Positions 1 through 64,000 of a DNA stretch of 64,000 nucleotides are shown here, one piece after another. A program made the position numbers and the translations under genes. How positions within the stretch are numbered: the first letter of the stretch is position 1; each line of letters begins with the position of its first letter. The DNA is from a virus. Lineage: Duplodnaviria; Heunggongvirae; Uroviricota; Caudoviricetes. The DNA lies in IMG/VR virus record IMGVR_UViG_3300031760_000016, positions 43,455-107,454 of that record; one strand, given 5' to 3'. The notes below the pieces were generated by a model that was not told the DNA's origin, searched no databases, and saw only the letters and a program-made list of their open reading frames with translations.

Positions 1-112
1 AAATGCCACAGATGTCGTTTACAATTACAACAGAACAAATATACCTGTTGACGCAGACGCAGTTAGCGTAAACTCCATCTACTATATCCAGGTCAATGAC
101 GCAACAATCAAT

Positions 113-1747
113 TTGCCTGACAGTGTGACGGGAAATAGTAAGGCCGGCTGGCTGATAACGGTTATTCGCTCGGCCAGTACTGCAATGCAATGCTTTGTGC
201 CGCTCACGATAGTCGGCGTTGTTTACCAGCGCATTAAGCGTTCGTCAACCTGGGGAGCCTGGCAGACCTGTTCATTTGTGGATCGTGACAGCATCGGGAC
301 ATTGCATACATCCAAACCTTACGACATGTCCGATATACGTCTTTACGCGTCCGCGCTGTACAGAGCAAACCAGTATATCCCGGCTGCGGAAAGCTTTAAC
401 AGCTCAAAATGGGATAAATTTGTTATCACGGACGAAATTCAGAACATCGAGCAGAACGCATATAACATGTCCAGTCTGTCTATGTTTACCAGGATTGGCG
501 CGGTGGGTGACAGCTTTACGGCAGGTTACCTGTACAACAAGGAAACCGAAAGTCACCCGATCGAGCAGGATTATCCGCAGGACGGAGCTTACCCGCAGAT
601 CGGCTGGCCTGCTGTGATGTCGCGGCTTTACGGCATCAAGGTCACGCCGTTCGCCAAGCCAGGAGCGACAACCAAGAGTTATATCGACGACGTGCTACCG
701 TCATTGCTGAAAAGTGGAGGTCAGCAGCTTTACATGCTTTGCCTCGGTCTCAATGATTACACCAAGGGACTTAGCAAGGGCGTCGAGGCTGATCTTGACG
801 CAACAACGACGCCTGATACTTCGCTCGGTTATTACGGTTACATCATTCGCAGTATCAAAACAAAGTTCCCGAACGCGAAATTTGTGATTTGCAAATCGTT
901 CTGGGTGTTGCGCGCTGGGAACCACGAAACGCAGCCCTATACCGTGACTAGCTATTACACCTATATTTCGGAACTGGCTGAGACGATCGGTTCACACTTT
1001 GACATCCCGGTGATTGAGACGCTGGGAGATCCGTTCTTCTGTGGCAAGCCCTATGTGGATGGGCTGCATGGTTTTCATCCGACCGCACCGCTTTACGCGG
1101 GTATGGCACGCAGACTGGGACAGCTGCTTGACAAGTGTATCATTGATAATCCGCAGTATTTTTACAACTTTAGCACCAACACTTCTGTTGGAGAACCTGT
1201 GCTGTATACTGATAATCAGAGCCTCACGGACGCACAGAAAACACAGGCGAGAAACAATATTGGGGCAGCCAACAATGATGTGGTTGAAGACAAGATCACA
1301 AGCATGAAAGCTGCGATACTTGATAGCATCGATAAGGTGTCCTGGTCTGATGAAGACAGAGCAAATCACATTGAGGCACTTGAGGAAGCGTTGTTCGGCG
1401 AGAAGCATCAGCTTATTGATAGCGAACAGGTCATTACCCAGGAGGCAGGCTATGACATTGAAGAACTGAATACAGGCAAATGCATGCTTTCTTATGAAGT
1501 TGAGACAGATGCGGATATTGCAGATGATGTGAACAGCATCAAGATACAATTCAGTACCATGAATTGGGAGGATAGTGTGGAAGTATACGAGCAGATCAAA
1601 GGTAAGGCTGCCTCTGGGCGAATCACCGGACTGCGCGTACCGCACGATAATACTTTTGTCTCTGTGCATGTATTTGGCAATTCGGTCGCGTCCTACCCGA
1701 TCCGTATTAAGAAACTGACGCTGTATCATGAGGGCGAAAATTCCTAA
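113..1747 (+). CDS. Tail-associated SGNH/GDSL-family hydrolase (esterase/lipase-like)
   Basis: 544-aa ORF. GDSFTAGY block is the SGNH block I motif; later GLND and DGLH-like blocks fit the fold. Sits just upstream of giant tail fibre genes. Confidence 0.55.
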   Translation: MPDSVTGNSKAGWLITVIRSASTAMQCFVPLTIVGVVYQRIKRSSTWGAWQTCSFVDRDSIGTLHTSKPYDMSDIRLYASALYRANQYIPAAESFNSSKWDKFVITDEIQNIEQNAYNMSSLSMFTRIGAVGDSFTAGYLYNKETESHPIEQDYPQDGAYPQIGWPAVMSRLYGIKVTPFAKPGATTKSYIDDVLPSLLKSGGQQLYMLCLGLNDYTKGLSKGVEADLDATTTPDTSLGYYGYIIRSIKTKFPNAKFVICKSFWVLRAGNHETQPYTVTSYYTYISELAETIGSHFDIPVIETLGDPFFCGKPYVDGLHGFHPTAPLYAGMARRLGQLLDKCIIDNPQYFYNFSTNTSVGEPVLYTDNQSLTDAQKTQARNNIGAANNDVVEDKITSMKAAILDSIDKVSWSDEDRANHIEALEEALFGEKHQLIDSEQVITQEAGYDIEELNTGKCMLSYEVETDADIADDVNSIKIQFSTMNWEDSVEVYEQIKGKAASGRITGLRVPHDNTFVSVHVFGNSVASYPIRIKKLTLYHEGENS

Positions 1748-1817
1748 TAACGACATAGGCAAGTAACAGAGGGGCAGCGAATCAGTTGCCCCTCAACATA
1801 ATGCCAAAGATGGAGGC

Positions 1818-4800
1818 ATGCAAATGAGTAAATCAAGATACCTTGGCCTGACTCTTGTCGGAACGAGCGAGTCAGAAGCAAAGCAAACTTTTCTACATTG
1901 GCGCACTGACATGAATGGAGAAGGAGAAGCCTCCAACATGCAAAGAATCGACAAAGCATACGGTGAGATGAGCGCCAACATCACGAACATCAGATCTCAT
2001 GTCGCCAATCAGGCAAACACTATCGGCGACATTGAGTCTCAGATGGAGCAGCAGAATGAGAAACTCAGCAAGGATATCGCTCTCAAGGGCGATAACCTCT
2101 GGTTTGACACTTCCACGAACCTTCTGTACCTGATGTCCGATGGCGAACCTGTCGGTGACGGCGTTGCCGTTGCTGCGAGTGGCGGCGGCGGTGGCGGTGG
2201 TGGATCCTCCAGCTCCTATACGCCGACGCTCACGAACAACATGGCTTCTCGAACCATCACCACATCAAATGACAGCCCTGTCTCTCTGGCGTTTACATAT
2301 CGCTCTGTGGACGGCGAGGGCGAAGATGACGGTCCTGGCGTTGGTTCGGTGACGATCAACAACGTTACCAAGAAAACCTTCACTGTGCAGCAGGGCGAAA
2401 ACACCGTCGACATCACCGATGTTCTGGGCGGCGGCACAAACAACGTTCGCATCAAGGTCGAGAATTCCGAGGGCGTTGCCAGAACCCTGGCATACACCGT
2501 TACGATCGTCTCTCTGAGCATGACCACCACCATGGACGAGATTGACGTCTACAATGGCGACGCGATGTTCAACTACACGGTGACCGGCGCTGGCGAAAAG
2601 ACCGTTCACTTCGTTTTGGACGGCACCGAGATCGGCACTGAGGTCGTCACCAGCTCTGGCCGCAGCCGCATCTATGTGATCGGCGAGCAGAGCCATGGCG
2701 CTCACGTACTGGAATGCTATGCGACCGCTGTTGCTGAGGGCAATGAGGTCACAAGTAACAAGATCCGTCTGAGCATGATCTGGGTGGGCGAGAGCTCTGA
2801 TCCGATCATCGCCTCGACGTTCAACACGCAGAATGTGGTTCAGGGCGACACGATCTCTATTTCCTATGAAGTGTATGATCCCGCTTCTGAGAGCGCAGAG
2901 GTCACCCTTTCCATCATCGACGAGAATGGCGATGTCTACAGCACGCAGACCGTGACACGCGACAGGACGGTGGGTGATCCGTGGAGCACGCAGAATTATC
3001 CCGCTGGCAACATCATCTTCCGCATCGGCTGCCGCGAAACTTACAAGGATTTCCCAGTGGCGGTTGAAGAGTATATCTTTCCGCTGGAGCCGATCTCCGA
3101 CAGCCTGGTGCTGGAATTCACCGCCGAAGGCCGCAACAACAACGAAGCAAACCCCGGCACCTGGTCTTACAGCGACATTGAAGCTGAATTCAATGGCTTC
3201 ACATGGGCGAACGCTGACGGCTGGATGCAGGACGAGGACAATGCGCCTGTTCTGCGCTTCCTGCCTGGCGACACGATGACGATTCCGTTCAAGCCCTTCG
3301 CGACGGATGCCCGTGAGACGGGTTATACCATCGAAGTTGAGATGGCCACACGCGATGTGCGCGACTATGAAAGCCTTGTTTTAACCTGCATGAATGGGGG
3401 TACGGGCTTCCAGATCGCCTCTCAGAGCGCCTCTCTGGCCTCTGAGCAGAGCTCTGTGTCCATGCTGTTCAAGGAGGACAGCCGGATCAACGTCACATTC
3501 GTGGTTGAGCAGAAGAACCTGAACCGCTTCATCTATATCTATATCAACGGCATCATGTGCGGCATCACTCAGTACGCCACCGCTGATAACTTCGCCCAGC
3601 CGAACCCGGTTGGAATTACCATCGGCGCGAACAGCTGCGGTCTGGATCTGTACCACATGCGCTTCTACAACAGGGGCCTGAATCGTGCGGAACAGCTGGA
3701 CAACTTCATTGTGAGCCGTACCACCCTGGCCGAGCGTCAGAACGCGTATGTCAGGAACAGCATCATGAACGAATCCGACGAGGTGGATGTTACCAAACTG
3801 CCGTCCACTCTGCCGTACATGGTGATCTCCTGCCCTGAACTGCCGCAGTCCAAGGGCGACAAGAAGACCGGTGTTTCGATTTCGTTCACCGACCCGGCGA
3901 ACAGTGCCAAGTCGTTCACCGCGACTGGCGCAGAAATCGACGTGCAGGGCACCAGCTCCGCCGTTTATCCTGTGAAGAACCTGAAGCTCAAATTCAAGGG
4001 CGGCTTTACCACCAACGGCCAGAGCTACAGCAAGTACGCACTGTTTAATGATTCGATCCCTGTCAGCACCTTCTGCATCAAGGTTGACTATGCCTCCTGC
4101 GAAGGCGCAAACAACGTGGAACTGGTCGAACTGTATGAGCGCGTATGCAAGGAACAGGGCATGCTGACTCCGCCTCAGGTGGAGAACGCGGCTGTGCGTC
4201 AGGGTATCTCCGGCCGGCCGATCGCGCTGTTCTGGCATGACACCGTGAACAACTCCACTGTTTTCGTTGGCAAGGCTAACTTCAATAACGACAAATCCAC
4301 TGAAAACGTGTTTGGATTTGACCAGTATCCCAACGCGGAGAGCTGGGAATTCCGTAACAACACGACCAACCGCTGCCTGTTCAAGAGCAACGACTTTACC
4401 TCCATGGGCACTGATAAGGACGGCAAACCGATTCCGGCCTGGCAGAATGACCTGGAGGCGCGTTATCCCGAAGACAGCACGGACTACACGCGGCTGAAGA
4501 GGGTGTTCGACTTCGTCGTTGCCCACGACCGTGATACCGTTACCACAGAAGAAGAAAAGCAGGCCATGCTGGATGACTTCGAGGAGCACTTCGAGGAATA
4601 CTTCGACAAAGACCTGACCCTGTTCTACTACCTGTTCACCGAGGTCTTCCTGATGGTTGACTCCCGTGCGAAAAACATGTTCCTTACCACCTTCGATGGA
4701 ACTCACTGGATGCCGATTCCTTACGACATGGATACGGCATTGGGAATCAATAACGAAGGCGAACTGAGCTTTGAGTATGATCTGGAAGACACTGACAGCG

Positions 4801-7163
4801 TGAACGGCGAGCAGGTGTACAATGGTCAGAGCTCTGTCCTGTGGAACAACGTTCGCGACGCGTTCGACTATGAGATCGGTCAGATGTACAACACCCTGCG
4901 CAGTGGCCAGGTGTTCAAGTACGAAGTTGTGCAGAAGCTATTTGAGGATCATCAGTCTGTGTGGCCGGAGCGCCTGTGGAACGAGGACGCGTACACCAAG
5001 TATCTGATTCCGTATCTGGTCAATGGCCAGGATTACCTGGACATGCTTCAGGGTGACAAGAGCGCCCAGCGCGACTGGTGGCTGTATAACGCCTTCAAGT
5101 ATCGCGATTCCAAGTACAAGACCGGCGACGCGAAGAAGAACTTCATAAACTTCCGCGCCTATACCGACGACAGTCATCCTATCAGCGAGGCGAATATTAC
5201 GATCACGCCGTACAGCCATATTTATGCTGCGGTTGAGTATGCTTCGACCTACACGCCGACCAAGCGGCTGAAGCGCAATGAGTCATTCACGTTCGTGAAC
5301 CCCATGGACAGAATGTGGGATACGGAAATCCATATTTATTCTGCTGACCGTCTGAGCGACGTTGGCGATTTGAGCGCCATGAACATCGGCTCCGCGGACT
5401 TCGGCGCTGCGACCAAGCTGCAGCGGCTGATCCTGGGTAAGGACAGCGCGAGCTATAGCAATACGCATCTGAACAGCCTGACAGTGGGTAGGAACGAGCT
5501 GCTGACGCTGGTGAACGTGTGCAACTGCTCTGCTCTGGCAACTTCACTGAATCTGAGCGGCTGTACGAGCATCGAGACCGTGCTGGCGAAGGGCTCCGCA
5601 ATTACCGGTGTTGACCTGCCTGCCGGCGGTCATCTGAAGAAACTGCAGTTGCCGGGCACCATTACAAACCTGACCATCCGCGATCAGAAGAATCTGACGG
5701 ATTATGAGGTGGCCGGGTATGACAACCTGAGCACGCTGCGTATTGAGAATACGCCGAACGTGCCGATTGAGACCGTCGTGAACAGCGCCAGCAAGCTGAA
5801 CCGTGCCCGCTTGATCGGCGTGGAGTGGACTGCCACAAATGAGGCGGCATTGAAGGCCACCATTGACAGGCTGGAGACGTGCACCGGTATTGACGCCAAC
5901 GGCAACAACACCGATCATTCTGTCGTGACAGGCCGCGTTAGTGTTGACACCATTTCTACCAGCCTGCTCGAACGGATTCAGGATTTGTTCCCGGATCTGG
6001 TCGTGGTTGTGAACGGCATTGCGCAGTATCTGGTGCGTTTTATGAATTATGACGGCACTGTGCTATACAAAGAAGTCATTGCTGCGGGCGGCAATGCCAC
6101 TGACCCTGTCACTACTGGCAGTATCAGCACACCTGAGCGTCCGGATGAAAACGGTATGTCATTCCAGTATCTTGGCTGGAGCGAAATCCCGACAAACGTG
6201 CAGAGCAATAAGGTGGTGACCGCGAGGTACAGAACAATGTGCCGTGTGCGTTACCTTGACTGGGATAATACTGTGCTTTACAGCGTTTATGTCGCTGAGG
6301 GAGGCAGTACGAATTTCTCTGGTGCGCTTCCTACAAGAGAACAGGATGCGCAGTACACCTATGTGTTCAGCGGGTGGAGCGGCAGTCAGACCAATATTAC
6401 TGAGAGCCGTGATATCGTAGCGCAGTACAGTACGACGCTCCGTAAATATACCATCACCTGGAAGAACAGTGATGGTACCACTCTGGAGACAGATAACGAT
6501 GTACCGTATGGTACAACTCCCGAGTATAACGGTGCCGCGCCGGTACATCCGACAGAACCCCAGGATATGCAGTTTAATGGTTGGAATCCTGCTATTGCGA
6601 CCGTTACGGGAGATATCACTTATACTGTGCAGTATCTGGATACTGGCTCTCAGTTCGTCAAGTATCTGAAACGCAACATGACAGCCTATACCAGCTCTAC
6701 AGCAACTAAGATTGCCGACAATGCGTTCTATAAAGCTGCTGCTCTGGTCAGCGTGGACACTACTGCTACGAGTATCGGCGCAAATGCATTTAACGGTGCA
6801 ACTGCATTGAAAACTGTTAACCTGCGCAGTACTGGGATCACTACCATTGCTGCGAGCGCTTTCAATGCCTGCACGACGCTAACTACCGTGGATATCGCTG
6901 GTATCGCGAGGCTTGCTTCTAACGCTTTCCACATTTGCAATAATCTGACAGCCTTGATCATCCGCGGAGACAGTGTCGCTACGCTGAGTGCCGTTGATGC
7001 ACTGCCTACCACGCCGTTTACCACTGGCGATGGTGTGATTTATGTCCCTGGAAATCTTGTTGACGCGTACAAGGCTGCTACCAACTGGAGCACGTTCGCT
7101 GATCGCATTTATCCGATCGACGCCTACCCTGTTACTGACTTTTCTACGAACAGTGGAACCTAA
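1818..7163 (+). CDS. Giant tail fibre / receptor-binding protein (CotH-like domain, Listeria-Bacteroides repeats, BspA-type LRR)
   Basis: 1781-aa ORF. Poly-Gly linker; Ig-like beta-rich region; central motif MPIPYDMDTALG resembles the CotH IPWDLDxSFG motif. Three ~70-aa repeats (YLGWS... / YVFSGWSG...) resemble the Flg_new Listeria-Bacteroides repeat. C-terminal AFNGATALKTVNL... resembles BspA-type LRRs. Confidence 0.65.
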   Translation: MQMSKSRYLGLTLVGTSESEAKQTFLHWRTDMNGEGEASNMQRIDKAYGEMSANITNIRSHVANQANTIGDIESQMEQQNEKLSKDIALKGDNLWFDTSTNLLYLMSDGEPVGDGVAVAASGGGGGGGGSSSSYTPTLTNNMASRTITTSNDSPVSLAFTYRSVDGEGEDDGPGVGSVTINNVTKKTFTVQQGENTVDITDVLGGGTNNVRIKVENSEGVARTLAYTVTIVSLSMTTTMDEIDVYNGDAMFNYTVTGAGEKTVHFVLDGTEIGTEVVTSSGRSRIYVIGEQSHGAHVLECYATAVAEGNEVTSNKIRLSMIWVGESSDPIIASTFNTQNVVQGDTISISYEVYDPASESAEVTLSIIDENGDVYSTQTVTRDRTVGDPWSTQNYPAGNIIFRIGCRETYKDFPVAVEEYIFPLEPISDSLVLEFTAEGRNNNEANPGTWSYSDIEAEFNGFTWANADGWMQDEDNAPVLRFLPGDTMTIPFKPFATDARETGYTIEVEMATRDVRDYESLVLTCMNGGTGFQIASQSASLASEQSSVSMLFKEDSRINVTFVVEQKNLNRFIYIYINGIMCGITQYATADNFAQPNPVGITIGANSCGLDLYHMRFYNRGLNRAEQLDNFIVSRTTLAERQNAYVRNSIMNESDEVDVTKLPSTLPYMVISCPELPQSKGDKKTGVSISFTDPANSAKSFTATGAEIDVQGTSSAVYPVKNLKLKFKGGFTTNGQSYSKYALFNDSIPVSTFCIKVDYASCEGANNVELVELYERVCKEQGMLTPPQVENAAVRQGISGRPIALFWHDTVNNSTVFVGKANFNNDKSTENVFGFDQYPNAESWEFRNNTTNRCLFKSNDFTSMGTDKDGKPIPAWQNDLEARYPEDSTDYTRLKRVFDFVVAHDRDTVTTEEEKQAMLDDFEEHFEEYFDKDLTLFYYLFTEVFLMVDSRAKNMFLTTFDGTHWMPIPYDMDTALGINNEGELSFEYDLEDTDSVNGEQVYNGQSSVLWNNVRDAFDYEIGQMYNTLRSGQVFKYEVVQKLFEDHQSVWPERLWNEDAYTKYLIPYLVNGQDYLDMLQGDKSAQRDWWLYNAFKYRDSKYKTGDAKKNFINFRAYTDDSHPISEANITITPYSHIYAAVEYASTYTPTKRLKRNESFTFVNPMDRMWDTEIHIYSADRLSDVGDLSAMNIGSADFGAATKLQRLILGKDSASYSNTHLNSLTVGRNELLTLVNVCNCSALATSLNLSGCTSIETVLAKGSAITGVDLPAGGHLKKLQLPGTITNLTIRDQKNLTDYEVAGYDNLSTLRIENTPNVPIETVVNSASKLNRARLIGVEWTATNEAALKATIDRLETCTGIDANGNNTDHSVVTGRVSVDTISTSLLERIQDLFPDLVVVVNGIAQYLVRFMNYDGTVLYKEVIAAGGNATDPVTTGSISTPERPDENGMSFQYLGWSEIPTNVQSNKVVTARYRTMCRVRYLDWDNTVLYSVYVAEGGSTNFSGALPTREQDAQYTYVFSGWSGSQTNITESRDIVAQYSTTLRKYTITWKNSDGTTLETDNDVPYGTTPEYNGAAPVHPTEPQDMQFNGWNPAIATVTGDITYTVQYLDTGSQFVKYLKRNMTAYTSSTATKIADNAFYKAAALVSVDTTATSIGANAFNGATALKTVNLRSTGITTIAASAFNACTTLTTVDIAGIARLASNAFHICNNLTALIIRGDSVATLSAVDALPTTPFTTGDGVIYVPGNLVDAYKAATNWSTFADRIYPIDAYPVTDFSTNSGT

Positions 7164-7327
7164 GCTGGTTCAACGGCTGGATGCTGGCTTTGCTCTGTAG
7201 TTTCAGCAGGAGCTTCTCCGCCTTGCAAGCTAAAACACTGATAGCAGTAATTCCGGCACCTGCAGTATATATGGCAATGTTTCTGGCCTATGTGCCAAGT
7301 TTTGCAGTGATGGTCATAAACTATAAT

Positions 7328-7351
7328 TCTGGCGGCCTTTGTGCCGCCAGA
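7328..7351 (+). terminator. Putative terminator hairpin after the giant tail fibre gene
   Basis: tctggcggc-ctttgt-gccgccaga, 9-bp stem, then AT-rich sequence. Confidence 0.4.
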
Positions 7352-7398
7352 ATACAATTTAACATACATCAAAATGTGTAACGGAGGCGAAAAAAGGA

Positions 7399-8505
7399 AT
7401 GACAGACTTTGTGAATACCAGAGAAGAAATGGGCGAAGCTGCAGCTCTCGATGCGGTGGTCGCCCGAACTCTGGCAGAGATAAAAGAGGATGGCGTCGCA
7501 AGTATTGGGTCTTATGCGCTATATAATAACCTCAGTCTGAAAAGGGTAAACTTTCCGGAGCTGACTGATATGGGCTCAGACGCCATGGAGGGGTGCACGA
7601 ACCTGGAGGTAGTTGATATCGGCAAGAAATGCACAATTGCTACGAAAGCTTTTAAGGGCAATTCGAGGCTGGCATCAATTATTTTGCGTGGGACGACAAT
7701 GAGCACACTCAGCAAAACTGATGCGCTGACTGGCGTGCCTATCAAATGGGGTATGGGTGGCGTGTACGTCCCGGCTGCTCTGCTCAATACATATAAAGCC
7801 GGTTCAAACTGGAGTGTGTATGCGGACAATATTTTCCCGATTGAGGATTATCCAAGAGCGGATTATAGTACCATCACTGATACATGGGAGCAGATTTTTG
7901 CCGCAGAGACCGATGGTACATATACGGGAAAGTATCATGTTGGTGACACCAAAACCTTAACTATGGGAAATAAGGTGGTTTATATGCAGGTCGCCGCGAT
8001 TGACGGAGACAATCTTGCTGATGGCTCTGGTAAGGCGAAAATAACATGGATCGCAAAGCATATTTACGATACACATGTAATATTGACGCCCCCATTTAAC
8101 GATGATAAAAGTTGGGCTAATTCTACGATGCGTTCGTATTTGATCAGTGATGTATTCACAGCGATACCAGCTGTCGTCCAGAATAATATCAAAGAGGTTG
8201 TGAAGACTTATTACGACAACAATTCGTCAAGCACGAAAACATCAAATGATAGGATCTGGATTCCATCTTATCGTGAGGTTATGCTTGGGACTGATAGAGA
8301 AGACAGCGGCGTGCAGTATTCTGCGTTATTCCCGGATAAATCATCACGAATCAAATACGACGCTGCTTCAGGAACTGCCGGAATATGGTGGCTTCGCACT
8401 GAACATCCTGGTATCAGTTATTATGAACATGTGCTAAGCACTGGAGGCAGTGGCTATGAGAGCGTCGGAGCTGCACAGGGCGTTGTTTTCGGTTTCTGCA
8501 CTTGA
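7399..8505 (+). CDS. Tail fibre-associated protein with BspA-type LRR and DUF6273-like C-terminal domain
   Basis: 368 aa. N-terminal LRR_5-like repeats resemble the C-terminus of the preceding gene. The C-terminus (WWLRTEHPG...) resembles a domain common in phage tail fibres. Confidence 0.5.
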   Translation: MTDFVNTREEMGEAAALDAVVARTLAEIKEDGVASIGSYALYNNLSLKRVNFPELTDMGSDAMEGCTNLEVVDIGKKCTIATKAFKGNSRLASIILRGTTMSTLSKTDALTGVPIKWGMGGVYVPAALLNTYKAGSNWSVYADNIFPIEDYPRADYSTITDTWEQIFAAETDGTYTGKYHVGDTKTLTMGNKVVYMQVAAIDGDNLADGSGKAKITWIAKHIYDTHVILTPPFNDDKSWANSTMRSYLISDVFTAIPAVVQNNIKEVVKTYYDNNSSSTKTSNDRIWIPSYREVMLGTDREDSGVQYSALFPDKSSRIKYDAASGTAGIWWLRTEHPGISYYEHVLSTGGSGYESVGAAQGVVFGFCT

Positions 8506-8570
8506 TCTTCGGCTTAATTGATTCGCAAATACGATTGTGGAATTTTAAAAATCATGGAGGGTAATCAAGT

Positions 8571-8819
8571 ATGATTATAGTTGAGTATTTTATGACCCGC
8601 AGGGACGGCGTTGAACTGTATCGTACCTATTCAAACGAAGGTTTTATGATTGAACGTGACGGCGAGCGTTACGAGGAAGCAATTGACCCGGCAGGCACGA
8701 ATCGCGTCTACACCGAGACCGATGAGAAGATCGAAGGCTGGGAGCCGCCGGTCGAAGAGTCCGGTGAGGAGCAGGAAGAGGATCCTGCTGAAGAACCCGT
8801 AGAAGTGTCTGCGGAATAA
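8571..8819 (+). CDS. Small acidic hypothetical protein
   Basis: 82 aa, Glu-rich C-terminus. RBS-like GGAGGG sits upstream of the ATG. Confidence 0.4.
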   Translation: MIIVEYFMTRRDGVELYRTYSNEGFMIERDGERYEEAIDPAGTNRVYTETDEKIEGWEPPVEESGEEQEEDPAEEPVEVSAE

Positions 8820-8831
8820 GAATCAGTTTCT

Positions 8832-8864
8832 GGCGGCTGTCCGTTTTGGATAGCCGCCATTTTT
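8832..8864 (+). terminator. Rho-independent terminator
   Basis: ggcggct...agccgcc stem followed by atttttg. Confidence 0.55.
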
Positions 8865-8876
8865 GAACTAGGAGGG

Positions 8877-9908
8877 ATGAAGATGGCAGAAAGAATGCCG
8901 ATCGGTCTGTTTGTTTCGGAGCTGAAGGCCGCTCTGGATCGCAAGGATGGATATATTATGTGTGCGCTGGGTCAAAATCCGAAGAAACTGAATTCCTGGT
9001 ATTTTGACCAGTACAAGGAATCACCGTATACGAAGAAGCAGTATCAGCAAGCTATTTACTGGCGGGATCATGCTGCCAGAGTATGGGACTGTAACGGCCT
9101 AAGTGAGGGTTTGTATAAGGATTACACTGGCGTTGACATCAATACGAAAGCCAGATATAATTACGCCAACTGGTGTGACCCCAAGGGCAAGGGTATGATC
9201 CCGGTGGAGTACCGCGTACCCGGCGCTGCTATTTTCTGGAGCGACAGCGGCGCGTCAAGCATCCATCACGTCGCGTATTTGTACGAGCCGGTTGACAAGA
9301 ACAACCCTGGCGGCGATTGGTACATCATCGAGGCGAGGGGCGTTATGTACGGCGTCGTAAAGACGAAGCTGTTTGCCAGAAAGCCGACACACTGGGGGCT
9401 TATGACCCGGTACTTCAATTACGACGATGCCAGTAGAGCCATTCACGCGACTGACTATCACCTTGGTGATCGCGTGCTGAAAAATGGGTGTGACGGCGCT
9501 GACGTGAAGGAAATGCAGAACAATCTGATCATACTTGGGTATGATTGTGGTAAGTACGGCGCGGACGGAGACTTCGGTGATTCAACTGAGATCGCAGTCA
9601 AGGCTTTCCAGAAAGACAATAAACTGTCCGTGGATGGCGAGTTCGGCCCGAAGTCATTGGCGGCAATGATGCAGCTGCTGACCACGGAATTCCGAACGGT
9701 TGTTGAAAATCCGAAGATCGTGCGTATTGTCGGCGGCCAGTGCTACGTCAGATCGGAACCCAGTACAGCAGGCAAGGTGTATGGTGTGGCGAAGGAAAAC
9801 TCTGAATTTGAATATAAGGGGCAGATGTCCGAGGGCGGATGGCTGAAAATTACCTACGAAGATGGGGAAGCCTGGGTCAGCGGAAAATACGGTAAGCTGA
9901 TCAGCTGA
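8877..9908 (+). CDS. Endolysin: Cys/His peptidase (CHAP or NlpC-P60-like) + PG_binding_1 + SH3
   Basis: 343 aa. N-terminus has WDCNGL Cys and IHHVAYLY His, a papain-like dyad. Middle LGDRVLKNGCDGADVKEMQNNLIILGYDCGKYGADGDFG matches the peptidoglycan-binding domain consensus. C-terminal SH3_3-like beta region. Confidence 0.65.
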   Translation: MKMAERMPIGLFVSELKAALDRKDGYIMCALGQNPKKLNSWYFDQYKESPYTKKQYQQAIYWRDHAARVWDCNGLSEGLYKDYTGVDINTKARYNYANWCDPKGKGMIPVEYRVPGAAIFWSDSGASSIHHVAYLYEPVDKNNPGGDWYIIEARGVMYGVVKTKLFARKPTHWGLMTRYFNYDDASRAIHATDYHLGDRVLKNGCDGADVKEMQNNLIILGYDCGKYGADGDFGDSTEIAVKAFQKDNKLSVDGEFGPKSLAAMMQLLTTEFRTVVENPKIVRIVGGQCYVRSEPSTAGKVYGVAKENSEFEYKGQMSEGGWLKITYEDGEAWVSGKYGKLIS

Positions 9909-9931
9909 CCCCTTATAGGAGATGATGAGGT

Positions 9932-10390
9932 GTGACTACTGGATCAATATGGGAACAGCTTGCCGGGCTACATATTGGTACCGTGCTTTCGTGGATTGCC
10001 GTGATTGGCGCAATCATTGGCACGATCAGCGGTGTTACGGTCAAGCTGTATAAGGTTTTTAACAAATACCAAAAGCTAAAAGACGACAACGAAAAACAGG
10101 TGAAGATGCTCAAGGAGCACGACGAGCTCATCAAGGACGTGAAAAAATCCCTCACAGAGATCAAAACGTCCTTAGACGAGCAGCGTGGTGTCAATCTGAA
10201 ACAGGTCAGATATAACATTGTTCATACGTGTGAGGATGCGTTGGAAGCCGGGCACATAACGATTGGCAAGCTGAAATCTCTGGAGGAAATGTTCCAAGAA
10301 TACACCGAGGTCTTTGACGGAAACGGGTACGTCAAGACGCTGATGAAGCGGGTCAGGGAGCTGCCGATCGTTGGGAAGCTGGATGAATAG
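9932..10390 (+). CDS. Putative holin
   Basis: 152 aa. Hydrophobic N-terminal TM (LHIGTVLSWIAVIGAIIGTISGVTV) followed by a charged coiled-coil tail. Lies between two lysin genes. Confidence 0.45.
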   Translation: MTTGSIWEQLAGLHIGTVLSWIAVIGAIIGTISGVTVKLYKVFNKYQKLKDDNEKQVKMLKEHDELIKDVKKSLTEIKTSLDEQRGVNLKQVRYNIVHTCEDALEAGHITIGKLKSLEEMFQEYTEVFDGNGYVKTLMKRVRELPIVGKLDE

Positions 10391-10444
10391 TGAATGGTAT
10401 GACGCCGGGCAGCACGCCCGGCTTTTTGTATTGGAGGCAAAGGG

Positions 10445-11068
10445 ATGACGGCAAATGAAAAAAGGCAGGCAGTGATTGAAAAATTTCAAACCATTATAGG
10501 AATAAATAAATATAGCCACCCGCTTAGGGACTATTGTTTCAATCCCTACACGGATGGCAAAACTTATTCTGACAGTTCGTCCAGCATAGCTTATTCATAT
10601 GCTGCAGCAGGACTTGGCTTCGGGGATATGGACGAGGTTGGCATGTATCAAACGGACAAGTTCGTTGACGTGGATGTGATTATCAGAAGCGGTGTGATCC
10701 GGAATCCAGAAGTGCTGAGAGTGGGGGATATCCTATTCTTCGCTGGGACGGACGATTCCAGACGTTATGTAAACTTTTGCAACAACGTTGAAATGATCTA
10801 TCACATTGATGACGAAATACTGATTTGCGGACACAGCTCCGGCCTACCGTCGCTCAAGGAACTGAACAAGTACTGCAAGTCCAGATACCACCGCAGAACG
10901 GCGACGGCGCTCGGAAATTGCGGACTGATCAAGGTGCGAAGGTTTATCCAGGACGATGCCATTGACCTGTCCAATGTCTCTACGGAAGACCTAAGGAACG
11001 AGCTAATGAGGCGTGGAGAACTGAACATAAGCGAAGAACGGGGTGGTGACAACGGCGAGAATAATTGA
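10445..11068 (+). CDS. NlpC/P60-like protein; predicted nucleophile position occupied by a Ser run
   Basis: 207 aa. YSDSSSSIAYSY aligns to the DCSGfvqyvy nucleophile block of NlpC/P60 but with Ser instead of Cys. GDILFFAG ... VEMIYHID matches the GDLVFF ... HVGIY His block. Confidence 0.35.
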   Translation: MTANEKRQAVIEKFQTIIGINKYSHPLRDYCFNPYTDGKTYSDSSSSIAYSYAAAGLGFGDMDEVGMYQTDKFVDVDVIIRSGVIRNPEVLRVGDILFFAGTDDSRRYVNFCNNVEMIYHIDDEILICGHSSGLPSLKELNKYCKSRYHRRTATALGNCGLIKVRRFIQDDAIDLSNVSTEDLRNELMRRGELNISEERGGDNGENN

Positions 11069-11894
11069 TGTGTCGAGGCATGACAAGACCATTGACTGGG
11101 ATAAAGCCAGGAAGGAACTGGACTTTGTCATCATCAGATCCAGCGTCGGGTTGAAGACCGACCCGCAGTTCGTACGAAACGCGCTTCTCTGTGGGATCCC
11201 GTTCGGCGTATATCATTACGTTGAAGCTGGGACGGCGGAAGCCGCTGAGAAGGAAGCAGAATACTTCTATCACGCGGCGCGAGGGTTTTCCGACGAAAAA
11301 ACCGTGTACGCCAAGAATAAAAAGCCGGCGATGGTTGCCAAAGAGGGAGATATTTCTCCGCTGTTCTGGGCGGTTGACATCGAAGCTGACGCGCAAACCC
11401 GCGAAACCACAGAGACTGTGACGCGTGCCTTCCTGGAAAAACTTCGCTCGTTTGGAGTGAGGAAGATTGGTCTGTATGCCAACACGCGCAGGAAGTACAT
11501 GAGCGACGAACTCGTGGCTTCGTTCGATTGGACGTGGGTGCCGCGATACGGCCCGGATGATGGTGAAGCCCACCCGGATGAATTTCCGCCTAAATACCCT
11601 TGTGATATCTGGCAGTATACTACGGTCGGTGCAATCGACGGTATTGACCATGATGTTGATCTGAATATGCTTTACGGCGAAAAACCTCTGGAGTATTTCA
11701 CTATGCGATCAGCTGTGAAAATTACCGGTGGATCTGTTAACGTAAGAGAATTCGCTGGGACGAGCAGCAAGATTGTTGGGGTTGCACATGCCGGCGATAT
11801 TTTGGAGCGAGTGGGCTTGGATGGATGGGTGCCGGTGGTGTGGAACGGCAGGATGTGCTGGGTTTCCTGGAAACATGCTGAGAGCGTGGACTAA
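11043..11894 (+). CDS. Endolysin: GH25 muramidase + SH3 domain
   Basis: 283 aa. IIDVSRHDKTIDWDKARKELDFVIIRSS, GVYHYVEA and DIWQYTTVGAIDGIDHDVDLNMLYG are GH25 family blocks. C-terminal SH3_3-like beta region. Confidence 0.8.
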   Translation: MVTTARIIDVSRHDKTIDWDKARKELDFVIIRSSVGLKTDPQFVRNALLCGIPFGVYHYVEAGTAEAAEKEAEYFYHAARGFSDEKTVYAKNKKPAMVAKEGDISPLFWAVDIEADAQTRETTETVTRAFLEKLRSFGVRKIGLYANTRRKYMSDELVASFDWTWVPRYGPDDGEAHPDEFPPKYPCDIWQYTTVGAIDGIDHDVDLNMLYGEKPLEYFTMRSAVKITGGSVNVREFAGTSSKIVGVAHAGDILERVGLDGWVPVVWNGRMCWVSWKHAESVD

Positions 11895-11928
11895 ACGAGA
11901 ACAGAGACAACCATCTATGCAAAAACCG

Positions 11929-11958
11929 TTGACGATCTGAGTGTTTTTTGAGTATAAT
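11929..11958 (+). promoter_or_regulatory. Sigma70-like promoter (TTGACG - 18 nt - TATAAT) upstream of the ToxI leader region
   Basis: ttgacg at 11929-34 and tataat at 11953-58; read directly from the sequence. Confidence 0.4.
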
Positions 11959-12128
11959 AACCTTAGCTTATGATACCAGAGCTCGTTCAGGGAGTGAAAG
12001 TGGAGGCTCTGAATGGGGTTAGCGCTTAGCCGTTGCCTGAATAGGGTCGCCGAAAAAGAAAAGCGTATATATGCACTGAGCAAGCGAAATTCATGAAAAT
12101 GGCATTCTACTTAACATTAAATTCGCCA

Positions 12129-12157
12129 TTGACATTTCGCATGCATTGGAGTATAAT
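12129..12157 (+). promoter_or_regulatory. Near-consensus sigma70 promoter (TTGACA - 17 nt - TATAAT) driving the ToxI-ToxN locus
   Basis: ttgaca at 12129-34 and tataat at 12152-57 with a 17-nt spacer, 25 nt upstream of the first repeat. Confidence 0.65.
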
Positions 12158-12182
12158 AGTCTTGTCGGAAGAGATTCCGATA

Positions 12183-12294
12183 GCGGTGCGCCACTACCAT
12201 ATAAGTGTGGACTCAAAAAAGCGGTGCGTCCCAACCATGATAGGGAACCGAAAAAAAGCGGTGCTCCCCAACCAATAATCGGGGATTAAAAACA
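12183..12294 (+). ncRNA. ToxI-like type III antitoxin RNA: about 2.8 tandem 37-38-nt repeats
   Basis: Units start GCGGTGC at 12183, 12221 and 12258. Each unit ends in an A-run and the middles have diverged. Spurious ORF 12093..12278 overlaps this region. Confidence 0.6.
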
Positions 12295-12319
12295 GGAGGC
12301 GTTATCGCCTCCATTTTTT
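12295..12319 (+). terminator. Rho-independent terminator between ToxI repeats and toxN
   Basis: ggaggcg-ttat-cgcctcc hairpin followed by tttttt. This is the layout seen in ToxIN-type loci. Confidence 0.6.
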
Positions 12320-12334
12320 ACAGGAGAGTATTGC

Positions 12335-12859
12335 ATGGATTTCTTCTACGTAAGCGATGAGTATATAACATTTTTGAAGCAATTTGATTCGACTGTGCCG
12401 AACAATTATGGTGGATCAAGACCATATATTGGCATTGTCATTGAAATTGATGAAATAAAATATTATGCTCCTCTCACATCTCCGAAACCAAAGCACTGCA
12501 AAATGAAAAATGATAAAGACTTTAGACGAATCGACGGTGGAAAGCTTGGTGCCATCAATTTCAACAATATGATACCAGTTCCGGACACGGCTATAATACC
12601 GATTATAATTAACGACGTGTCCGACGAGCAATATAAAAGATTGCTACAAAACCAATATGCATTTATCCAGAAGGATAAGGATGCAATTAAGCGAACTGCT
12701 ACAAATCTAAGAAGTCTCATTTTATCCTCTCCTGACGAACTGACGTCGCATGAAGAAGAAATAAAAAAGCGATCATGTAATCTGCCTGAGTTAGAAAGAG
12801 CTATGGAGGAATACATTTCTTCGAGTAAAAAGAATAGGGAGCCGCCTACAATTATGTAG
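12335..12859 (+). CDS. toxN: ToxN/AbiQ-family type III toxin (endoribonuclease)
   Basis: 174 aa. N-terminus MDFFYVSDEYITFLKQFDSTVPNN...RPYIGIVIEIDEIKYYAPLTSPKPKH parallels ToxN (MKFYTISSKYIEYLKEFD...FIGIV...YLAPLTSPK). RBS aggagag sits 6 nt before the ATG. Confidence 0.8.
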   Translation: MDFFYVSDEYITFLKQFDSTVPNNYGGSRPYIGIVIEIDEIKYYAPLTSPKPKHCKMKNDKDFRRIDGGKLGAINFNNMIPVPDTAIIPIIINDVSDEQYKRLLQNQYAFIQKDKDAIKRTATNLRSLILSSPDELTSHEEEIKKRSCNLPELERAMEEYISSSKKNREPPTIM

Positions 12860-13106
12860 ATGACTCCCTAATTTTTTAGCGAAGTGCCACAATTGAACAC
12901 GCCGCAACGAGCCGTGTATTCAATTCTGGTACCTCTGCTGGATAATAATTATGCATGCTGTGAAAAACGAATTTTGCTACCTTGTTTTTCGTTATCAACA
13001 CAAGATGTGGTGGGTTAGGACTCCTGATTGGTGCTATATATTGCGATATGAAGGTCTGCAAAACCTTCATTCTCCGGTCCGAATCCGGATGGCACCTCCA
13101 AACTTT

Positions 13107-13139
13107 GGGAGTTCTGTTGAAGCGGGGCTCCCTTTTTTT
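13107..13139 (+). terminator. Possible terminator at the convergent junction of plus- and minus-strand blocks
   Basis: gggag...ctccc stem followed by ttttttt (13133-13139). Confidence 0.35.
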
Positions 13140-13145
13140 GTGCAA

Positions 13146-14075
13146 TCAGCCGATGACGCTTCGCATCGCATCGAGCTCATTTCCGTATAAATGGATGTAT
13201 GTGTTGTATGTTATTGCAACATCTGCGTGTCCCAGCAGTTTTGACAAAATCTTAACATCACATCCGCGCTCGTAGCAGTTGGTGGCGAAGGTATGTCTGA
13301 ATGCGTGGAGACCTTTGTAATTTATAACCAAATGTTTACAAAGTGCCTTGACGTGGAACTCCACTGAGGAATAGCTGTATGGCATGGACGGGTCATCCTT
13401 TTTGGCAAAGATGTAACCAATCGTTCCTTTGATCTCCGCCAACTTCTTCAACACTGTCAGGGCGTTTTCGCTCAACGGGATCATCCGCTTGCTGGTTTTG
13501 CTCTTGGGTGTTTCCTGGACGTACGTCACAGTTTTGGTTGACATGCGGATGAGGGTGCGTCTGATCCGGACGGCTTTCCGGTTCCAGAGGACGTCCTCCC
13601 ACTTGAGCGCCAATGCTTCGCCGATCCTAAGGCCGGCTTCGAGCATGAGCACGACAACGCCATACTGCTCCTTTTCCAATGTCATGCATTTCTGCAGCAG
13701 CATCTTCTGTTCGAACTCCGTGTACGTTTCGATTTCCTTCTTTGGCTTCGCAATCGATTCTTCGATAGGCAGCTTTACGCCGAGGTATACCGGCGTGGGA
13801 ACCTGCCCCTGGCTCAGGGCGTGCTTCCAGTATGCGGTCAGAAGGTTGAACTGCTTTTTGACCGTGGACATCGAATACGAATCTTCCACGAGGCGAACAA
13901 GGTAGACCTGCATTTCATAGCAGCCGATGTCACAGACGTTCATTTCGGCGATGGCGTACTTGCACATCAGGTTGTAGGCGATCATCAGCCTGTCGAAGCT
14001 GAGAACCTTGACCGATTTTTTCTTGTACACATCGAGCCATTCTCTGACAGCGGTCTTTAATTGTCTTTCTTCCAT
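13146..14075 (-). CDS. int: Tyrosine site-specific integrase
   Basis: 309 aa. C-terminal HAFRHTFATNCYERGCDVKILSKLLGHADVAITYNTYIHL carries the R..H..R..Y catalytic signature. Confidence 0.85.
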   Translation of the reverse strand: MEERQLKTAVREWLDVYKKKSVKVLSFDRLMIAYNLMCKYAIAEMNVCDIGCYEMQVYLVRLVEDSYSMSTVKKQFNLLTAYWKHALSQGQVPTPVYLGVKLPIEESIAKPKKEIETYTEFEQKMLLQKCMTLEKEQYGVVVLMLEAGLRIGEALALKWEDVLWNRKAVRIRRTLIRMSTKTVTYVQETPKSKTSKRMIPLSENALTVLKKLAEIKGTIGYIFAKKDDPSMPYSYSSVEFHVKALCKHLVINYKGLHAFRHTFATNCYERGCDVKILSKLLGHADVAITYNTYIHLYGNELDAMRSVIG

Positions 14076-14193
14076 TAATGCCTCCTTCCGATAAAGAAAG
14101 ACAAGGTAGCACCTTAATTATAGCACTACCTTGCCTAATGGTCAAATCTAATCAAAGAATTATACCTGGGAATTCTTGAGGTGCTGCAGACTT

Positions 14194-14826
14194 TTATACC
14201 CACGACAAAATGGCCTCATTGTCTCTCGCTACATTCGGATTCTCCAAATTTTCTCTGGCCATTCTTGCGTAATCCTCAATGAGGCTGCTAGTTCTCGCTG
14301 TGCTGTCCGATGTTAAGTTTAGGGCGCTGGCAATATTCGAAATACTAGACCTTGTATCATACGTGACACCCGGCTCAATGGATGCATCGGTGAGCCAATT
14401 TGGTGAAATATAAGCTTCTGTGATGTTGGTATACCAACTTGGTGTGAATAATCTTGCCTCGCCACGTTCCAATGCAATTGCGTTTGCATCAATCCCGCTT
14501 CCTCTGAGGCACTTATCAACGATAGCAAGATCGCATGTATTGTGGACCCTCACGTTGCGAGTGTCGACCATGTCGGTGTTGATAAGATATACACAGCTGC
14601 CGTTGTACAGCCTGTATAGTGTGTGACCAAGGCGTACGGTTCGACATGCTACAGGCTTACCCGGGCCGTACATCGTTCTCATGTGCTTTAATACAGTGAC
14701 TGTCAATCTACTGAATTTCGCATTCCCGGAAACGTATATGGCAATTATGTAACCTGGCGAGTATTCGCATTTTTTTACCGCCCGTTTCAGCACATTGTTA
14801 CTTAGATAGAGCAAACCCATCACCAT
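14194..14826 (-). CDS. Hypothetical protein
   Basis: 210-aa ORF, no recognisable motifs. Confidence 0.4.
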   Translation of the reverse strand: MVMGLLYLSNNVLKRAVKKCEYSPGYIIAIYVSGNAKFSRLTVTVLKHMRTMYGPGKPVACRTVRLGHTLYRLYNGSCVYLINTDMVDTRNVRVHNTCDLAIVDKCLRGSGIDANAIALERGEARLFTPSWYTNITEAYISPNWLTDASIEPGVTYDTRSSISNIASALNLTSDSTARTSSLIEDYARMARENLENPNVARDNEAILSWV

Positions 14827-15232
14827 CTTTCTTTAGCTGACCGGTTCCGCGCAGCCATTCTGCGATGCGAATGTATTCCCTGTCCACAAGCTGTTCGTCG
14901 TTGACGGCGTCCTCGACGACAGCCCTGTCTTTAATCTTCGGATACCTTTGGGTGAGCGACTCAATGAACTTGTTCAAATCTCTATACGCATCTTGCCCAG
15001 CAAATGTTATGCTGCTGCTCTCGAGTGTTATATTTTTGCGCTCATGACAGTGGATACAGACATACGGTTCAACCATGCTGTACCTGAGGACGTACTTGTA
15101 CTGTGAGATCTTTTCGATGTTTGTCGGCAGATACCAATCAAAATCCTTCCACTTATGCTCGCAAGCCTTCACGATTGAAATAGGTCTGGGAGGTTCCTGC
15201 ACCGGCTTGTTGCCCCAAGGAAGCCATGTCAT
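14798..15232 (-). CDS. Hypothetical protein
   Basis: 144-aa ORF with CxxC...CxxC-like spacing (CEHKW...CIHCHERK). Confidence 0.4.
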   Translation of the reverse strand: MTWLPWGNKPVQEPPRPISIVKACEHKWKDFDWYLPTNIEKISQYKYVLRYSMVEPYVCIHCHERKNITLESSSITFAGQDAYRDLNKFIESLTQRYPKIKDRAVVEDAVNDEQLVDREYIRIAEWLRGTGQLKKDGDGFALSK

Positions 15233-15705
15233 CAGCTCACCTCCAGCTCTTCGTCTGTGGGTCTGATGAAATCCTTGCAGTCGCGCATCAGATGGCTGAA
15301 CCAGCGCGGTTCATTTGCGACAAGCTGCTCAACATCATACAGCATGACGTCGTCATACAGGTGGGTGACATCGCCGCGTACGTCGAACAGGTGCATGTCA
15401 AGAAGCTGGAAAGTGGGATCGGTCGTGATCGGCAGCCAGATCTGAAACAGAAAATGGCCGTCGACCGGCTCGTAAACGATGCTGCATTCATATCCGTCAC
15501 CAAACTCCGTTTCCAGAATGTGGGCGAACCAGTAGCAGCAGCCGTGGAGAAACGTATCCTCTGAGCCGGCAAAATGGCTGATGAATTGTTCTATATCATT
15601 GACGGTAATCATATGATCCTCCAACGAAAAACCTTGCGGCACATGGCCGCAAGGCAATTGATTATTTGACTTTAGTGTCCGTGTAACCGAAGCTGTACAC
15701 TGCAA
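15232..15705 (-). CDS. Hypothetical protein
   Basis: 157-aa ORF, start overlaps upstream stop. Confidence 0.4.
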   Translation of the reverse strand: MQCTASVTRTLKSNNQLPCGHVPQGFSLEDHMITVNDIEQFISHFAGSEDTFLHGCCYWFAHILETEFGDGYECSIVYEPVDGHFLFQIWLPITTDPTFQLLDMHLFDVRGDVTHLYDDVMLYDVEQLVANEPRWFSHLMRDCKDFIRPTDEELEVS

Positions 15706-15985
15706 TTTTGTCCGGGATCTCAGTTACGGCGAGTTCTGTGGTGAAAACCGTGCATACCAGCTTCTCCAATATGGATTCTGCAGCCTCCCGGCTTTCCGCC
15801 CTGGCGATTCCGTTTTCCTCTCGGAGTACGGTGTTGTCAGCGCTTATTTCAAGGCGGTGCGTAACTTTCCAGTGGTAGAGCATTTCGGGCACGGGTATCA
15901 CCTCAGATGTTTCTGGATACCATTGTAGCACAGAACCCACCTGGACGCGCGTAATAAAGCTATTAAGATTTACAGCCTGGGCTGA

Positions 15986-16573
15986 TTACGCTTCGCCCTG
16001 CACAGAAGTTCCGGTGATAAGTTCGGAATGGGGGAGCGTTTGAATCCATTCACATAGCTCACGCCATTCAGGGAGACGGTGATTCCTGCGCTGGCGGTAG
16101 ATGGTTTTGAGCTGTCGGTAGTTCGTGGTGATCCGCATGGTGTAGATGAACCCGGCCGGGTTCGAATACAAAACCCTGAGATAGCCCTCTTCTGTCGGGT
16201 TATCGTTGTATTCCTTGACCAGCTTCTTCATCCGGTTGATCATGACCGGGTCGACATATTGGCAATACGCCTTGTCAAGGTCAAATTTCGTGATGCGGTG
16301 CATTGTTGAGTTGCAGCTTATGATATCAAAGAAATGATATCTCTCGGCCTCCACCAGCGCCTTCGCTGTGAAGGACACGTCAAACGCCACCCGCACGCCG
16401 AGCAGCCAGTTGTCATGGCCTTCGCCAATTGCCGATCTGGCAAGTTTGGCGGCTGTGTCTGTCAACGTCCCGTCGGGGACGTCAGGGTTTATGCTCATCG
16501 GGAACTTGCTGGCGCGGATGGAATCCTCCAGGTCGTACACGCTTACGTTTCTAATATTTATAATAATGATCAC
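15986..16573 (-). CDS. Hypothetical protein
   Basis: 195 aa, no confident motif. Confidence 0.4.
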   Translation of the reverse strand: MIIIINIRNVSVYDLEDSIRASKFPMSINPDVPDGTLTDTAAKLARSAIGEGHDNWLLGVRVAFDVSFTAKALVEAERYHFFDIISCNSTMHRITKFDLDKAYCQYVDPVMINRMKKLVKEYNDNPTEEGYLRVLYSNPAGFIYTMRITTNYRQLKTIYRQRRNHRLPEWRELCEWIQTLPHSELITGTSVQGEA

Positions 16574-16583
16574 CGCCTATGTA

Positions 16584-17027
16584 TTATTGGACGCCGGTGC
16601 TGCCGAAGCCGCCGCGATCTTCATCGCCGGTGTGTTCAACTTCAGTCACCTTGACGTTTTTCATCTTCTTCATGATCCTGAACTGGCAGATGCGGTCGCC
16701 CCTGTTGATGACGGTGTCGCGCATTGCCAGGGCCGGGAACTTCCATATGTCGTTATCGCCGCTGTAGCTGTTGTCGATAACGCCGATAGAGTTGGTCTGA
16801 ATGATGCCCCAGGTCTTGAATGTTGAACTTCTGGGCGCGATGTGGGCTTCGTAGCCATCAGGGAGCTTTACCGAAATTCCCAGGGAAATCAGCCTGAAAT
16901 CAAATGCCTTCATTTCTACGGTTTCAGCGGCCCGAAGATCGATCCAGTCGGATTTTCCGTCTATAAAATCCAACTTTTGTATATCGGTGTGATATTTGAC
17001 TTTGATCTCTTTCATGCCGTCTTCCAC
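16584..17027 (-). CDS. dut: dUTP diphosphatase (dUTPase)
   Basis: 147 aa with all dUTPase motifs: [21 protein letters not shown] and the C-terminal RGGFGSTG. Confidence 0.85.
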
Positions 17028-17404
17028 TCCTTGTGTCGGTCGTCCCAGCTGTATTCAGCGTCGTCCTCCATCTTGATGAGGTACATGGTGCCAAAGCGCC
17101 GGATGTTCTTGGGGTCGTTGTAGAAGCTCATGGCGTCAGGCTCGTTCCTGAACGTCTTGATGGTGTCCCTGACCGGACCGGAGTCGCGATCAAAACCCGT
17201 TTCCTGGTAAATTTGATATTTACGCTTCATATGCTTCTCCTGTGCGTATTGCTTTTCTGTAATAATGTGGTATAATGAGGACGAGGCGCACCTTTTGCCA
17301 GCACATCCGAAACAGCCCTTAACTCTCAACCCTGGGCTGACTCGTTTCGAGAAGGGTGGCGATAATATGGCGAAGGTCAAAAGAGTTACCGTGCGGAAAC
17401 GCAC
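17012..17404 (-). CDS. Hypothetical protein
   Basis: 130 aa. Confidence 0.35.
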
Positions 17405-17660
17405 TGGTAGGGTGATTGTCTCCGTAAAGATCGTTCATAAGTAACATCTGGAGACAGGTGCGCCTCGTTTATAATATTGCGGACAGGGATTTTCACCCTG
17501 CATGTATTCAGAGAACCAGTGGCTTCACGGGATCGAACCGTGCCTGAATTCCTCGACTGCCCTGTCTAGCGTCTACTGACACATTATGCTCCGTGGAACG
17601 TCGCTCCTGTGCCCGCTGCCGGCTGCCCCGGCTCGCGTTTATTCCGCCACCGCAGTATTA

Positions 17661-17999
17661 TCAATCATGGATCACAAGGTTTTCCCACTTTTTATAGGCG
17701 TCCAGATAGGTCTCGCCCTTGTCGCCATTGTGGGTGATTTCGTAATACATCCCGTCAGGGATCGTTGTGCTTACCAGAGCCTTCCAGTTCTGGAGCGTCT
17801 TCGAGAACCACACGATATACACATCGTCCACGGTGATATGGACGTCATCCGTCTTATCAGCCCTGGCGTTGTAATAGCCTGTCACGATCTGCTTTGCACG
17901 CTCCATCATTGTTACATTGTTCAATGGGCTTCCCTCCATGATTAAAAAATGTCTGTGATCGTATCCACAATCTTGTCGCACACACCGTATTTCAGGCAC
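17661..17999 (-). CDS. Hypothetical protein
   Basis: 112 aa. Confidence 0.35.
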   Translation of the reverse strand: MPEIRCVRQDCGYDHRHFLIMEGSPLNNVTMMERAKQIVTGYYNARADKTDDVHITVDDVYIVWFSKTLQNWKALVSTTIPDGMYYEITHNGDKGETYLDAYKKWENLVIHD

Positions 18000-18586
18000 A
18001 TTTCGCTGTCCAGTTCCCAGTCGTTATTGCGCTTTTTGTTCAGCGTAGCGGATGGGATCTTGGTGTGCGAAATGATGTAGTTGCGCATTTTCTTGATCAT
18101 GACCTTGTAGCTTTCAGCCTGGTCGATGACCTTCACGGCGTCGCCGCCAATCTGGTTAGAACCCTCGTGAATTGTGACAGTCGCAGAGGGCATCATGAGG
18201 CGCTTGTGGCCGGCCATGAAGATGAGCGCGGCTGCGGACCCGCACTGTCCCATGTTGATGGTAATCACGGGCGTCAGGGATTTCTGTATGATATCCGTGA
18301 ACATCCACATGATGTCAGCAGATCCGCCGTAGTTGAAGAGGTAGATACGAATCGGCTTGCGTTCCTCGGGGGCGATGCTGGCGTCCTCGATATTCCACTG
18401 TATGATATACCGGGCATATTCCAGGACGTTTTCGTCAACCGCGAAGTCAATCCAGAAGCGCCTTTCTTTCAGGTTCTGATAGTAGGTCAGCAGACCGGGG
18501 TTCGGAATGGCCAGCGTTGACGGATCGGAAATGGATTCCATGATCTCCTGCAGCATTCCCTCAATGTAATTGTCCATATGTATCAC
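17942..18586 (-). CDS. ClpP-family (S14) serine protease-like protein
   Basis: 214 aa. RIYLFNYGGSADIMWMFTDII...ITINMGQCGSAAALIFMAGHKRLMMPSATVTIHEGS parallels ClpP blocks. Confidence 0.65.
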   Translation of the reverse strand: MIHMDNYIEGMLQEIMESISDPSTLAIPNPGLLTYYQNLKERRFWIDFAVDENVLEYARYIIQWNIEDASIAPEERKPIRIYLFNYGGSADIMWMFTDIIQKSLTPVITINMGQCGSAAALIFMAGHKRLMMPSATVTIHEGSNQIGGDAVKVIDQAESYKVMIKKMRNYIISHTKIPSATLNKKRNNDWELDSEMCLKYGVCDKIVDTITDIF

Positions 18587-18593
18587 CTCTCAT

Positions 18594-19361
18594 TTATAGT
18601 TCGTCAGCCTTTTCTGATATTCGGCTTCTGTAGCTCTGTGTCAAGCTGCAAACCCTGCACCACGGCTCGTTACGGAACAGTTCGATTGCCGGCACAAACC
18701 CGGAATCCTGCGGATATTTCAGGTCGCATTGCTTGTCCTGACCGATGACCACCGCGAAGCTGCCCTTGCCAACTCTGGTAAGAACTGTGCGCAGTGCCGG
18801 TCGTGTGAAGTTCTGCGCCTCATCGACGATCAGCATGACATGGCGTTCGTCGTCGCCGATGTTGATGCCGCGGATATAGGAGTCGGTTTGCGCTGAAATA
18901 CAGGCCGAACCGTCCTTTTGTGCCAGCACATAAGCGTCAGAGGTTATAACCCTGTCCGGGTCGTACCCGATTTTCAGCAGGGCTTGCCTCAGTGGGATCT
19001 GGAAAATTTGGTTTTTCTGTTCCAGATCGCCGGGCAAAAAACCCTGCTTGTGCTCGTATACGCCTGCGGCGCTCATGTACACAATGCCGTCGATAATGCC
19101 ATGCTCAAACATCAGCATGCCGGTAGAGACGGCGACCAGCGTTTTACCGCTGCCTGCCCTTGCATTCGCGAACACAATATCGATATCTCTATCCCAAATT
19201 GCGTCCCTGAAAACGGTTTGTTCGTCGCTGAGTGTCAGGCCATAGAAGATGTGGCCGTTCAGGTTTTCCGGGATATCCGGTTTCTCAACGACTTTCGGTG
19301 CTTTCTTTGCTGCCATATGCCATCCTTTCAGAGCGGGGCGTGCAGTTTCAATCACGCGCAT
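18594..19361 (-). CDS. phoH: PhoH-family ATPase
   Basis: 255 aa. Walker A GSGKTLVAV, Walker B/DEAQN box LIVDEAQNFTRP, and VIGQDKQCDL as in PhoH. Confidence 0.8.
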   Translation of the reverse strand: MRVIETARPALKGWHMAAKKAPKVVEKPDIPENLNGHIFYGLTLSDEQTVFRDAIWDRDIDIVFANARAGSGKTLVAVSTGMLMFEHGIIDGIVYMSAAGVYEHKQGFLPGDLEQKNQIFQIPLRQALLKIGYDPDRVITSDAYVLAQKDGSACISAQTDSYIRGINIGDDERHVMLIVDEAQNFTRPALRTVLTRVGKGSFAVVIGQDKQCDLKYPQDSGFVPAIELFRNEPWCRVCSLTQSYRSRISEKADEL

Positions 19362-19468
19362 CCGGCGTCGGATTGCAGCCCAGTTTTTTGTGTTGCTGTC
19401 CCACGTTGTTCCGCGTTATCCGGCTATATTTTCTTCTCGGCTGTTAATGCTTGCCTACCCGCTCGGTA

Positions 19469-19744
19469 TTATTCTCCGGTATTCTCGGTGGGTTCTTCAC
19501 CGTTATCTTCGGTGTTTCCCTCGTCCTCAGGCTCGGGAGCAAAACCCTTATCGGTAAGAATGGCAATGATTTTGTCCGCGCAGTCAAAACACAGATCGGC
19601 TGCCGAGACGGTGTGCTCTTCGGCGGCAATGCCCTTGCCGCACGGGCGCGTGACCGCGCCGTTGGTATTGGTGATGTTGAGTTTGCGCACTGCGGTCTTG
19701 TCAGTAATTTCAAGGCCGCAGGCGTCACAGATGAGTTTGATCAT
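19469..19744 (-). CDS. Small zinc-ribbon protein
   Basis: 91 aa, CDACG...CGKG...CFDCADK. Confidence 0.35.
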   Translation of the reverse strand: MIKLICDACGLEITDKTAVRKLNITNTNGAVTRPCGKGIAAEEHTVSAADLCFDCADKIIAILTDKGFAPEPEDEGNTEDNGEEPTENTGE

Positions 19745-19772
19745 GAATAATATGCTCCTCTCTCATTCTTTC

Positions 19773-21278
19773 TCACTCGCATCGCGACCAGCCGCAGGAC
19801 TTGCAGACGTCGCAGCCGCCCTCATGGACGATCTCGTTCCCGCACTTTGGACACAGGTGCTTTTCGCCCTTTGCGGGCTTGACCGTATCTTCGTGAACAT
19901 GCGGCTTGTGAGGATCGCAAACCTCAGGGGTTTCAGGCGATCCGATCTCAGACTGCATTTCCGTCCACATATCCATGAGCGCGTTACCAATGGCTACGGG
20001 GCAGCATGAACCCTTGGACGTGTCGTGCTTGGTGGCGGAGCGCACAGCGTAAGAGGGGCAGACGCCGCAGCTGTGAAGCTGGTCTACGATGGCGAATATA
20101 TCGCACCCGGATCTGGCGGCGAGTGAAATCATCCGGCTGAGGCCGACCATGTAATTGTTGCAGCCGCCGGAGGATCCCTTGCTGAGATAGGTTTCCAGAA
20201 GGTCGCCGTTTTCCGGGTCAAAGAATGCAGTACAATGCAGAGATCCGCACCCCGTGGTGAGCTTGCGCTTCTTGCCGACCACATTATCGGACGATTCGAT
20301 GACCGCGCCGCGAGGGAGTACGTCGATCTCATTGAGTTTTTCGCTCTTGGGAGTGGGTTCTGGAGCTGGATTTTCCTCTTTCTTCGTCTCGGTCGTCAGT
20401 ATGCCGGCCCGGCGGCAACCGTTTCTGAAGACGGTGATGCCCTTCAGGCCATTTTCCCAGGCGTCGAAATAGATCTTTTCAACGTCTTCAACCGTCGCTT
20501 CGAACGGAAGGTTGACGGTAGAAGAAATTGAGGCGTCGATGTAGCGCTGCCATGCCGCCTGCATGAGCACGCGGTCGTGCGGAGCGATGTCCGCCGAGGT
20601 CACGAAGAAATCCGGAAGTTCAGAGTCGTCCTTGAGGTTGTGGGCTTCCATGTAGGTTTTTACAATGGGAGTGTAAACCTTGTACTCCTTCGCCTCTTCG
20701 TACAGGCTTTCAGTTTTACGGGTGTAGAAGTTGGCAAAGATGGGCTCCAGGCCACCCGACACGCCGATCATCGTTGACAGGGTGCCGGTGGGCGCGATCG
20801 TCAAGAGCTGGCTGTTTCTCAGGCCATACTCATGTATGTATTTTTTGTTGTCTTCGGAGATATTCAGGGAGTAGAACGGTGACTTCGCAAGTTTTTGCTC
20901 GTCGTACATGGGGAACGGGTCGTCCTGCGCTGCGAGATTTGCCGAAGCATATACAGCGGAATTGAGGATGGTGTCGGCAACCGAACGGCAAATATCAATG
21001 GATTCAGGGCTGCCATACCTCACGCCCATTTTGATGAGCATGTCGGCAACGCCCATGACGCCGAGGCCGATCTGTCTCCAGTCCCTCACGCTGTCGCGCT
21101 GCTCCTGCAGCGGGTGGAGGGGAAGACCCTCATCGAGTACGTCGTTCAGGGCTACAGTCGCGATGAATGCGGCCTCGCCGAGTTCTTCAAAGTCAAGGTT
21201 GCCGTTTGAGTCAACAAATTCGGCGAGATTCAAACTACCGAGCAGGCAGCTCCCGCCGGGCGGCAACGGTTCCTCTGC
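19773..21278 (-). CDS. nrdJ: Class II (B12-dependent, NrdJ-like) ribonucleotide reductase, exon 2
   Basis: Begins AEEPLPPGGSCLLGSLNL, the RNR active-site loop following NPC. Contains TIAPTGTLS and a C-terminal 4-Cys ribbon (CPKCG...CDVCKSCG). No small subunit nearby. The ORF-track start at 21281 is an artificial TTG. Confidence 0.7.
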   Translation of the reverse strand, partial: AEEPLPPGGSCLLGSLNLAEFVDSNGNLDFEELGEAAFIATVALNDVLDEGLPLHPLQEQRDSVRDWRQIGLGVMGVADMLIKMGVRYGSPESIDICRSVADTILNSAVYASANLAAQDDPFPMYDEQKLAKSPFYSLNISEDNKKYIHEYGLRNSQLLTIAPTGTLSTMIGVSGGLEPIFANFYTRKTESLYEEAKEYKVYTPIVKTYMEAHNLKDDSELPDFFVTSADIAPHDRVLMQAAWQRYIDASISSTVNLPFEATVEDVEKIYFDAWENGLKGITVFRNGCRRAGILTTETKKEENPAPEPTPKSEKLNEIDVLPRGAVIESSDNVVGKKRKLTTGCGSLHCTAFFDPENGDLLETYLSKGSSGGCNNYMVGLSRMISLAARSGCDIFAIVDQLHSCGVCPSYAVRSATKHDTSKGSCCPVAIGNALMDMWTEMQSEIGSPETPEVCDPHKPHVHEDTVKPAKGEKHLCPKCGNEIVHEGGCDVCKSCGWSRCE

Positions 21279-22164
21279 CAAAGAGGTATTTAGACTATAT
21301 CTTCACCCTACGCACACATCTGTAGGGGGTTCGCACTCTTCAAATCGACCTGTATAGACCATAATTCATCGGACATCCATGCCGGTTGGCATTCATATCC
21401 GAGGTAAGCCTTATACAGCATTGAAGGGACGAGATAGGGGATGATCAAACTGAAGAAAATGTTGTAGCTCTCCTTCTTGATTCTGAGCCTTGTGAATTTC
21501 CCGCGCTTGACCAATGAGGTTTTGATGTCATAGTTTTCCAGAAGAGCATCCTGAATGGTCTTGATGTCGTCGTATGTATATCGGTCTGTGCAGAAATCAA
21601 CGCGCCTGTCGGTGATTGTACCTTTACTCCGTCCGACCAGGCAGACGTAACCGTCTGACATGTACCAGTTTGCCAGACCGTACGGCGTGAGCCAGTCGAG
21701 CGCTTCCCGGGTGATTATTCTGTGGCGGTAATCATCATAGAAGTTGTTGTATATTTTGGTAAAATACGGATGGGCGAGTATTATGTATTCCCAGTTCTCC
21801 TGATGATTGCACCAGCCTGAATAATGCTCCGGCGTGTAAATGACTTTGGATTTAAAACCCGAGCAGCTTTCGATTTCCTCTGCGATATTATTGATGAAGT
21901 CCTGATGAATGCTCTTGATTCTGAATGCCCGCTTATGGACACCCTTGTCTATCATCCCGTCACCGAGTATTAGTCCTGTTAAGAACCCTCTTAACTCTGA
22001 ACTGTTCATATGTTATAGCCCCCTATAACTGTTTTTTCGATTTGATTTTAGTCGTTGAACCTTCCTCATATTTCTGAGGCTTGGCTGCTGATTGCCTTTC
22101 GGTTTCCAGCAATTCGCGAACGATTGTTTTCATGAGATTGCTCTCAAGCCCTGCGCAAAAGTTC
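21279..22164 (-). mobile_element. Group I intron in nrdJ carrying a LAGLIDADG homing endonuclease ORF
   Basis: Exon 1 stops reading 5 codons after NPC; exon 2 resumes in frame after a G. Minus strand shows Q-like AAUCAGCAGCCAAGCC, R-like AAGGUUCAACGACUAA and, near the 3' end, S-like GAAGAUAUAGUC. The HEG ORF sits between them. Confidence 0.7.
21308..22009 (-). CDS. LAGLIDADG-family homing endonuclease (intron-encoded)
   Basis: 233 aa. GFLTGLILGDGMIDKG is a LAGLIDADG motif. Own start and stop inside the intron. Confidence 0.6.
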   Translation of the reverse strand: MNSSELRGFLTGLILGDGMIDKGVHKRAFRIKSIHQDFINNIAEEIESCSGFKSKVIYTPEHYSGWCNHQENWEYIILAHPYFTKIYNNFYDDYRHRIITREALDWLTPYGLANWYMSDGYVCLVGRSKGTITDRRVDFCTDRYTYDDIKTIQDALLENYDIKTSLVKRGKFTRLRIKKESYNIFFSLIIPYLVPSMLYKAYLGYECQPAWMSDELWSIQVDLKSANPLQMCA

Positions 22165-22971
22165 ACAGGGATTTGTGCCAGCGTATTCAAAGTTCTCATA
22201 TTCACTCAGCAGGTTCCAGCTGGAGATCATGTCCCAGAACAGCATTCCGGGTTCTCCCATGTCCCAGTTGTTCTCCGCGATGTGATGGAACAGCTGCCTT
22301 GCGTTTACGGTTTTGCGAATGGTTTCGCCGGTTTCGGAGCGCGTGAACCTGAGTTCAAACGGCTCATCGTTTTCCACGGCCTGCATGAATTCATCGGACA
22401 TGCGGACGGAAATGTTGGCTTTGGTGACGCGATCGAGATCCTTCTTGATGTCCACGAATTCCTCGATGTCCGGGTGATCACAGCTCAGAGAGAGCATCAG
22501 CGCACCGCGCCGGCCATTCTGGGAAATCAGCCCGGTAACCATGGAATACAGATCCATGAACGACACCGCGCCGGAACTCGCCTTTGCCGCGTTTCTCACG
22601 ACCGCGCCCCTGGGTGCCAGCTTTGACAGGTCAGTGCCGCATCCTCCGCCGTACGAATACGTGCGAGCCAGCTTCTTGGCGCAATCAAAGATGGATTCGA
22701 GGTTGTCCTCAGGAGGCGTGACGACATAGCAGTTACTATAGCTGATTTTCTTTCCTTCTTTTGTGAGTCCGCGGTTGGCGAGGATGCGCCCTCCAAACAG
22801 GAATTTCTTTTCCAGAATCAGGCGTTTGACCTGAGGGTCATTACCGCTCACTCTGGTCACCCATTCCAGAAAGCTTTCGCCATCATTGCGGTATTTCTGC
22901 TCCCAGATGTTTATGCCGATCTGATTATCAGCGCCGAGCCAATCCTGTACCGTCATTTCTCTGGCATCCAA
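22165..22971 (-). CDS. nrdJ: Class II ribonucleotide reductase, exon 1
   Basis: Blocks IWEQKY...LEWVTRVS, SNCYVV and GGGCGTDLSKLAPRGA; ends ...YAGTNPC at the intron insertion point. Confidence 0.7.
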
Positions 22972-23519
22972 GTTGTATTTCCCTCCTCCTGCTTCAGCAA
23001 ATTCCTGACGATACCCATCAGCTTGCGCGTCAGATCGACGAGTGTACCGTCGTTGTCGATGGTGATGTCCGGGTTCATGGATTCAATGAGCGTCTCCGAG
23101 GAGTGCGCTCGCTGCTCCTCCGTCAGGCCGTTGTCATAGTTGTCGCGCACGAGTTTGATGTGTGTGACGTCATAGCCCTGCTTCTTCAAAAGTGTGATTT
23201 CGTTCGGGAATCTGCAGTCCGGAATCAGAACGAAATCCCATTTATCCGGGAAGAACTGCAGCATCTGGGCAATGAACCCCACCCAGTAATCCGGGTTTTG
23301 CGCCCGGATGGACTCCGTCCCGACGGTCTGGAGCAGTGAGCGCCCGTACTCGTCCTTACGTCCGTCCCAGCCGAACAGCTGCCTGCAGACGAACTTCAGA
23401 AGATCTGCGTTGTGGATGATGAGCACGCGCTTGCCATCACCCCATAGCATTTTGCGAATGATTTCAGCGGAAGTGTCTTTTCCGCTTTGAGCGGTACCTG
23501 AGATGCATATGATTTTCAT
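22953..23519 (-). CDS. Deoxynucleoside monophosphate kinase (T4 gp1-like)
   Basis: 188 aa. MKIICISGTAQSGKDTSA vs T4 gp1 MKLIFLSGVKRSGKDTTA; FVLIPDCRFPNE vs YYIVPDTRQDHE. Confidence 0.7.
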   Translation of the reverse strand: MKIICISGTAQSGKDTSAEIIRKMLWGDGKRVLIIHNADLLKFVCRQLFGWDGRKDEYGRSLLQTVGTESIRAQNPDYWVGFIAQMLQFFPDKWDFVLIPDCRFPNEITLLKKQGYDVTHIKLVRDNYDNGLTEEQRAHSSETLIESMNPDITIDNDGTLVDLTRKLMGIVRNLLKQEEGNTTWMPEK

Positions 23520-23520
23520 G

Positions 23521-23775
23521 TCACTCGTCCGCCTTGGAAACCACTTCGCCCTTGCTGTTCTTGACAGTTAGGGACGGAATGCAGAACTGACGAATGCTTT
23601 CCAGCCGCTCTTCCGGAGTTTTCGTTTCGTCCTTGGTTTTGTCGTACACGATCTTGAGCGCCGCGTACATTCCCTGGGCAAGCCCGCTTTTGAATTGCTC
23701 CTCCAGCCTGAGCCGGAATGACATTTTGAGCTTGTCCTGGAACTCCTTATCGTTGTGTTTGGCCAATAGAACCAC
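23521..23775 (-). CDS. Hypothetical protein
   Basis: 84 aa. Confidence 0.35.
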   Translation of the reverse strand: MVLLAKHNDKEFQDKLKMSFRLRLEEQFKSGLAQGMYAALKIVYDKTKDETKTPEERLESIRQFCIPSLTVKNSKGEVVSKADE

Positions 23776-23778
23776 CTC

Positions 23779-24162
23779 TTAATTCATGTCAAATATGATT
23801 TTGTGCTTGCATTCCTTGGCAAGATTGTCGATCAGATTGTCAAAGCACTTGCAGCAGAACCGTGCCTTGATGAACTCTCCGTCGTGCGCGGAGCCGTATC
23901 CCACGTTGTAGATGAAACCGAACCCCTCCTGCTCATCCCAGAAATCCAGGTCGTTACCACAGAGAGAACACTTCGGAGCCGGGTGCTCCTCAGCCCAGGA
24001 CATGATGGCCTTTTCAATTCGGTCGGGATACGCCTCAAGAACCTCAAGACACGGCTTATGTATGCCCTGAAACTGCCTGCCAACCGGGCAGTTTTCACAG
24101 TCATTATTCACTGACATGCACATGCGGTTGCGCTCGCGGACGACTTTCTTAAACTCTGCCAT
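23779..24162 (-). CDS. Cys-rich hypothetical protein
   Basis: 127 aa with multiple CxxC pairs. Confidence 0.4.
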   Translation of the reverse strand: MAEFKKVVRERNRMCMSVNNDCENCPVGRQFQGIHKPCLEVLEAYPDRIEKAIMSWAEEHPAPKCSLCGNDLDFWDEQEGFGFIYNVGYGSAHDGEFIKARFCCKCFDNLIDNLAKECKHKIIFDMN

Positions 24163-24374
24163 TTTTCTTAACCTCTCTTATCCTTTTTCGCAGATAGGTG
24201 TTCTCTTTCTCCAGCCTGAAGCATTTCCAGGTTATTGTGTTGTGCCACCATCTCCGGGTGCACCTTATGACCCTGGGAACCGTGCGGATTAGCAGGAATT
24301 CCACCAGGCCGATCACCAGCATCGCCAGCACCATGAGCAGGTTCGGAAGCGCACGAATGAGATCAAGCATTGCG

Positions 24375-24794
24375 TTAACCCCCCGATTCTTCGGACTGTT
24401 CGGTCTCAACGGGAACCGCGTCCCCTTCTTCGCTGTTGAGCTGATCGAGAGTGCTCCAGCCGCATATGCCATCCTCCTGCACGGTAAGGTGCTTCACCTT
24501 CATGCACTTGTCTGGCTGTACCGGAGTCGTTTTGAATTCCCACCATTCTGAGCCGTCGTATTCCTGGCGCTCAAGCCACCCGCCGTTGCACATTACCACC
24601 AGGTCTTTGGCAACTTCCTGCCAGCCAAAGCCCGGGTAATAATCCGTGGCCTCGATCAGTTCGAGGAAATTGTCGATGGGTATGTAGTAATCTTCGCCAC
24701 CGACCCAGATGATGTCGTTCAGCGTGCGTTCGTGCTGCGCGAGCACAGCGACGAGCTCTGTTTTCATATTGATGTCGTGACAATTGCAGCTCAT
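24375..24794 (-). CDS. Hypothetical protein
   Basis: 139 aa. Confidence 0.35.
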   Translation of the reverse strand: MSCNCHDINMKTELVAVLAQHERTLNDIIWVGGEDYYIPIDNFLELIEATDYYPGFGWQEVAKDLVVMCNGGWLERQEYDGSEWWEFKTTPVQPDKCMKVKHLTVQEDGICGWSTLDQLNSEEGDAVPVETEQSEESGG

Positions 24795-25027
24795 CTCTTG
24801 CCTCCTTCAGTAAACATGGCGTAGATCACAACGCCGATGAGGATCAGAATGAGAAGTGCAAGCGGAGCCCAGATAGGGGCCGTGACCCACCACCAGCTCC
24901 AGTCGATCACGCCGCACAGCTTCAGGATGATGAAAGCTGTGCCCAGAAGATTGGAAGTACTTATTGCGGCTGGCATGTTGTAGCTTCTGTCTTTCGTTTG
25001 AACCACTCCCTTATCATTCAAGCTCAT
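24791..25027 (-). CDS. Small membrane protein
   Basis: 78 aa with two hydrophobic helices. Confidence 0.35.
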   Translation of the reverse strand: MSLNDKGVVQTKDRSYNMPAAISTSNLLGTAFIILKLCGVIDWSWWWVTAPIWAPLALLILILIGVVIYAMFTEGGKR

Positions 25028-28000
25028 CCATCAGGTCTTCATCGACCCGGATCAGCTTGTATTTTTCCAATGTGAAATATCCCTTTGAATCTCTGGAATA
25101 TCTCAGACACCTGATTATGTCGCCCTTCTTGATCGGCTCCAGATTGAATGCCCTGTTGAAGACGGTAAACCGGCTCTCGATCCCGCTGCCGATGGACTGT
25201 GTGAGCACGTTGTAGCCGAACTGAGCGCCGTCGCGCTTCCGCTTCACCGGGTAGACGTCCTTGATGTAGAGCATCGATCGCTCGTCGTCATTCCCTGAGA
25301 CATATCCGCTGTAGCCCATCGCTTCATTAAAATGCCTGACCTTGGTGACCACGCCGTAGTCGCTGAGGTTCAGAGATAAAACCTTGCGCTCGCAATCCCG
25401 GATGATTTGGGGTGTATCTGTGAGCGTGTAGTTCGCGGCGTCCTTGCCATCCTTCGTCTTTCCGGTGCTGTATTTCTGGACGATCGGCTCTATGTACGAC
25501 CCGGCGATCCGCTCCTTCTTGATCTGCTTGGCGCCGCCCTGTTTGAACAGTTCCCAGAAAAAGACGATGTTCTCCAGTTCCCGCTGATTTCCAAACCCTG
25601 AGAAAAAGTCAATGTGAATAAGAATTTTCAGCTGGCGGGCGTCGAGGCCAACGACGTTGGTCATGTCCGTCAGCAGGTCAGAAAAGTACTCGTACTGGTG
25701 GTCACGCGACAGCTGATACAGCTTTCTGGCAACCTTATCGCCGATGAACTTGATGGATGAAAGTCCTTTGGCTATGGTCTTGCTGTCTGGATCACAGGAG
25801 TATTCGCTTTGCGAGATGGAGTACTTTGGAGGGGTCACCGATATGCCGTACTGTTTCGCCAGTATCGTGCCGTTCTTGATATCGTCATCGTTTGCGGCGT
25901 TATTCAGAAAGGCTGTGATGAATTGAACCGGATAGTAAAACCTGTAATAGGCGCAGAGATATCCGAGCAGGCAATACGCTATGCTGTGGTTGTAGCCAAA
26001 CATATAAGAACTTGCGTCCTCGATGATCTGCAGGAACTCTCCGCATTCCTTTTCAGCGACTTCACGCGGCTTGTCGGACTTGGAGCAGTACCCGTCCAGA
26101 ATCTTTGGTAAAGCTTCTTCAAGGATCTCTGGTTTTTTACGGGCTATGCCGCGGCGAACGGTGTCAGCGTAAGAACCGCTCAGACCGCAGACCTTTTGAA
26201 GAAACGCTATGATGTCCTCTTGGTACGTCAGATATCCAAGGTTGTCAGACAGCAATTCGTCGATCAATTCAGACGGATTGTGATGTTTTTTGTGCGCCAA
26301 TAGCGCGTCCCTGTACGACGCTCCAGACGGACGAATGCATGCTGTAACAAGCGACATATCAAAGATGCTATTGGGTTGAAATTGTTTAAGACTTTTGAAG
26401 GCATATTCACCCTCGAACTGGAACACGGCTCCAGGATATTTGATCATATCCGACCAGACCTTTTCGTCGTCCCAGTTGATTTCATAGGTTCTTGGATACG
26501 GAACCCCGATCAGCTTGCACGTGTCGCGGATGACCTGAACCGTTTTCAAAACCAGAAAGTCATACTTTGCCGCGCCAACCTCGTGGAGCTCCTCCATGTC
26601 AATGACCAGGCAGCGCTCGCTGTCCTTGTCGAAAACGCCGTATTCCTCGTCGAGATCGATGGGGGAGATCACCATCCCGGCGGGGTGGACGGACTGAGAA
26701 ACCTTCGTTCCCAGCAGGCCGTCAAAGTAGTAAAACAGTTCGGGGTACTTGCCCTTGGCAGCTTCCGGATTTGAGTTGTACTCGGTCTTGATCTTGTCGA
26801 TCTTCTTCAACGCCCAAGGATTCTCGCTCTGCTCCGCATCCGGATGCGCGGCCTCCCACATAGACCTCAGAGCGCCGCCGGCGTCGTCGATGGTTCCCAG
26901 TTCGGCGATCGTGCCGAACGACGCCACACGCGCCGTGTGGTTCGTGCCGAACCTTTGCATGATGTATTGGAAAATTGCTGGACGGTCTGATTCAACCACG
27001 TCGATATCTATATCTCCAATTTCCGTCCTGTCCTCGTTCGCAAAGCGTGAGAACACGGTGTGCCATTGCTCGGGGTTCAGGTCGATGATGTCGGTGACGT
27101 AGGCCACTCTCGACCCGCCGACCGATCCTCTCGCGGTTCCGATCGCCATGCCGTGTTCCTTGCACCACGAGACGAGCTCGCTCATACTGAGCATAAACCC
27201 GCACATTTTCAGCTTGCTGAAAACGCGGAGTTCTTCAGAAATCGCTTCTCTGAAAGCATCCTCCTGATCTCTCGGTATGATGCCGTTTTCCAGCTTCTCG
27301 TCCAGCTTTTGCCAGGTCAGTTCAATGTACTTGCGTTCATCCGCTTCGGCAGAGCCGTAAAGGATGGGATATTTGATGCTGCGGTCGAGTTCAAAATCCT
27401 CAACCGTGTCCGCCATCCTGTTCGTGTTTTCGATCGCCTCAAGAAAAACCTCTTCCGGCAGCGCGGCCTGTCTGCGGAACATCTCCACGAATTCATTGTA
27501 GTTTTTCCAGGTCAGATCAAGGCTGTCCTCGTCGCCGTAATTCTTTTTCTTCCGGATCATCAGAATGCTCCTGCACTCGGCCTTGTACTTGGACGAGTTA
27601 TGTGTGTCTGTCCCGGCGATCAACGGCTTCCCGATCTTATGCGACAGCGCGAAAAGCCGGCGGTTGAAATTCACCTGATCTTCGCAATTGTGCGCCTGAA
27701 TCTCCAGGTAGTCATAGTGCTGAGCCAGTTCCATGTACCTTGGGTGGTCGTCCGGCAGCCTGTTCAGCGGCGAAGCCAGACACGCGCTGGTCTTGATGAT
27801 GTTGTCAGATATGTTCAGGAACTCATCAAATGAGATCCTGTTCGTGTAGTAGAAGTGTTCTGGATTGCTTGACAGCCCGATGAGCCGGTTCAATTCGTGA
27901 ACGCCATCGAGGTTTTTGGCAATCAGAACCGTGTGATAGTTATCCCTGACCTTCGGTTCAAGCTGCTCGGTGAGGTAGATTTCCACACCGTGCATGAATT

Positions 28001-28304
28001 TGATTCCATGCGCCTCGCAGTACAGCTTCTTGCTGACCCAGCCGAGCGGCTTGCCGTGTTCGGTGGAAGCGATGGCTTTCATGCCCTGCTCGGCGGCGAG
28101 GTCGACGTAATCCTCAAACTTTGAGCAGCTGTCCAGGAGCGAATAGTCAGAGTGAAGATGGTATACGGTGTAATTTCCAGATGGCATTCCCGACCTCCTT
28201 AACTGAGCCGTTCGCGCGATTCGTACAACCTTTCCCAGATCTCTCTGCCCTGATCCACAGGGCTGTCCTTTGGCAACAAGAGGCTGTCGCGGTTCTTGAC
28301 CCAT
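25014..28304 (-). CDS. dnaE: DNA polymerase III alpha subunit (DnaE family) with N-terminal PHP domain
   Basis: 1096 aa. N-terminus YTVYHLHSDYSLLDSCSKFEDYVDLAAEQGMKAIASTEHG is a PHP domain. Length and central polymerase blocks fit the DnaE family. Confidence 0.8.
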   Translation of the reverse strand: MGQEPRQPLVAKGQPCGSGQRDLGKVVRIARTAQLRRSGMPSGNYTVYHLHSDYSLLDSCSKFEDYVDLAAEQGMKAIASTEHGKPLGWVSKKLYCEAHGIKFMHGVEIYLTEQLEPKVRDNYHTVLIAKNLDGVHELNRLIGLSSNPEHFYYTNRISFDEFLNISDNIIKTSACLASPLNRLPDDHPRYMELAQHYDYLEIQAHNCEDQVNFNRRLFALSHKIGKPLIAGTDTHNSSKYKAECRSILMIRKKKNYGDEDSLDLTWKNYNEFVEMFRRQAALPEEVFLEAIENTNRMADTVEDFELDRSIKYPILYGSAEADERKYIELTWQKLDEKLENGIIPRDQEDAFREAISEELRVFSKLKMCGFMLSMSELVSWCKEHGMAIGTARGSVGGSRVAYVTDIIDLNPEQWHTVFSRFANEDRTEIGDIDIDVVESDRPAIFQYIMQRFGTNHTARVASFGTIAELGTIDDAGGALRSMWEAAHPDAEQSENPWALKKIDKIKTEYNSNPEAAKGKYPELFYYFDGLLGTKVSQSVHPAGMVISPIDLDEEYGVFDKDSERCLVIDMEELHEVGAAKYDFLVLKTVQVIRDTCKLIGVPYPRTYEINWDDEKVWSDMIKYPGAVFQFEGEYAFKSLKQFQPNSIFDMSLVTACIRPSGASYRDALLAHKKHHNPSELIDELLSDNLGYLTYQEDIIAFLQKVCGLSGSYADTVRRGIARKKPEILEEALPKILDGYCSKSDKPREVAEKECGEFLQIIEDASSYMFGYNHSIAYCLLGYLCAYYRFYYPVQFITAFLNNAANDDDIKNGTILAKQYGISVTPPKYSISQSEYSCDPDSKTIAKGLSSIKFIGDKVARKLYQLSRDHQYEYFSDLLTDMTNVVGLDARQLKILIHIDFFSGFGNQRELENIVFFWELFKQGGAKQIKKERIAGSYIEPIVQKYSTGKTKDGKDAANYTLTDTPQIIRDCERKVLSLNLSDYGVVTKVRHFNEAMGYSGYVSGNDDERSMLYIKDVYPVKRKRDGAQFGYNVLTQSIGSGIESRFTVFNRAFNLEPIKKGDIIRCLRYSRDSKGYFTLEKYKLIRVDEDLMDELE

Positions 28305-29197
28305 TCGACCCGTGCGTAAGACTGGAGTTTTTTGATGTTGTCATCCTTGAGAATGTTGATATCGGAATCCAGCGCGAAGACGATTCTCGTGCGATAGTAG
28401 CTGCATAGCTGAATGAGAAACCTGAACTGGAGAACGGACAGATGTGATGTGAGCAGAGCGCCTGTGTTTTGAAAACCCCATTCCTCCGCCTTCATGCAGC
28501 TCTTTGCGCCCTCAAACAGAATGAATTCCCCGGCCTTCAGGATCGCCTCGCGGTTGTCAGAATAGCCGTAGATGGTATCGAGAGTACCGATCTGCTGTTT
28601 ATAGGTGTACTTTCGCAGCTTCTTTGCCTTGTAATCCGGGTCGCAGGTTCTGCCGCAGACCGAAATGATATTGCCGTAGTAATCCTTGATGGGGTAGACG
28701 ATCCTGTCGTCGAAGGCATCGTATCGGACACCGTACTTCTTCAGCGTTTCCCAGCTGATGCCCTCATTGACCCAGAGCTGCAGTTTATCCTTTCGGAATT
28801 CATACTGCATCATCACGTCATCCGGAAGCGGTTTCGCAATCATTTCCGGAATTTTCTTGTGGCTGCCGCGATATTTCTTGGCAATGCGCGTGGCTTCAAG
28901 CCGCGTGACGACATGCCCGCTTTCGTCCTCGACGATGTGGGCGTAGCGCTTGAGAATGCGTACGGCCTTTCCAACGTCCACATTGTCGTGGAGCATCACA
29001 AACTCCACGATGTTCCCGCCCTTGGAGGTCGAGAAACAATACCAGTACTTTTTGTCCGGGTCTACGGAAAATGACGGCGTTTCATCCACCGAGAAACAGC
29101 TCCTGCCCCAGTACTCCCGGCCTCGCTGTTCGAGGTCAATGTACTGTGATATGTATTCGACGATGTCGATTGCGTCGATGATTTCCGATACGTCCAT
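28199..29197 (-). CDS. dnaG: DNA primase (DnaG-like, CHC2 zinc finger + TOPRIM)
   Basis: 332 aa. CFSVDETPSFSVDPDKKYWYCFSTSKGGNIVEF is the CHC2 zinc finger; downstream TOPRIM-like acidic blocks. Confidence 0.75.
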   Translation of the reverse strand: MDVSEIIDAIDIVEYISQYIDLEQRGREYWGRSCFSVDETPSFSVDPDKKYWYCFSTSKGGNIVEFVMLHDNVDVGKAVRILKRYAHIVEDESGHVVTRLEATRIAKKYRGSHKKIPEMIAKPLPDDVMMQYEFRKDKLQLWVNEGISWETLKKYGVRYDAFDDRIVYPIKDYYGNIISVCGRTCDPDYKAKKLRKYTYKQQIGTLDTIYGYSDNREAILKAGEFILFEGAKSCMKAEEWGFQNTGALLTSHLSVLQFRFLIQLCSYYRTRIVFALDSDINILKDDNIKKLQSYARVEWVKNRDSLLLPKDSPVDQGREIWERLYESRERLS

Positions 29198-29206
29198 ATG
29201 CCCTCC

Positions 29207-29527
29207 TTAGTAGGGCTCAAAGGGGCTGTGTTGCGTTGCCTCCTCGTACAGAATCTTGTCGCCTTGGAAGTTCACGTCTATGTACTCGCCCTCGTTCATT
29301 TGCGGTCCGTTGCGGTTGAATCGAACGAACAGCTTTTTGTTTCCGCAGACAGTCCCGTCTCGCTGAATCTCTTCTGGGGACTTGTCCTGAATCATGATGA
29401 TTGTGCTCGCATTTCTGGCAATCTTGGCGCTGTCCGCGAGGCGGCCTGTTGAGGTGGCCTGCGCCGCGCCGATGCCGGCGATGTTGAGTTCACCACACAA
29501 TTTGTTCTTGACCGTCAGTGTGTTCAT
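29207..29527 (-). CDS. dnaB: Replicative helicase DnaB, exon 2 (C-terminal segment)
   Basis: 106 aa. LCGELNIAGIGAAQ ~ LAKELNVPVIALSQ; GRLADSAKIARNAS ~ SDLRESGSIEQDAD; VRFNRNGP ~ AKQRNGP in E. coli DnaB. The 5' boundary is approximate. Confidence 0.6.
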   Translation of the reverse strand: MNTLTVKNKLCGELNIAGIGAAQATSTGRLADSAKIARNASTIIMIQDKSPEEIQRDGTVCGNKKLFVRFNRNGPQMNEGEYIDVNFQGDKILYEEATQHSPFEPY

Positions 29528-29791
29528 CTGCTTTCACAGATGCCTGGACTATATCATCGCTGCTTTCAGCGCCGACCGCTTAGTCTCTGAACCTTCCCCT
29601 GTTCGGGGCTTGGCTGCTGATTGCCCATTGAATCGCGCTTAGGATTTGACCGTACGCTATCCCGTGAATTCTTTCCGCTTTCGCCGCCTTCGCGCTCACA
29701 ACTTTCGCTGTCACGCTTTGGCTTCACGGGCTTTAGGGTTTTCCAGCAATTCGATCGGTTTTTCACGGCATTGCTACCGTGGGACTGGCCA
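29528..29791 (-). mobile_element. HEG-less group I intron splitting dnaB
   Basis: About 264 nt between the two DnaB exon ORFs. Minus strand carries Q-like GGGCAAUCAGCAGCCAAGCC, R-like AAGGUUCAGAGACUAA and S-like GAUGAUAUAGUCC. It shares 19-nt and 16-nt blocks with the nrdJ intron. Exact splice junctions are not determined. Confidence 0.6.
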
Positions 29792-30832
29792 TCAATCCAC
29801 GATTGAACCTAGGGAGGAGTACACGGCGTAGGCGTCCATATCGGACCCCGTGCCCTTGAAGTAATCGATGATCAGGACGTCAATGCCCTGCGTGTGAAAG
29901 ACGCGCTTGACGTTTGTGTACATCGTGCTTTCATCGAAGATCGGCATGTACAGATGCGTAAAGCTCTGCTGTTTCAGCCATGCGATCGCCTCGCTGATTT
30001 TCGCGGCTTCCGCGTCGTCATATCTGCCGGATCGCAGACGTTGAAACTCGATTCCCGTCAGATGGGAAATCATACGACATGTGAAAAGCTTGCTGTTCAG
30101 TTCGCTGTCGATATAAAAAACCTTGCGGCCGGCGCGGAGAAGATCCACCGCGCAATTGAGCAGCATCATTGACTTGCCTTGCTTCTGTTCAGCACCGAAA
30201 ATGATGAGCTCGCCGCGCTCGATCATCACGTAGTTGTTCAGCGTCGGAAATTTGAACGGGAAAACCGCTGCCATGTCGGGATTCTGCCGGGCTTCGATTT
30301 CCGTCCAGTACTTCTCGATCACGTCTTTGTACTGCGGAATCTCGTTCGTTGTGGAAAACTCCATGATGACGTTGTCGAGCAGCGACGTGATCTGCTGTTC
30401 AATGTTGCTGCATTCGGAGTTAAAGCAGATGTTCTCGCACTCCACGAGCCTTTGGTAAGTGTGCCTCCTGAACGCCGCATCGATCACGGCGTTCGCGACC
30501 ATCATATAATCCTCCGGCTCGCTTCTGGCGATCAGCGACGCGTTGTCGAAGAGTTCCTGAAGCGACTGGTTGGTGATGATCGAGTTGACGTTCTCGCTCA
30601 CGTGCTCGGTGCCGCGTTTCATGTTGAGAAAGTTGATGATGTTGTAGGCGTCGATCTGCTCGATGCCCTTCTTGGCGAGTTCGCAGACGGCGTAGTAGAT
30701 GTAGGCGTTCTGCGGATTGGTAAAGTAGTTCGGTTTGAGTTGTTCTGAATGGAATGTCAGTTCCGGCGTCATGACCACCGAGGCGATTACGCCCGCCTCG
30801 GCTTCGACATTCTTGATGTCACCTACTGTCAA
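29792..30832 (-). CDS. dnaB: Replicative helicase DnaB, exon 1 (N-terminal domain + Walker A/B)
   Basis: 346 aa. GELIIFGAEQKQGKSMML (Walker A) and VLIIDYFKG (H2). The ORF terminates where DnaB should continue; the rest is in ORF 29207..29527. Confidence 0.7.
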   Translation of the reverse strand: MTVGDIKNVEAEAGVIASVVMTPELTFHSEQLKPNYFTNPQNAYIYYAVCELAKKGIEQIDAYNIINFLNMKRGTEHVSENVNSIITNQSLQELFDNASLIARSEPEDYMMVANAVIDAAFRRHTYQRLVECENICFNSECSNIEQQITSLLDNVIMEFSTTNEIPQYKDVIEKYWTEIEARQNPDMAAVFPFKFPTLNNYVMIERGELIIFGAEQKQGKSMMLLNCAVDLLRAGRKVFYIDSELNSKLFTCRMISHLTGIEFQRLRSGRYDDAEAAKISEAIAWLKQQSFTHLYMPIFDESTMYTNVKRVFHTQGIDVLIIDYFKGTGSDMDAYAVYSSLGSIVD

Positions 30833-31609
30833 TCAATCACCACCAGACATATTGAAGTACTCGCATTGCTCGTGCATCTCGCACAGGTTCTTGCAAGTCC
30901 ACCATTGTAGATTTGGTTTCCATTCCCTTTCATTCCGTATTTGCTGGATAGAATCCAACGCCCAGCGCTGTGCGGCCTCAAAATCCTGCTGACAAAATTG
31001 GTCTTTTATACAGACCCCGTTTCGGTAACAATTGAGCTCAAGAAAACCCGGAGTTTTCGAGTATTTGTTTTTGACCGGAATCGCGTACAAGTACAATTGT
31101 TGGAAATATTCGTCCAAAATCTTGTCATTTGCAGTTTTTTGGGATTTTTTGCTTCTCGGCTTCAGTTCGCGCGATTTGTGGTCGCGAATGACGAGTTCGC
31201 CGTCCCGGTCGTGGTAGATGCAGTCGATGAAGCCGACGAAGGGGAAATCTCCGACCTGGAAGAATACCTTTTCCTCGACGGCGTCGACGCTCCCGTCCAG
31301 CGGCGTCAGATCGCGGATGCATTGCAAACCCTTGCTGTAATAACTCTTGAAGATATCGTAGGAAGGCGGCCTCCCGACCACCTTCCCGCGAAAATCACAC
31401 AGGTATCTGGCTACCAGTTCTTCCTTGGTCGCCTTGCCAGAGTAATACTGGGCGAGCAGTTCATGCACGAACGACCCAAAATCCGAGAAAAACATTGGAC
31501 TGGCTGGCGTTGGATCTATGTACTTCATATAGAACCTGTATGGACAGTCGTTGTACGCTTTGATGCGGCTGTAGCTCCATACCATCTGATCAACCAGATA
31601 GTTGCTCAT
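30833..31609 (-). CDS. PD-(D/E)XK nuclease, Cas4/RecB-like with Cys cluster
   Basis: 258 aa. N-terminal YSRIKAYNDCPYRFYMKY Cys plus C-terminal CKNLCEMHEQC fit the Cas4-like 4-Cys arrangement around a RecB nuclease core. Confidence 0.55.
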   Translation of the reverse strand: MSNYLVDQMVWSYSRIKAYNDCPYRFYMKYIDPTPASPMFFSDFGSFVHELLAQYYSGKATKEELVARYLCDFRGKVVGRPPSYDIFKSYYSKGLQCIRDLTPLDGSVDAVEEKVFFQVGDFPFVGFIDCIYHDRDGELVIRDHKSRELKPRSKKSQKTANDKILDEYFQQLYLYAIPVKNKYSKTPGFLELNCYRNGVCIKDQFCQQDFEAAQRWALDSIQQIRNEREWKPNLQWWTCKNLCEMHEQCEYFNMSGGD

Positions 31610-31611
31610 GA

Positions 31612-31983
31612 TCAGAACGGCGGCTCTTCGTCAACGTCGCCCTCGACCGGATTGCAATCCGGCGCCTGAGACTGGGCGCGAGGGGCGGGGGAGTCGTCCG
31701 CGAATTCAAAGTCAAAGCACTTGTAGTCGATGTACTCCCGGTTGCGTTCCTTGTCGTAGCGGTTGCTCACGTCGACCTCGAGCAGCTTGATACGGTCGCC
31801 CTCCTTGAGGCGCTGGCTCTTGGCGTGCGCGTTGCCGATCATCATGACGAAGCCGGAAAAATCCTGCTCGTATTCTCCGGTGTCCCTGTTTTTGCGGCTG
31901 ACGGACATCCGGACGCGGGTAAAGTTACCCTTGCCGGGTTCAATCTGCCAGCACTTCGCGTAAGTGTTAATACGAAAACCCAA
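31612..31983 (-). CDS. ssb: Single-stranded DNA-binding protein
   Basis: 123 aa, OB-fold-like N-terminus and acidic tail ending DVDEEPPF (cf. SSB DDDIPF). Confidence 0.6.
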   Translation of the reverse strand: MGFRINTYAKCWQIEPGKGNFTRVRMSVSRKNRDTGEYEQDFSGFVMMIGNAHAKSQRLKEGDRIKLLEVDVSNRYDKERNREYIDYKCFDFEFADDSPAPRAQSQAPDCNPVEGDVDEEPPF

Positions 31984-32000
31984 TGATATCGCCTCTTTCG

Positions 32001-32726
32001 TTATGCCGTCTTCGGCACATATTGATTATTCAGCTCGTCCAGAAGCTTCCTTGCGACCTCCGGATCGCTGATGACCTTGGGGTTCGGACTCGGTTTGCCC
32101 TTGTCCTTGGCGTACTTCTTGACCAGCTTGATGATGTTGTCGCGATCATCCGGGTGCGTTTCAAGACGCGCGTTGATGATCTCAAGGCACTGATCCGTGA
32201 TGCCATCCGCGATGACCTTGTTCTCGGCGACTTCGGCTTCACGCTGCTTGCTGCGGTATTCCTCGATCTGATCGGTCTGGCCGATCTGGAAATAAGCGGT
32301 CAGGAACTGACGCTGCGTGTATGTGAGGCCGGCACCCATCGCCTGAGCGGGGTCTGTCATGGAGGCCACGACGCACCACGGAACCTCGATCTTTTCCTCG
32401 GGCTTGTCATCGTTGACCCAAGTCCAGAACATATCGGCCTTGAAAAGCATTTCCGTGGCGACGCTCTCAAGGCGGTCGCCCGTTTTGCTGTACTTGACGC
32501 TGGTGATGACGTTCTGGCTGATCTCCGAGGTGCCCGGCGTGATCGACGGGATTAGGGAGACGCCGTACTTCTTCATGCCGGCCGTCACCTTGGAGAGAAT
32601 TTCCAGGATGTCGGTATAGGTGTAGTTGTAGCCCCGCTTGTCCTTCTTGGCAACGTCGCAAATTGCGCGTACCTTCGCCAGTTTCTGATACAGGTTCAGA
32701 TCGTTCGCTTCGCCCATGGGCATCAC
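32001..32726 (-). CDS. ERF-family single-strand annealing protein
   Basis: 241 aa. N-terminus LYQKLAKVRAICDVAKKDKRGYNYTYTDILEILSKV fits the ERF signature. Sits next to SSB and the nuclease. Confidence 0.6.
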   Translation of the reverse strand: MMPMGEANDLNLYQKLAKVRAICDVAKKDKRGYNYTYTDILEILSKVTAGMKKYGVSLIPSITPGTSEISQNVITSVKYSKTGDRLESVATEMLFKADMFWTWVNDDKPEEKIEVPWCVVASMTDPAQAMGAGLTYTQRQFLTAYFQIGQTDQIEEYRSKQREAEVAENKVIADGITDQCLEIINARLETHPDDRDNIIKLVKKYAKDKGKPSPNPKVISDPEVARKLLDELNNQYVPKTA

Positions 32727-33259
32727 TCCTTCTTGTTATTGTCGCCGAACAGGGACTTTGCCAGCTGCGCCATCAGGGAGTTTTGAACGGTCTCCTTGAT
32801 GTACTTTTCAATGCCGCTGTCGACGTTGTTTGAAACATAGCGCTCAAGTTCCTTTATGTACGCGTCAACGCTGCGCCGCGCTTCGGCGGCATATGTTCGC
32901 ACCGGTGAAAGCACGTCTTCAACCGCCTCTTTGACCGTGCCCGGCGAGATTTTCATCTCAACGATTTGATCGTTGATCTTACTGAACAGGGCTTTTCTGC
33001 AGTCGCTCCATCCCCACGAGTTCATGCCCTTTTCGAAGGCTCGCGTATAGTTCTCAACCTGGGTCTTGACGGCCTGCTGGATGATCACCTTGGCCTGTTT
33101 ATCGACCTCAGAAGCTACCATCTCGCGAATCTTCCCCTTCAGGATCTGGATCGTGGCGTCATCGAGCATCTGTTCGTTGATCTCCAGCGTGAAATTGATC
33201 TTATTCAAGTTCTTCCTCCTTGTACTCCTTCCAGAACCAGTGCCACACGAACGGATCAC
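32723..33259 (-). CDS. Hypothetical protein
   Basis: 178 aa. Confidence 0.4.
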   Translation of the reverse strand: MIRSCGTGSGRSTRRKNLNKINFTLEINEQMLDDATIQILKGKIREMVASEVDKQAKVIIQQAVKTQVENYTRAFEKGMNSWGWSDCRKALFSKINDQIVEMKISPGTVKEAVEDVLSPVRTYAAEARRSVDAYIKELERYVSNNVDSGIEKYIKETVQNSLMAQLAKSLFGDNNKKE

Positions 33260-33475
33260 TTGACTGGACGGTGGTGTTCAGATAGTGGTCGAGAACCTCA
33301 CCGTCCATAGTCCATCCCGTGCCGACACAGAGGACGCTGATGGAAATATCCGGCTTGTTGTCGTCAATCGCTGCCCACAGGAACGGCTCCCCGCCCTGAA
33401 AATCCACGCGGAGCGGCTTTACGATGGGCGCTGTGACGACGAGCGATTCGCCCAGCGGGTACTTATAGATGCGAA

Positions 33476-34507
33476 TCACTCCGTATCACCCCCGGACAGA
33501 AAACCCTTGATGATGTCCGTGTAATTGGTGAAGCCGATGCCGCTGTTGCCAAAGGAAGGAATCAGCTTGCCGTCCCACTTCTCAATCCAAAGCTGCTGGA
33601 TCACATAGTCATTGATGCCAGCGGCCTTCGCCTCCAGTTCAGCTTTTTCCGCTTCGGCCTGAGCCAGCCGCGCGTCACGCTGCGCTTCCGCCTGCGTTCT
33701 GGTAACATAGGCGTTGTTCTCAGCGTTGATCCTGTCGGTCTCGGCCTTGGCCTCCGCCTGTGCGATCGCGATTTCATTGGCGTTTTCGGCCGCGATGCGC
33801 TGGGTTTCGGCGGTGCGCTCGGCTTCCTTGACAGCGACGTCATACTGCGTCTGCGCCGCGATGGTCTGGTTCTTCTGCTCCAGTTTGTTATTTTCCAGCT
33901 GCGCGTTCAGCAGCGCACGCTGTTCCAGAATGGCTGTATACTCCGGCGAAAAATCGTAGGTCACCATGTTGACCCGGATGATGTTGATGCCGAGCGGAAC
34001 CGTAACGCTTTCGATTTTCTCCTTCAGCTGTGGCGGAATTTCACTCTTGTGCGTGACGATTTCCTCAGCGTTGTAGGAAGCGAAAACCTCCTTGATGAAC
34101 TGCAGCGAATTGGAAATAAGCAGCGTCTTTTCGTAGTCCGTGCCGTAATTCCGGTAGACCTCATAGGACATCGTGGGATTGAGCTGGTACTGGATTTCAA
34201 ATTTGAACGTGGGCAGCAGCTGCTGATCCTTGGTCTCCGCCGTGTCCGTCGTGGTGGCGTCCTTTGTGCCTGCCGCAATCACCAGCGTGTTGACGTGGTT
34301 GTCCATGATGACGATCTTTTGGAAAGGCTTCTTGAAGTGCAGGCCGGAGGTCAGGTATGTATTTTCGACCTCGCCATAAGTGGTGAGAATGCCGGTGCAG
34401 CCGGCGGGAACCGAGGTCATGATGGAAACCCCAGGCGGCAGGATGCCGATCAGAAGCAAAACCAGGATGACCGCAACAGCGATGAGAACGATATGGTTAC
34501 CTTTCAT
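33476..34507 (-). CDS. SPFH/band-7 (prohibitin-like) membrane protein
   Basis: 343 aa. N-terminal TM, SPFH-like core, then a long Ala/Glu/Gln coiled coil (AQAEAKAETDRINAENNAY...). Confidence 0.65.
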   Translation of the reverse strand: MKGNHIVLIAVAVILVLLLIGILPPGVSIMTSVPAGCTGILTTYGEVENTYLTSGLHFKKPFQKIVIMDNHVNTLVIAAGTKDATTTDTAETKDQQLLPTFKFEIQYQLNPTMSYEVYRNYGTDYEKTLLISNSLQFIKEVFASYNAEEIVTHKSEIPPQLKEKIESVTVPLGINIIRVNMVTYDFSPEYTAILEQRALLNAQLENNKLEQKNQTIAAQTQYDVAVKEAERTAETQRIAAENANEIAIAQAEAKAETDRINAENNAYVTRTQAEAQRDARLAQAEAEKAELEAKAAGINDYVIQQLWIEKWDGKLIPSFGNSGIGFTNYTDIIKGFLSGGDTE

Positions 34508-34896
34508 TCAGTGAGCTCCTTTTCTAAAGTGGGTTGGTCGTATTGATAGAAGCCCAGGCGGATTTCGCTGAGCTTGTAGTAGTCGATGCAGCGAGGCTCG
34601 TCTGTATCGTCGTCCTCGCAATCCTCGTATACGGTCTGAAAGCCGAGCAGATAGTCGCCGTCGTTCAACATGATGCACTCCCGGATGATTCCGAGCGTGC
34701 AGTGCGTACTCTCAAACTGGCTTTCGTCGATGTACTTCTCCGCCATTTCCAGCGGCGTGAACATGCGTTTGAAAACCCAGAAGCGGAAAACGCGGTCTCT
34801 GTTGTCCAGCAAAAAAGTTTCGAAATCACCGTATAATTCCATGTGGGCATCACCTCCAAAAAATTGTTCTACTGAGACGGGCGCAACAATTGACAC
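34504..34896 (-). CDS. Hypothetical protein
   Basis: 130 aa. Confidence 0.35.
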   Translation of the reverse strand: MSIVAPVSVEQFFGGDAHMELYGDFETFLLDNRDRVFRFWVFKRMFTPLEMAEKYIDESQFESTHCTLGIIRECIMLNDGDYLLGFQTVYEDCEDDDTDEPRCIDYYKLSEIRLGFYQYDQPTLEKELTE

Positions 34897-34966
34897 ACCT
34901 CCAGAACCAAAATGTGTATATAAAAAAGCAATGGGCGATTAACCCATTGCTTCTGAACGTTCTTTC

Positions 34967-35992
34967 TTACTTGCCGTAGAATGCCTGTTTCCAGTTGTTG
35001 TAGTCCGCAGTGTATATCCGCTTGAATTTAGCGATCACGGATGACATTGGGAAGTTCTTGCTCGTCTTGTAGGGCTTGCCTTCGGCTTCGCGCTGGGCGA
35101 CAATGTCCTGAACGAAGCCGTCAATGTCCGGTTTTCTGCCGGCCTGCTCTTCGGTGTACCAGCGGTAGAACAGGCCGGACAGCCTGATCCTGTCAAAGGT
35201 CAGGGCGTGGGGGACATCATCTGTCAGAGCGCCGGCTTGTTCCGCATTCCGCATCAGCTTTGTCCAGGTGGGCATGAACGTGCTGGCGACCCAGCGGTCC
35301 GGGGAGACCTGGCGCTTGTTCAGCTTTCCACGCAGGATTTGATTGCCATCCGCCCGCTCGTAGCTCCGCGTGAAGCTGGAACTGCCGTTGACGCAGGGTT
35401 CTTCGAAGAGTGTCGCGTCGCAGGCGATCCTGAAGTCCATGAGGGAGGGGGAGTACATCGGGTAGGTCTTGCCGTTGTACGTGATCTGCTGTGTCACGAA
35501 GTTGACGTTCTCTTTGGTAACGAACGGAACGTCTTTGGAGTCAAAACCCATGAAGGCCAGCCACATGAAGACCCTGTAGATGACGTCGACGGTTCCGAGA
35601 AACGACGGCCTTGTGGTACAGTTCAGCGCCTTTTCCAGATGCTCCGGGGATGAAACCATTTCCCTGCGGATACCCTGTGAGTTGTCGACGACGACCTTGT
35701 GGATGCTGCTTCTGGTTTTGTCCAGACCGTTGCGCATGCGCCACGTAGCGTATTCCTTGTACTCCGACAGGAGCATGACGGCGTAAGCATGCTTGGAGCC
35801 GACAATCAGGTTGAAGGCATCCTGAAGGATGGTCAGTGGCTGCCGGGTGAAATCGGTGCCCCAGACCTTTTCGAACGGGACGAAATACTCGAGCGCCATG
35901 ATGGCCGTGTTTCGCGTCTTTGTCGACTTTTTGCCCTCCCGGTAGACGTCCTCGATAAACCGCTGCTGATCCGGATTGAGATCCTGAGGCAT
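34967..35992 (-). CDS. Hypothetical protein (start coupled to the MazF-like gene; weak resemblance to recombinase C-terminus)
   Basis: 341 aa. Its ATG overlaps the stop of the upstream MazF-like ORF (ATGA). Confidence 0.4.
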   Translation of the reverse strand: MPQDLNPDQQRFIEDVYREGKKSTKTRNTAIMALEYFVPFEKVWGTDFTRQPLTILQDAFNLIVGSKHAYAVMLLSEYKEYATWRMRNGLDKTRSSIHKVVVDNSQGIRREMVSSPEHLEKALNCTTRPSFLGTVDVIYRVFMWLAFMGFDSKDVPFVTKENVNFVTQQITYNGKTYPMYSPSLMDFRIACDATLFEEPCVNGSSSFTRSYERADGNQILRGKLNKRQVSPDRWVASTFMPTWTKLMRNAEQAGALTDDVPHALTFDRIRLSGLFYRWYTEEQAGRKPDIDGFVQDIVAQREAEGKPYKTSKNFPMSSVIAKFKRIYTADYNNWKQAFYGK

Positions 35993-36432
35993 TACGCAGG
36001 CACCCCCTCGTCATTCAGTTCCACGGCGCGTTGCCAAGCCTGAATAATTGATTCCATATCCATGAACGAGATGGCCGACGAAGCCATGATGCTTGATGCG
36101 GCGATCTGCTTCATGTATTTGCCAGAAAGGGTGGTGATGTAATCGCCCAGGTCGTCCTTTGAGATGCATTGCGGATTCTCGCAGAGCACCATGCTGTCCA
36201 TCGGAAGGCCGCTGTCGTGAGAAGAAATGAGGACGTGCGTGGGAAGCTCGAGCCGTTTCAGGCGGCTGGTCAGCGGCAAAACCACCAGGTTGGGACTATA
36301 CATGTTTCCTTTGTTGTTCTGGAAAATGACTGCCGGTCTGTTTCCGGACTGAACGCTGCCAGATCCGGTGAAAGTGGCGTAATAGACGTCGCCGATCCTT
36401 GGGATTCTGTTCAGAGTTGCCATTAACCTCAC
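35992..36432 (-). CDS. MazF/PemK-family toxin-like protein with about 35-aa C-terminal extension
   Basis: 146 aa. RIGDVYYATFTGSGSVQSGNRPAVIFQNNKGN...VVLPLTSRLKRLELPTHVLI parallels PemK/MazF (GDIYwvdf...G.E..G.RPalVvsnd...vvvvPlTS..k..lPthV). Confidence 0.65.
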   Translation of the reverse strand: MRLMATLNRIPRIGDVYYATFTGSGSVQSGNRPAVIFQNNKGNMYSPNLVVLPLTSRLKRLELPTHVLISSHDSGLPMDSMVLCENPQCISKDDLGDYITTLSGKYMKQIAASSIMASSAISFMDMESIIQAWQRAVELNDEGVPA

Positions 36433-36464
36433 CTCACACCAAATAATTTATACAGTATGTACAC

Positions 36465-36493
36465 AGTATACACTTCGGTGGGAGAAAAGTCAA
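36465..36493 (-). promoter_or_regulatory. Strong sigma70-like promoter (TTGACT - 17 nt - TATACT) with ATACTGT direct/inverted repeats, upstream of the MazF-like gene
   Basis: On the minus strand, ttgact is at 36493-88 and tatact at 36470-65. The overlapping element TATACTGTGTACATACTGTATA is operator-like. RBS GAGGTGAGG precedes the ATG. Confidence 0.55.
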
Positions 36494-36587
36494 TGGTAAC
36501 TTGAGAAAGTTTACGTGACCGCCCTTACGAGTAGCCCGTGACCAGCCCGCTCAAACAGACTGAAATTGAAAACACGATTTGCACCTC

Positions 36588-36830
36588 CTATGATTCATTG
36601 CCGTTGATCGCTTTGTTGATGCTCTCTGTTGCGTCCTCGAGGCTTGAGATGGCGTCCTCAAGAGAGTCGATCGCGTCCTCCATGCTCGTATATCTCTCGG
36701 TGCTCTGGAGGTTTTCGGGGATGTTGTCCATAGAATCAGATTCTTCGTCCCTGACCTCTTCTACGATTTCAATGGCCTGTCTGATCCTGAACAGCGCCGT
36801 CTCAAGTGATGTCCTTCGCTTCTTGTTCAT
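36588..36830 (-). CDS. Small acidic protein
   Basis: 80 aa, Asp/Glu/Ser-rich. Confidence 0.35.
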   Translation of the reverse strand: MNKKRRTSLETALFRIRQAIEIVEEVRDEESDSMDNIPENLQSTERYTSMEDAIDSLEDAISSLEDATESINKAINGNES

Positions 36831-36834
36831 GCTG

Positions 36835-37200
36835 TCACTCGCTTTTCAGATTTGATTTGGGATCCTCCGGAACGTTCTCGGTCTCTCCCTCAGGGCATTG
36901 CCAAGCCCATGCACAATAGGCATATTCGCCCTGTGTGGCTGTCTCTGGAAACGCCTGCGCCATGACCTCGCCCCACATTCGCATGGATACCATGAAGCAC
37001 ATGCCGTCGTCAAACATCGGGACACCGTGGTCGCCGTACTGATGATAATTGCCGGTGAATCTGTAGTTTTTCCGCCTGAGCTCCCGGACAACCTCCTTCC
37101 AGCGCTCGTAGAAAAGCTCGTCTTTTTCCGCGAATTTGAATCGGTTGTCATCCCAATCGACCCAGCTTACGATTTCCAAAGGCATCACCTCCGAATACAA
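36835..37200 (-). CDS. Hypothetical protein
   Basis: 121 aa. Confidence 0.35.
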   Translation of the reverse strand: MYSEVMPLEIVSWVDWDDNRFKFAEKDELFYERWKEVVRELRRKNYRFTGNYHQYGDHGVPMFDDGMCFMVSMRMWGEVMAQAFPETATQGEYAYCAWAWQCPEGETENVPEDPKSNLKSE

Positions 37201-37228
37201 TTGCTATATCGCACTGCGATATAATTAG

Positions 37229-37301
37229 AGCTGCCAACAGGAATCGAACCTGCAACACCCGGTTTACAGGACCGGTGCTCTGCCTGTTGAGCTATGGCAG
37301 C
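37229..37301 (-). tRNA. tRNA, anticodon loop CCUGUAA (probably Thr-UGU; position 33 is C, which is atypical)
   Basis: Manual fold: acceptor GCUGCCA/UGGCAGC, D arm GCUC/GAGC, anticodon stem CCGGU/ACCGG, T arm GCAGG-UUCGAUU-CCUGU. No encoded CCA. Confidence 0.55.
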
Positions 37302-37428
37302 ATAATCACTGTCTCCAACCTTTCCGACACCGCCATGGTTCAGCGCCTTACTCGTGAAGAGACAGTGATGACGGTTGTCGTTCTCTGTGGGGCGTCAGCC
37401 CACATCATCCAGCCGCAACGACTGGCGC

Positions 37429-37503
37429 TGGTGGAGAATATCGGATTCGAACCGACAGCCTTTAGCTTGCAAAGCTACTGCGCTACCGCTGCGCCAATTC
37501 CCC
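37429..37503 (-). tRNA. tRNA-Ala (UGC)
   Basis: Acceptor GGGGAAU/AUUCUCC with G3:U70, anticodon loop UUUGCAA, T loop UUCGAAU, encoded CCA. Confidence 0.7.
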
Positions 37504-37529
37504 AGAGGCTCCCGGTTTGGGAGCCATGT

Positions 37530-38648
37530 TTAAACTGTGAACCTGATCGGTCCGGTTTCCGGACACTTCTTGAGAACTACGCGGACAACGGGGTTTGAAT
37601 TCTCGGCCTCAGCTGCAGCGGCTCGTTTTTCCTCAGGGAGCTCATAGAAGTCATCTTCGTCCCATTTATCCATGTCGATGCCGTCCGTGACGACATACTC
37701 GCCGTCTACAATTGTTGCAAGAGCCGGCGTGAATGAAAAACCGAACTGATGTTTGCGTTCAAAGTTTCTCACGCTTACCCATTTGACGCTATTCATGTCA
37801 GTCATGTAGATCTTTTCGCGCCAGGCTTCATAGACAGAACCGTCCTTGCGAATGGCCATGATGTCGAAATAGAGGCAATCCGCCCTGGAAATATTCAGGT
37901 CGTTCAGGGTTTCCTTGAGCGTGTAGCCCTGATTGAGTTCAAAGGCGATGGCTCGGAGGTAGTCGTACGGCATGTCGACCGCGCCGGAAAGCGCAACCAG
38001 CTGGTCGATTTCTTCGGAATATTTGGGGTCGACCGTGTCTGTCAGGTACTCGCGAACCTCATCCTGACTGGGTGCTGTCATGGAGAAATGGTAGTGAAAG
38101 CGGCCCGGGCGGTTGAGCATGTAGGGACTCAGGTCGCTAAGGTTGTTGCAGGTGACGATGAAGAGCTTATGACCGCCCTCGATGCCGTCAAAGAGCGTCA
38201 ACATTTCGTCCTGCGGATTGTATTCCTTGGTTTTGGCAAAGGTCTTTTCGAACTCATCGAAGATGACCACGCAGTTCTGATCGATTGACGACAAAAAGTC
38301 AGAGATGCCCGGGATTGCCGTGTTCACGACGATGACCGGAAGCCCCTCCTGAATGGCGGCCTGAGCGAGCAGGCGGACGAACAGGCTCTTGCCAATGCCC
38401 TTCTGGCCGGACAGGAGCACGCCGAAGTTCCGCTTTGCGATGTGATAGGAACGCAAAACCTTGGCGACCTTCTCGTTGGACTTGCCGTAGATCTTTTCCT
38501 CTGTAACCGCCAGATCGTCGCGGTGGGTAAGGAAAAACCCCGACATATCGCTGAACTGGACGCCATATGAGGCGACCGGAAGTGCGTGATAGGTCTTTAC
38601 GGCGTCACCGTAGACCTGGAAACGGTTGCCGGAATTGACGATGTTCAT
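37530..38648 (-). CDS. AAA-family ATPase
   Basis: Walker A GQKGIGKS, Walker B VVIFDEFE, and NRPGRFHYHF (AAA second region of homology). Start moved to the internal ATG at 38648 (RBS AAGGAG 9 nt upstream) because the ORF-track start overlaps tRNA-Lys. Confidence 0.6.
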   Translation of the reverse strand: MNIVNSGNRFQVYGDAVKTYHALPVASYGVQFSDMSGFFLTHRDDLAVTEEKIYGKSNEKVAKVLRSYHIAKRNFGVLLSGQKGIGKSLFVRLLAQAAIQEGLPVIVVNTAIPGISDFLSSIDQNCVVIFDEFEKTFAKTKEYNPQDEMLTLFDGIEGGHKLFIVTCNNLSDLSPYMLNRPGRFHYHFSMTAPSQDEVREYLTDTVDPKYSEEIDQLVALSGAVDMPYDYLRAIAFELNQGYTLKETLNDLNISRADCLYFDIMAIRKDGSVYEAWREKIYMTDMNSVKWVSVRNFERKHQFGFSFTPALATIVDGEYVVTDGIDMDKWDEDDFYELPEEKRAAAAEAENSNPVVRVVLKKCPETGPIRFTV

Positions 38649-38671
38649 AGGCAAAAACTCCTTTATTTGAT

Positions 38672-38746
38672 TGGTGCGCCAGGTGGGAATCGAACCCACT
38701 GTGCCGGGATTAAAAGTCCCGTGCCTTACCGGTTGGCTACTGGCGC
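38672..38746 (-). tRNA. tRNA-Lys (UUU)
   Basis: Acceptor GCGCCAG/CUGGCGC, anticodon stem CGGGA/UCCCG with loop CUUUUAA, T arm GUGGG-UUCGAUU-CCCAC, encoded CCA. Confidence 0.7.
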
Positions 38747-38780
38747 GAAAGTGGAGGGCTTTTAAGCCCTCCGGGTAAAG

Positions 38781-38865
38781 CGGTCGTGGTAGGATTCGAA
38801 CCTACGGACGGTTTCCCGCCGGCAGTTTTCAAGACTGCTGTCATAAACCGCTCGGCCACACGACC
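38781..38865 (-). tRNA. tRNA-Ser (UGA), class II with long variable arm
   Basis: Acceptor GGUCGUG/CACGACC, D region GCCGAGCGGUU, anticodon stem GCAGU/ACUGC with loop CUUGAAA, long variable arm, T arm GUAGG-UUCGAAU-CCUAC. Confidence 0.65.
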
Positions 38866-39168
38866 CTACGCGGCCATCTTGCTGATGGTGGATTCCAGCC
38901 GCCTGACGATTTCATGGCCGTTCAGATTGGTCAGGTTGGCAAAGTATTCGGATTCGAAAAACTCCCGGAAATAGTTGTAGCGATCGGCGTGATCCTTGTT
39001 ACCGGGATCGCGGAGATGGGCGATGTACGCCGACTGAAACTCGTTTGACAGGCTTTTGAGAAATGCCTCGAGGACGGCGATGCAGCCCTCATCGGTGATA
39101 TCGTTGATCGTCATCCTGCGCTCGACGTCAATCATCCGTATGTACCCTGCCTTTCTGATTATGTTCAA
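38866..39168 (-). CDS. Hypothetical protein
   Basis: 100 aa. Confidence 0.35.
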   Translation of the reverse strand: MNIIRKAGYIRMIDVERRMTINDITDEGCIAVLEAFLKSLSNEFQSAYIAHLRDPGNKDHADRYNYFREFFESEYFANLTNLNGHEIVRRLESTISKMAA

Positions 39169-39508
39169 ATCTGTAGCTCTGTGACTTCATGAAAGCACCG
39201 ATGTTTGCGGGATATATTTCATGAAACGAGGAGAAGGAATCGTGCTCCCTGACCATTTGGTCGAGCGTGATAATGAGTTTTATGCACGGCCCTGACCTAA
39301 GACAGCTGACCATGATATGGTAGTAGCTCCGCGGCTTCAGTTCGTCGGCAAAGTCTGACATGCCGCTCGGCGCATACTTTGCCGGGTGCACCTTCACATA
39401 CGGCATCGCCTTGATGATCTGCAGGTATTTCTGGTAAGCATACCACGGCAGGCGAACGGCAAAATATCTTCTGTATCTCCAGTCCATCAGATCACCTCCA
39501 TTCCCCAA
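39128..39508 (-). CDS. Hypothetical protein
   Basis: 126 aa. Confidence 0.35.
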   Translation of the reverse strand: MGNGGDLMDWRYRRYFAVRLPWYAYQKYLQIIKAMPYVKVHPAKYAPSGMSDFADELKPRSYYHIMVSCLRSGPCIKLIITLDQMVREHDSFSSFHEIYPANIGAFMKSQSYRFEHNQKGRVHTDD

Positions 39509-39687
39509 ATTCTGCGGCTACCCCAACGCCACCGCAGTGCCCCGGTCGCCCAAATGTGAAAACTGTGCGCCAACGAATTGACGCACAGGGCTGCAGGCTT
39601 CGCAAGTTTCTGCGGCGCGATCACTTATCACCGGCTGAGAGCCGGGCCGGAGTCCCACATATTGATTATCGGTTATTCAGTCGGATT

Positions 39688-40173
39688 TCAGCCGACCTTT
39701 TTCTCCCTATCGGTGCAGTAGAAGATGCCATCATGCTCGCCGAACACATCCTTGGCGATATCCTGATACAGTGTGGTGCAGTTGCCGTAGACATCGTTGA
39801 GATTGTCATTCCAGAACTGCACGACCTTGTTCTGGAACACCACGTAGGCGATTGGGTTGGAGAAAACACCCGGCACGCTCTTGGTGAACGCGAGCACGGG
39901 ATTGTTGGCAAAGGCCGCCTCGAAGAGGGATTCGGGGGTCGCCTCGACCGTGTTTCCGGGAATGATATTCACGCGGATGGTGACATTGCCGAACGTGCGC
40001 TCCGGCGGCAGCAGCTGGGTCATGGCGTCGGCCTTGGACGGATTGTCCACATACAGATTGATGATGTTCTCATCCTCATCGTAGATGATGCCGATGTCGG
40101 GATCGCGACCAAAGAGCGCCTCGATCTCATGATAAAAGGTGACCCAGGGTGGAGAGACTTTGAGTTTTGCCAT
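39688..40173 (-). CDS. Hypothetical protein
   Basis: 161 aa. Confidence 0.4.
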   Translation of the reverse strand: MAKLKVSPPWVTFYHEIEALFGRDPDIGIIYDEDENIINLYVDNPSKADAMTQLLPPERTFGNVTIRVNIIPGNTVEATPESLFEAAFANNPVLAFTKSVPGVFSNPIAYVVFQNKVVQFWNDNLNDVYGNCTTLYQDIAKDVFGEHDGIFYCTDREKKVG

Positions 40174-40230
40174 AGTGAAAAACCTCCTAGTGTTGTATTT
40201 CTAAACCGCTGCCTTTGGCAATGGAATAGT

Positions 40231-40647
40231 TCAGTATGCGATGTGCCTGAAGAGTTCTGGCTCTTCGCTTTCGAAAAAACCCTGACGCTCTTCGTTCCAG
40301 AGAAAATAGATGCGAGCTTCCGGACCGGCCGACTGGTACAGGCCGGGGAAGCGGCAGAGAATGAAACCGGCGTGAAAAACCGTTTCCTGGATGTCAAGCC
40401 AGTTCCCGTTCATGGCGCTGACGGCGGAATAGAGTTCGTAGTAGAAACCCATGCTGTTCAGGTTTGCGTCCGGGAACCCGGACGGGATGTCCTCGCCGTT
40501 GCGATGGTAGATCAGTTCTTTGCAGGGATGCTCAAACAGCACGATTTCGTAGATGGGCGGCTGGCTTTCATTGTGGAGGTTCTGGTATTGCTCGACGTAT
40601 TCGATGATTCGCTCGCGACCGTCAACTGGCATTTTTGTGTCTTTCAT
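40231..40647 (-). CDS. Hypothetical protein
   Basis: 138 aa. Confidence 0.4.
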   Translation of the reverse strand: MKDTKMPVDGRERIIEYVEQYQNLHNESQPPIYEIVLFEHPCKELIYHRNGEDIPSGFPDANLNSMGFYYELYSAVSAMNGNWLDIQETVFHAGFILCRFPGLYQSAGPEARIYFLWNEERQGFFESEEPELFRHIAY

Positions 40648-40680
40648 TTTCTTATGCTCTCCGTTTACACTTCTTTGGTT

Positions 40681-41112
40681 TTACCAGTTACTCGTATCAG
40701 TGATGTCGTACTCAGCGCCACAAATTGGACATATGACGGTTGTGGAAATTCCGATACCTGTACCAAACTGCTTTACATACGGGAATCTACCGCTATCAAT
40801 CTTGTAACCTTTACCACAATTTTCATGCTCAGCAATAAATTGCTTATATCGCTCCAGCTCCAGGTCAGAACCCAGTACCACCACAGCATATTTCAGCTTG
40901 TTTTTGAGAATACGGTTTTCTGATTCATATTCATTTATTGTGTCTGCCCTGACCTCTTCGCGCGTCTTTTGAGCTTGCTTACGAGCGGAATCTGCCTTGC
41001 GCTCATAGTATTCTACAGAATCCTTTACAAGCCTGGAGAGATCATCAGCGCTATAAACATGCGTCAAAAAACGGTTGTCATACCTGTCCAAGAAAATTGA
41101 ACTAATGATCAT
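40681..41112 (-). CDS. Coiled-coil protein with C-terminal zinc ribbon
   Basis: C-terminal CPICGAEYDITDTSNW. Start trimmed to the internal Met at 41112 because the longer ORF overlaps the upstream gene by 245 nt. Confidence 0.4.
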   Translation of the reverse strand: MIISSIFLDRYDNRFLTHVYSADDLSRLVKDSVEYYERKADSARKQAQKTREEVRADTINEYESENRILKNKLKYAVVVLGSDLELERYKQFIAEHENCGKGYKIDSGRFPYVKQFGTGIGISTTVICPICGAEYDITDTSNW

Positions 41113-41143
41113 CACCACCAATATTGAATACTGCTTTATTGGA

Positions 41144-41635
41144 TCAAAACCAAAATCTCCACCATTCTTCAATAAATTCAAAGATTTTGGTCTTACCTTC
41201 AAAATCTTGTGCTGCTTCTTTAACTGTGCAATGAACATCATCGATATAGTCGGCATAATGCCAGAATTGATTGATCTTTGGATACCATTGATACTTTTCA
41301 ATATCATCCCCCAAGTCTTTTTCAATTTCATCCAGCATAAAATAGAAGGACTGGTACAGGAAGCTCTGGAATCCAACTTCGTTGACAACGGCGTCCCAGT
41401 CGTTCTTTGCTTCCATATCGACCAGTTTGTTATGAATGCGATCGAGAAGCTCGTTGCATTCCTTTGCAGTGATGTCCTCCATTTTCAGCCAGTCATTTCG
41501 GTTCATTTGCATTGCCTCTCTTTCAATTTGGCACTGGCGGCAGGATTTGCACCTGCGAAATCTCCCTGGAAAAACCGGTTGATTCGGGCGCATGCAGTGT
41601 TTGCAGCTCACCCGAGGGGTTTGGCTCCTTCCCAC
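41144..41635 (-). CDS. Hypothetical protein
   Basis: 163 aa, ends in FIEEWWRFWF. The true start may be an internal Met. Confidence 0.35.
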   Translation of the reverse strand: MGRSQTPRVSCKHCMRPNQPVFPGRFRRCKSCRQCQIEREAMQMNRNDWLKMEDITAKECNELLDRIHNKLVDMEAKNDWDAVVNEVGFQSFLYQSFYFMLDEIEKDLGDDIEKYQWYPKINQFWHYADYIDDVHCTVKEAAQDFEGKTKIFEFIEEWWRFWF

Positions 41636-41682
41636 TTACGCCAATGAAAATTGCTTTATGAAAAACCTCTTTTATGTTTATT

Positions 41683-42177
41683 TCAGTTCCACCTTGGCGG
41701 GTATTCGCACAGAAGGACTTCTCTCTCGCCGAGTACATCATTTATCATGGGAAGAATTTTGCCTTCCCAGTCGCCGTTGCCTCTCGCACAGCCAATTCTG
41801 TAAGGCATTGCGATCGTCCAATTGTTCACTGAAGTCAGATCGGCGAGCTGGTGCAGGCACTGATTGAAGGCCGCATAGTTTGTGTAAACCCTGCTGTGGT
41901 CACGACCATAATCATACTGCGCAAACATGTTTGCGACAAAAACCCTTGGTGTTTTATCAGCGTCGAACAATGCAGGACAGAGTTGGACGTGTCCAAGCAA
42001 CTTTATTCTGTCGCTTTCATAGCAATCGCACATATATTTGTACGCGCTGTATACGTCCGGGAAGTTTTTCTTGACTTGGCCTGCAACGCCGCTGCCCATG
42101 ACGCCCATGCAGTTTACCTGATGCGCGATGATCCTTGCGTATGTTTCGAAAACGCTGCACTGAAGGTGACGAATCAT
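41683..42177 (-). CDS. Macro-domain protein (ADP-ribose binding or processing)
   Basis: 164 aa. IIAHQVNCMGVMGSGVAGQVKKNFPDVYSAYK matches the macro-domain N-terminal glycine-rich ADP-ribose pocket (VNaAN..l.gGgGVagAI..aaG). Confidence 0.6.
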   Translation of the reverse strand: MIRHLQCSVFETYARIIAHQVNCMGVMGSGVAGQVKKNFPDVYSAYKYMCDCYESDRIKLLGHVQLCPALFDADKTPRVFVANMFAQYDYGRDHSRVYTNYAAFNQCLHQLADLTSVNNWTIAMPYRIGCARGNGDWEGKILPMINDVLGEREVLLCEYPPRWN

Positions 42178-42629
42178 AGCTGACTCCCAATTGAACCGAG
42201 CTTGAGTTCAGGCGTTTCTTCCGCCTTCGCCTGTTCTGAGACCCAAAGGTCATAAATCAGGTTTGCAGCCCGGTTCAGGACGGCGTCGGATTCCTTCTCG
42301 GGGTCTTTATCTGCGTAGCAGGTGCGATCGATGATGTCCGTCAGCCACATGACCGGGATTACAGGAACGTTGCGAGCCTCCTTGATCAGTTTCCGAACGC
42401 GGCGTGTGACATCCTGAGCGCTCATTCCGTCCAGTTTTCCACGGAAGACGCATTCGAAATTAGCCTTGAAGTCATCGCGGCTTATCAGGTCGTACACCAA
42501 ATTCACCTCCGGATTGATTTTTGGCACAACAAAAGAGACGGCGTGTCGCCGTCCCATCAAAGTGCCCTGCCTATAGATCTTTCTTGTCCAGGTTAAAACG
42601 AATTCTGTATTCCTCTTTGATCTCCGCAA
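42174..42629 (-). CDS. Hypothetical protein
   Basis: 151 aa. Confidence 0.35.
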   Translation of the reverse strand: MRRSKRNTEFVLTWTRKIYRQGTLMGRRHAVSFVVPKINPEVNLVYDLISRDDFKANFECVFRGKLDGMSAQDVTRRVRKLIKEARNVPVIPVMWLTDIIDRTCYADKDPEKESDAVLNRAANLIYDLWVSEQAKAEETPELKLGSIGSQL

Positions 42630-43062
42630 TCTTATCTTCGCGCCATGCCCTCAGTGCAACTGGTCGCGAAACGCTGTCAAGCTCCGGGTCAAGACTCTGG
42701 TTGGTTTTAATTTTGTAAGCACGAATGGTCTCTTCGTCAGGCTCCGGAAGTTTCTCAGCTTTTATTCTGAAGCAGTCTTCATAATCTTTCATGGAATTCT
42801 GCCATTTATTACGCTGACGCATATTATCAAAATGAGGATATGCAAACATTATTACAATATGTACTATCAGCATAACACAACCGAGTACGGAAACAACTTG
42901 ATTTTCAGAATCCATCAGATTACGCCATAATGCATACGGCCCAAGGAAGACCAACATAGAAACAAAGAACGATTTGAAACCGTCCGGTTCTTCTTTATAT
43001 AGCTTGTAGAAAAAGTATATTATCCCAGCAACGATTGTTATGATGGAAACCACGATGTCCAC
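42571..43062 (-). CDS. Multi-pass membrane protein
   Basis: 163 aa with several hydrophobic helices. Confidence 0.4.
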   Translation of the reverse strand: MDIVVSIITIVAGIIYFFYKLYKEEPDGFKSFFVSMLVFLGPYALWRNLMDSENQVVSVLGCVMLIVHIVIMFAYPHFDNMRQRNKWQNSMKDYEDCFRIKAEKLPEPDEETIRAYKIKTNQSLDPELDSVSRPVALRAWREDKIAEIKEEYRIRFNLDKKDL

Positions 43063-43625
43063 TACAAGTACCCCTTAGTCAATAATATGCCTATGATGTA
43101 ACTATTCTATTACGCTTCTGGCTGTTTGTCAACCGCCTTGCTTTTGTAGTGCTCCTTGGTTATGTCAGCCATGGCGTGGTATGAAGCTTCTACGCCTTCC
43201 TTCCAGCCCCTATCATAATCCCCGAAGTACTTTGAAGCGGCGTTCCAGCCCTCCGTCCAGCCCTGCGACCACGGGCTGCCTTCGCGGTATTGCGTGAAAC
43301 ATATGACGATGCCTGCCGAGATAGCTCCGCCCGCGAAGCAGATGAAATTCAGCATTGCCCCTGACATGACCACCCGTCCTTTACCGGTTCAAAGGTGTAG
43401 ATCGAGTTCAGAGTGTGAACTACGACGGAATCAGCGGACATGTCGAATTCCGTCACGGTCGAGGTGCTCATCCAGCCATCGTTGGGCGTGCCGTCCGCGT
43501 TCTCATAATACTGGACGACCAGCCGTCGTTTAGTATGCACACCGAGTGGAAACCAACAGACGCGGCCGATCCTCATGGGATAGCGGCCGTCATCCCTGTC
43601 GTAGCCATCGAGATCCGTGATGGAT

Positions 43626-44111
43626 TTAATCCTGTAGAACTTCGCCATCAGAATGCACCTCCGGATTTCCAGAGCACTGGTTCAATTCATTGAACAAACT
43701 GACCGTGACGTTCATTTCCTCCATGAGCCGGTGGCCGAGCTGTCCGACGAACGTGTCCAAATCTGCATATATCTTCGCGAGCTTGTCGGTGACGTCGGAC
43801 TGGAGCTTGATCTTGGCCTTCTTCAGCGCGATCTGCTTGCCGACCTCCACATCGAAGGTGTCGCGCTTATCGCAAATAGCCTTGCCGATGTAGTAGGGTT
43901 TTACAGACGCGTTCTGGTTGAAGGAGTAGAGTGCCCAGAGCAGACCAATCTTGCTGGTCGAGCTGTGCCGGCGGCACAATGCGTCGAGAATCGCGCGGGG
44001 TTCGTCGGGGTCGGTGTTGAGGCGGGCGACGACCGTCCGCTTCTCTTCGTTGATGAAAAACCTGACATTTCCGCCTTTGGAAACTTCTGTGATGGTGGAC
44101 ATTGGCAACAT
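43626..44111 (-). CDS. Hypothetical protein
   Basis: 161 aa. Confidence 0.35.
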   Translation of the reverse strand: MLPMSTITEVSKGGNVRFFINEEKRTVVARLNTDPDEPRAILDALCRRHSSTSKIGLLWALYSFNQNASVKPYYIGKAICDKRDTFDVEVGKQIALKKAKIKLQSDVTDKLAKIYADLDTFVGQLGHRLMEEMNVTVSLFNELNQCSGNPEVHSDGEVLQD

Positions 44112-44126
44112 CCTTTCATTCTGAAA

Positions 44127-44762
44127 TCAGTGCTGATTGAAAACCACGCAGTCGCCACAGCCGCGCTTCAAGTCCCAGCAGGAGTTCCCTGTCTGGACAC
44201 AAGCGCCGCAGTAGCCGCTGCACTGGTGGGCGTTCTCGGGGATATGGGTTTCCGTGTTCTTAAAGCGTATGTAGGCGACGGGCAGGTTGTAGGGGTTTTC
44301 AGGCATAAAATCGCCCCAGGCGCTGAACACCATGTTCAGGTTGCTGGGGAGGTCGGTTCCGTCAGGGGTCTTATGGGCGGCGATGTAATCGTTGACAAGT
44401 TCAAATTTCTTGGTGAAGCAGAGGAAGCTGGTGTGGGGGCAGCTGTTGGCCACGCGAACCATCATGTCCAGGTACTTGGCATCCGGAATGTCCCCGGCGC
44501 TGTGATACCTGAAAAACCTCGAGGTGTACGCCGCGATGGTCACATCGCGCTCAAAGCCATCGGGATCGTCTTGCCAGATATCCAGGTTCTGCTGGAGCAG
44601 ATCCTTGTTGTGCTGGAAACGGAAGCGCCCCTTGCGAGCGTAGCACTCCTTGAAGCAGGGCGCATCAGGCCGGCAGGTCACGACCGGCGGAACGCTGACG
44701 GACGGAATCGCATCTCCGAGCTTGGTGACTCCTCTGGAAATATGAACGTGCTCTGACATCAA
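44127..44762 (-). CDS. Cys-rich hypothetical protein (possibly metal-binding)
   Basis: 211 aa. C-terminal CSGYCGACVQTGNSCWDLKRGCGDC cluster. Confidence 0.4.
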   Translation of the reverse strand: MMSEHVHISRGVTKLGDAIPSVSVPPVVTCRPDAPCFKECYARKGRFRFQHNKDLLQQNLDIWQDDPDGFERDVTIAAYTSRFFRYHSAGDIPDAKYLDMMVRVANSCPHTSFLCFTKKFELVNDYIAAHKTPDGTDLPSNLNMVFSAWGDFMPENPYNLPVAYIRFKNTETHIPENAHQCSGYCGACVQTGNSCWDLKRGCGDCVVFNQH

Positions 44763-45027
44763 TATACATCGCTCCTTTTCATCACGCTTCGACTATGGTT
44801 CTGGGCTGCTTCTGAAACCCGTTGAATTCGGCAACCTCGACGTTGCAGTTCCACGAATAGTTCGTATTTTTCTTCATCGCCTTGAGCGCCTTCTCGGCGT
44901 CCTTGGCGCTGTCGTACAGCTGGACGTCGCAGTCATACCCGACGATCCAGCCGACTTTTCCATCCTCATGCAAAACCCGGATACCGAACTTCACGGCATC
45001 CGGGCTTTCTTTGATTCTCCTGGCCAT

Positions 45028-45492
45028 TTAGTCCTCCGGCAATCCGGGGTAGGTGATCATGCCTGCATACTCAGTGAGCGTCTTCCCGTCGAAGTACCAG
45101 CACCAGTAGTTGCCGTCGGTGTCCTCAAGGAAAACCTTGGCACCCGGCTCGACAAACGGCGCGATGGCATTCATCCATCCTCCGGATTCATCGTTCTCAG
45201 GGCTATCGACTTCCCAGCCGAGGCGTCCGTTCTCAAGGCTGATGTCGGTGACATTGCCTTCGCTGTCCGTATACACCTGCCATTCCTTAGCCTCAAGCTC
45301 ATCCTCAAGCGTATCGTGCTCGGGGACCGGATGACGCCGGTACCATGCGTACTTCTCAGTCATGCGCCGTTCGAAATCCTGAATGGCGGCCAGAGCGGCG
45401 GCCTTGTTGGACGCTCTGATTCTGAAATTCACGCTGCCGGCAAAGACATCGCAACCCATATCATCACCACTTTCTCCATTTGAAGACTTCAA
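45028..45492 (-). CDS. Hypothetical protein
   Basis: 154 aa. Confidence 0.35.
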   Translation of the reverse strand: MKSSNGESGDDMGCDVFAGSVNFRIRASNKAAALAAIQDFERRMTEKYAWYRRHPVPEHDTLEDELEAKEWQVYTDSEGNVTDISLENGRLGWEVDSPENDESGGWMNAIAPFVEPGAKVFLEDTDGNYWCWYFDGKTLTEYAGMITYPGLPED

Positions 45493-46294
45493 TTTTGGGA
45501 TGAGAACCCGTGTACACGCTGTCCGTCGTGAACAGCCGGTCGATCAGACCCTCCGTCGTAAGCAGTTCGCTCTTCAGCACGGAATTCTCACAGTGCGAAC
45601 AGTAGGCGAAGACGCCTTTGACGCCCATGCGCCGCAGCGTCATCGCAGAGTAGTAGAACGTGTCGCCGTTGGTACAGATGTCATCGATCATGAGCACCGA
45701 TTTGCCGGTGATGTCCATTCCCTCCGGCACGATGACCTGAAGTCCGATGATCTTACCGGTTTCCCATATTCGCTCCTTGTCGCCAAAGGCGTAAACCTCT
45801 CCCGCATCGGCGTAGCGGCGAACCGCGCCCTTGTCGGGATAGTAGGGGAGGATGTCCTCCGCGCCGATCTGTGCACAGGCTTTGGCAATGTAGAAGCTGG
45901 GCTTGTCGACCATGATATTGTCGATCACCCCGGCGACCACGTCGGAATGGGGGTCAAAAACCCTGACGCAATGGAAGTTGAGGGAGTTGATGAATTTGCC
46001 AAAATACTTGAGGGTGAAAACCTCATCGTTGCTGCGGATGCGATCCATCCTGGCATTGGGAACATAGGGCAGTTCAAGGTCGATGGTCTCGAAGCGGTGG
46101 CCGCGAAGCCAGCCGACCACGTAGAACAGCGCCGCCATTTCTTCTTCGCCCTGATAGTTCCATCTCACGACGGGCGTGAAAATCTCGGCGGTTTCAACGA
46201 CGGACTTGATCGCGTCCTCGTTGATCTTCAGGTTCAGAGTGCCGTCCGGAAAGTGCTTGGAACAGTCGATGGGATACCCGTTGAGTGAAATCAT
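45464..46294 (-). CDS. Ribose-phosphate pyrophosphokinase (Prs)-family protein; candidate ADP-ribose pyrophosphokinase-like enzyme
   Basis: 276 aa. LPYVPNARMDRI ~ Prs IPYFGYARQDRR; SVLMIDDICTNGDT ~ CVLVDDMIDTGGT (PRPP-binding loop); VFAYCSHCE ~ VFAYATHPI. Confidence 0.65.
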   Translation of the reverse strand: MISLNGYPIDCSKHFPDGTLNLKINEDAIKSVVETAEIFTPVVRWNYQGEEEMAALFYVVGWLRGHRFETIDLELPYVPNARMDRIRSNDEVFTLKYFGKFINSLNFHCVRVFDPHSDVVAGVIDNIMVDKPSFYIAKACAQIGAEDILPYYPDKGAVRRYADAGEVYAFGDKERIWETGKIIGLQVIVPEGMDITGKSVLMIDDICTNGDTFYYSAMTLRRMGVKGVFAYCSHCENSVLKSELLTTEGLIDRLFTTDSVYTGSHPKIEVFKWRKW

Positions 46295-46303
46295 GCCAGC
46301 CTC

Positions 46304-46837
46304 CTAGTCTGCGTTGATGACGTCGATGCAGCACTGCTTCATGATTTGCAGCGCGGCCTTGTGGTTGTCTTCGGTGGTTCCGGCGCAGCAGGACGCGTCC
46401 ACGGCGATGGGAACGTCGGGATAGTGCGCCCGCAGCAGAAGCGCATTGGAAACCACACAAATATCCGTGCAAAGACCGATGATTTCGATGCGGTCGTAGT
46501 GCTCCTGATCGCAGATGTAGTTCGCCAGATTGACGCTGCCGAAGGTGCCCTTCAAAAACCCGTCGGCGGATTCCGGCAGGGCTTCCATGACGCGATGGTC
46601 AAGCTGCCAGCCCGGCGAGCGAACGACGCAGTGCTCGACCGGAATGTGTTCGCCCTCAAGCGTTTCCAGATAGTCGTCAAAGTGCGTGTCCTTCGTGTAG
46701 AACACATCGCCGTCCCAATCGCGAATCTTATCGCAAACCCTGGGGACGATGGCTTCCGCCTGCGCAGACCCCAGCGGACCGGAGATGAAGTCGTTCTGCA
46801 TGTCCACGACAATGAGCAGGTTGTGGCTCAAAAGCAT
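46304..46837 (-). CDS. Isochorismatase-family hydrolase, nicotinamidase (PncA)-like
   Basis: 177 aa. LIVVDMQNDFISG (catalytic Asp block) and IEIIGLCTDICVVSNALL (catalytic Cys block) as in PncA/isochorismatase. Confidence 0.65.
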   Translation of the reverse strand: MLLSHNLLIVVDMQNDFISGPLGSAQAEAIVPRVCDKIRDWDGDVFYTKDTHFDDYLETLEGEHIPVEHCVVRSPGWQLDHRVMEALPESADGFLKGTFGSVNLANYICDQEHYDRIEIIGLCTDICVVSNALLLRAHYPDVPIAVDASCCAGTTEDNHKAALQIMKQCCIDVINAD

Positions 46838-46948
46838 CAGTCCTTTCTTTCTTTTTTGGTAATGGTCATGCCATCCACAGAGCGCCGAAGCCTAAATTGA
46901 TGCGAGGCGCTGTGCCCTCAGAGCCGAGCTGCTTGGAAAATTAAACTG

Positions 46949-46981
46949 ATAAACTCAAGTTATTCCTTAACTTGAGTTTAT
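46949..46981. repeat. Perfect 14-bp inverted repeat with 5-nt spacer
   Basis: ataaactcaagtta-ttcct-taacttgagtttat. Confidence 0.8.
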
Positions 46982-47809
46982 TGGGTTAACTTTACAAGCA
47001 GTGAGCAGGGGGCGGAGCTTTACTTCGGATGTCATCGCGAAGCCTCGGTATCGAGCGTCTATGTATCAGACCGGAAATCAAAACACCTCATCACGAACGG
47101 TGCGCATAAGACGCGGGGCGTCAGCATTCATCTGCAGCTGGCCGGCGCTCTTCATCAATCGCCGCGCCTCTTACGGCTTTCTTAGCAATGCACATAATGT
47201 TCGAAACAAAGCGCCTTTCAATCCCTCAACACCGGAATCTGCATGGCATGTTGTGTGGCGAACGGATATATCTCTGTGTAATTCAAATTCGTTATTCGTA
47301 TATCCGCTGTTAATTTGTATGTCCGCCACATTGCTACAACGGCGTTGCCGCCGGTATAACCGCATCAGGTTGGTCGTGCTTTCCCTTTGGAAACAAAAAC
47401 TTGGTCTTGCATACATGGCAGCCACGTGGAGAACCGCTGCCCAATCTGCTTTTAATGGCGAACCTGAACCCGTGGATTTGCGTAGTGCATAACCCATAGT
47501 GGATACTCAGTATTGAATAGGAACAAACTGCCCGAGGGCTCAATCAATAGTCAATGCTGAATATTCAGTCAATCAATGGCAAATAGTCAATGAGAAAACG
47601 TCGGGACTTCGGCAGCGAATATTTCTACAGCCTTCGCTGCGGGAGCAGCCCGATCACAATCTTAACATTTCTTCATATTTACCTTGAAGAATATCGGGTA
47701 TCACCCGTCATATTAGCGGTGCTTTGTTTTGTTTTTTACTTCAGTCAGAGCACCGAATGACAGAAGAAAAGCAGGAATGCGGTTTTCGCCACATATGCAA
47801 GACCTTTAT

Positions 47810-47885
47810 TGGTTGCGGGGGAAGGATTCGAACCTTCGACCTTCGGGATATGAACCCGATAAGCTGACCGCTGCTCTACCCCGCA
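47810..47885 (-). tRNA. tRNA-Met (CAU)
   Basis: Acceptor UGCGGGG/CCCCGCA, D arm GAGC/GCUU, anticodon stem UCGGG/CCCGA with loop UUCAUAU, T arm GAAGG-UUCGAAU-CCUUC, encoded CCA. Confidence 0.65.
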
Positions 47886-47908
47886 GTGGGAGCCGGGGAA
47901 AGCCCGGC

Positions 47909-48577
47909 TCAGTATGTAACCTCGATGACGGTGGTGGCGTTGGCAACCTGAATGGCCGCGTCCACCCTGGACTCAAAGTCCGTGATTTCCTTTTCCAGAG
48001 CCAGAATGACCTCGTGGATGCCCAGCGGGTCGACCAGCTCCAGCTCGTGATTGCGCTTGTACTCCTCGATGCCGCTGTTGTACGCGGCAGCGTCAGCCTT
48101 CTCCTTGGAACCGTACAGGCTGTTCATGGCGTTCTCGGCGCGGTCGTTGAGCTCCTTGCCGTTGGCGCGTTCGATTGCTGCAACCGCCTTGGAATACAAA
48201 ACCGTATACAGCCGCAGAAGCTCACGCTTTTCTTCCGTGCCGTGGTGCATCATCCATATAGCCTGTGCGATGGAATAATCCTTGCCGGCCACGGTGATGA
48301 TCTTCTCGGCGTTGTAGTGGTTGATCGCCGATTTGATGGCCGCCTGCCTGCGGATCAGGTCTGTGGCGGACTGGTGGGAGCTGATCGCCCGATCCTTGAA
48401 TTCCGCCATCGTCATGCTGTTCACCTTCTGGGAACTGTGTTCCTTGGTTGCGACGGGCACGCAGTTGTTGATGGCACTGTCGATGCGCTTACCGAGCGTT
48501 TTCAGCTCGCACAGCGCTTCATGCACCGTCATGGTTTCGCGGACATTGGATTCCATTTCAACACCTCTCATAGTCAT
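47909..48577 (-). CDS. Hypothetical protein
   Basis: 222 aa. Preceded by repeat element A. Confidence 0.45.
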   Translation of the reverse strand: MTMRGVEMESNVRETMTVHEALCELKTLGKRIDSAINNCVPVATKEHSSQKVNSMTMAEFKDRAISSHQSATDLIRRQAAIKSAINHYNAEKIITVAGKDYSIAQAIWMMHHGTEEKRELLRLYTVLYSKAVAAIERANGKELNDRAENAMNSLYGSKEKADAAAYNSGIEEYKRNHELELVDPLGIHEVILALEKEITDFESRVDAAIQVANATTVIEVTY

Positions 48578-48746
48578 TATTGATTGGGTTTGGTTTCACA
48601 ACCTGAATAGCTCTGAGGCAGGGTTTTACCAGGATCTGCGATCCGGATACCTGAAGTGCGCCGGAGCTTGTATCACATGAACTCGAACTTGTCAAGTCCT
48701 GTGAAGGATTTCTTGTCAGGATGACCATTAAGATTTGCGCTCTGAT

Positions 48747-48950
48747 GGAGCTTGGATTGCGAAATCTTCACTTGGTCGGAGCTGGGTACGGGGTCGCACG
48801 GCTGCAGTGATCTGCATGCGGCGTGCCCGCTGCTCGCCGAACTCTGGCGCCGTCGGTGCCCGTCGTCATCTCGGGTCCCTCCGTCGTCCCGACAATTTGT
48901 TACTCTGGATATGATCGCAGAGCACTCGCAAAGAGTAATGCGTTGTGAAA
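48747..48950 (-). repeat. Non-coding element A (paralog of element B upstream of the RT)
   Basis: Shares ggagcttggat at one end and tcccgacaatttgttactcYggatRtgatcRcagagca at the other with 53263..53450. The interior has diverged. Confidence 0.6.
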
Positions 48951-49475
48951 CGATAGTTTTGTTGTCTCCTTGCATAAATATAGAATCTGACAGCACCCCT
49001 GAAACAGCGGATGTCTCCGGCGTTTCAGCTATGCTCTAAACGCAGAATTTCGATTTTACCTTGACTTTACATTGAAAAACCTCCTTCGCTGAGTCGAAAA
49101 GCTGGCCTGTCGCGGCACCTGCACAGCGGAACATTCTTGAGTGATGAATGCGGAGCTGTGTACATCAGGGAGGTTAAAAGGAACCGTAGGTTCCTTTGAA
49201 AACCCTGACTATGCGTCACTCCGGTGAAGCACGCAGAGCTGCGTCTCAGAGGATATGTACTGATCCGCAAATGTTCGTGCCGCGACCTGCCGTGTCTGTC
49301 ATCTGCGTTTACCAGGGCTTTGAACCTGCTGCATTGTCCCGGGAATGCAGGCCGCATTACAGATTGCGGATGGGGAAGGGGAAAACCATCCGCAAAATGC
49401 CAGCTGGTCTGGAAACCTGATCACACGCCAGATGGAACGCTGTGAAGGCTTGGCGCATGTACCAGGGTGGAAAAG

Positions 49476-49943
49476 TCAGTCGTTGAGCAAGGCGATGCAC
49501 CTGTCAACAATCTCACGGGTCAGGCCGGTATTGAAATCCGTCTTGACCAGATGCTCCATGTGATCGCCCATATCGGAATCGTCGTCGAGTATGACATAGC
49601 GTTCTGTGTTGGGGTGGCGACTGAACCATGCGGTAATGTCGTCGCCGCGCTCGCTTCCGACATAAGGCGTTTGATCCGCCACCTCGATGCCGTGATGATG
49701 AAGCTGAGTGATCAGGTTGTCATATGCCGTAGGAATTCTGCGCCATGCGGATGAGATGACGATCCTCGCGCCGGTCTCATCCACCAACAGCTTGAGCAGG
49801 CGGAGCGCCCGGTCTTCCAACAGATCCTCTGCGTAGACCCGGACGCCCTCCTCTTTATACATTCTCTGTGCCCAGGTGCCGTTGTTCAAAACGCCATCGA
49901 CATCCAGGAAGATAACTTTTTCCAAACCCTCCAGTGGGATCAC
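49476..49943 (-). CDS. HAD-superfamily phosphatase-like protein
   Basis: 155 aa. VIFLDVDGVLNNG (HAD motif I DxDGT/V), then ISSAWR and ILDDDSD blocks. Confidence 0.5.
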   Translation of the reverse strand: MIPLEGLEKVIFLDVDGVLNNGTWAQRMYKEEGVRVYAEDLLEDRALRLLKLLVDETGARIVISSAWRRIPTAYDNLITQLHHHGIEVADQTPYVGSERGDDITAWFSRHPNTERYVILDDDSDMGDHMEHLVKTDFNTGLTREIVDRCIALLND

Positions 49944-50135
49944 CCCTTGATGCCGTACTTTTCGCAGTACGCTTCAATGAACTTGATCATTTCCTCTTCC
50001 TCGGGGAAGAAGGGGTCGCGGCCGTTTGCCGCCATTTCGCCGAGGGCGTTCGACATGAGCTGCCCGAATCGCCAGTCGGGCAGCCTCCTCCACGCCTTTG
50101 CCAGGCGGTTGCAGAACGCCTGAATGCGATCGGGA

Positions 50136-50546
50136 TCACGCACGGATCTCAACCCCTTTCACATACTCGGTGCTGACCTTCAGCACGATCGGAATCTCGT
50201 AGACGCCGGCGGGAATGTTGATGATCGCGGGAGCCACAGCGGCAGTGTCGTCATGCTCCACAACGGCCTCCGGACGGCTCTCAGCGGCTGCCTGAGCGGC
50301 CGCAATCTCGTTCGCAGCTTCTTCCTTGGCAACGGATTCGACCGCCTCAGCGGCCTCCTGAGCGGCCTGAGCGGCAGCGATTTCACGCTGCATCTTTTCT
50401 TCTGCGTGAAGCTTGGTGAAGAAGTTGTAGATTGTGGTCGGCGCATAACCCAGAGCTACTGCGATCTGCTTGACGGTCGCACCGCGCTTGCGCATTTCCA
50501 GGATCATGGTGGCGTCGTTCTTGATACCGTTGTACTTGCAATTCAT
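50136..50546 (-). CDS. HTH DNA-binding protein
   Basis: 136 aa. RGATVKQIAVALGYAPTTIYNF is a helix-turn-helix; Ala/Glu-rich linker. Confidence 0.45.
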   Translation of the reverse strand: MNCKYNGIKNDATMILEMRKRGATVKQIAVALGYAPTTIYNFFTKLHAEEKMQREIAAAQAAQEAAEAVESVAKEEAANEIAAAQAAAESRPEAVVEHDDTAAVAPAIINIPAGVYEIPIVLKVSTEYVKGVEIRA

Positions 50547-51489
50547 ATTATGTACCTCCTACATATTCAATAGTGTTGGTGTGGATTTGGATTACATCAG
50601 AAACCCGGCGGTAACGAAAACCTCGTTGCCGCCGGAAACGCCGGTGATGTGCTCGCCGGTGAACTGGAATACCGCCTGATCCAGTTCCTCAAGGGAACCG
50701 ATGTCGTCGCCGCTGCCCAGCGGCATGGTGACGAAGTAGTGACGGTCGCAGAGAAACAGGATGAACTGGTTCGTGGTCGCTTCCAGGACGCCACAGTAGG
50801 ACTCGGTGCGGAACGAGCGCACTTTGTCAAATCCCATGCCGTTGACCGGGATCAAAAGCCGCTTAACCTCTACCATGCATATCCCCTCCTTGAACTGCTC
50901 TGAAATGGTCGGTCCTCATTGTGGAAAAGTAGCGAAAACCCGAGAAGCTGGTCTGGTCGGTCACGAAGAAGTCCCCGAGCTCAATACCTGAGCTGTCGCG
51001 GAACAGCGTATCGGAATCGATCCAGAAACGCTTTCCGATGGAGACCTGCTTCGGAAACGTGGGGCGGGCCAGAACGCATTCGACTTCAATCACTTTTACC
51101 TCCTTATAAAGTGTCGGTTATTGCCATCACCCGCAGATTTTGCCGGTGACGATGTCCACGTCAAAGCTGTCGCAGTGGCCGTCCAGATCCGGAATGGACG
51201 CGACCACCGAGACGACCTTGTGGAATTTGTTCCACGTTTCAGACTGATGCATGACGGGCTTCTGCGCCATGACATGCCATTCACGCACCGCGCCCTCCTT
51301 CAGGACGATCGCTCTGACGGATTCAGTGACGCTGCGCGGCAGTTTCCTTTTGCGCACTCTGTTCAGCCTCCTCGCTAATGTACTCGTGGTAATCGGATTC
51401 GGACGCGAAGAGCATCTTCATCCCGTTGGGAAGAAACCCGATGTAACCGGTGTCCGTCCAGAAACCCTTCATAGAGCACCTCCGTAAGT

Positions 51490-51690
51490 TCACACCCAGC
51501 GGCGGTTCACAGCGCCGCAGTACGGGCAGGGGATGATGGCGTAATCGCCTTCGTACTTGAGCCATTTGTAATCCACGGCGAAGATGCACTTGCACCGCAT
51601 GCAGCCGATCTCGGTCAGATCGGCTTCCTCGACCACGTAGTGCTTGGTGAAGTATTTGCTGCGCGGCCGTTCCGATTCAGGTTTTGCCAT
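51490..51690 (-). CDS. Small zinc-ribbon protein
   Basis: 66 aa, CMRCKC...CPYCG. Confidence 0.35.
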   Translation of the reverse strand: MAKPESERPRSKYFTKHYVVEEADLTEIGCMRCKCIFAVDYKWLKYEGDYAIIPCPYCGAVNRRWV

Positions 51691-51956
51691 TGCGCCCCTC
51701 CAGGATTTCGTTGTGCTTCGGCTTGATGACGCGCCACGCCATCAGCGTGTCCTCGATCCCGTCGTAAAGCTCTCCGTAGTCGGAACCGTAGATGATCGCG
51801 GCGTCGGCGTCCTCATAACGCTCATCATTGGCGATGGAAATGTCACGCTCCTCAAGAAAATCCTCGAAGATGTCAATGACCTGCCCGATGAATTCGTGCA
51901 GGTCACTTTCGCTCTGAATGCAATTCTTTGCCAAATCGATTCCCTCCCATCGGCGT

Positions 51957-53102
51957 TCAGGACTGTTCCTCAGATCTCAGCACGCTGCGGATCATCTTCA
52001 TGACGTTGACCCCGTGCTTTTCGTTAAACCACTTGATGAACTCCTCGACGTACTTCTTTTCGACCATCTTGTAGTAGCTGATCTGGCCGGAAAGCACATA
52101 GACGTCGTGGATATCCCACTTATCACCGCTCTGGTAATCCCTTATGAAGCTGGTGAGCGCCGCCTTGAGCTGGAGCTTCTTCTTGCGGCCGATGGTGATC
52201 TGATTGTCCCTGTTGAGCATGACGCCCAGATTCCAGTTCCTTCCGGCGCTGGATCCGTAGCGCGTCTTTTCGTCCTTCAGCTGGAACGGGGCGTTGAAGC
52301 TTGCCAGAACGGAATTGATATAGTCGCACATCTCCTTCGGATCGAAATCCTGCCTGTGCGAAAGCTGGATGTCATCGGCATACCGGGTGTAGACAAAACC
52401 CTTCTTGACCACGTCATTCATGATGCGGTGGTCGATGGGAACCATCATCAGGTTTGTCAGGGTGGGGGAGATCGGCGTTCCCTGCGGAAGCCCGCCGTCG
52501 AGGAAACACAGGCTCAGGGCTTTGGCAAGTTCATCCCTGCCGCCGGGAGCTTTGACGACTTCGCTGAACGGGAAGATGCGGGAAACCATATCGAACAGGA
52601 ATTCCTCAGTGGTGCTGCCGAAGAAATTGGAGAAATCCGTTTTCAGGAACCACCGGCTTTTGTTCTGCTGGTGGCGCTTGATGGCGTCGATGGTACTGCG
52701 CCCCTTGACGTAGGCGAAAGCCGCCGTGTGATACAGCGCACCGAAGTTGTTTTCCAGAATCGTGCGGAGCGTGCGCAGAGCGCCCATCAGTTCCGGCAGC
52801 GGTTCATCGATCTTGCGGTAACCCTTGGTGCGCTTGGGGATGTAAAACGTGTGGTAGAGCGAATGGCGATCCTTTTCAAACAGAAAAGCATAGGACGTAT
52901 TGAACGTGTGCAGAAGGCTGATGAGACCGGGGACGTTGAGATTGCGGGTGTAAGCCGGGCTGACCCAGTTCACCAGATGAGTCACCGTGCCGGTGATCTG
53001 GTGCTTGGGCGTGTCCCAGCCAAGCGGAACCCTGCCGAGAAGCACATCCTCAAACGAAAGCTGATGTGTTCTCGGCGTTTGCATGACGGTGATGTACGGC
53101 AT
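51957..53102 (-). CDS. Reverse transcriptase (retron/defense-RT-like, no maturase or endonuclease domain)
   Basis: RT motifs FLKTDFSNFFGS (motif 2), GLPQGTPISPTLTNL (motif 4), VYTRYADDIQL (YADD, motif 5), NLGV...ITIGRKKK (motifs 6-7). Start set to the ATG at 53102 with AAAGGAG 6 nt upstream; the ORF-track TTG start is at 53129. Confidence 0.75.
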   Translation of the reverse strand: MPYITVMQTPRTHQLSFEDVLLGRVPLGWDTPKHQITGTVTHLVNWVSPAYTRNLNVPGLISLLHTFNTSYAFLFEKDRHSLYHTFYIPKRTKGYRKIDEPLPELMGALRTLRTILENNFGALYHTAAFAYVKGRSTIDAIKRHQQNKSRWFLKTDFSNFFGSTTEEFLFDMVSRIFPFSEVVKAPGGRDELAKALSLCFLDGGLPQGTPISPTLTNLMMVPIDHRIMNDVVKKGFVYTRYADDIQLSHRQDFDPKEMCDYINSVLASFNAPFQLKDEKTRYGSSAGRNWNLGVMLNRDNQITIGRKKKLQLKAALTSFIRDYQSGDKWDIHDVYVLSGQISYYKMVEKKYVEEFIKWFNEKHGVNVMKMIRSVLRSEEQS

Positions 53103-53262
53103 ACGAACTCCTTTCTGATTGATCTGCAATCTGAATGCAGTGCGCGGTCTTCAGGGTAACCAGGAAGAGCTGAGGGATGTGATGATTGGGAGTCGAAACC
53201 CTGCCTGCTGAATCTCGCCGACTGCTGATGTGTCGGGAAAATGCGATCTTTTTCGACCTGTT

Positions 53263-53450
53263 GGAGCTTGGATGACCTAGAAGTGGTGGCTTTCAAGCTC
53301 GGACCGGTCGTCGCCGGATCAGCACCTGGGAGGAGAGCTCGATCGGCCGCCTTCCGCCGGCTGCCGCGGGTCGCCCCGTCTTCCCGACAATTTGTTACTC
53401 CGGATGTGATCACAGAGCATTGGGAAACCCAATAATGCATTGCAGACTTG
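53263..53450 (-). repeat. Non-coding element B, within the structured leader upstream of the RT
   Basis: Paralog of element A. Followed on the minus strand by hairpins, e.g. GCCCGCC-GGAA-GGCGGGC at 53450-53467 and AUUGGG-UUU-CCCAAU. Confidence 0.6.
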
Positions 53451-53472
53451 CCCGCCTTCCGGCGGGCTTGAA

Positions 53473-54237
53473 TCACATTTGAATCATGGACCGGAACAGT
53501 TCCAGAAGACCTTCGTGCTCATGGGTTTTTGAGGTTTCCAGACACCAGATGTGCTCGCCGGAATCAATTTCGATCACAGGGGCGTCCGGCTTGATGCGAA
53601 TCATGGGGTGGATGAGAAACACATCCCGGCACAAACCATGTGTCATGGAGCCAAAGTTGTATATGAGGATATGCCCTGCGTCCGAAACCCCGGTTCGAGT
53701 CATGATGTTCGAGTGGGGAACTTCGCCGATGGCCTGACTGAGCGCCGGGAGATACTCACCGTCCGGAACCTCGGGTACATCCACAAGCTCAGACTCGCTG
53801 GGGATCGAAACCTTGCAGGTGACCGTCTGCGCCCTGCCAAATTCCTTAATACTTCCGGGCGGAACGGCGATCGGAACCTCTCGGTCGATCAGCATGGCCA
53901 GCTCTTCGTCGTCAAAGAAGGTAAGGAAGCCGTCATACACGCCGTCCGGGCATCTGTCATACTGATGCATCGGAGTGTATGTAAAATCCTTGCCGCCGTT
54001 CAGCCACTGGAAGAGGTTGGAATGGGGAAAGTAGTTGTTGCCATAAGCGCGTTTTGCGGAAGACGGGCTTTCGAATTCGCGCCTGTCGAAGGAACGCCTG
54101 CCGACAGACCTCATGGCGAAAAGGTCATTGGAATCGGAAACCTTTTTCCAGAGAATGTCATCGTTGTTATCACCCAGATTGACGCCGATGTTCAGCTTGG
54201 TTCCCAGCGGCAGTTCACTGATCGTCAATATGCTCAC
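53473..54237 (-). CDS. Hypothetical protein
   Basis: 254 aa, no recognisable motif. Lies between the E1-like gene and the RT leader. Confidence 0.45.
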   Translation of the reverse strand: MSILTISELPLGTKLNIGVNLGDNNDDILWKKVSDSNDLFAMRSVGRRSFDRREFESPSSAKRAYGNNYFPHSNLFQWLNGGKDFTYTPMHQYDRCPDGVYDGFLTFFDDEELAMLIDREVPIAVPPGSIKEFGRAQTVTCKVSIPSESELVDVPEVPDGEYLPALSQAIGEVPHSNIMTRTGVSDAGHILIYNFGSMTHGLCRDVFLIHPMIRIKPDAPVIEIDSGEHIWCLETSKTHEHEGLLELFRSMIQM

Positions 54238-54259
54238 CTCCTTCGAGAATCGGGATTGA

Positions 54260-54955
54260 TCAGAACGCGTCCAGCTGGTAGGTGAAGGCGTCCAACAGGA
54301 TCAGCTTCTTGATGCCGTTGCCCTTGGCAAAGTTAATGAAGTTGGAAACCCCCAGCGCCACGATCGCCTTGACCGTGGAGCAGACGGACAGGGTCAGGTT
54401 GCAGGCGGAAACCGGCGTTTCGGCCTTGGCTTCATCGTGGGTGAACTGCATCGAGTTCAGAAACGCTTCCACCATCCTGCGATCCTCCCAGTTGGCGGCG
54501 TAATGCTGGGCGTCGGTCAGCCGCATCCGGAAGTCGAACATGCCCTTGATGAACAGGTTGTCCTTGTTGGCGGTGGCGATCTCGCGGCGCAGATCGATGT
54601 TGTCCACGCAGAGGAACACATAGCCGCTCAGCTTCTGGCCGACATAGCCCTTCTCAACCAGTTTCAAATCCCGGTCGATATCGGGATTTATCTTGTGCAG
54701 ATACTCGGCCAGCGCCTGAACCTTGGTCTTGCCGATGTCTTCCTGAGTGAACAGCTGGTTGGCAATGTTGTGGGGCTCGACGAAATCGAAGTCGTACAGG
54801 GTGATGCGGGTGACGCCGTAGCGCACCAGATTCTCAGCGACCGTGGAGCCGATCGCGCCGCAGCCGATGATGTGGATGCGCTCAGGGCACTTTTCAGGCT
54901 GGAAAAACTCGTAGCTCTTTGCCAAATCGATCATGAATTCAATCCTCCCTGTCAA
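54260..54955 (-). CDS. ThiF/MoeB/E1-like adenylyltransferase
   Basis: 231 aa. IHIIGCGAIGSTVAENLVRYGVTRITLYDFDFVEPHNIANQ is the Rossmann GxGxxG plus the D.D.VE.SNLNRQ ThiF signature. Confidence 0.7.
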   Translation of the reverse strand: MTGRIEFMIDLAKSYEFFQPEKCPERIHIIGCGAIGSTVAENLVRYGVTRITLYDFDFVEPHNIANQLFTQEDIGKTKVQALAEYLHKINPDIDRDLKLVEKGYVGQKLSGYVFLCVDNIDLRREIATANKDNLFIKGMFDFRMRLTDAQHYAANWEDRRMVEAFLNSMQFTHDEAKAETPVSACNLTLSVCSTVKAIVALGVSNFINFAKGNGIKKLILLDAFTYQLDAF

Positions 54956-55856
54956 ATCCGATCTTGGACTTCTTGCCGAAGATCATTTCGTCGTAGTCGG
55001 TCTCATCGTCCAGATAGAGGCCGGGGTACTGGCCGCTGCCGCCGAAATCCTTTTTCTGCTTGGATTTGGATTTCTTGCTGGTCGGGTAGTTCGGTACATT
55101 CGTACGGGGATAGTCATATCCGCCATAGTTACCATAGACGCCGTAGTTGCCAGAGCCATAGTTGTACGCGGAGTTGATCGAAGCGACATTCCCGGTGGTC
55201 TTGGCGGCCGGCGTGCTGACCTTGACCACGTCCTTGGCGTCGCTCAGGAACGCATCGAAATCGCAATCCTCATCGTAGATTCCGATGTCGACGTCCTTGT
55301 CCTCATACAGGGTGTTGTTCTTCAGGTCGTAAACCTTGATGTTGCGCTCGTTGCGCTTGTTGAAGATGCCGAAGATGTAGAATGCGTCCTCAGCGACCTG
55401 AGCCAGAATGCTTTCCCGGTGCTGATCGTCCACAGCGGACGGGCTGGTGGCCATGTTGACGTGGGAATGCCCATGGAATCGGATCGCGTTCGCGGTATCG
55501 TCATCCATCTCCATGAGCCACTTGGTGTAGCCTTCGAAATCCGTGTTGACCGTCGTCCCGGTCACCACCTGAGGGTAAACCATGATGTCGTGAATGACGA
55601 AGCAGTCGTCGGCCAGGCGCTCCACGGTGCCATGCCAGCCAACCTCGCTGGTAAAGCTGTCGACCAGCGTCTTCATCTTGATATAAGCCCGGGGCGTAAA
55701 CAGAACGGAAACCCCGGTGTCATCCGCGCCCTGATAGGTGAAGTTCTTCTTGTAGTTGATGCTGCCGTCGCTCATGCGGTGCTTGCGCAGCATCTCGTTG
55801 AACTCCTGGGTCATCTGGGCGATCAGTGCCTCAGTGAACTTGATCGGCTTGGACAT
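54939..55856 (-). CDS. JAB/MPN(+) metalloprotease-like protein with Gly/Tyr/Asn-rich low-complexity tail
   Basis: 305 aa. HSHVNMATSPSAVD fits the JAMM zinc motif HxHx7Sx2D. C-terminal region GNYGVYGNYGGYDY is low complexity. Confidence 0.6.
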   Translation of the reverse strand: MSKPIKFTEALIAQMTQEFNEMLRKHRMSDGSINYKKNFTYQGADDTGVSVLFTPRAYIKMKTLVDSFTSEVGWHGTVERLADDCFVIHDIMVYPQVVTGTTVNTDFEGYTKWLMEMDDDTANAIRFHGHSHVNMATSPSAVDDQHRESILAQVAEDAFYIFGIFNKRNERNIKVYDLKNNTLYEDKDVDIGIYDEDCDFDAFLSDAKDVVKVSTPAAKTTGNVASINSAYNYGSGNYGVYGNYGGYDYPRTNVPNYPTSKKSKSKQKKDFGGSGQYPGLYLDDETDYDEMIFGKKSKIGFDRED

Positions 55857-57337
55857 TATTCGTTGCCTCCTTCTGCATTCTCATTCGAATTGGGATCCTG
55901 AGCGTTCAGCCACTCGACGGCTTCCTGAGGGGAGACGTTCTTGCCGTCGGGAAGTTCGATAACCTTCTCAGACGTGGTGAACAGCTGGTCGAGGAACGGA
56001 CCGAAGGTGACGCCTTCGGCGATGTTGATGCTGCCGGCGGAAGCGATGCACTGCATGATCGCGCCGATCGGATCGCCATCGCGAAGTCTTTCCTCGATCA
56101 GCGGGCGATTATTCCCGATGCAGGAGTGCCGATTGAGATGGGTATTGGGAATATAGGAGTTATAATCATCGCCGAAGTAGTGGTTGCGCTCGGTGTCAAC
56201 CATGCCCCGCATATCGATGGCAAAGTAGGCACACATGCGAACCTTGAGGACGGGCTCATCGCTGAAGAGCGCATCCATGAGCTTGCGGCGAACGGCTTTC
56301 TCTCTGAAGAACGGACTGTAGTCGCGTTCATTCCAGATGTGGGAGAAGTTGTTATCAACGAACCGGGAATACATTTCCGGATCGAAATTTACGAGGTAGG
56401 TCTTGATGTGGAAATGGATCATCTGCTCGTACGTGTTGATGATTTCCACGGATTTGTTTCCGATGAAAAACTCTGCGAGCTCATTGGACTCGCAGCCCTG
56501 AGCAATGATGGCCTTCAGGCCGGTCTGGGTGATCCGATAATCTTCGAGCTGCTTGATCAGCCTGCGATAGTTTGCAATAATATCATCGATCTGTACGTTG
56601 GTGTTGTCGATGTCACGCTCAATGGACTGCAAGCGGGCACGATTAGCACGCTTTTCAAAACCGTTGAGCATGCTGCGGATGAGCGTTTCACGCAGGTTGA
56701 AGTTGTCAGCGATGGCAGCCATGGTTTCAATGAAACTCTGAGATCCTTTCTTCTGAAGCGATTCCAGAAGCGAAATCTCAATGGCTTCCAGGGGCTTGTC
56801 CTTGAAATACCAGGGCATGTAGCGGGGAATGAAGGACTGGATGGCGTGGTAACTCTTTATCGTCATCCGCTTCACGAAGATGTAGGAGAGCTTGACCTCG
56901 GGGACGATGAACACAACGGTCGTGATGCCGAGCTTTTCGAAATACTGCTCGACGTCTACCAGTTCCTCTGCGGAATTGAAACCCGTTCGATTGAGTCCCT
57001 TGAAATTCTTGCGGATGCAATCCAGAGCGAATTCCGGATCGTCGTTGTCAACGGACACGGCGTAGACCGTATCCGAACGGTTCCTGGAACCGAAGATGGC
57101 GTCGAAGATGCGGTAGAAGGGGTTGTTTTCGTAGTCGTACTTGGTGTAGCCAGCGCGGAGATTGCGGAACGTAACCCGGTTGTTGCCCAATTCGATGCGC
57201 TTGAGCAGAAGTGCCCGCAACACCGCTACAAAGGTCACATCTTCGCGATACAGGTCACCTCCGACGGACTCGAACAGATTGCCGGCGTGTTCGGAAGTGA
57301 GCATGAGCTCGCTGCTTCTGATGCACTGATTGAACAT
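55856..57337 (-). CDS. Hypothetical protein (493 aa)
   Basis: Long ORF with no recognised motif. Its start overlaps the stop of the JAB gene. Confidence 0.45.
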   Translation of the reverse strand: MFNQCIRSSELMLTSEHAGNLFESVGGDLYREDVTFVAVLRALLLKRIELGNNRVTFRNLRAGYTKYDYENNPFYRIFDAIFGSRNRSDTVYAVSVDNDDPEFALDCIRKNFKGLNRTGFNSAEELVDVEQYFEKLGITTVVFIVPEVKLSYIFVKRMTIKSYHAIQSFIPRYMPWYFKDKPLEAIEISLLESLQKKGSQSFIETMAAIADNFNLRETLIRSMLNGFEKRANRARLQSIERDIDNTNVQIDDIIANYRRLIKQLEDYRITQTGLKAIIAQGCESNELAEFFIGNKSVEIINTYEQMIHFHIKTYLVNFDPEMYSRFVDNNFSHIWNERDYSPFFREKAVRRKLMDALFSDEPVLKVRMCAYFAIDMRGMVDTERNHYFGDDYNSYIPNTHLNRHSCIGNNRPLIEERLRDGDPIGAIMQCIASAGSINIAEGVTFGPFLDQLFTTSEKVIELPDGKNVSPQEAVEWLNAQDPNSNENAEGGNE

Positions 57338-57418
57338 TTTTTGTCACCTCTGCTTCATTAAGAATGCCCCCGGAGACGAGTCCGGGGGCAGTGCGAATGG
57401 GAATCGAAACCAGATCCC

Positions 57419-58060
57419 TTACAGAACCTGGATGTTGTCGCGGATCGCGGCCAGCTCGGCTTCGATCTCAGCGGCGGCGGCGGCGAACTGGGCTTCCACC
57501 TTGTTCAGCTGCAGGATGCCGGTGCCGATGGTCTCCTCAGCCCACTTCTTGGCGTCGGTGACGTCCTCGGGCAGGAGCATGGTCACGATGGCCTTGCCGT
57601 CAGCGTTGGCCTGAGGGGCGAAGCTCACGCCGATGGGGTTGATGCTGCCGGTGCCCTTGCTGGTCACACCCACACGGAAAACCTCCTGCTTGGTGCTGCC
57701 CTCGGTCTCGAACAGCTTCAGGGCGTTGGGGCGGTACTTGCCCAGGGTCTTGATGGAATCCAGATCCGCATCGGATTCCACGACCACGGCGCGGCCGGCG
57801 ACCTTGATCTTGGCAGCGTTGTCGGCCTTGACGACGCTCAGCAGGTAGCAGCTGGTGGTGATGCCCAGATCGGCGAAGGTGCGATCCAGCATGCCGGGCT
57901 GCAGAGTAGCGCCGTCCAGCATCAGCTGACCCATGGAGTAGTCGACACCGTTCTCTTCCAGAGCCTGGCGCAGGGTGTTGTTCTCGTCGACGATGACACG
58001 GTTGCGATTGGTGGTGTTGCCGATGGTGACATTGATCATACTATGTACCTCCGTAATCAA
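57419..58060 (-). CDS. Hypothetical protein with possible N-terminal ubiquitin-like beta-grasp domain
   Basis: 213 aa. First ~75 aa (MINVTIGNTTNRNRVIVDENNTLRQALEENGVDYSMGQLMLDGATLQ...CYLLSVVKADNA) have ThiS/MoaD/ubiquitin-like periodicity. The C-terminus is Ala-rich. Confidence 0.3.
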   Translation of the reverse strand: MITEVHSMINVTIGNTTNRNRVIVDENNTLRQALEENGVDYSMGQLMLDGATLQPGMLDRTFADLGITTSCYLLSVVKADNAAKIKVAGRAVVVESDADLDSIKTLGKYRPNALKLFETEGSTKQEVFRVGVTSKGTGSINPIGVSFAPQANADGKAIVTMLLPEDVTDAKKWAEETIGTGILQLNKVEAQFAAAAAEIEAELAAIRDNIQVL

Positions 58061-58893
58061 TTCGTTTTTGGATTTGGAAACAGATTGGAAACCCGGATTC
58101 TCAGACCGTCGGTGCTCTTACTCTTTTCATTGGAATTCCCTTCCTTTCTGGCGATTGACTCGCGCCCTTCAATTCGTACCGCATTTCTCAGCCGCATTTC
58201 TGCGTTGCCCGCTCTGAACCACGTGGAGGTGAATGCTTTTCTACTTCTCAGAGCATTTGGGCAGCGTTTCCCACGCGCTGCCCTGAAAGGAGGAGACCAT
58301 GAAGAATTTCATTTTAATTTCAAAATCCGTTTGCCGCTTAAAGCGTTGCCCGCCCTGAACCGCGTGGAGGTTGGATTACTCAGGGCATTTAGGCGGCGTC
58401 CCCGCAAACGCCGCCCAGGAACGAGGGGGAAAGGAGGAACCCCCTGTCCCTTAGTTGTAAGTGTCGAAGATGGAAGGTACCATGATCTCGGTCCCATCCG
58501 AAATGGGAATCATGGTCGGACGGTAGATCGTGATTCCGTGCTCATGCAGGATGTCTTCGATCTGATCCTCAATGGCTTCCAGAGTTTTAGTGTCTATGCC
58601 GATGTCTTCCAGTGAAATGTCATCTGGCTCGACACCGATCAACCTGCAGATGAATTCGTGGGTGTACTGGTCGATGTCGTCCTGCCGGCGGATGACCTCT
58701 TCGTAGTCATCCGAATTCTCGGCCATATTGAATTCCTCTTCATCATCCTCGATCTCGATGGTGAGAGAATCCGCGTCGATCACCGGCTCAGAAACCGGTG
58801 GGGGAGTGTTGCCAGTGTAGGCAACGATCGTTTTTTCCTTCAAAAGACGGCACCTCCGCTATGTAATCACAACCGGATTGAAAACCGGCGCTG

Positions 58894-59295
58894 TCACTGT
58901 CGCATCAGAATGGAATTGAAAAGTGGAAGCAGTTCAGATTCAGAAGGAAGATCCTTCTCGGGTTCCGGGTGCTTGAGCATACCCGGGCTGAAGAGGTAGT
59001 CATGGGGTTCGACGGTCACGACGATGCCGTTTCGTTCGAAACCCTTGATGGTGAAGATCAGACCGCAGTATTTCTGCATGCAATCCAGAAACATGAGATC
59101 ACCGCAGTCGATGCCTCCGTCGGAATAACCGAATTCCTCGCCCATTTCCTCATATTCCTTGACCTGGACGAGGTCACCGACCTTGAAATTGTGTTTGGGT
59201 TTGATTTCAAATCCCTCCTTCGTAGTTATTAACCGCAGGCCGGACTTATCGGGTTCAGATTCCCTGCCGTCCGCCTTGGCCGGAGCGGATGCCAT
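58894..59295 (-). CDS. Hypothetical protein
   Basis: 133 aa. Confidence 0.35.
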   Translation of the reverse strand: MASAPAKADGRESEPDKSGLRLITTKEGFEIKPKHNFKVGDLVQVKEYEEMGEEFGYSDGGIDCGDLMFLDCMQKYCGLIFTIKGFERNGIVVTVEPHDYLFSPGMLKHPEPEKDLPSESELLPLFNSILMRQ

Positions 59296-59832
59296 CCAGC
59301 CTGCGGCTATGCGCTTTTTCTGGCGGGTTCAACGCATGAACCACGATGTGGTACTAGGGAAGCCGGAAGTGTACATTTCCTCCCCCCTTTCAATTGGAAT
59401 CAAAAAGCACCACCCTGCGATTGGGCGGTGCTATACGCCGAGGACATGCTTGAAGTCTGAAAAGTCTGTCGGTTTAAATTCCGGTTCAGAACTTTCAGTG
59501 ACTGGCTCAAAGAAGCTTTTGTGCCAGAAGTACATGTCGAAATCTTCGGGATCCGGAACCTTTTCCCTGACATCATCCGCATTCGGAATCAGTTCCCCGT
59601 CGTCGTCGATGTGATCGACTCTGAACACAAGACCCGAGAACTGCGACATATCCGGAACGAAGTTGTCAACATCCGTTGACCAAATCGAACCGTCATTGGA
59701 AATCCCATACTCTTCCGCAAGGGAATCCCAAGTGCGAACCCGGACGAGTTCGCCTTCAGCGAAATCCAGAATCGGAATCAAAACCATCTCCTTTCTGTAA
59801 GATAAAAGCGCCCTTTTGAAGGGGCGCTTAGG

Positions 59833-60219
59833 TCAGGTCTTTTCGACGAATATGCCTGGGATCGTGCAGGAAATGGAAACCTCTCCAGAATCGGTGGCAT
59901 CCATACTGACAGCGGAGCACTCGCGGAGCACATCGCAGAACTTCTTCACCTCGTCGCCGAACAGATCGAAAACGATGAAGTTTGCGGTTATTCCGCACGG
60001 TGGAACGAGCGGATCAAGATCAACCGAAACGATTTTGCCGCCCAAATCCTTGGCTGCCTTGTCAAAGAACATCGCGAGCTTCTTCAGCTTTTCGAGCTGA
60101 ACCTCATCGACTTCGAAATCCTCAGGTTTCATGTTCTGCATTTCGAGGTCGAAAGCTGCAACGAGCTTTCTGGCAAATTCTTTGTCGGTCATGTTGCTGT
60201 CAAAGAAGCTATCAGTCAT
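59833..60219 (-). CDS. Hypothetical protein
   Basis: 128 aa. Confidence 0.35.
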   Translation of the reverse strand: MTDSFFDSNMTDKEFARKLVAAFDLEMQNMKPEDFEVDEVQLEKLKKLAMFFDKAAKDLGGKIVSVDLDPLVPPCGITANFIVFDLFGDEVKKFCDVLRECSAVSMDATDSGEVSISCTIPGIFVEKT

Positions 60220-60239
60220 TATGTTTGCAACACCTCTTT

Positions 60240-60971
60240 CTAATCTGATTTCAAAACTCCATTGCCGGAGTTATTGAAGCTGTGTTGAGTCGCATCGCGG
60301 GTATATCTCAAACCACGATACAGTTTTCTCATGTCATACTGCGGATTAGATTGCTTGTCGAGTTGAGCGAATACTCTTTCCATGATGGGCAAAACCGATT
60401 CGTCGTTAATTGTCTGCCCTTTTGTCGCGAGATCAAAAACCCCATCAACAAACTCGGGTACAGTTAACCAGTGTTCAGTATATATTGCCTTCATGGAAAG
60501 CTTTCTGTACACAAATCGCGGTTGAATCACTTTCTGCCTTATAGTTAAGCCGTTGTCAAAACCTGAATCGTTTTTTGATTCGAGATTTCCAACACCAGAC
60601 TCAACTTGTTCAACCGCCCTGATTAACTGATTGATTGCCTTCCTGGCGTGATACAGGTCGTAATACTGTTCTCCGTTGTTCTTCCTCTCGACCATGGTTG
60701 GATAGATATCCTCCATGATACTAAGAGTTACTTGGTAATCAATTACAACCGATTTCTGAACCAATTCAAAAACCCTGTCAACAAACTCTGGTATGGTCAA
60801 CCAGTATTTAGTGCATGTTTTACTTATCGGTAATCTCCAGTACAGAAAATGCAGTCGCTCAGCTTTCTCCCTTGTACTCGTCACCTCGTTCACTGGCAAA
60901 TCACCTCCGGTTTCAAATCCCGAGGTGATTATACCATTTTCCAGCCCGCTTTTCAACAGGCGATGCTGCAA
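60240..60971 (-). CDS. Hypothetical protein with internal ~90-aa tandem duplication
   Basis: 243 aa. Two copies of a (T)xYWLTIPEFVDxVFxL...IMExIFxxL module. Confidence 0.4.
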   Translation of the reverse strand: MQHRLLKSGLENGIITSGFETGGDLPVNEVTSTREKAERLHFLYWRLPISKTCTKYWLTIPEFVDRVFELVQKSVVIDYQVTLSIMEDIYPTMVERKNNGEQYYDLYHARKAINQLIRAVEQVESGVGNLESKNDSGFDNGLTIRQKVIQPRFVYRKLSMKAIYTEHWLTVPEFVDGVFDLATKGQTINDESVLPIMERVFAQLDKQSNPQYDMRKLYRGLRYTRDATQHSFNNSGNGVLKSD

Positions 60972-61404
60972 TCGGAATTGAAACCGATTCTGATTTCGAT
61001 TCCGGGACGGCTGCCAATGACGTCATCCATGGTCGCCATCACCAGCTTATGGGCTTCTGCGATCGCGCACCGATCGCATTCGATATGCATGCCCCGCATG
61101 CAGCAGATGTTGCAGGAATTGCTGAAACTCTTTTCAGCCTGAAACCTCGTGGAGGCTTCGATTTGGCGATTCACGCCAATCTGTTCGAATTTGGTCATGA
61201 TATTATTACCTCACTATCGCGGCTACAATGACGGAACCGAAGATGATTATGATTGTCCCCATGGCCGCAATCAGATTAGGAATGAAAACCTTGATCGCAT
61301 TAGCGGTCATATGTACCGAACACTTAAAAACCCGGATAACCTTGGCACGCTGTCTTCTGCGTTGAGCGGCCTGCCTGCGCTCAAGGTACGTCACTCCATC
61401 ACCT

Positions 61405-62200
61405 CCAAATCCAAATCAGATTCGATTCCAGACCTTCAGATGCCCATGGCGAGCATCGTGAAAGCCCTTCTGCCGCGGTGCCAGACTTCGACGTCCAAAC
61501 CGCTTTTGTACCAGCGCATCGCTACGCTGCGAGACTTCGTGGTTTCCTGAGTCTCGCAGTTCACGTAGAAACTGCCTTTCAGGATCAAGTCGAAAAACCT
61601 CCATTCATTTTGGATTTCAAACCCTTGACTCTGCGTTTACACGGGCTTGTCACCGTCAGAGGCCGCATTAAGGGAGGCGCAGTCAATGTCAAGTAGTCGG
61701 CCAAATGCTTTGTACAGACGCTGCGCCCAGCCGTCTGGACAGTTCTTTGACCCGCGTGGATTATGCACCAACACGCTGGTGCTCGCGGAGAGTTTGAGTA
61801 TCACCACCTTAAAAACCCAAATTGGATTCAATTCCAGATCCTCAGGTGTGCCCGCTTTTTCTGGGACACCCAGCCCAAGAGCCTGAGCCGCTCTCGCTCT
61901 TTGCTCCACCGGAACTTTGGCCTACCCGATGGCATAGGCGAAAAACCCAAATCAGATTCGATTCCAGACCCTCAGCAGAACGACCATACACCGAGATCGG
62001 TATTGCGACTGAGCTGCACAGATCCGTCAGTTGCAGACAGGACATCGTGGATCCCAGCGTAATCGGGATTGCTGTCGATCTTGGTGGCCAGTTCGGCCTT
62101 TTCACACAGGGTCAGTTCGTGGGTGACCCAGATGATTCCATCAGTGAACATTTTCCACCTCGCTTGATTCAGATTCAATTCCAGACCCTCACGGTCTGGA
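61405..62200 (-). repeat. Four dispersed copies of a ~35-nt motif (minus strand CTGAGGGTCTGGAATCGAATCTGATTTGGGTTTTT) in a ~900-nt region without credible genes
   Basis: Cores at 61417-61434, 61821-61838, 61953-61970 and 62170-62187. The listed ORFs across them are translations of the repeat (ELNPIWVF / ESNLIWVF). Confidence 0.7.
61622..61672. repeat. Element X (ccttgactctgcgtt...ggcttgtcacc...gccgcattaagg), paralog of 63731..63792
   Basis: Three conserved blocks shared with the second copy. Confidence 0.6.
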
Positions 62201-62296
62201 GCCTACCAGCATCGCAGACAGAGCTCACAAGACTTTGCATCTATTGACTCTTTGGCTCAGATGTGATGCTGGCGGGCATTCTGGGCAGATGCCGCG

Positions 62297-63163
62297 TTAC
62301 GCGGCGGTTTCTTCAGCAGGCTGTTCCTTGGTGACCACGATGGTCTCGGTCGCAGCCTCAGCGGGGGCAACCTCAGGCTTCTTCGCCTTCTTGGCAGCCT
62401 TCTCGCCATCGGGCTTGACCATCTTGTAATCGACGGAATACACCAGATCGTTCGTGAGACGGTAGAGGACTTCGGCAACCAGCCGGGTGACGGTGCTGGT
62501 ATTGGCAACCTTCAGGGTCAGCTTCTGGCTGCCGCGGCGGGTGTAGGAGTAAAGCAGATACTTCACGTCGAAGTTGTTGATCTTGTAGACGTTCTTGCCA
62601 TTGCCATCGTCCACGAACAGGATGGAGTCGATGACAGTCTGGAGCAGCTTGGTCATCTGCGAGTTGGAGACGGGAGTTCCGCCCATATCCAGCTCACGGG
62701 CCTTGTCGGACATGCGGTAGGTGGTGGCAACCTTCTGGGCAACTTCCTTGCCCGAGTGACCGAGATCGTCATGGATGCGGATGCAGAGCAGCTCACCCAT
62801 CTTTTCGACCTTGTACTTCCAGAGGGTGTCCTTCTGAAAGAACTTGAACAGAGCGGCCAGGTCGATCTGCTTCTCAGCATCCTCGACCAGTTCCATACCG
62901 AGGATGACGTCGCCGTCACGGTTGATCTTGTGGCGGAGAACCGGGAACCAGCCGCGCTTGATGCCCGCGAGAATCGGGTTCTCAGCGTCGCGGCACTCGC
63001 CGAAGGTATCCAGCTGGGACTGCTGAGCGTATTCCTTCTCAGCGTCCTTGACAGCACTTTCGGCCTTGTTGATGGCTTCGAGGTTCTTGTCATTTACGGC
63101 CTTGTTGTAGGCCGCGATTGCGGCGACAACCTTCGCCTTAGCTTCCATACCGAGTTTCGTCAT
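62297..63163 (-). CDS. Hypothetical protein with Lys/Ala/Pro/Glu-rich histone-H1-like tail
   Basis: Start set to the ATG at 63163 (RBS AAGGGGG). C-terminus KPDGEKAAKKAKKPEVAPAEAATE is low complexity. Confidence 0.45.
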   Translation of the reverse strand: MTKLGMEAKAKVVAAIAAYNKAVNDKNLEAINKAESAVKDAEKEYAQQSQLDTFGECRDAENPILAGIKRGWFPVLRHKINRDGDVILGMELVEDAEKQIDLAALFKFFQKDTLWKYKVEKMGELLCIRIHDDLGHSGKEVAQKVATTYRMSDKARELDMGGTPVSNSQMTKLLQTVIDSILFVDDGNGKNVYKINNFDVKYLLYSYTRRGSQKLTLKVANTSTVTRLVAEVLYRLTNDLVYSVDYKMVKPDGEKAAKKAKKPEVAPAEAATETIVVTKEQPAEETAA

Positions 63164-63730
63164 GAGAAATACCCCCTTTTTATTGTTCTGCCGTTCAGTC
63201 GAAGACGTCCACACCACGGGAAGGCGGCAGAATCGTGGACATTAACGGCGCGAGCAGTCGAATGACCAGCCCGCGCCGCGTTTTATGTTATTCTGCACTT
63301 TGGCAAATTGCCGCCATGCAAGGTTGTATTACTCACACATCAATTCACAGTCGCTTCATGACACCTAGCAGAATCACCCTTACCCGCTTGGAGCTCGGGC
63401 AATTATCCCAGACTTGATACGATCTCATCACTTTTCATGCTTCATTCTATCAGTGCCCACTTGGAGCGTACTGAGTAAGCGAAATCCACACGAGGGTGCA
63501 TTAGTGCCAATCCACTTCAATGATTGACATATCCTTCACCTTCCGCAAGCCACGTTTAGAGGGGTGAAGCTACCCTGTTGCCGCAATCTACTATCCGGCA
63601 CGCCAGCCGTCTACACCAGCTGACGCCATAGGACGTACCATGAGACCAGAATGCCCCATTTGGGAACACCCCAGTACTTCAATCGACCTATGGAACCGAC
63701 GACCTGCCTTGTGTCATTAGGTTGCAGGTA

Positions 63731-63792
63731 CCTTGACTCTGCGTTAGGGGCTTGTCACCCGCCAGCGTTGTTCACACTGGGCCGCATTAAGG
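63731..63792. repeat. Element Y, second copy of the X element, immediately preceding the terminal tandem array
   Basis: Same three blocks in the same order. Confidence 0.6.
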
Positions 63793-63808
63793 TGGATTTT
63801 TCCTCTGG

Positions 63809-64000
63809 CTGCGGGGGGCGTTGCCGTCCGTCCGTTCTTTGTGCGGGGGGCGTTGCCGTCCGTCCGTTCTTTGTGCGGGGGGCGTTGCCGTCCGTCCGTT
63901 CTTTGTGCGGGGGGCGTTGCCGTCCGTCCGTTCTTTGTGCGGGGGGCGTTGCCGTCCGTCCGTTCTTTGTGCGGGGGGCGTTGCCGTCCGTCCGTTCTTT
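63809..64000. repeat. Perfect 32-nt tandem repeat (GTGCGGGGGGCGTTGCCGTCCGTCCGTTCTTT), 6 units, truncated by the window edge
   Basis: Units at 63809 (first 2 nt differ), 63841, 63873, 63905, 63937 and 63969. All others are identical. Confidence 0.9.

Follow-up and report, generated by a model that had tools for sequence, protein, structure and literature searches.

In this study, a strand-specific spacer repeat of 28-35 bases was characterised in the window, the whole 64,000-nucleotide stretch of phage DNA that was analysed, where it occurs in 4-6 copies, all sense to transcription. The repeat is real and lineage-specific, and it is neither a tRNA arm nor a host-type promoter. Moreover, it is limited to one hypervariable segment of ~0.8 kb plus one or two outliers and does not form a genome-wide consensus. 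We tentatively favour the reading, drawn from the sequence, that it acts at the level of RNA, as 'punctuation' between cistrons or as a leader element, and it may also be a recombination boundary for module shuffling.

The four strong copies are packed into 800 nt of the minus strand (61405-62192) and share the consensus cTGAGG(G/A)TCTGGAATYGAATCYRATTTGG(GTTTTT), in which conservation has a period of three, with a near-invariant base at each third position. The word CTGGAATCGAATCTGATTTGG was found exactly at 61411-61431 and 61947-61967 (minus strand; 0 chance matches expected) and with 3 mismatches at 61817-61837. Four recurring copies at 61417-62187 had been reported in the initial annotation, and the repeat search, which returned four copies of 35 nt, and the chance expectation both agree; the 16-mer given there had 6 matches with at most 2 mismatches, against 0.34 expected. 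A profile (nhmmer and PWM) built from the copies in the window and in a related phage, L015, added the sites at 57393-57420 and 36841-36868, the latter scoring 19.7 bits against a top reverse-strand match of 18.8 bits. The copies and their neighbouring elements are as follows.

62158-62192, minus strand: strong copy W4 (cGTGAGGGTCTGGAATTGAATCTGAATCAAGCGAGG; repeat search; nhmmer E=2.3e-5; PWM 32.6 bits), between the conserved 288-aa gene and a 59-aa ORF, its 3' end abutting the Shine-Dalgarno (SD) sequence GAGGTGG
61941-61975, minus strand: strong copy W2 (repeat search; nhmmer E=2.7e-7; PWM 39.9 bits), its TGA being the stop codon of the 59-aa ORF (61972-62151), followed by a structured RNA, 'X'
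61846-61940, minus strand: structured RNA X, lying between W2 and W3, with three stems that show compensatory changes
61811-61845, minus strand: strong copy W3 (repeat search; nhmmer E=8.5e-7; PWM 37.7 bits), flanking RNA X on its 3' side, with GGGTTTTTAAGGTGGTG and a doubtful 56-aa ORF coming next
61623-61674, minus strand: twister-P1-like ribozyme (Rfam 50 bits, short of the 67.2 gathering score; E=5e-10), upstream of a 50-aa ORF, at the one joint of the variable segment lacking the motif
61405-61439, minus strand: strong copy W1 (repeat search; nhmmer E=2.9e-6; PWM 37.3 bits), its TGA being the stop codon of the 50-aa ORF (61436-61588) and its end 4 nt from the SD GGAGGTG of a 62-aa ORF
60966-60998, minus strand: dyad, not a significant family member (nhmmer E=2-6), in the last 15 codons of a Cys-rich 81-aa gene and just upstream of the -35 of a sigma-70-like promoter, with only one arm resembling the motif core
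57393-57420, minus strand: moderate copy W5 (TAAGGGATCTGGTTTCGATTCCCATTCGC; nhmmer E=0.065; PWM 26.7 bits), immediately 3' of the stop of a conserved 206-aa gene, with a GC-rich terminator-like hairpin (57390-57365) beginning 5 nt downstream
36841-36868, minus strand: possible outlying copy (GGAGGATCCCAAATCAAATCTGAAAAGC; nhmmer E=0.039; PWM 19.7 bits), within the final codons of the ORF 36835-37179, the next ATG lying 10 nt past its end

At least ten motif sites had been claimed; the count obtained here is four strong and one or two moderate copies, and the other claimed sites were not confirmed. The site at 57396-57420 holds as a moderate family member (E=0.065; 26.7 bits) and aligns in the sense of the transcribed strand (TAAGGGATCTGGTTTCGATTCCCA vs TGAGGGTCTGGAATCGAATCTGA); inverted copies had been described, but none was found. 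The dyad at 60966-60998 scored less than 10 bits (E=2-6), and no significant nhmmer or PWM score was obtained at 58075-58100, at 58867-58915, which encodes the C-terminus of a 133-aa ORF, at 53192-53210, which lies inside a retron-like ncRNA region, or at 48588-48600; these sites are indistinguishable from background. Enrichment was confirmed for the 16-mer, but with the four strong copies masked, Shine-Dalgarno words were the only ones enriched across the block's 2373 non-coding nt, and TTGAAA (5 observed vs 1.1 expected) was not significant after correction.

All 14 strong copies in three phages, together with all weak in-cluster copies, lie on the transcribed strand, and no reverse-strand match above 19 bits was found in about 0.9 Mb. 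The stop codon of the upstream ORF occupies motif columns 1-3 or abuts the motif in W1, W2, W5, copies d and e of L015 and the single copy of another relative, L003. The start codon lies 9-26 nt past the motif end in 10 of the 11 cases with a following ORF; the distance of 20-40 nt upstream of starts given earlier is restated as ~37-54 nt from the motif start. Copy 6962 of L015 lies within the upstream ORF, yet its distance to the next SD is unchanged, and the motif is therefore tied to the downstream start. The copies are confined to the hypervariable segment between the conserved p288 and Cys81 genes, which reads p288, W4, A59, W2, X, W3, B?, twister, C50, W1, D62. Each joint of the variable segment carries the motif or twister-P1, with the exception of one 7-nt gene junction, and some adjacent genes are coupled across gaps of 7-20 nt without the motif. 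Furthermore, the motif stands ahead of non-coding modules (X in the window; X1 and X2 in L015), so a purely translational role is insufficient.

Comparison with related phages established that the motif is conserved over a diverged background. At least 8 strong and 4 weak copies occupy this locus in L015, whose protein identity to the window is ~53% (53-55% in the flanking genes). Of their non-coding sequence, the two phages have only the motif copies, RNA X and the twister ribozymes conserved. RNA X occurs twice in L015, both times bracketed by the motif, and in L003 and L122 without it; the corresponding places in L015 hold twister, tRNA and HDV-like elements. The interval between the orthologous 45-aa gene and the Cys-rich gene contains a single copy in L003 and ~1 kb of motif-bounded modules in L015. 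The motif was absent from about 90 other related loci, although these share the ribozymes and flanking genes, and it is therefore dispensable for the operon. The A59 and C50 ORFs had no homologues in the relatives, and the number of modules in the segment ranges from about 0 (L122) through 1-3 (L018, L001, L003) and 4-5 (window) to at least 8 (L015).

No sigma-70 hexamers were detected at any copy by a promoter scan that does detect the conserved TTGAAA-17-TATAAT at 60956-60928 in the same block, and pairing in both candidate hairpins was no better than in column shuffles, with no base-pair covariation. The lack of sigma-70 hexamers and of a covarying hairpin is consistent with single-stranded sequence recognition. 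The motif may be a cis element read in the transcript of a long, heavily processed phage operon. Each copy spans the gap between modules: it starts on, or right at, the stop codon that closes the small ORF upstream, continues as ~28 nt of weakly structured, A/U-rich RNA of GRWUC-like pentamers, and ends just ahead of either the next ORF's SD or a structured RNA. A sequence-specific factor may recognise it, the likeliest being an endoribonuclease of host or phage origin that cuts the modules apart, and/or the motif may offer ribosomes an unstructured landing pad; no candidate nuclease or binding protein for the motif was identified. The operon is rich in ribozymes, with twister-P1 and HDV-like ribozymes occupying other joints, and the task proposed for the motif would be that of these self-cleaving elements. 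Because direct repeats flank unrelated modules, the copies may also be homology patches, between which recombination would gain, lose or swap modules. The conservation of every third base is not predicted by an RNase or standby-site model.

A DNA-level regulator site (operator, 'stoperator' or ESAS-like), with a quasi-palindromic GGATC-N7-GAWTC core bound by a phage or host protein, is possible but rather unlikely; many such sites near the start of an early operon would silence or tune transcription in an orientation-dependent manner. The consensus is partly dyad-symmetric (TCAGGATC-N7-GATYCTGA; 74% of cells pairable), perfectly so (8+7+8) in L015 copies g and 6962, a symmetry that would fit a recombinase core or a dimeric DNA-binding protein just as well; however, each of the four window copies has a poor dyad, with 5-6 of the 8 pairs, and the 3' extension (TTYGG, GTTTTT) is asymmetric. 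Departures from the dyad are uncompensated, as noted for ESAS repeats (PMC3203893), and one-way orientation in short intergenic gaps also marks stoperators and SAS/ESAS (PMC3203893). The phage is probably temperate, since it carries tyrosine integrases, and a related dyad immediately precedes the -35 of the conserved sigma-70-like promoter, but the motif is anchored to stop and start codons and not to promoters, is clustered within 0.8-1.3 kb and not genome-wide, and has no identified cognate regulator. The promoter or operator consensus first proposed was supported neither as a host sigma-70 promoter nor as a genome-wide consensus, and an operator, a processing site or the target of a site-specific factor are retained as candidates.

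It is unlikely that the copies are recombination boundaries ('linkers') with no role in expression, shuffling small modules like PeSL cassettes or integron attC sites and persisting through homologous or site-specific recombination between them. Such a role would suit their restriction to the hypervariable segment, as direct repeats around non-homologous modules, and their patchy phyletic distribution; copy number also follows module number across the relatives. However, no polymorphic module gain or loss at the motif was seen when independent assemblies of one phage were compared (L013 and L014 with the window; L015-L017), patches of 28 nt at 62-80% identity are poor substrates for homologous recombination, and a pure boundary needs neither a fixed orientation nor a fixed distance to the start codon. 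The phage has integrase genes, and inverted arms of 8 bp around 7 bp of spacer recall the core site of a tyrosine recombinase, but the arms are degenerate and a GTTRRRY-type core is lacking.

It is decidedly unlikely that the motif is a promoter, used by an RNA polymerase that the phage encodes or modifies and placed before every small module, coding or non-coding. The sigma-70 hexamers are missing, the window yielded no recognisable phage RNA polymerase or sigma factor, and copies 130-400 nt apart crowd one small region while the many other transcription units of the 64-kb window are not headed by the motif. The length of 28-35 nt, the one-way orientation and the position ahead of ORFs and RNA X alike would fit a promoter, but L015 copies are only 62-80% alike, unusually loose for promoters of single-subunit polymerases. 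Initiation in the 3' TTYGG part would give SD-bearing leaders of ~10-25 nt; in some copies (W4, L003), however, the SD lies 0-3 nt past the motif.

The period-three conservation would be explained if the motif were, now or recently, a translated recoding cassette, with UGA read through or decoded as Sec/Trp and the short conserved tail G-S-G-[IVF]-[EDNK]-S-[DNE]-[LS] appended to the upstream micro-protein, which we consider very improbable. The middle base of each triplet is near-invariant (mean entropy at codon positions 1/2/3 of 0.78/0.32/0.92 with a permutation p of about 0.002, and of 0.82/0.36/0.77 with p about 0.014 for the L015 copies alone), but the p-values are optimistic because the copies are related to one another, and the L015 copies by themselves vary as much at codon position 1 as at position 3, unlike typical coding sequence. 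Variation is synonymous or conservative (TCT/TCC/TCA, GGA/GGG, ATC/ATT/TTC/GTC), and an in-frame stop directly precedes 9 of 19 copies, being in five the stop of a real upstream ORF and in three preceded by Cys (TGC TGA). Moreover, copy 6962 is read in the motif frame inside a 71-aa ORF, and copy h is best fitted, by eye, with a 6-nt gap. Most copies (W3, W4, a, f and others), however, have no start codon or ORF to deliver ribosomes, and real ORFs run in other frames across those at 36868 and 59794. The standard code leaves the long genes of the window uninterrupted, which shows that TGA does not serve generally as a sense codon; none of 6 tRNAs is a suppressor or tRNA-Sec, and no conserved SECIS-like loop was found. 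That the copies are relics or mimics of a tRNA T-arm, as their core had been read, is barely credible: T-loop-like words such as GGTTCRAWTCC occur in several of them (GGGTTCAATTCC, GGTTTCGATTCC), the 5' part resembles a variable loop (GAGGTC), and phage tRNA genes lie elsewhere in the window and beside the HDV-like ribozyme in L015, but the likeness is superficial, with the complementary 5-bp stem flanking the T-'loop' absent from every copy, pairing statistics equal to shuffles, no flanking tRNA features, and no match at the copies by ARAGORN or the Rfam tRNA model (Rfam even at E up to 10).

Several known systems invite comparison. The stoperators of Cluster A mycobacteriophages such as L5 are 13-bp sites, 20-30 in number over both genome arms, bound by the immunity repressor; they are likewise short, asymmetric and transcription-oriented sites in short intergenic gaps of a temperate phage, whereas the motif, at 28-35 nt, is present 4-6 times, clustered within a single segment, and has no known repressor. 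Bacterial REP/BIME elements are intercistronic imperfect palindromes of ~35 nt, often directly after stop codons, which influence how stable the mRNA is and how well the upstream cistron is translated, and which are recombination hot spots; unlike the motif, REP elements have GC-rich stable stems, both orientations and hundreds of chromosomal copies. The RNA-level punctuation favoured here has its functional model in the RNase III sites of the T7 early operon, which recur at cistron boundaries, cut the long early transcript into messages and parallel the ribozymes of this operon. Those sites are long irregular hairpins recognised as double-stranded RNA, whereas the motif lacks a conserved helix.

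The ESAS/SAS and PeSL repeats are the closest analogues. The ESAS/SAS of Cluster K mycobacteriophages are lineage-specific short repeats restricted to the non-structural gene region, nearly all in one orientation just upstream of an SD and start codon; the stop of the upstream gene sometimes lies within the repeat, and the neighbouring genes belong to different families (PMC3203893). The motif shares this restriction, orientation, SD/start position, stop overlap and gene-family spread, and, like ESAS, is an imperfect inverted repeat whose departures argue against an RNA hairpin; the function of ESAS/SAS is not known (PMC3203893). However, the sequences are unrelated, SAS being GGGATAGGAGCCC and itself including the SD, and ESAS having 17-bp arms with a 4-13-bp spacer (PMC3203893). 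In addition, the hosts are Actinobacteria there and Clostridia here, and the motif also flanks non-coding RNAs and forms one hypervariable cluster of 0.8-1.3 kb beside self-cleaving ribozymes. The PeSL (promoter-early stem-loop) of T4-type phages combines a strong sigma-70-like promoter with a terminator stem-loop, both shown to be functional (PMC2839356, PMC4122927); the motif has neither, and no mini-circles or shuffling products were seen for it. Nevertheless, both are intergenic repeats in hyperplastic regions of small non-essential ORFs (PMC2839356, PMC4122927), and both flank non-homologous modules, of whose shuffling they are a plausible driver.

The repeat is a lineage-specific, oriented intergenic motif of 28-35 nt in the non-structural region of the phage. 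A direct-repeat search returned four 35-nt copies (61405-61439, 61811-61845, 61941-61975 and 62158-62192), and a profile built from the copies of the window and of L015, a related phage locus with about 53% protein identity, added 57393-57420 (E=0.065) and 36841-36868 (E=0.039), with which a PWM scan was concordant. Of the 5-6 copies in the 64-kb window, four are crowded into 0.8 kb. The 21-mer CTGGAATCGAATCTGATTTGG occurred twice exactly and once with three mismatches where chance would give none, and the 16-mer proposed in the initial annotation gave 6 matches against 0.34 expected. That annotation had described a wider family of intergenic sites, some in the opposite orientation. The core of the family was confirmed by these copies; the wider family was not, as the dyad at 60966-60998 scored only at E=2-6 with the profile and the remaining named sites were unscored. 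The supposedly inverted site, 57396-57420, aligned in the same direction as the other copies. With the four copies masked, only Shine-Dalgarno words were over-represented across the 2.4 kb of the minus-strand block that are non-coding. The pooled consensus from the window and its relatives was TGAGGATCTGGAATCGAATCTGATTYGG, with invariant columns G5, T7, T14, A17 and A23 and near-invariant columns C8, T19 and C20. One way to read it is as a series of four GRWTC-like pentamers with spacings of 5-7 nt, an arrangement that gives the motif a partial dyad symmetry (8-nt arms, 7-nt spacer); pairing is possible in 74% of cells, and the dyad is perfect in two L015 copies.

The window comes from a large phage with a family-B-like DNA polymerase, primase, helicase, six tRNAs, a tyrosine integrase and a ribonucleotide reductase interrupted by group I introns. 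The region had no match among 50,697 phage records (megablast and blastn), the 1741-aa protein at the low end of the window was not on record, and the MAGs in which relatives were binned belong to Clostridia (Lachnospiraceae, Oscillospiraceae, Acutalibacteraceae and Ruminococcus). The operon around the motif is unusually rich in catalytic and structured RNAs, and its layout, in transcription order and followed by the two introns, is as follows.

63790-64000, minus strand: tandem 32-nt repeat GGCAACGCCCCCCGCACAAAGAACGGACGGAC, at least 6 copies, running past the window edge
63731-63793, minus strand: twister-P1-like ribozyme, 35.5 bits
between the tandem repeat and p288, minus strand: leader, 570 nt
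62297-63163, minus strand: p288, conserved 288-aa gene
between p288 and Cys81, minus strand: run of tiny ORFs
61846-61940, minus strand: RNA X, a structured RNA of about 100 nt
61623-61674, minus strand: twister-P1-like ribozyme, 50 bits, optional hairpin missing
60953-61198, minus strand: Cys81, Cys-rich 81-aa gene
60956-60928, minus strand: promoter, with other conserved genes between it and p206
58179-58254 and 58323-58386, minus strand: pair of HDV-like ribozymes in tandem, F. prausnitzii type, 43.3 and 39 bits against a gathering score of 44
57419-58039, minus strand: p206, conserved 206-aa gene
between p206 and the reverse transcriptase, minus strand: E1/ThiF-like gene
51957-53102, minus strand: retron-like reverse transcriptase
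49295-49363, minus strand: twister-P1-like ribozyme, 59 bits
29525-29804, minus strand: group I intron, 82 bits, helicase/primase junction region
21269-22174, minus strand: group I intron, 51 bits, within the ribonucleotide reductase region, holding a 215-aa ORF

The 32-nt repeat, also seen at L013 4497-4630, has a strong terminator on one side and the first twister ribozyme on the other, and GGACGGCA(A/G)-type sequences open the contigs of L001, L003 and L122, in tandem in the latter two. Such repeats suggest that the region is a genome end, serves packaging or replication origin, or holds promoters in an array that went unrecognised.

The motif copies are limited to the operon segment with non-conserved content, from p288 to Cys81. 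The order in the window is p288, a copy, the 59-aa gene A59, a copy, RNA X, a copy, the doubtful 56-aa ORF B, the twister-P1 ribozyme, the 50-aa gene C50, a copy, the 62-aa gene D62, 7 nt and Cys81, so that a motif or a ribozyme stands at every joint except the last (D62/Cys81). No homologues of A59 and C50 were found in relatives, and only a weak one of D62. L122 has no modules in this segment, L018, L001 and L003 have one to three, the window has four or five, and L015 has at least eight. The opening TGA of the motif is the true stop codon of A59, C50, a 40-aa ORF of L015 and a 45-aa ORF of L003, and a TAA or TAG adjoins the motif after p206 (57393-57420) and after a 69-aa ORF of L015. Moreover, a start codon follows 9-26 nt past the motif in ten of the eleven copies that precede an ORF. 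The L015 copy at 6962 lies within the preceding ORF and keeps the same distance to the next start, which indicates that the motif is anchored to the downstream start. Eight further copies precede non-coding sequence, including RNA X in the window and both of its copies in L015.

Relatives of p288 are rare, with only four among 5.8 billion proteins. In the relative with 53% identity (contigs L015-L017), this motif family is present at the same locus, where L015 has eight strong and four weak copies, every one on the transcribed strand; in L003, one copy stands between the 45-aa gene and the Cys-rich gene. Of the non-coding sequence, only the twister ribozymes, RNA X and the motif copies could be aligned between the window and L015; the repeat is therefore either under selection or being exchanged. 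The motif was not found in L001 or L018, nor in the loci that were retrieved via the 206-aa protein and PWM-scanned, 77 from metagenomes (682 kb) and 14 from MAGs, and relatives without the motif had no substitute repeat family at the same locus. In IMG/VR, the exact motif gave 0 matches, one degenerate pattern gave 5 that were single and unrelated, and another gave 23, nearly all in one conserved sequence, with no tRNA among them and none with a second copy. In most of these 23 loci, which are AT-rich marine-type phage contigs, the conserved sequence encodes ..RGSGFNSDSD.. when translated by eye. This sequence is unrelated to the window phage, yet it is a reminder that the motif resembles coding sequence.

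The RNAs around the motif comprise three twister-P1-like and two HDV-like ribozymes, two group I introns and RNA X, together with the retron-like reverse transcriptase and its candidate msr/msd region. None of the three twister-P1-like matches reached the gathering score (67.2), but their E-values ran from 1e-4 to 1e-10, and L015 has counterparts at 974-1026 and 1175-1240 in the same relative places; twister-looking elements were also noted by eye in L001, L003, L122 and L133. The HDV-like pair occupies a 411-nt gap upstream of p206, at the place where L015 has a tRNA and then one HDV-like ribozyme (8346-8419). RNA X recurs at L015 3513-3642 and 3677-3807, L003 229-344 and L122 299-393, with an invariant core GGAGCAAAGAGYGAGAGYGGCTNAGRCTCTTRGGCTG, three predicted stems and compensatory changes at 9 of 24 predicted pairs across five sequences. 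It had no Rfam match, its only occurrence in IMG/VR was the known L003 contig, and since it stands where relatives have ribozymes, it is a candidate new ribozyme or regulatory RNA. The promoter at 60956-60928 is a near-consensus extended -10 promoter (TTGAAA-17-TGgTATAAT) upstream of a 211-aa gene; it is kept in L001, L003, L015, L018, L122 and L133 and is the sole near-consensus (11/12) sigma-70-like promoter found at 57-64 kb.

The reverse transcriptase matched the NCBIfam retron St85 RT (E=1e-54, below cutoff) and PADLOC RT_II-A (E=3e-49), and in the closer relatives examined the gene string is 206 aa, 493 aa, 305 aa, ThiF/E1-like, DUF6273 and RT. With retron-like scores and no TR/VR repeat found, it does not obviously belong to the DGR enzymes. 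Upstream of it, 370 nt of non-coding sequence (53103-53472) fold with a long-range inverted repeat, TCTGCAAT...ATTGCAGA, which resembles the a1/a2 repeats of retrons, and the site at 53192-53210 named in the initial annotation falls within this candidate retron ncRNA region. A non-coding element of 61-75 nt (...TGCTCTGYGATCAYATCCRGAGTAACAAATTGTCGGGA...) was observed on the minus strand in two copies with about 85% identity, one in the same region (53367-53440) and the other (48872-48945) in a 600-nt non-coding gap with a twister ribozyme. Farther away, a weak match to drum RNA was seen at 11965-12070 on the plus strand (35.2 bits, gathering score 43, E=0.006), in a 1.25-kb gap beside tRNA-Cys and the integrase gene.

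Taken from sequence, these data lead us to favour, tentatively, a role of the motif at the RNA level, because the copies are strictly in the sense orientation and anchored to stop and start codons, precede non-coding modules and ORFs alike, lack both promoter features and a conserved helix, and hold positions equivalent to those of self-cleaving ribozymes of the same transcript. In its simplest version, the motif would be a sequence-specific endonucleolytic 'punctuation' site and/or an unstructured landing pad for ribosomes. The preference reported for RNase Y in Staphylococcus and Streptococcus is a G with A/U-rich single-stranded RNA after it. Because they flank unrelated modules as direct repeats, the copies probably double as recombination patches, by analogy with the PeSLs of T4-type phages (PMC2839356). 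An extension of the RNA-level role, rather unlikely as a whole, is a two-part 'punctuation code', in which joints would be marked either by twister-P1/HDV-like ribozymes or by a protein-recognised motif, and the motif would also be the exchange point at which whole expression modules, including the ribozymes and RNA X, are swapped between phages.

Among the rival explanations, a DNA-binding site of the ESAS or stoperator kind is unlikely. The partial dyad symmetry would suit such a site, and ESAS itself meets the same RNA-versus-DNA dilemma (PMC3203893). No Pfam family was found for the 59-, 56-, 50-, 62- and 81-aa products of the variable segment or for their L015 counterparts, and the small proteins thus offer no candidate binding protein. 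A pure recombination boundary has a low probability, equal to that of the two-part code. Between orthologous genes there is one copy in L003 versus many in L015, which fits recombination between copies without proving it; independent assemblies of the same phages were collinear.

A promoter for a phage polymerase is a candidate only, and an improbable one. A sigma-70 scan for TTGACA-like and TATAAT-like hexamers 16-18 nt apart found no site at any motif copy and detected the genuine-looking TTGAAA-17-TATAAT promoter at 60956-60928, 450 nt downstream, by which a sigma-70 identity was rejected.

Recoding of UGA is less probable still. The motif is conserved with a period of 3: when the TGA is taken as a codon, the mean column entropy at codon positions 1/2/3 is 0.78/0.32/0.92 (permutation p ~0.002), and 0.82/0.36/0.77 in the L015 copies alone (p ~0.014); the frame reads G-S-G-[IVF]-[EDNK]-S-[DNE]-[LS], with changes mostly synonymous or conservative. 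The UGA at the motif head may be partly read through, so that the motif also encodes a tail of the GSG-hydrophobic-acidic-S-D type, which, if true, would explain why every third base is fixed. We think that the GSG-frame peptide is not normally made, since a stop codon directly precedes the motif in that frame in 9 of 19 copies, most copies have no start codon, two copies within real ORFs are in other frames, the standard code leaves the long window genes uninterrupted and the window tRNAs include no suppressor. A short uORF with a conserved (K)xRSPT start was also observed before the 206-aa gene in four phages (window ~58125-58060 on the minus strand; L015 ~8470-8560; L001 6339-6440; L003 6670-6770). 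It is interrupted by an in-frame TGA (context GTCTGAG) in the window (MKRVRAPTV*) and L003, and motif-like sequence follows the TGA; in L015 that sequence belongs to the uORF (..PGSKSIHQK*).

A tRNA relic is very improbable: the T-arm resemblance noted in the initial annotation did not hold up, as the 13 aligned copies contain no 5-bp stem closing a 7-nt T-loop, the two candidate helices show no covariation excess and a paired fraction equal to that of column shuffles (144/500 and 303/500 reach the observed value), ARAGORN placed its six tRNAs elsewhere in the window and none at 53-64 kb, and no tRNA match came up when 61380-62300 was scanned with Rfam, with E allowed up to 10.

Other known elements were also rejected. 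The terminator scan did not list the four strong copies, single copies fold as weak hairpins in differing registers, and GGGTTTTT follows only the copies at 61941-61975 and 61811-61845 and one L015 copy, with A/U-rich stems of -8 to -11 kcal/mol, which does not fit a canonical intrinsic terminator with a G+C-rich hairpin and U-tract. No Rfam family, known self-cleaving ribozymes included, overlapped the copies in scans that admitted E up to 10 for the window and up to 5 for L015. Integron attC sites are imperfect palindromes of 57-141 bp with RYYYAAC and GTTRRRY core sites beside an intI/attI platform, whereas the aligned motif is 28-35 nt, ends in ATTYGG and lacks GTTRRRY; about 3.7 kb separate it from the nearest integrase gene upstream, with another gene and a terminator intervening. 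GANTC/GATC methylation sites are only mildly enriched locally and not conserved across copies. On reading the sequences, CsrA (GGA), sigma-54, sigma-H, ECF sigma, Spo0A box, CodY box, cre, IHF, RAT, nut/box, SECIS and CRISPR-repeat (Racr) signals misfit the conserved columns or spacings.

To our knowledge, hardly any experiments have been done on the phages that infect gut and rumen Clostridia, and the regulatory signals of these phages are not known. The motif is one of three kinds of non-coding sequence conserved between the window phage and L015, next to self-cleaving ribozymes and a structured RNA. Should it prove to be a site of processing or ribosome loading, it would place the accumulation of ribozymes between phage genes in a biological context and could serve as a compact insulator when several genes are combined in constructs for Clostridia; should it mainly be a recombination boundary, the concept of mobile regulatory cassettes developed for PeSLs would extend beyond T4-type phages. 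The motif is well delimited and testable and holds no surprise; modest alone, it gains somewhat from the RNA-rich operon around it.

In comparison with known systems, the behaviour of the motif is most like that of the ESAS/SAS of Cluster K mycobacteriophages, and evolutionarily it resembles PeSL cassettes. Like SAS/ESAS, it has one orientation and lies just upstream of a Shine-Dalgarno sequence and start codon; unlike them, it also precedes non-coding sequence in eight copies. The SAS consensus GGGATAGGAGCCC is unrelated in sequence to that of the motif, and ESAS consists of 17-bp inverted repeats with a 4-13-bp spacer, in contrast to the shorter arms described here. Stoperators occur in many copies genome-wide and are bound by the immunity repressor, whereas the motif is clustered. 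PeSLs combine a strong sigma-70-like early promoter with a terminator stem-loop, whereas the motif has no hexamers and its hairpins are not terminator-like. As these defining sequence and structure features are lacking, the motif belongs to neither the ESAS/SAS nor the PeSL family, although like PeSLs it sits in a hyperplastic region, where it flanks small variable ORFs without homologues in relatives.

What the first reader, a model, noticed from the sequence alone, without database searches (positions are those of the whole stretch)
53473..58060. E1-like (ThiF) + JAB/MPN + possible Ubl-containing gene cluster in the same minus-strand gene block upstream of the RT
The minus-strand order is: 213-aa protein with a putative N-terminal beta-grasp (57419-58060), 493-aa unknown, JAB metalloprotease (HxHx7Sx2D) with a G/Y/N-rich tail, minimal ThiF-like E1 (231 aa), 254-aa unknown, then the ncRNA-like leader and the RT. 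Start and stop codons overlap between the 493-aa and JAB genes and between the JAB and E1 genes, which suggests translational coupling; further downstream a ~340-nt non-coding leader separates the E1-like gene from the RT gene, so RT co-transcription with the cluster is uncertain. E1 + JAB (+Ubl) modules are hallmarks of bacterial ubiquitin-like conjugation systems (Bil/Bub-like, CBASS Cap2/Cap3, CysO-MoeZ-Mec). No E2-like protein is recognisable. E1/JAB genes located in the same gene block as a reverse transcriptase on a phage is, to my knowledge, undescribed. It could be a novel defense or counter-defense module, for example removing Ubl marks from phage proteins, or marking them.
Basis: partly seen in the sequence, partly recalled or inferred. 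Interest (0 to 1): 0.8.

Follow-up and report, generated by a model that had tools for sequence, protein, structure and literature searches.

The report
Phage ubiquitin-like cascade tied to retron
A family of large gut Clostridia phages carries a ubiquitin-like protein-tagging kit (tag, probable E2, JAB protease, minimal E1) that almost always sits next to a retron-type reverse transcriptase and its RNA, a pairing I did not find described in the literature I could search.

Summary
On the minus strand there are four genes in the BilABCD order, Ubl-E2-DUB-E1.

- **B (493 aa):** its C-terminal half resembles UBC/RWD folds and has an invariant PN-x-H-x5-C motif. The E2 call is suggestive, not proven.
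- **C:** a JAB protease with an invariant E...HSH-x7-S-x2-D motif.
- **D:** a minimal ThiF-type E1 of 224 aa.

A 324-nt structured RNA follows, whose ends pair with compensatory changes. After it comes a retron-like RT of 381 aa.

In 11 divergent relatives, only these five genes are always shared; flanking genes are not. Of 52 E1-sampled genome loci with enough flank, 50 have the RT downstream and 51 have B, JAB and Cdom upstream. Stand-alone tags mostly end exactly at ...KADNA, or carry 1-4 extra residues. This points to a reactive C-terminal Ala that JAB exposes.

The biological role (defence, counter-defence or other) is untested. I found no description of a retron-like RT paired with a Ubl cascade.

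I rate it a new variant of known kinds, with high interest.

The parts
58179..58386 (-). Two tandem HDV-like ribozyme matches (58179-58254 and 58323-58386) in the gap just upstream of gene A. They may process the 5' end of the cassette transcript. Whether they belong to the system is uncertain.
   Evidence: Rfam HDV-F-prausnitzii: 43.3 and 39 bits against a gathering score of 44. The repeat pair D8 covers the same two copies. A match above gathering (45.9 bits) lies about 200 nt upstream of A in L005. None was found in 7 other loci.
57815..58039 (-). Ubl domain of protein A (residues 1-75). It is a ubiquitin-like beta-grasp ending in the invariant motif VVKADNA. Ala75 is the predicted reactive C-terminus.
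57419..57814 (-). C-terminal domain of A ('Cdom', residues 76-206, plus the stop codon). Its function is unknown. In most relatives it is a separate gene placed first in the cassette.
   Evidence: HMM mapping finds Cdom as a separate ORF upstream of a separate Ubl ORF in most of the 70 loci; it is fused as Ubl-Cdom only in the window clade and in L019, L039, L067 and L074. No Pfam, PHROG, NCBIfam or PDB sequence hit.
57365..57390 (-). GC-rich hairpin followed by a T-rich run directly after gene A. It looks like an attenuator or partial terminator between the tag gene and the enzyme genes.
   Evidence: Terminator-like hit with 10 pairs, 8 of them G-C. Hairpins in the same position but with different sequences occur after the Ubl/A gene in 10 of 11 loci, z -2 to -6. 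A tRNA gene occupies that position in L038 and L042.
55856..57337 (-). Protein B (493 aa): an N-terminal alpha/beta domain, a long helix (227-280), and a C-terminal UBC/RWD-like domain (about 286-480; DNA 55898-56482). Motif P397-N398-x-H400-x5-C406-x-G408 (P397 nearly invariant, the others invariant; Cys406 codon at 56120-56122). It is the candidate E2.
54939..55856 (-). Protein C (305 aa): a JAB/MPN+ metalloprotease (E71; H130-S-H132-x7-S140-x2-D143; DNA 55428-55469) with a low-complexity tail rich in G, Y, N and K.
   Evidence: The motif is invariant in 8/8. The family profile hits RPN11 at E 0.058 with E, HxH, S and D aligned. Weak Prok-JAB hits in 3/8 members, best 0.0016.
54260..54934 (-). 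Protein D (224 aa): a minimal ThiF/MoeB-type E1 adenylating enzyme. Motifs: GCGxxGS, DFDxVExHNxANQ, DIGKxK, VDNIxxR and the invariant Cys in TPxxAC.
   Evidence: Pfam ThiF 2.6e-24. PADLOC E1-E2 models down to 7e-20. PDB Uba1 and UBA5 at about 1e-14. Invariant residues.
53473..54237 (-). Protein E (254 aa, DUF6273). It is a variable insert between the E1 and the RNA, not a core part.
   Evidence: Pfam DUF6273 2.9e-6, 27.7 bits against a cut-off of 23.5. Homologues in only 4 of 11 loci and in a minority of the 70 genome loci.
53123..53446 (-). Structured non-coding RNA of about 324 nt. It is bounded by the inverted repeat a1 (53446-53439, TCTGCAAT) and a2 (53130-53123, ATTGCAGA), with a hairpin right after a1. 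It has the layout of a retron msr-msd.
   Evidence: On a MAFFT alignment made without structure information, the terminal helix is 90.5% paired. Four of its 8 pairs show compensatory changes, 0/500 shuffles reach the observed score, and slid controls fall to 30-47%. The same helix with varied outer pairs is seen in many of 58 further loci.
51957..53102 (-). Retron-like reverse transcriptase (381 aa).
   Evidence: NCBIfam retron St85 family at 1.1e-54, 185.7 bits, below the cut-off of 235. PADLOC RT_II-A 2.8e-49. YADD catalytic motif. Region X reads [DN]AxxxH and RT7 reads xLG, with the key H and G invariant. Present downstream of the E1 in 50/52 loci.

Best explanation
The block is a phage-borne ubiquitin-like (Ubl) conjugation cascade of the BilABCD type. 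It has the same gene order as Bil (Ubl, E2, JAB deubiquitinase, E1) and is genetically coupled to a retron-like reverse transcriptase and its structured RNA.

Inferred mechanism:
1. The tag is made as a precursor. In this window it is fused to the 130-aa Cdom. In most relatives it is a free 75-aa protein with 0-4 extra residues.
2. The JAB protease cuts after Ala75 (...KADNA|), exposing the C-terminal carboxylate.
3. The minimal E1 adenylates that carboxylate and probably takes the tag as a thioester on its invariant Cys.
4. The tag passes to Cys406 of protein B, the E2 candidate, and then to an amino group of a target.
5. JAB can also reverse the mark.

Cdom is the best candidate for a partner or substrate, because it is always present and in some lineages is fused head-to-tail to the tag's C-terminus. 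A hairpin or tRNA after the tag gene probably makes the tag more abundant than the enzymes.

The RT and its RNA act with this cascade as one conserved unit. They could be a sensor or regulator, as in retron defence systems, or a regulated enzyme, as the CD-NTase is in type II CBASS.

What is shown: the folds, the motifs, the gene order, the co-conservation, the C-terminal pattern and the RNA covariation. What is inferred: every enzymatic step, the target and the biological role. I lean towards conflict between phages or between phage and host. My estimates are roughly 50% superinfection or defence function of a temperate phage, 25% counter-defence and 25% other.
For: Fold and motif evidence:
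- Ubl fold.
- JAB motif.
- E1.
- E2-like fold and the PN-x-H-x5-C motif, with the same Asn-to-Cys spacing as the HPN...C of UbcH5 (spacing from memory).
- Gene order identical to bilA-bilB-bilC-bilD, and BilC pre-processes BilA tails of up to nine residues.

Tag C-terminus:
- At least 25 free tags end at KADNA*.
- Others have 1-4 extra residues.
- One locus has a tandem di-Ubl with a capping Lys.
- One tag ends in Gly-Gly.
- Sources.

Co-conservation:
- Only A, B, C, D and the RT are shared by 11/11 divergent loci, while flanking genes reach at most 5/11.
- The RT lies downstream of the E1 in 50/52 loci, and B + JAB + Cdom lie upstream in 51/52.
- Two loci sampled through the RT carry the same cassette.

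Other:
- RNA covariation.
- Phage identity of the window (DNA polymerase, RNR, DnaB, endolysin).
- Temperate relatives with integrases, and copies inside 160-430 kb bacterial contigs.
Against: - The E1 lacks the conserved Arg of the SNLxRQ motif (it reads HNxANQ) and has no separate Cys domain, so it may only adenylate.
- A C-terminal Ala, rather than Gly, has not been shown to be conjugated for any Ubl that I could check.
- Two loci (L022, L065) keep the Ubl genes with no RT within 7-10 kb. In others the RT is up to 7 kb away. The two modules may therefore be separable.
- All loci appear to come from one broad phage lineage, so part of the linkage could be inherited synteny.
- No PADLOC or NCBIfam defence model matches A, B or C.
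Confidence: 0.62

Rival explanations
1. There are two independent modules that merely sit side by side. One is a Ubl conjugation cassette and the other a stand-alone retron-like element. Both are inherited together because all carriers descend from one phage lineage with a conserved early-gene layout.
For: - The spacing between the E1 and the RT is variable (0.3-7 kb), with unrelated genes inserted.
- Two loci lack the RT nearby.
- Bil systems and retrons each work alone in known cases.
- Some flanking genes are shared by subsets of loci, which shows common ancestry.
Against: - Among about 30 neighbouring genes, only the five core genes are kept in 11/11 loci, although B has diverged to 23-37% identity.
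- The same-strand order E1 then RT is kept in 50/52 loci, with a median gap of about 390 nt that is just the RNA.
- Loci found through the RT also carry the cassette.
Confidence: 0.25
2. The system has no E2 and does not tag proteins in the ubiquitin manner. The ThiF-like enzyme only adenylates the tag's C-terminus, as in ThiS/MoaD sulfur transfer, Urm1/SAMP-type E2-independent chemistry, or MccB-type peptide adenylation. B would be a structural or targeting protein.
For: - The E1 is minimal, of the ThiF/MoeB size class. Its best NCBIfam hit is ThiF (1.8e-22, well below cut-off), and MccB, TcdA and MoeB are among the PDB hits.
- The evidence for an E2 fold in B is marginal.
Against: - No ThiG/ThiH, MoaE, rhodanese, cysteine desulfurase or CysM genes occur in the window block or in any of the neighbourhoods with precomputed Pfam calls.
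- The tag ends in Asn-Ala, not Gly-Gly.
- The four-gene order matches Bil.
- The context is phage early genes.
Confidence: 0.1
3. Protein A is a lambda TAPI-like tail assembly protein (a Ubl plus a C-terminal domain), processed by a JAB protease during virion assembly. The cluster would then be structural rather than a signalling or conflict system.
For: Lambdoid and T1 phages encode a Ubl fused to a small C-terminal domain, next to a JAB-containing protein (PMC1779556). A has the same two-domain layout.
Against: - No PHROG tail-assembly hit for A or C.
- No NlpC/P60 domain and no TAPJ-like neighbour.
- The block lies among early and replication-side small genes, not in the tail module.
- TAPI systems have no E1, whereas here an E1 and the RT are always present.
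Confidence: 0.03

Closest known systems
BilABCD (bacterial ISG15-like) ubiquitination systems, types I and II
   Same: - The four-gene order Ubl-E2-JAB-E1.
- A single beta-grasp Ubl whose best structural matches include BilA.
- A tail of the form ...KAxxA/G followed by extra residues that the JAB removes.
- No E3.
   Different: - It is carried by phages and prophages of Clostridia, not by bacterial defence islands.
- The tag ends in Ala (Asn-Ala or Gly-Ala), not Gly.
- The E2 candidate is embedded in a 490-aa protein with a coiled coil, and has no detectable sequence similarity to BilB.
- The E1 is a 224-aa single adenylation domain without the IAD or CYS domains of BilD.
- There is an extra obligatory Cdom protein.
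- It is tightly linked to a retron-like RT and RNA.
- No Bil, Prok-E2 or Prok-JAB model passes its threshold.
Retrons (RT + msr-msd ncRNA + effector), 13 types in the classification of Mestre et al. 2020
   Same: - The RT is most similar to retron RTs (St85 / type II-A models).
- The RNA lies immediately upstream of the RT and has a terminal a1/a2 helix.
- The RT and RNA are accompanied by conserved extra genes, as in tripartite retrons.
- Retrons carried on prophages are known.
   Different: - The RT scores below the curated cut-off.
- It reads [DN]AxxxH and xLG where retrons have NAXXH and VTG.
- The RNA is long, about 280-340 nt.
- The accompanying genes are a multi-enzyme Ubl cascade, which is not among the described effector types.
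- msDNA production is untested.
Type II CBASS Cap2 (E1-E2 fusion) / Cap3 (JAB) regulators
   Same: An E1/E2/JAB set is attached to a nucleotide-polymerising enzyme as part of one system. The E1 region scores against the PADLOC 'E1-E2' (Cap2) models and the 6A-MBL cap2_3 model.
   Different: - Here the E1 and the E2 candidate are separate proteins.
- A dedicated Ubl exists, whereas in CBASS the CD-NTase tail itself is conjugated.
- The partner enzyme is an RT, not a CD-NTase.
- No cyclic-nucleotide effector is present.
ThiF + JAB gene pair in crAss-like phages (crAss001 Gp76/Gp77), and minimal ThiF genes in other phages
   Same: A ThiF-type E1 lies next to a JAB-like metalloprotease in the replication-side region of a gut phage. 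Sequence similarity of the E1 is about 25% for crAss-like phages and about 30% for Xanthomonas jumbo phages.
   Different: - The crAss E1 is 383 aa and its JAB protein 414 aa.
- No RT is annotated in the 12.5-kb crAss001 stretch examined.
- The four genes scanned around the pair gave no other Pfam hit; they were not tested with the Ubl, B or Cdom models.
- The function of that pair is also unknown.

Membership tests
BilABCD-type Ubl conjugation system | A ubiquitin-like beta-grasp modifier | tested here: met
BilABCD-type Ubl conjugation system | A conserved C-terminal Gly, exposed by trimming a short variable tail | tested here: not met
   The trimming pattern is present (0-4 extra residues, or a fused domain). 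The conserved terminal residue, however, is Ala after Asn or Gly. Only one of about 50 tags ends in Gly-Gly.
BilABCD-type Ubl conjugation system | An E2 with a UBC fold and a catalytic Cys | tested here: inconclusive
BilABCD-type Ubl conjugation system | A JAB/MPN+ deubiquitinase | tested here: met
   Invariant E...HxH-x7-S-x2-D motif. RPN11 profile match with the motif residues aligned. Weak Prok-JAB hits.
BilABCD-type Ubl conjugation system | An E1 with inactive and active adenylation domains and a mobile Cys domain | tested here: not met
   The E1 is a single 224-aa adenylation domain. The match covers only the ThiF core. BilD is 535 aa, with IAD, AAD and CYS domains.
BilABCD-type Ubl conjugation system | Gene order Ubl-E2-DUB-E1 | tested here: met
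   The window and more than 60 loci have this order.
BilABCD-type Ubl conjugation system | Protein conjugation activity and anti-phage defence | not testable with these tools
   This needs biochemistry and infection assays.
Retron | An RT of the retron clade with NAXXH (region X) and VTG (RT7) | tested here: inconclusive
   Best matches are retron models (1e-54, 3e-49), but below the NCBIfam cut-off. The motifs read [DN]AxxxH and xLG, with the key H and G invariant.
Retron | A contiguous ncRNA whose ends pair (a1/a2), upstream of the RT | tested here: met
   The terminal helix is 90.5% paired, with 4/8 pairs compensatory and 0/500 shuffles reaching the score. The helix recurs in many more loci. 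No Rfam family matched the leader in the E-value scan of 48000-64000.
Retron | Production of msDNA branched from a priming G | not testable with these tools
   A G follows a1 in most loci (AAT-G), but whether it is the branch point cannot be told from sequence.
Retron | An accessory effector of one of the 13 described types | tested here: not met
   The classification paper does not mention ThiF, JAB or ubiquitin at all. No PADLOC retron effector model matched.
ThiF/MoeB sulfur-carrier activation | A Gly-Gly-terminated ThiS/MoaD carrier with thiazole or molybdopterin synthase, or sulfurtransferase, genes nearby | tested here: not met
   The tag ends in Asn-Ala. No such genes were seen in the window block or in the neighbourhoods with precomputed Pfam calls. 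NCBIfam ThiF and MoeB scores are far below their cut-offs.
Type II CBASS Cap2/Cap3 | A fused E1-E2 protein, a JAB protein and a CD-NTase | tested here: not met
   Only the E1 core (about 70 residues) of the PADLOC E1-E2 models matches. The E1 is a separate 224-aa protein. No CD-NTase was seen in any locus.
Lambda TAPI/TAPK tail assembly Ubl-JAB | The Ubl protein lies inside the tail gene module, next to JAB+NlpC/P60 (TAPK) and TAPJ | tested here: not met
   No PHROG tail hits and no NlpC/P60 domain. The block lies among early and replication-side genes.

The most novel reading that the evidence does not exclude
This is a new class of RT-based system in which a retron-like RT and its RNA are mechanistically wired to a full ubiquitin-like cascade. 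Either the RT-DNA/RNA complex gates when the cascade fires, or the cascade tags the RT, Cdom or a nucleoprotein complex to switch RT-DNA synthesis on or off. Temperate Clostridia phages would use it in phage-phage or phage-host conflict. It would also establish a Ubl that is activated through a C-terminal alanine.
Probability: 0.4. Interest if true: 0.9.

Novelty: new variant of a known kind. Interest (0 to 1): 0.78.

Why it matters
Bacterial ubiquitin-like conjugation (Bil, Bub, CBASS Cap2/Cap3) and retrons are two active areas of anti-phage immunity research. So far they have been treated as separate systems owned by the host.

Here a complete Ubl cascade is encoded by the virus side. It is widespread: more than 2,400 clusters of protein B at 50% identity, and about 70 species-level genomes. 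It is almost always attached to a retron-like RT.

If the two halves work together, this would be a new way to control or exploit reverse-transcribed DNA. It would also be a new effector or regulator logic for retrons, and the first Ubl family shown to use a C-terminal alanine.

The natural variants form a ready-made series for testing JAB processing and substrate choice: a free tag, a capped tag, a di-Ubl and a Ubl-Cdom fusion. At least one carrier is a cultured isolate (Clostridiales Family XIII PM5-7).

Tried and rejected
- **DGR hypothesis for the RT and the 254-aa protein:** no template/variable repeat was found in 51000-59000, and the RT matches retron models, so I rejected it.
- **Close relatives in public phage sets:** megablast against GenBank phages found nothing. 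Single-protein scans of IMG/VR with JAB and B gave nothing useful.
- **Family libraries:** Pfam, NCBIfam, PHROGs and PADLOC gave no hits for A, B or C.
- **B against the PDB by sequence:** only coiled-coil noise.
- **B against the PDB by Foldseek:** nothing significant.
The top local alignment did put PN..C on HPN..C.
- **Cdom against the PDB by profile:** no credible hit.
- **Exhaustive profile search with B:** it returned only full-length family members in the top 150, so it gave no bridge to known E2 families.
- **Generic 'best long-range helix versus shuffles' test for the RNA:** uninformative, because chance helices of 8-9 bp are common. I replaced it with pair counting on an alignment made without structure information.
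- **HDV-like ribozyme upstream of the cassette:** it is not general. It was absent in 7 further loci.
- **Literature searches:** searches for retron + ThiF, JAB or Ubl, and for phage-encoded retrons, found nothing that describes this arrangement.

Full report
**1. What is in the sequence**

Comparison with homologues corrects three start codons.
- A begins at ATG 58039 and is 206 aa. The identical database protein P0030 and all relatives start there.
- The E1 begins at ATG 54934 and is 224 aa, behind a GGGAGGA ribosome-binding site.
- The RT begins at ATG 53102 and is 381 aa, MPYITV....

The stop of B and the start of JAB overlap by one base, TAATG. The JAB stop and the E1 start are 4 nt apart and do not overlap.

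The window comes from a phage. It encodes a family-A-like DNA polymerase, an RNR, a DnaB helicase and an endolysin. The identical protein B lies on a 116-kb contig.

**2. Identity of the proteins**

*D, the E1.*
- It is a ThiF-type E1: Pfam 2.6e-24, PADLOC E1-E2 models down to 7e-20, and PDB Uba1 and UBA5 at about 1e-14.
- Eight homologues keep GCGxxGS, DIGKxK, VDNIxxR and a Cys in TPxxAC. From memory, that Cys sits at the ThiF C184 / MoeB C187 position.
- The usual SNLxRQ motif reads HNxANQ, so the conserved Arg is missing.

*C, the JAB protease.*
- It gave no Pfam hit on its own.
- E71, H130, H132, S140 and D143 are invariant.
- The family profile aligns these residues with the RPN11 active site, E 0.058.
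- Three of eight members give weak Prok-JAB hits.

*A, the tag.*
- It was modelled from 32 homologues with pLDDT 88.
- Residues 1-70 form a beta-grasp and residues 72-74 are disordered. A second domain with a helical hairpin follows.
- A profile of the domain aligns end-to-end with BilA, E 0.0034.

*B, the E2 candidate.*
- It was modelled from 27 homologues with pLDDT 89. It has an N-terminal alpha/beta domain, a 54-residue helix and a C-terminal alpha/beta domain.
  - FANCL, Spc24/25, three UBC enzymes and two RWD domains, at Z between 5.3 and 5.8.
- Residues N398, H400, C406 and G408 are invariant, and P397 nearly so.
- The Asn-to-Cys spacing equals that of the E2 HPN...C motif (UbcH5 numbering from memory).
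- The order of secondary structure around the motif fits a UBC fold with an insertion.
- Against this, Foldseek found nothing significant, and profile comparisons with E2 sequences and with BilB were not significant.
- I therefore treat 'B is the E2' as probable, at about 65%, and not established.

*E.*
- It is a DUF6273 protein.

**3. Comparative genomics**

B has only weakly similar relatives, at 23-37% identity. I looked up seven of them, then three relatives found through A, one GenBank contig (MT835544) and two found through the RT. Every one has the same series:

tag/Cdom - B - JAB - E1 - (optional genes) - gap - RT

A BLASTP of about 30 window genes from 44-64 kb against 11 loci gave a clear split. 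Only A, B, C, D and the RT are present in 11/11. No flanking gene exceeds 5/11, and E is in 4/11.

A scan of one genome per species with the E1 alignment returned 70 loci. Most are Clostridia MAGs from animal, human and termite guts: Oscillospiraceae, Lachnospiraceae, Christensenellaceae and Acutalibacteraceae. Many contigs are 100-130 kb. Some copies lie inside 160-430 kb contigs, including one from an isolate.

HMM mapping of those loci gave the following.
- The RT is downstream on the same strand in 50 of 52 loci with at least 3 kb of flank. The median distance from the E1 is about 390 nt.
- B, JAB and Cdom are present in 51 of 52 loci with enough upstream flank.

An exhaustive profile search finds 2,426 representatives of B at 50% clustering, so the family is large and unannotated. 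Integrases near several loci indicate temperate phages.

**4. The tag's C-terminus**

In most loci Cdom and the tag are separate genes, with Cdom first and then a tag of about 75 aa. The window clade and a few others have a Ubl-Cdom fusion instead.
- At least 25 free tags end exactly at ...VVKADNA*.
- Others add 1-4 residues: A, V, C, R, AA, RK, NN, SK, YAA, NVK, LAL, GNDV or RVIV.
- A subgroup ends in KADGA plus 1-3 residues, and one tag ends in KAYGG*.
- L008 encodes a tandem di-Ubl. Each copy ends in KGDGA, and the protein finishes with an extra Ala-Lys.
- One fusion has a 14-residue insert directly after KADNA.

This is the pattern of a Ubl precursor that must be trimmed. It matches what was shown for BilA and BilC, except that the invariant last residue is Ala. 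The gene order Ubl-E2-DUB-E1 is the order reported as constant for BilABCD.

**5. The RNA and the RT**

The RT matches retron models best: St85 family at 1e-54 and PADLOC type II-A at 3e-49. Its score is below the curated cut-off. Where retrons have NAXXH and VTG, this family reads [DN]AxxxH and xLG, keeping the most conserved H and G.

The leader has a conserved 5' element, CTGCAAT, and a 3' element, ATTGCAG, about 310 nt apart, just upstream of the RT's ribosome-binding site. I counted pairs on the MAFFT alignment, which was made without structure information.
- The terminal helix is 90.5% paired.
- Four of its eight pairs show compensatory changes.
- No shuffle out of 500 reached the observed score.
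- Sliding the partner columns drops pairing to 30-47%.

Many further loci show the same helix with different outer pairs. This is the a1/a2 layout of a retron msr-msd. No Rfam family matched the leader in the E-value scan of 48000-64000.

**6. Expression signals**

A GC-rich hairpin with a T-run follows the tag gene in 10 of 11 loci, with different sequences. Two loci have a tRNA gene in that position. This fits higher expression of the tag than of the enzymes.

**7. Interpretation**

The best-supported reading is a Bil-like Ubl conjugation cascade carried by temperate Clostridia phages and coupled to a retron-like RT and RNA.

The biochemical steps are all inferred from family knowledge and the conserved residues: JAB trimming at Ala75, adenylation, possible E1 and B thioesters, transfer to a target, and reversal by JAB. 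Cdom is a candidate partner or substrate, because it is always present and in some lineages is fused to the tag's C-terminus.

The role of the RT link is unknown. Two loci without a nearby RT and the variable spacers keep the 'two neighbours' rival alive, at about 25%.

I reject the following readings on gene content and motifs (section Membership tests):
- sulfur-carrier chemistry;
- CBASS Cap2/Cap3 membership;
- a lambda TAPI-like tail-assembly role.

**8. Novelty**

The retron classification paper lists no ThiF, JAB or ubiquitin partner. Full-text searches for retron with ThiF, JAB or Ubl, and for phage-encoded retrons, found nothing that describes this arrangement. PADLOC and NCBIfam have no models for A, B or C.

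Phage ThiF + JAB pairs are annotated in crAss-like phages but are uncharacterised.

I classify the finding as a new variant of known kinds: Bil-type conjugation plus a retron-type RT. There is a 40% chance that it is a mechanistically new RT-Ubl system.

Noticed in passing
window 58179-58254 and 58323-58386 (-); L005 9027-9094 (+): HDV-like ribozyme matches (Rfam HDV-F-prausnitzii) lie directly upstream of the tag gene: two tandem copies in the window (43.3 and 39 bits, just under the gathering score of 44) and one above gathering in L005. They were absent in 7 other related loci.
   Followed up: partly
window 49295-49363, 61623-61674, 63731-63793 (-): Three twister-P1 ribozyme-like matches (59, 50 and 35 bits; gathering score 67) lie on the same strand as the early genes, in intergenic positions. 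The rest of the window was not scanned at this sensitivity.
   Followed up: no
window 29525-29804 and 21269-22174 (-): Two group I intron matches score above gathering (82 and 51 bits). They lie at or next to the DnaB-like helicase (29792-30832) and the ribonucleotide reductase (19773-21281) genes.
   Followed up: no
window 37229-38865 and 47813-47885 (-): The window has a cluster of five tRNA genes and one isolated tRNA gene. Related loci carry tRNA arrays (17 downstream of the RT in L020) and tmRNA-like genes (L042, L060).
   Followed up: no
L087 11833-12267; L088 11161-11611: An RNase H gene (PF00075) lies directly downstream of the RT in both loci found through the RT. This could serve maturation of the RT-DNA. 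The short ORFs downstream of the RT in the window were not scanned against any family library, so an equivalent there is not excluded.
   Followed up: no
L087 15126-18937; L009 14982-16754; L011 16420-17936; L002 19463-19990; L005 16677-17495; L010 5283-5714; L013 4834-5193: The neighbourhoods of the cassette repeatedly hold genes typical of phage counter-defence or takeover: NAD salvage (NAMPT, PRPP-synthetase-like, nicotinamidase/isochorismatase, NMNAT-like, NMN transporter), Thg1-like, a Macro domain and Lar restriction alleviation.
   Followed up: no
L015 (crAss001, NC_049977) 4250-6648; L014 (Xanthomonas phage PhiXhv-15) 5989-6672: crAss001 Gp77 ('metalloprotease') gives a weak Prok-JAB hit and sits next to Gp76 (ThiF). 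Minimal ThiF genes with about 30% identity to the window E1 occur in Xanthomonas/Erwinia jumbo phages. tblastn matches also occur in 98 GenBank phage records, including Flavobacterium and Listeria phages. E1-like genes in phages therefore seem broader than this family.
   Followed up: partly
L022 (no RT within 10 kb of the E1), L065 (none within 6.9 kb); L082 and L086 (fragmented hits): Two loci keep Cdom, tag, B, JAB and E1 without a nearby RT. L022 has a 1.1-kb gap and unrelated genes there instead. Two loci inside bacterial contigs show broken B and RT reading frames, probably decaying prophage copies.
   Followed up: partly
L012 7112-9484; L062 4993-6478; L065 719-2206; L008 3927-4397: The tag genes vary in copy number. 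L012 has a free Cdom, two Ubl-Cdom fusions and a free tag in a row. L062 and L065 have two Cdom+tag pairs. L008 has a tandem di-Ubl.
   Followed up: partly
window 54260-54934 (protein D residues 62-67, numbering of the 231-aa ORF): The E1 family has HNxANQ where E1/ThiF/MoeB enzymes have SNLxRQ, so the conserved ATP-contacting Arg is replaced by Asn in all 8 aligned members. The effect on adenylation is unknown.
   Followed up: no
window 7399-8505 (+) and 53473-54237 (-): The optional 254-aa DUF6273 protein and a 368-aa plus-strand protein in the same window both match PHROG 10993 ('Hoc-like head decoration'). The insert between the E1 and the RT may therefore derive from a surface-display type domain.
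   Followed up: no
window 53449-53467 (-): A GC-rich hairpin (GCCCGCC GGAA GGCGGGC) lies between the stop of the 254-aa gene and the a1 element of the RNA. It could terminate upstream transcription or mark the 5' end of the RNA.
   Followed up: no

Follow-up and report, generated by a model that had tools for sequence, protein, structure and literature searches.

An expandable tandem repeat between a terminator and a predicted twister ribozyme in a large temperate phage, and its possible role as a protein-binding array

The window (the whole 64,000-nt stretch of phage DNA that was analysed) ends inside a tandem array of 32-nt units, which is a genuine repeat whose length is beyond short-read resolution. 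In gene orientation, the locus reads as an Ala-rich gene with a putative helix-turn-helix (HTH), a strong terminator, the array, 16 nt of spacer, a predicted twister ribozyme (element Y), a leader of ~570 nt and a gene for a 288-aa protein. Comparison with related lineages shows that the repeat is conserved in position, with a core under sequence constraint, and that period and copy number vary freely. The explanation that we favour, at a probability of roughly one in three, is that the array is a slippage-expanded set of DNA sites for the adjacent HTH protein, that read-through transcribes it and that the twister removes its RNA from the early mRNA.

The phage that hosts the array is a large, temperate gut or rumen phage (~116 kb) with SPbeta-like genes, namely those for a YonO-type RNA polymerase, YonV_C, DnaE and an intron-split RNR; no close relative was found in INPHARED. 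The window itself encodes the DnaE-type polymerase, the RNR, an endolysin with PG_binding and SH3 domains and BspA-LRR proteins, and it also holds six tRNAs, one reverse transcriptase and two group I introns. In the neighbouring sequence, two further group I introns lie between ORFs that appear to be exons of the YonO-type single-subunit RNA polymerase (Pfam RdRP in the relatives, DKDGD motif), which a YonV_C protein adjoins. In the last 50 kb of the window, all credible genes lie on the minus strand, and the locus is thus read in that orientation. The features on which the argument rests are the following.

63810 to 64000, running on past the window end, minus strand: tandem array of at least six perfect 32-nt units (TRF; pattern search with shuffles; same array in contigs L001, L002, L003 and L008)
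63731 to 63793, minus strand: predicted type-P1 twister ribozyme Y, which has P3 (Rfam match to RF03160 at 35.5 bits, E=2e-5; covariation including the T1 pseudoknot)
63164 to 63730, minus strand: conserved noncoding leader from twister Y to the 288-aa gene (alignment of four lineages; RNAalifold)
62297 to 63163, minus strand: first downstream gene, encoding the 288-aa protein (ORF list)
61623 to 61674, minus strand: predicted type-P1 twister ribozyme X, which lacks the optional P3 (Rfam match to RF03160 at 50 bits, E=1e-9)
49295 to 49363, minus strand: third predicted twister ribozyme of the same phage (Rfam RF03160, 59.1 bits; T1 pseudoknot UCA:UGA)

The initial annotation had described a perfect 32-nt array of six units that reaches the window end, and TRF agrees with it in full (period 32, 6.0 copies, 100% matches, score 382, unit TGCGGGGGGCGTTGCCGTCCGTCCGTTCTTTG). 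Its remark that this is not a CRISPR is also correct, the period being equal to the unit length, with units head to tail and spacers absent. On the sense (minus) strand the unit is GGCAACGCCCCCCGCACAAAGAACGGACGGAC, T is absent and the motif ACGGA occurs twice per unit. The pattern search at up to 3 mismatches gave no match to the unit elsewhere in the window, nor in any shuffle. The units are not palindromic, and they hold only one run of G6 or C6 per 32 nt, so that the loops of a G-quadruplex or i-motif would be 26 nt long. The sense RNA is predicted to be unstructured (z = +0.69), and the antisense RNA to fold strongly (z = -2.7), each unit being weak-terminator-like on that strand. A coding reading was rejected, since a period of 32 is not divisible by 3 and a stop codon and a terminator precede the array. 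Megablast of positions 61000 to 64000 gave no match in 50,697 phage records, the 21-nt core of the unit was found among genome and metagenome contigs only in this phage and in three single chance matches (with none in host genomes or prophages), and a two-core tandem pattern across viral contigs retrieved L001 alone.

The identical unit is present in JGI contigs of two samples (L001/L006, L003 and L008) and in L002, an ENA contig assembled with MEGAHIT, which was identified through its exact copy of the 288-aa protein encoded at 62297 to 63163. Over 11.6 kb, L002 matches the window at 100% identity, and it traverses the array. As expected, the array continues past the window edge. It is genuine, since contigs from several samples and several assemblers show it, and a pure assembly artefact is excluded by these independent assemblies as regards its existence, an exclusion that does not extend to its exact length. 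In L002 the array measures 4.5 copies (144 nt) at a k of 141, and four other contigs terminate inside it, with array stretches at the contig end of 159 nt in L003 and 99 nt in L001/L006, and with L008 starting in the array with at least 3 units. Since L002 is collapsed to 4.5 copies and the other contigs end in the array, the six copies of the window are a lower bound only. Additionally, by coordinate arithmetic, the end of a 116,091-nt ENA contig from this phage falls near window position 63937, inside the array, and three JGI contigs of one sample (50,233, 10,595 and 49,967 nt) make up ~111 of the ~116 kb of the genome; these three were retrieved in part, and their positions relative to the window come from the coordinates. 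Contigs end here because the repeat exceeds the assembler k, and the window edge is therefore an assembly break. The array explains why assemblies of these ~116-kb phages break at one place, and a "terminal repeat" in such assemblies is not to be taken as a true genome end.

A genome terminus, which the initial annotation had listed among the possible meanings of the array, is not supported by the assemblies: L002 runs through the array into the Ala-rich gene and an integrase-like gene. A related reading is that the array is a pac site (bound by the small terminase) or an iteron origin, and that the ends of virion DNA are part of the reason for the contig ends. In SPbeta, the product of yonR is an HTH regulator, and yonP is next to yonO, the RNA-polymerase gene. 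One report places the genome opening point of SPbeta-like phages between the neighbours yonR and yonP, and lists yonO separately as a conserved SPbeta gene (bioRxiv 10.1101/2021.11.22.469490). Likewise, the array lies beside an HTH gene, within a few kb of a YonO-type gene and near the divergence point of two large transcription arms, and the contigs of six lineages end or have a gap at it. Nevertheless, the synteny with the SPbeta opening region is loose and no tandem array is described at the SPbeta pac site in the passages covered (bioRxiv 10.1101/2021.11.22.469490), L002 crosses the array, and a repeat that exceeds k accounts for the contig ends. DnaA boxes (TTATCCACA at up to 1 mismatch) are absent from L002, there is no AT-rich flank (the last 1 kb of the window has 55% G+C), and no recognisable initiator or terminase is nearby, the neighbours being without Rep, DnaA or helicase-loader domains, though they are largely unannotatable. 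Known pac sites and iterons have shorter and imperfect units, and are not known to form perfect arrays with a period of 30-78 nt. Thus we find the pac or origin reading unlikely, and the iteron origin suggested earlier finds neither DnaA boxes, nor an AT-rich flank, nor a recognisable initiator gene to speak for it.

The initial annotation had noticed X and Y as two copies of one element, and this paralogy holds, whereas their ribozyme identity, on the opposite strand, had been missed; Rfam matches and covariation argue that X, Y and the third copy are type-P1 twister ribozymes with variant T1 pairs, a well supported assignment, and that X and Y are new members of this known class, as judged from their sequences. 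All three align (cmscan) with P1, P2 and P4 (with or without P3) and with both pseudoknots, and share the invariant core UAAUGCGGC...GGU...AAGCC...AACGCAGA with a U-A cleavage step. The T1 triplets occur in four versions (X and Y have GAC:GUC, the third copy has UCA:UGA, and relatives have CAC:GUG and CGG:CCG), and the Rfam consensus is CCC:GGG. The scores of the three copies (35.5, 50.0 and 59.1 bits) are all below the gathering threshold of RF03160 (67.2 bits), plausibly because the variant T1 triplets are scored as mismatches by the covariance model. When seven copies from the phage and its relatives are aligned, the invariant columns are TAATGCGGC, GGT, AAG, CC and AACGCAGA, and 95.9% of the cells are paired, versus 73% in shuffles and 18-44% with slid partners. 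Changes on both sides are seen in 14 of the 23 pairs of the full structure with both pseudoknots; by helix, pairing reaches 100% in P2, 100% in P3 (7 of 7 pairs covarying), 95% in P4 and 81% in P1, and is complete in both pseudoknots, with all three T1 pairs double-changed. Twisters cleave at a U-A step in loop L1 (PMC6154101), which predicts cleavage between 63789 and 63788 in Y (ACCUU^AAUGCGG), 21 nt downstream of the array, and between 61670 and 61669 in X. As X and Y are predicted on the minus strand, the array would be transcribed and then severed from the RNA downstream.

On the far side of the array, L002 contains an intrinsic terminator (12-bp stem and a T8 run), with the array beginning ~10 nt past the T-run, and then, on the same strand, the gene of an Ala/Arg/Asp-rich protein, which is 745 aa long in this strain. 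Short tandem repeats with an array-like composition abound in this gene, and the sense strand of the array is T-less as this gene is. Divergent from it is the gene of a 272-aa tyrosine recombinase, which has a strong sigma-70 promoter; Pfam searches of ten ORFs past the recombinase gene (eight of L001 and two of L012) gave only a holin, and no partition NTPase (ParA, ParM, TubZ) is found among the neighbours of the locus. The only strongly conserved segment of the Ala-rich protein, kept in all homologs, is HTH-like (MTPKQR..YA..SMR...G.KNQSTVARHI). We regard it as a probable helix-turn-helix of the sigma-region-4/LuxR type below curated thresholds: the L012 homolog matches HTH_38, Sigma70_r4_2 and ECF-sigma profiles in Pfam, all sub-threshold, and a sigma factor in PHROG, while a profile of the protein gave nothing significant in the PDB. 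In the intergenic region upstream of this gene, the core octamer CGGCAACG occurs, on either strand, in four of five lineages; the five copies in the five upstream regions compare with 0.14 expected (0 of 2000 first-order Markov simulations gave as many), for a motif that was chosen post hoc and with two lineages (L027 and L028) that are not independent, L026 being the one without an upstream copy.

None of the lineages has a sigma-70-like promoter in the interval from the terminator to the 288-aa gene (a strong promoter precedes the HTH gene of L012), and the array would accordingly have to be reached by terminator read-through. The same observation could be turned into another explanation, namely that each unit is an ECF-type promoter (GGCAAC-N17-CGxx) used by the sigma-like phage protein, with the twister trimming the heterogeneous 5' ends like a natural counterpart of the RiboJ insulator. 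The matches GGCAAC-N17-CGGA in the window and GGCAAC-N17-CGAC in L009, together with the weak ECF region 4 matches of the upstream protein, are in line with it, but sigma region 2 was not detected in that protein, "-10" matches containing CG are expected by chance in GC-rich DNA and the 78-nt units of some relatives fit poorly, which makes such promoters very improbable.

The related lineages were reached through homologs of the 288-aa and Ala-rich proteins; related-locus searches with the 288-aa protein and a 493-aa protein gave none, and one with an alignment gave a single relative (L015). Their common gene order comprises, on one strand, the YonO-like gene, a small gene, YonV_C and the recombinase, and, on the other, the Ala-rich gene, the terminator, the repeats, one or more twisters, a leader of ~500 nt and the 288-aa homolog. 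In six lineages, direct repeats stand right behind the terminator of the orthologous gene.

Window lineage: 32-nt unit, at least 6 copies
L028: 32-nt unit, GGCAACGCCCGCCGCACAAGGAACGGCAGGAC, at least 2.7 copies (the scaffold ends there)
L009: 30-nt unit, GGCAACAGCCGCCGCCCGAAAGACGACGAC, 1.5 copies
L026: 57-nt unit containing GGCAACGCCCGCCGCC, at least 2.4 copies (a 116,052-nt SPAdes contig ends there)
L012: 78-nt unit (a 100-N scaffold gap interrupts it)
L015: 78-nt unit (the contig ends there)

L027 was rejected as a further contig ending at the site, since its end is Illumina adapter sequence, and L029 (P0004) is too short and divergent to inform the comparison. The periods (30, 32, 57 and 78 bp) share no common helical phase, and the spacing between array and twister is 16 nt only in this phage (100-230 nt in relatives). 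The unit start GGCAAC[GA][CG]CC[CG]CCGC and the junction of TTTTGGCAA with the terminator are each common to four lineages, and so is the core GGCAACGCC (four of six). The units of L028 and of the window are identical at 27 of 32 positions (84%) despite recombinase proteins that are only 59% identical, which argues that the core is constrained. Considering the 1.5 copies of L009 as an ancestor-like state, we infer that the copies of the window are a lineage-specific expansion. The perfect identity of the units, from which the initial annotation had concluded that the expansion is recent, could partly come from collapse of the de Bruijn graph.

These comparisons bear on a rival of our favoured reading, according to which the array is a neutral minisatellite, a slippage-prone, GC-rich and T-poor spacer beside a repetitive gene, without function and of consequence only because it breaks assemblies. 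The perfect identity of the copies and the variation of copy number and period between lineages fit it as well as they fit our own reading; the neighbouring gene is full of short tandem repeats of similar composition, the region may be prone to GC-rich expansions (its sense strand being T-less, like the upstream Ala-rich gene), and an array-unit-like sequence stands near the terminator of L012. A functionless spacer does not, however, readily account for direct repeats at the same position in six lineages, for a core conserved at 84% next to proteins at 59%, for the conserved junction of the repeat with the terminator, or for the recurrence of the core upstream of the HTH gene. We consider the neutral reading rather unlikely.

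In the favoured explanation, replication slippage would have enlarged an ancestral direct repeat of ~1.5 copies, such as L009 keeps for its homologous 30-nt unit. The core GGCAACGCC(S)CC would be a DNA recognition site, whose likeliest binder is the HTH protein encoded just upstream; recognition at the level of DNA is suggested because the core occurs in either orientation upstream of the HTH gene and because the HTH-like gene is next door. The array would then act as an expandable operator, a roadblock or a centromere-like platform between a regulatory module and the early operon. Transcription would reach it by read-through of the terminator, and some transcription of it seems necessary, since a ribozyme is useful only with RNA upstream of it. 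Cleavage by the twister would strip the array RNA from the early mRNA, leaving it with a fixed, ribozyme-capped 5'-OH end at any array length. A protein-binding array, which the initial annotation had also named as a possibility, is in our assessment the best-supported functional guess, though a tentative one: the core upstream of the HTH gene and the HTH neighbour speak for it, but the binder is a candidate only, with sub-threshold HTH matches. Also against it are the units' lack of palindromic symmetry, the periods without a common helical phase, and the close spacing of array and twister, which is peculiar to this phage.

The U-free, unstructured RNA that read-through and twister cleavage would release could, alternatively, be the functional product, serving as a decoy or sponge. 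Its target could be a host type III toxin (of the ToxN, CptN or AbiQ class), for which it would be a pseudo-antitoxin, or a GGA-binding protein such as CsrA. Repeats of type III antitoxins are roughly 34-45 nt long. In favour of a decoy, type III toxin-antitoxin systems are at home in this phage group, the phage carrying a canonical toxIN of its own at 12130 to 12859, with 37-nt toxI repeats (12182 to 12292). Under selection the repeat number would grow, as in the escape phages of PhiTE, in which a 36-nt pseudo-ToxI expanded from 1.5 to 4.5 or 5.5 copies (PMC3475682). The contrast between 1.5 copies in L009 and at least six in the window parallels this precedent, and the lack of structure, the two ACGGA motifs per unit and the cleavage predicted 21 nt downstream are in line with such an RNA. 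As in ToxI and pseudo-ToxI, the units are tandem, near-identical and within ~32-37 nt, and an expansion from 1.5 to ~5 copies is documented in a phage (PMC3475682). Unlike ToxI, however, the array has no promoter of its own upstream and no terminator followed by an endoribonuclease toxin gene downstream; here the terminator precedes the array and a twister follows it. The array is also dissimilar to the phage's own toxI, the much longer 57- and 78-nt units of relatives fall outside the type III range, the repeats of relatives are not adjacent to the twister, and the additional copies of the core on the opposite strand, ahead of the HTH gene, favour recognition of DNA. A decoy RNA is on balance improbable, and the fuller version, in which the released RNA titrates a host RNA-targeting defence or regulator and its copy number grows in an arms race, is quite improbable. 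If it were true, this would be the first natural self-cleaving ribozyme maturing an anti-defence repeat RNA, and the array, if it proved to be either a binding platform for the Ala-rich HTH protein or an RNA decoy, would represent a new module, regulatory or anti-defence, of metagenomic phages that carry SPbeta-like genes.

For the favoured protein-binding array, the closest known systems are sopC of F, with 12 repeats of 43 bp downstream of sopB, and the incC-repA-incA iterons of P1. The resemblance lies in a near-perfect array directly downstream of a putative DNA-binding-protein gene, with copies of the core upstream of that gene. The array locus differs from both in that it is without a partition NTPase or Rep-type initiator, that binding is predicted, that the array lies inside a transcription unit with a ribozyme next to it, and that its period differs between relatives.

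The first gene downstream encodes a protein with a tail rich in Lys, Ala, Pro and Glu, which has no family in Pfam or PHROG and belongs to a very small family (only four homologs found). Its AlphaFold2 model is poor (pLDDT 63) and Foldseek gave no match in the PDB at E<=0.001, and the protein therefore offers no clue to a role as initiator or binder. Beyond it are more small same-strand genes without assigned function, together referred to here as the early operon.

Between twister Y and this gene lies the leader, whose core is GGUGUAGACGGYUGGCGUGCCRGAUAGU...GGCAACAGG. It has no match in Rfam at E<=10, and a degenerate pattern made from its conserved part gave only chance matches in unrelated coding DNA. 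The four-lineage alignment nevertheless supports a fold of 81 pairs, 36 of which have double changes (RNAalifold), with compensatory changes in several hairpins. We found no description in the literature of the combination of a terminator, an expandable array, a twister and a long structured leader. An engineered counterpart is the RiboJ insulator, in which a self-cleaving ribozyme separates an mRNA from variable sequence upstream and thereby fixes the 5' end of the mRNA. Here, too, a ribozyme would stand between a variable sequence and an mRNA, but it is natural, of the twister class and placed before a 570-nt structured leader. The three twisters of the phage share with RF03160 the helices, both pseudoknots, the core and the U-A step, and differ from it in the T1 triplets. 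The review literature gives the biological roles of twisters in bacteria and phages as still undetermined (PMC6765202), and the fixed architecture seen in at least six lineages (terminator, expandable array, twister, leader, early gene) makes one such role directly testable.

Between the predicted self-cleaving twister ribozyme Y and the 288-aa gene that follows it lies a leader RNA of ~500-570 nt, which has counterparts on three contigs of related phage lineages (L009, L012 and L015). Its core (GUAGACG...GGCAA.AG) is invariant and several of its hairpins covary; it is without an Rfam family, and it may represent either a regulatory 5' UTR or a structured RNA of a new type. HDV-like matches to the Rfam family HDV-F-prausnitzii (gathering score 44 bits) were also found, scoring 43.3 and 39 bits, with the L012 match reaching 45.9 bits. 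Their site, upstream of a 205-aa gene, is kept across the window phage, L009 and L012, and in L009 one of them comes after a tRNA.

Window 63164-63730, minus strand: leader RNA
L009 1241-1736; L012 9429-10000; L015 376-875: leader RNA counterparts
Window 58179-58254 and 58323-58386, minus strand: HDV-like ribozyme matches
L009 8346-8419; L012 13650-13717: HDV-like ribozyme matches

Some small early genes carry a family of ~33-nt elements (sense-strand reading CTGAGGGTCTGGAATCGAATCTGATTTGG...), whose 3' limit is the ribosome-binding sites of these genes. A 22-nt pattern picks up three of the elements, against 0.01 expected, and the family may act in the 5' UTR or as promoters. In L009, a small ORF with a good ribosome-binding site, encoding a hydrophobic 25-aa peptide, separates the repeats from the nearer of that contig's two twisters; it has no counterpart in the window phage. 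Beyond the window end, on contig L002 of the same phage, a very GC-rich, T-poor island contains the gene of a highly repetitive Ala/Arg/Asp-rich protein of 745 aa, preceded just 5' by six CAGGACGG motifs (L002 2040-2140); one HTH-like segment is conserved among homologs spanning 356-798 aa.

Window 61407-61439, 61813-61845, 61943-61975 and 62160-62192: ~33-nt elements
L009 889-966, plus strand: 25-aa-peptide ORF
L002 2206-4443, plus strand: 745-aa protein gene

A 40%-GC island houses a complete and canonical type III toxin-antitoxin locus, ordered as promoter (TTGACA-17-TATAAT), three imperfect 37-nt ToxI-like repeats with covarying stems, terminator and toxN (PF13958, E=1.6e-48). Immediately 5' of the toxI promoter there is a weak match to the 'drum' RNA (35.2 bits vs a gathering score of 43), a motif which is a frequent neighbour of self-cleaving ribozymes.

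Window 11965-12070, plus strand: weak 'drum' match
Window 12130-12859, plus strand: toxin-antitoxin locus
Window 12182-12292, plus strand: ToxI-like repeats
Window 12335-12859, plus strand: toxN

A tRNA-Cys directly adjoins a 309-aa tyrosine integrase, this pair being a likely attP module. A second tyrosine recombinase, of 272 aa, is encoded beyond the array, which brings the phage's total to two; as judged by eye, it retains the catalytic R..HxxR..H..Y residues. Reverse transcriptase (RVT_1) and adjoining DUF6273 proteins, with an additional LRR_5+DUF6273 protein, probably constitute a diversity-generating retroelement; a JGI contig break occurs at ~53375 of the window.

Window 13030-14075: tRNA-Cys and integrase
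Window 51957-53129 (minus), 53473-54237 (minus) and 7399-8505 (plus): RVT_1 and DUF6273 proteins

Four group I introns were located in the window and on L001 (another contig of this phage), one interrupting the RNR gene region and two separating ORFs which appear to be exons of a single ~890-aa protein. The gene content resembles that of SPbeta in a YonO-type single-subunit RNA polymerase (GMDKDGD motif; Pfam RdRP PF05183 in relatives) and an adjoining YonV_C protein.

Window 29525-29804 and 21269-22174, minus strand: group I introns
L001 3941-4267 and 5218-5529, minus strand: group I introns
L001 3260-6666 and L012 1527-4199, minus strand; also the related contigs L026-L028: YonO-type polymerase

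On L027 (5383-5429), Illumina adapter sequence (AGATCGGAAGAGCGTCGTGTAGGGAAAGAGTGT) closes ENA contig k141_1368263, an end which is contamination of the public assembly.
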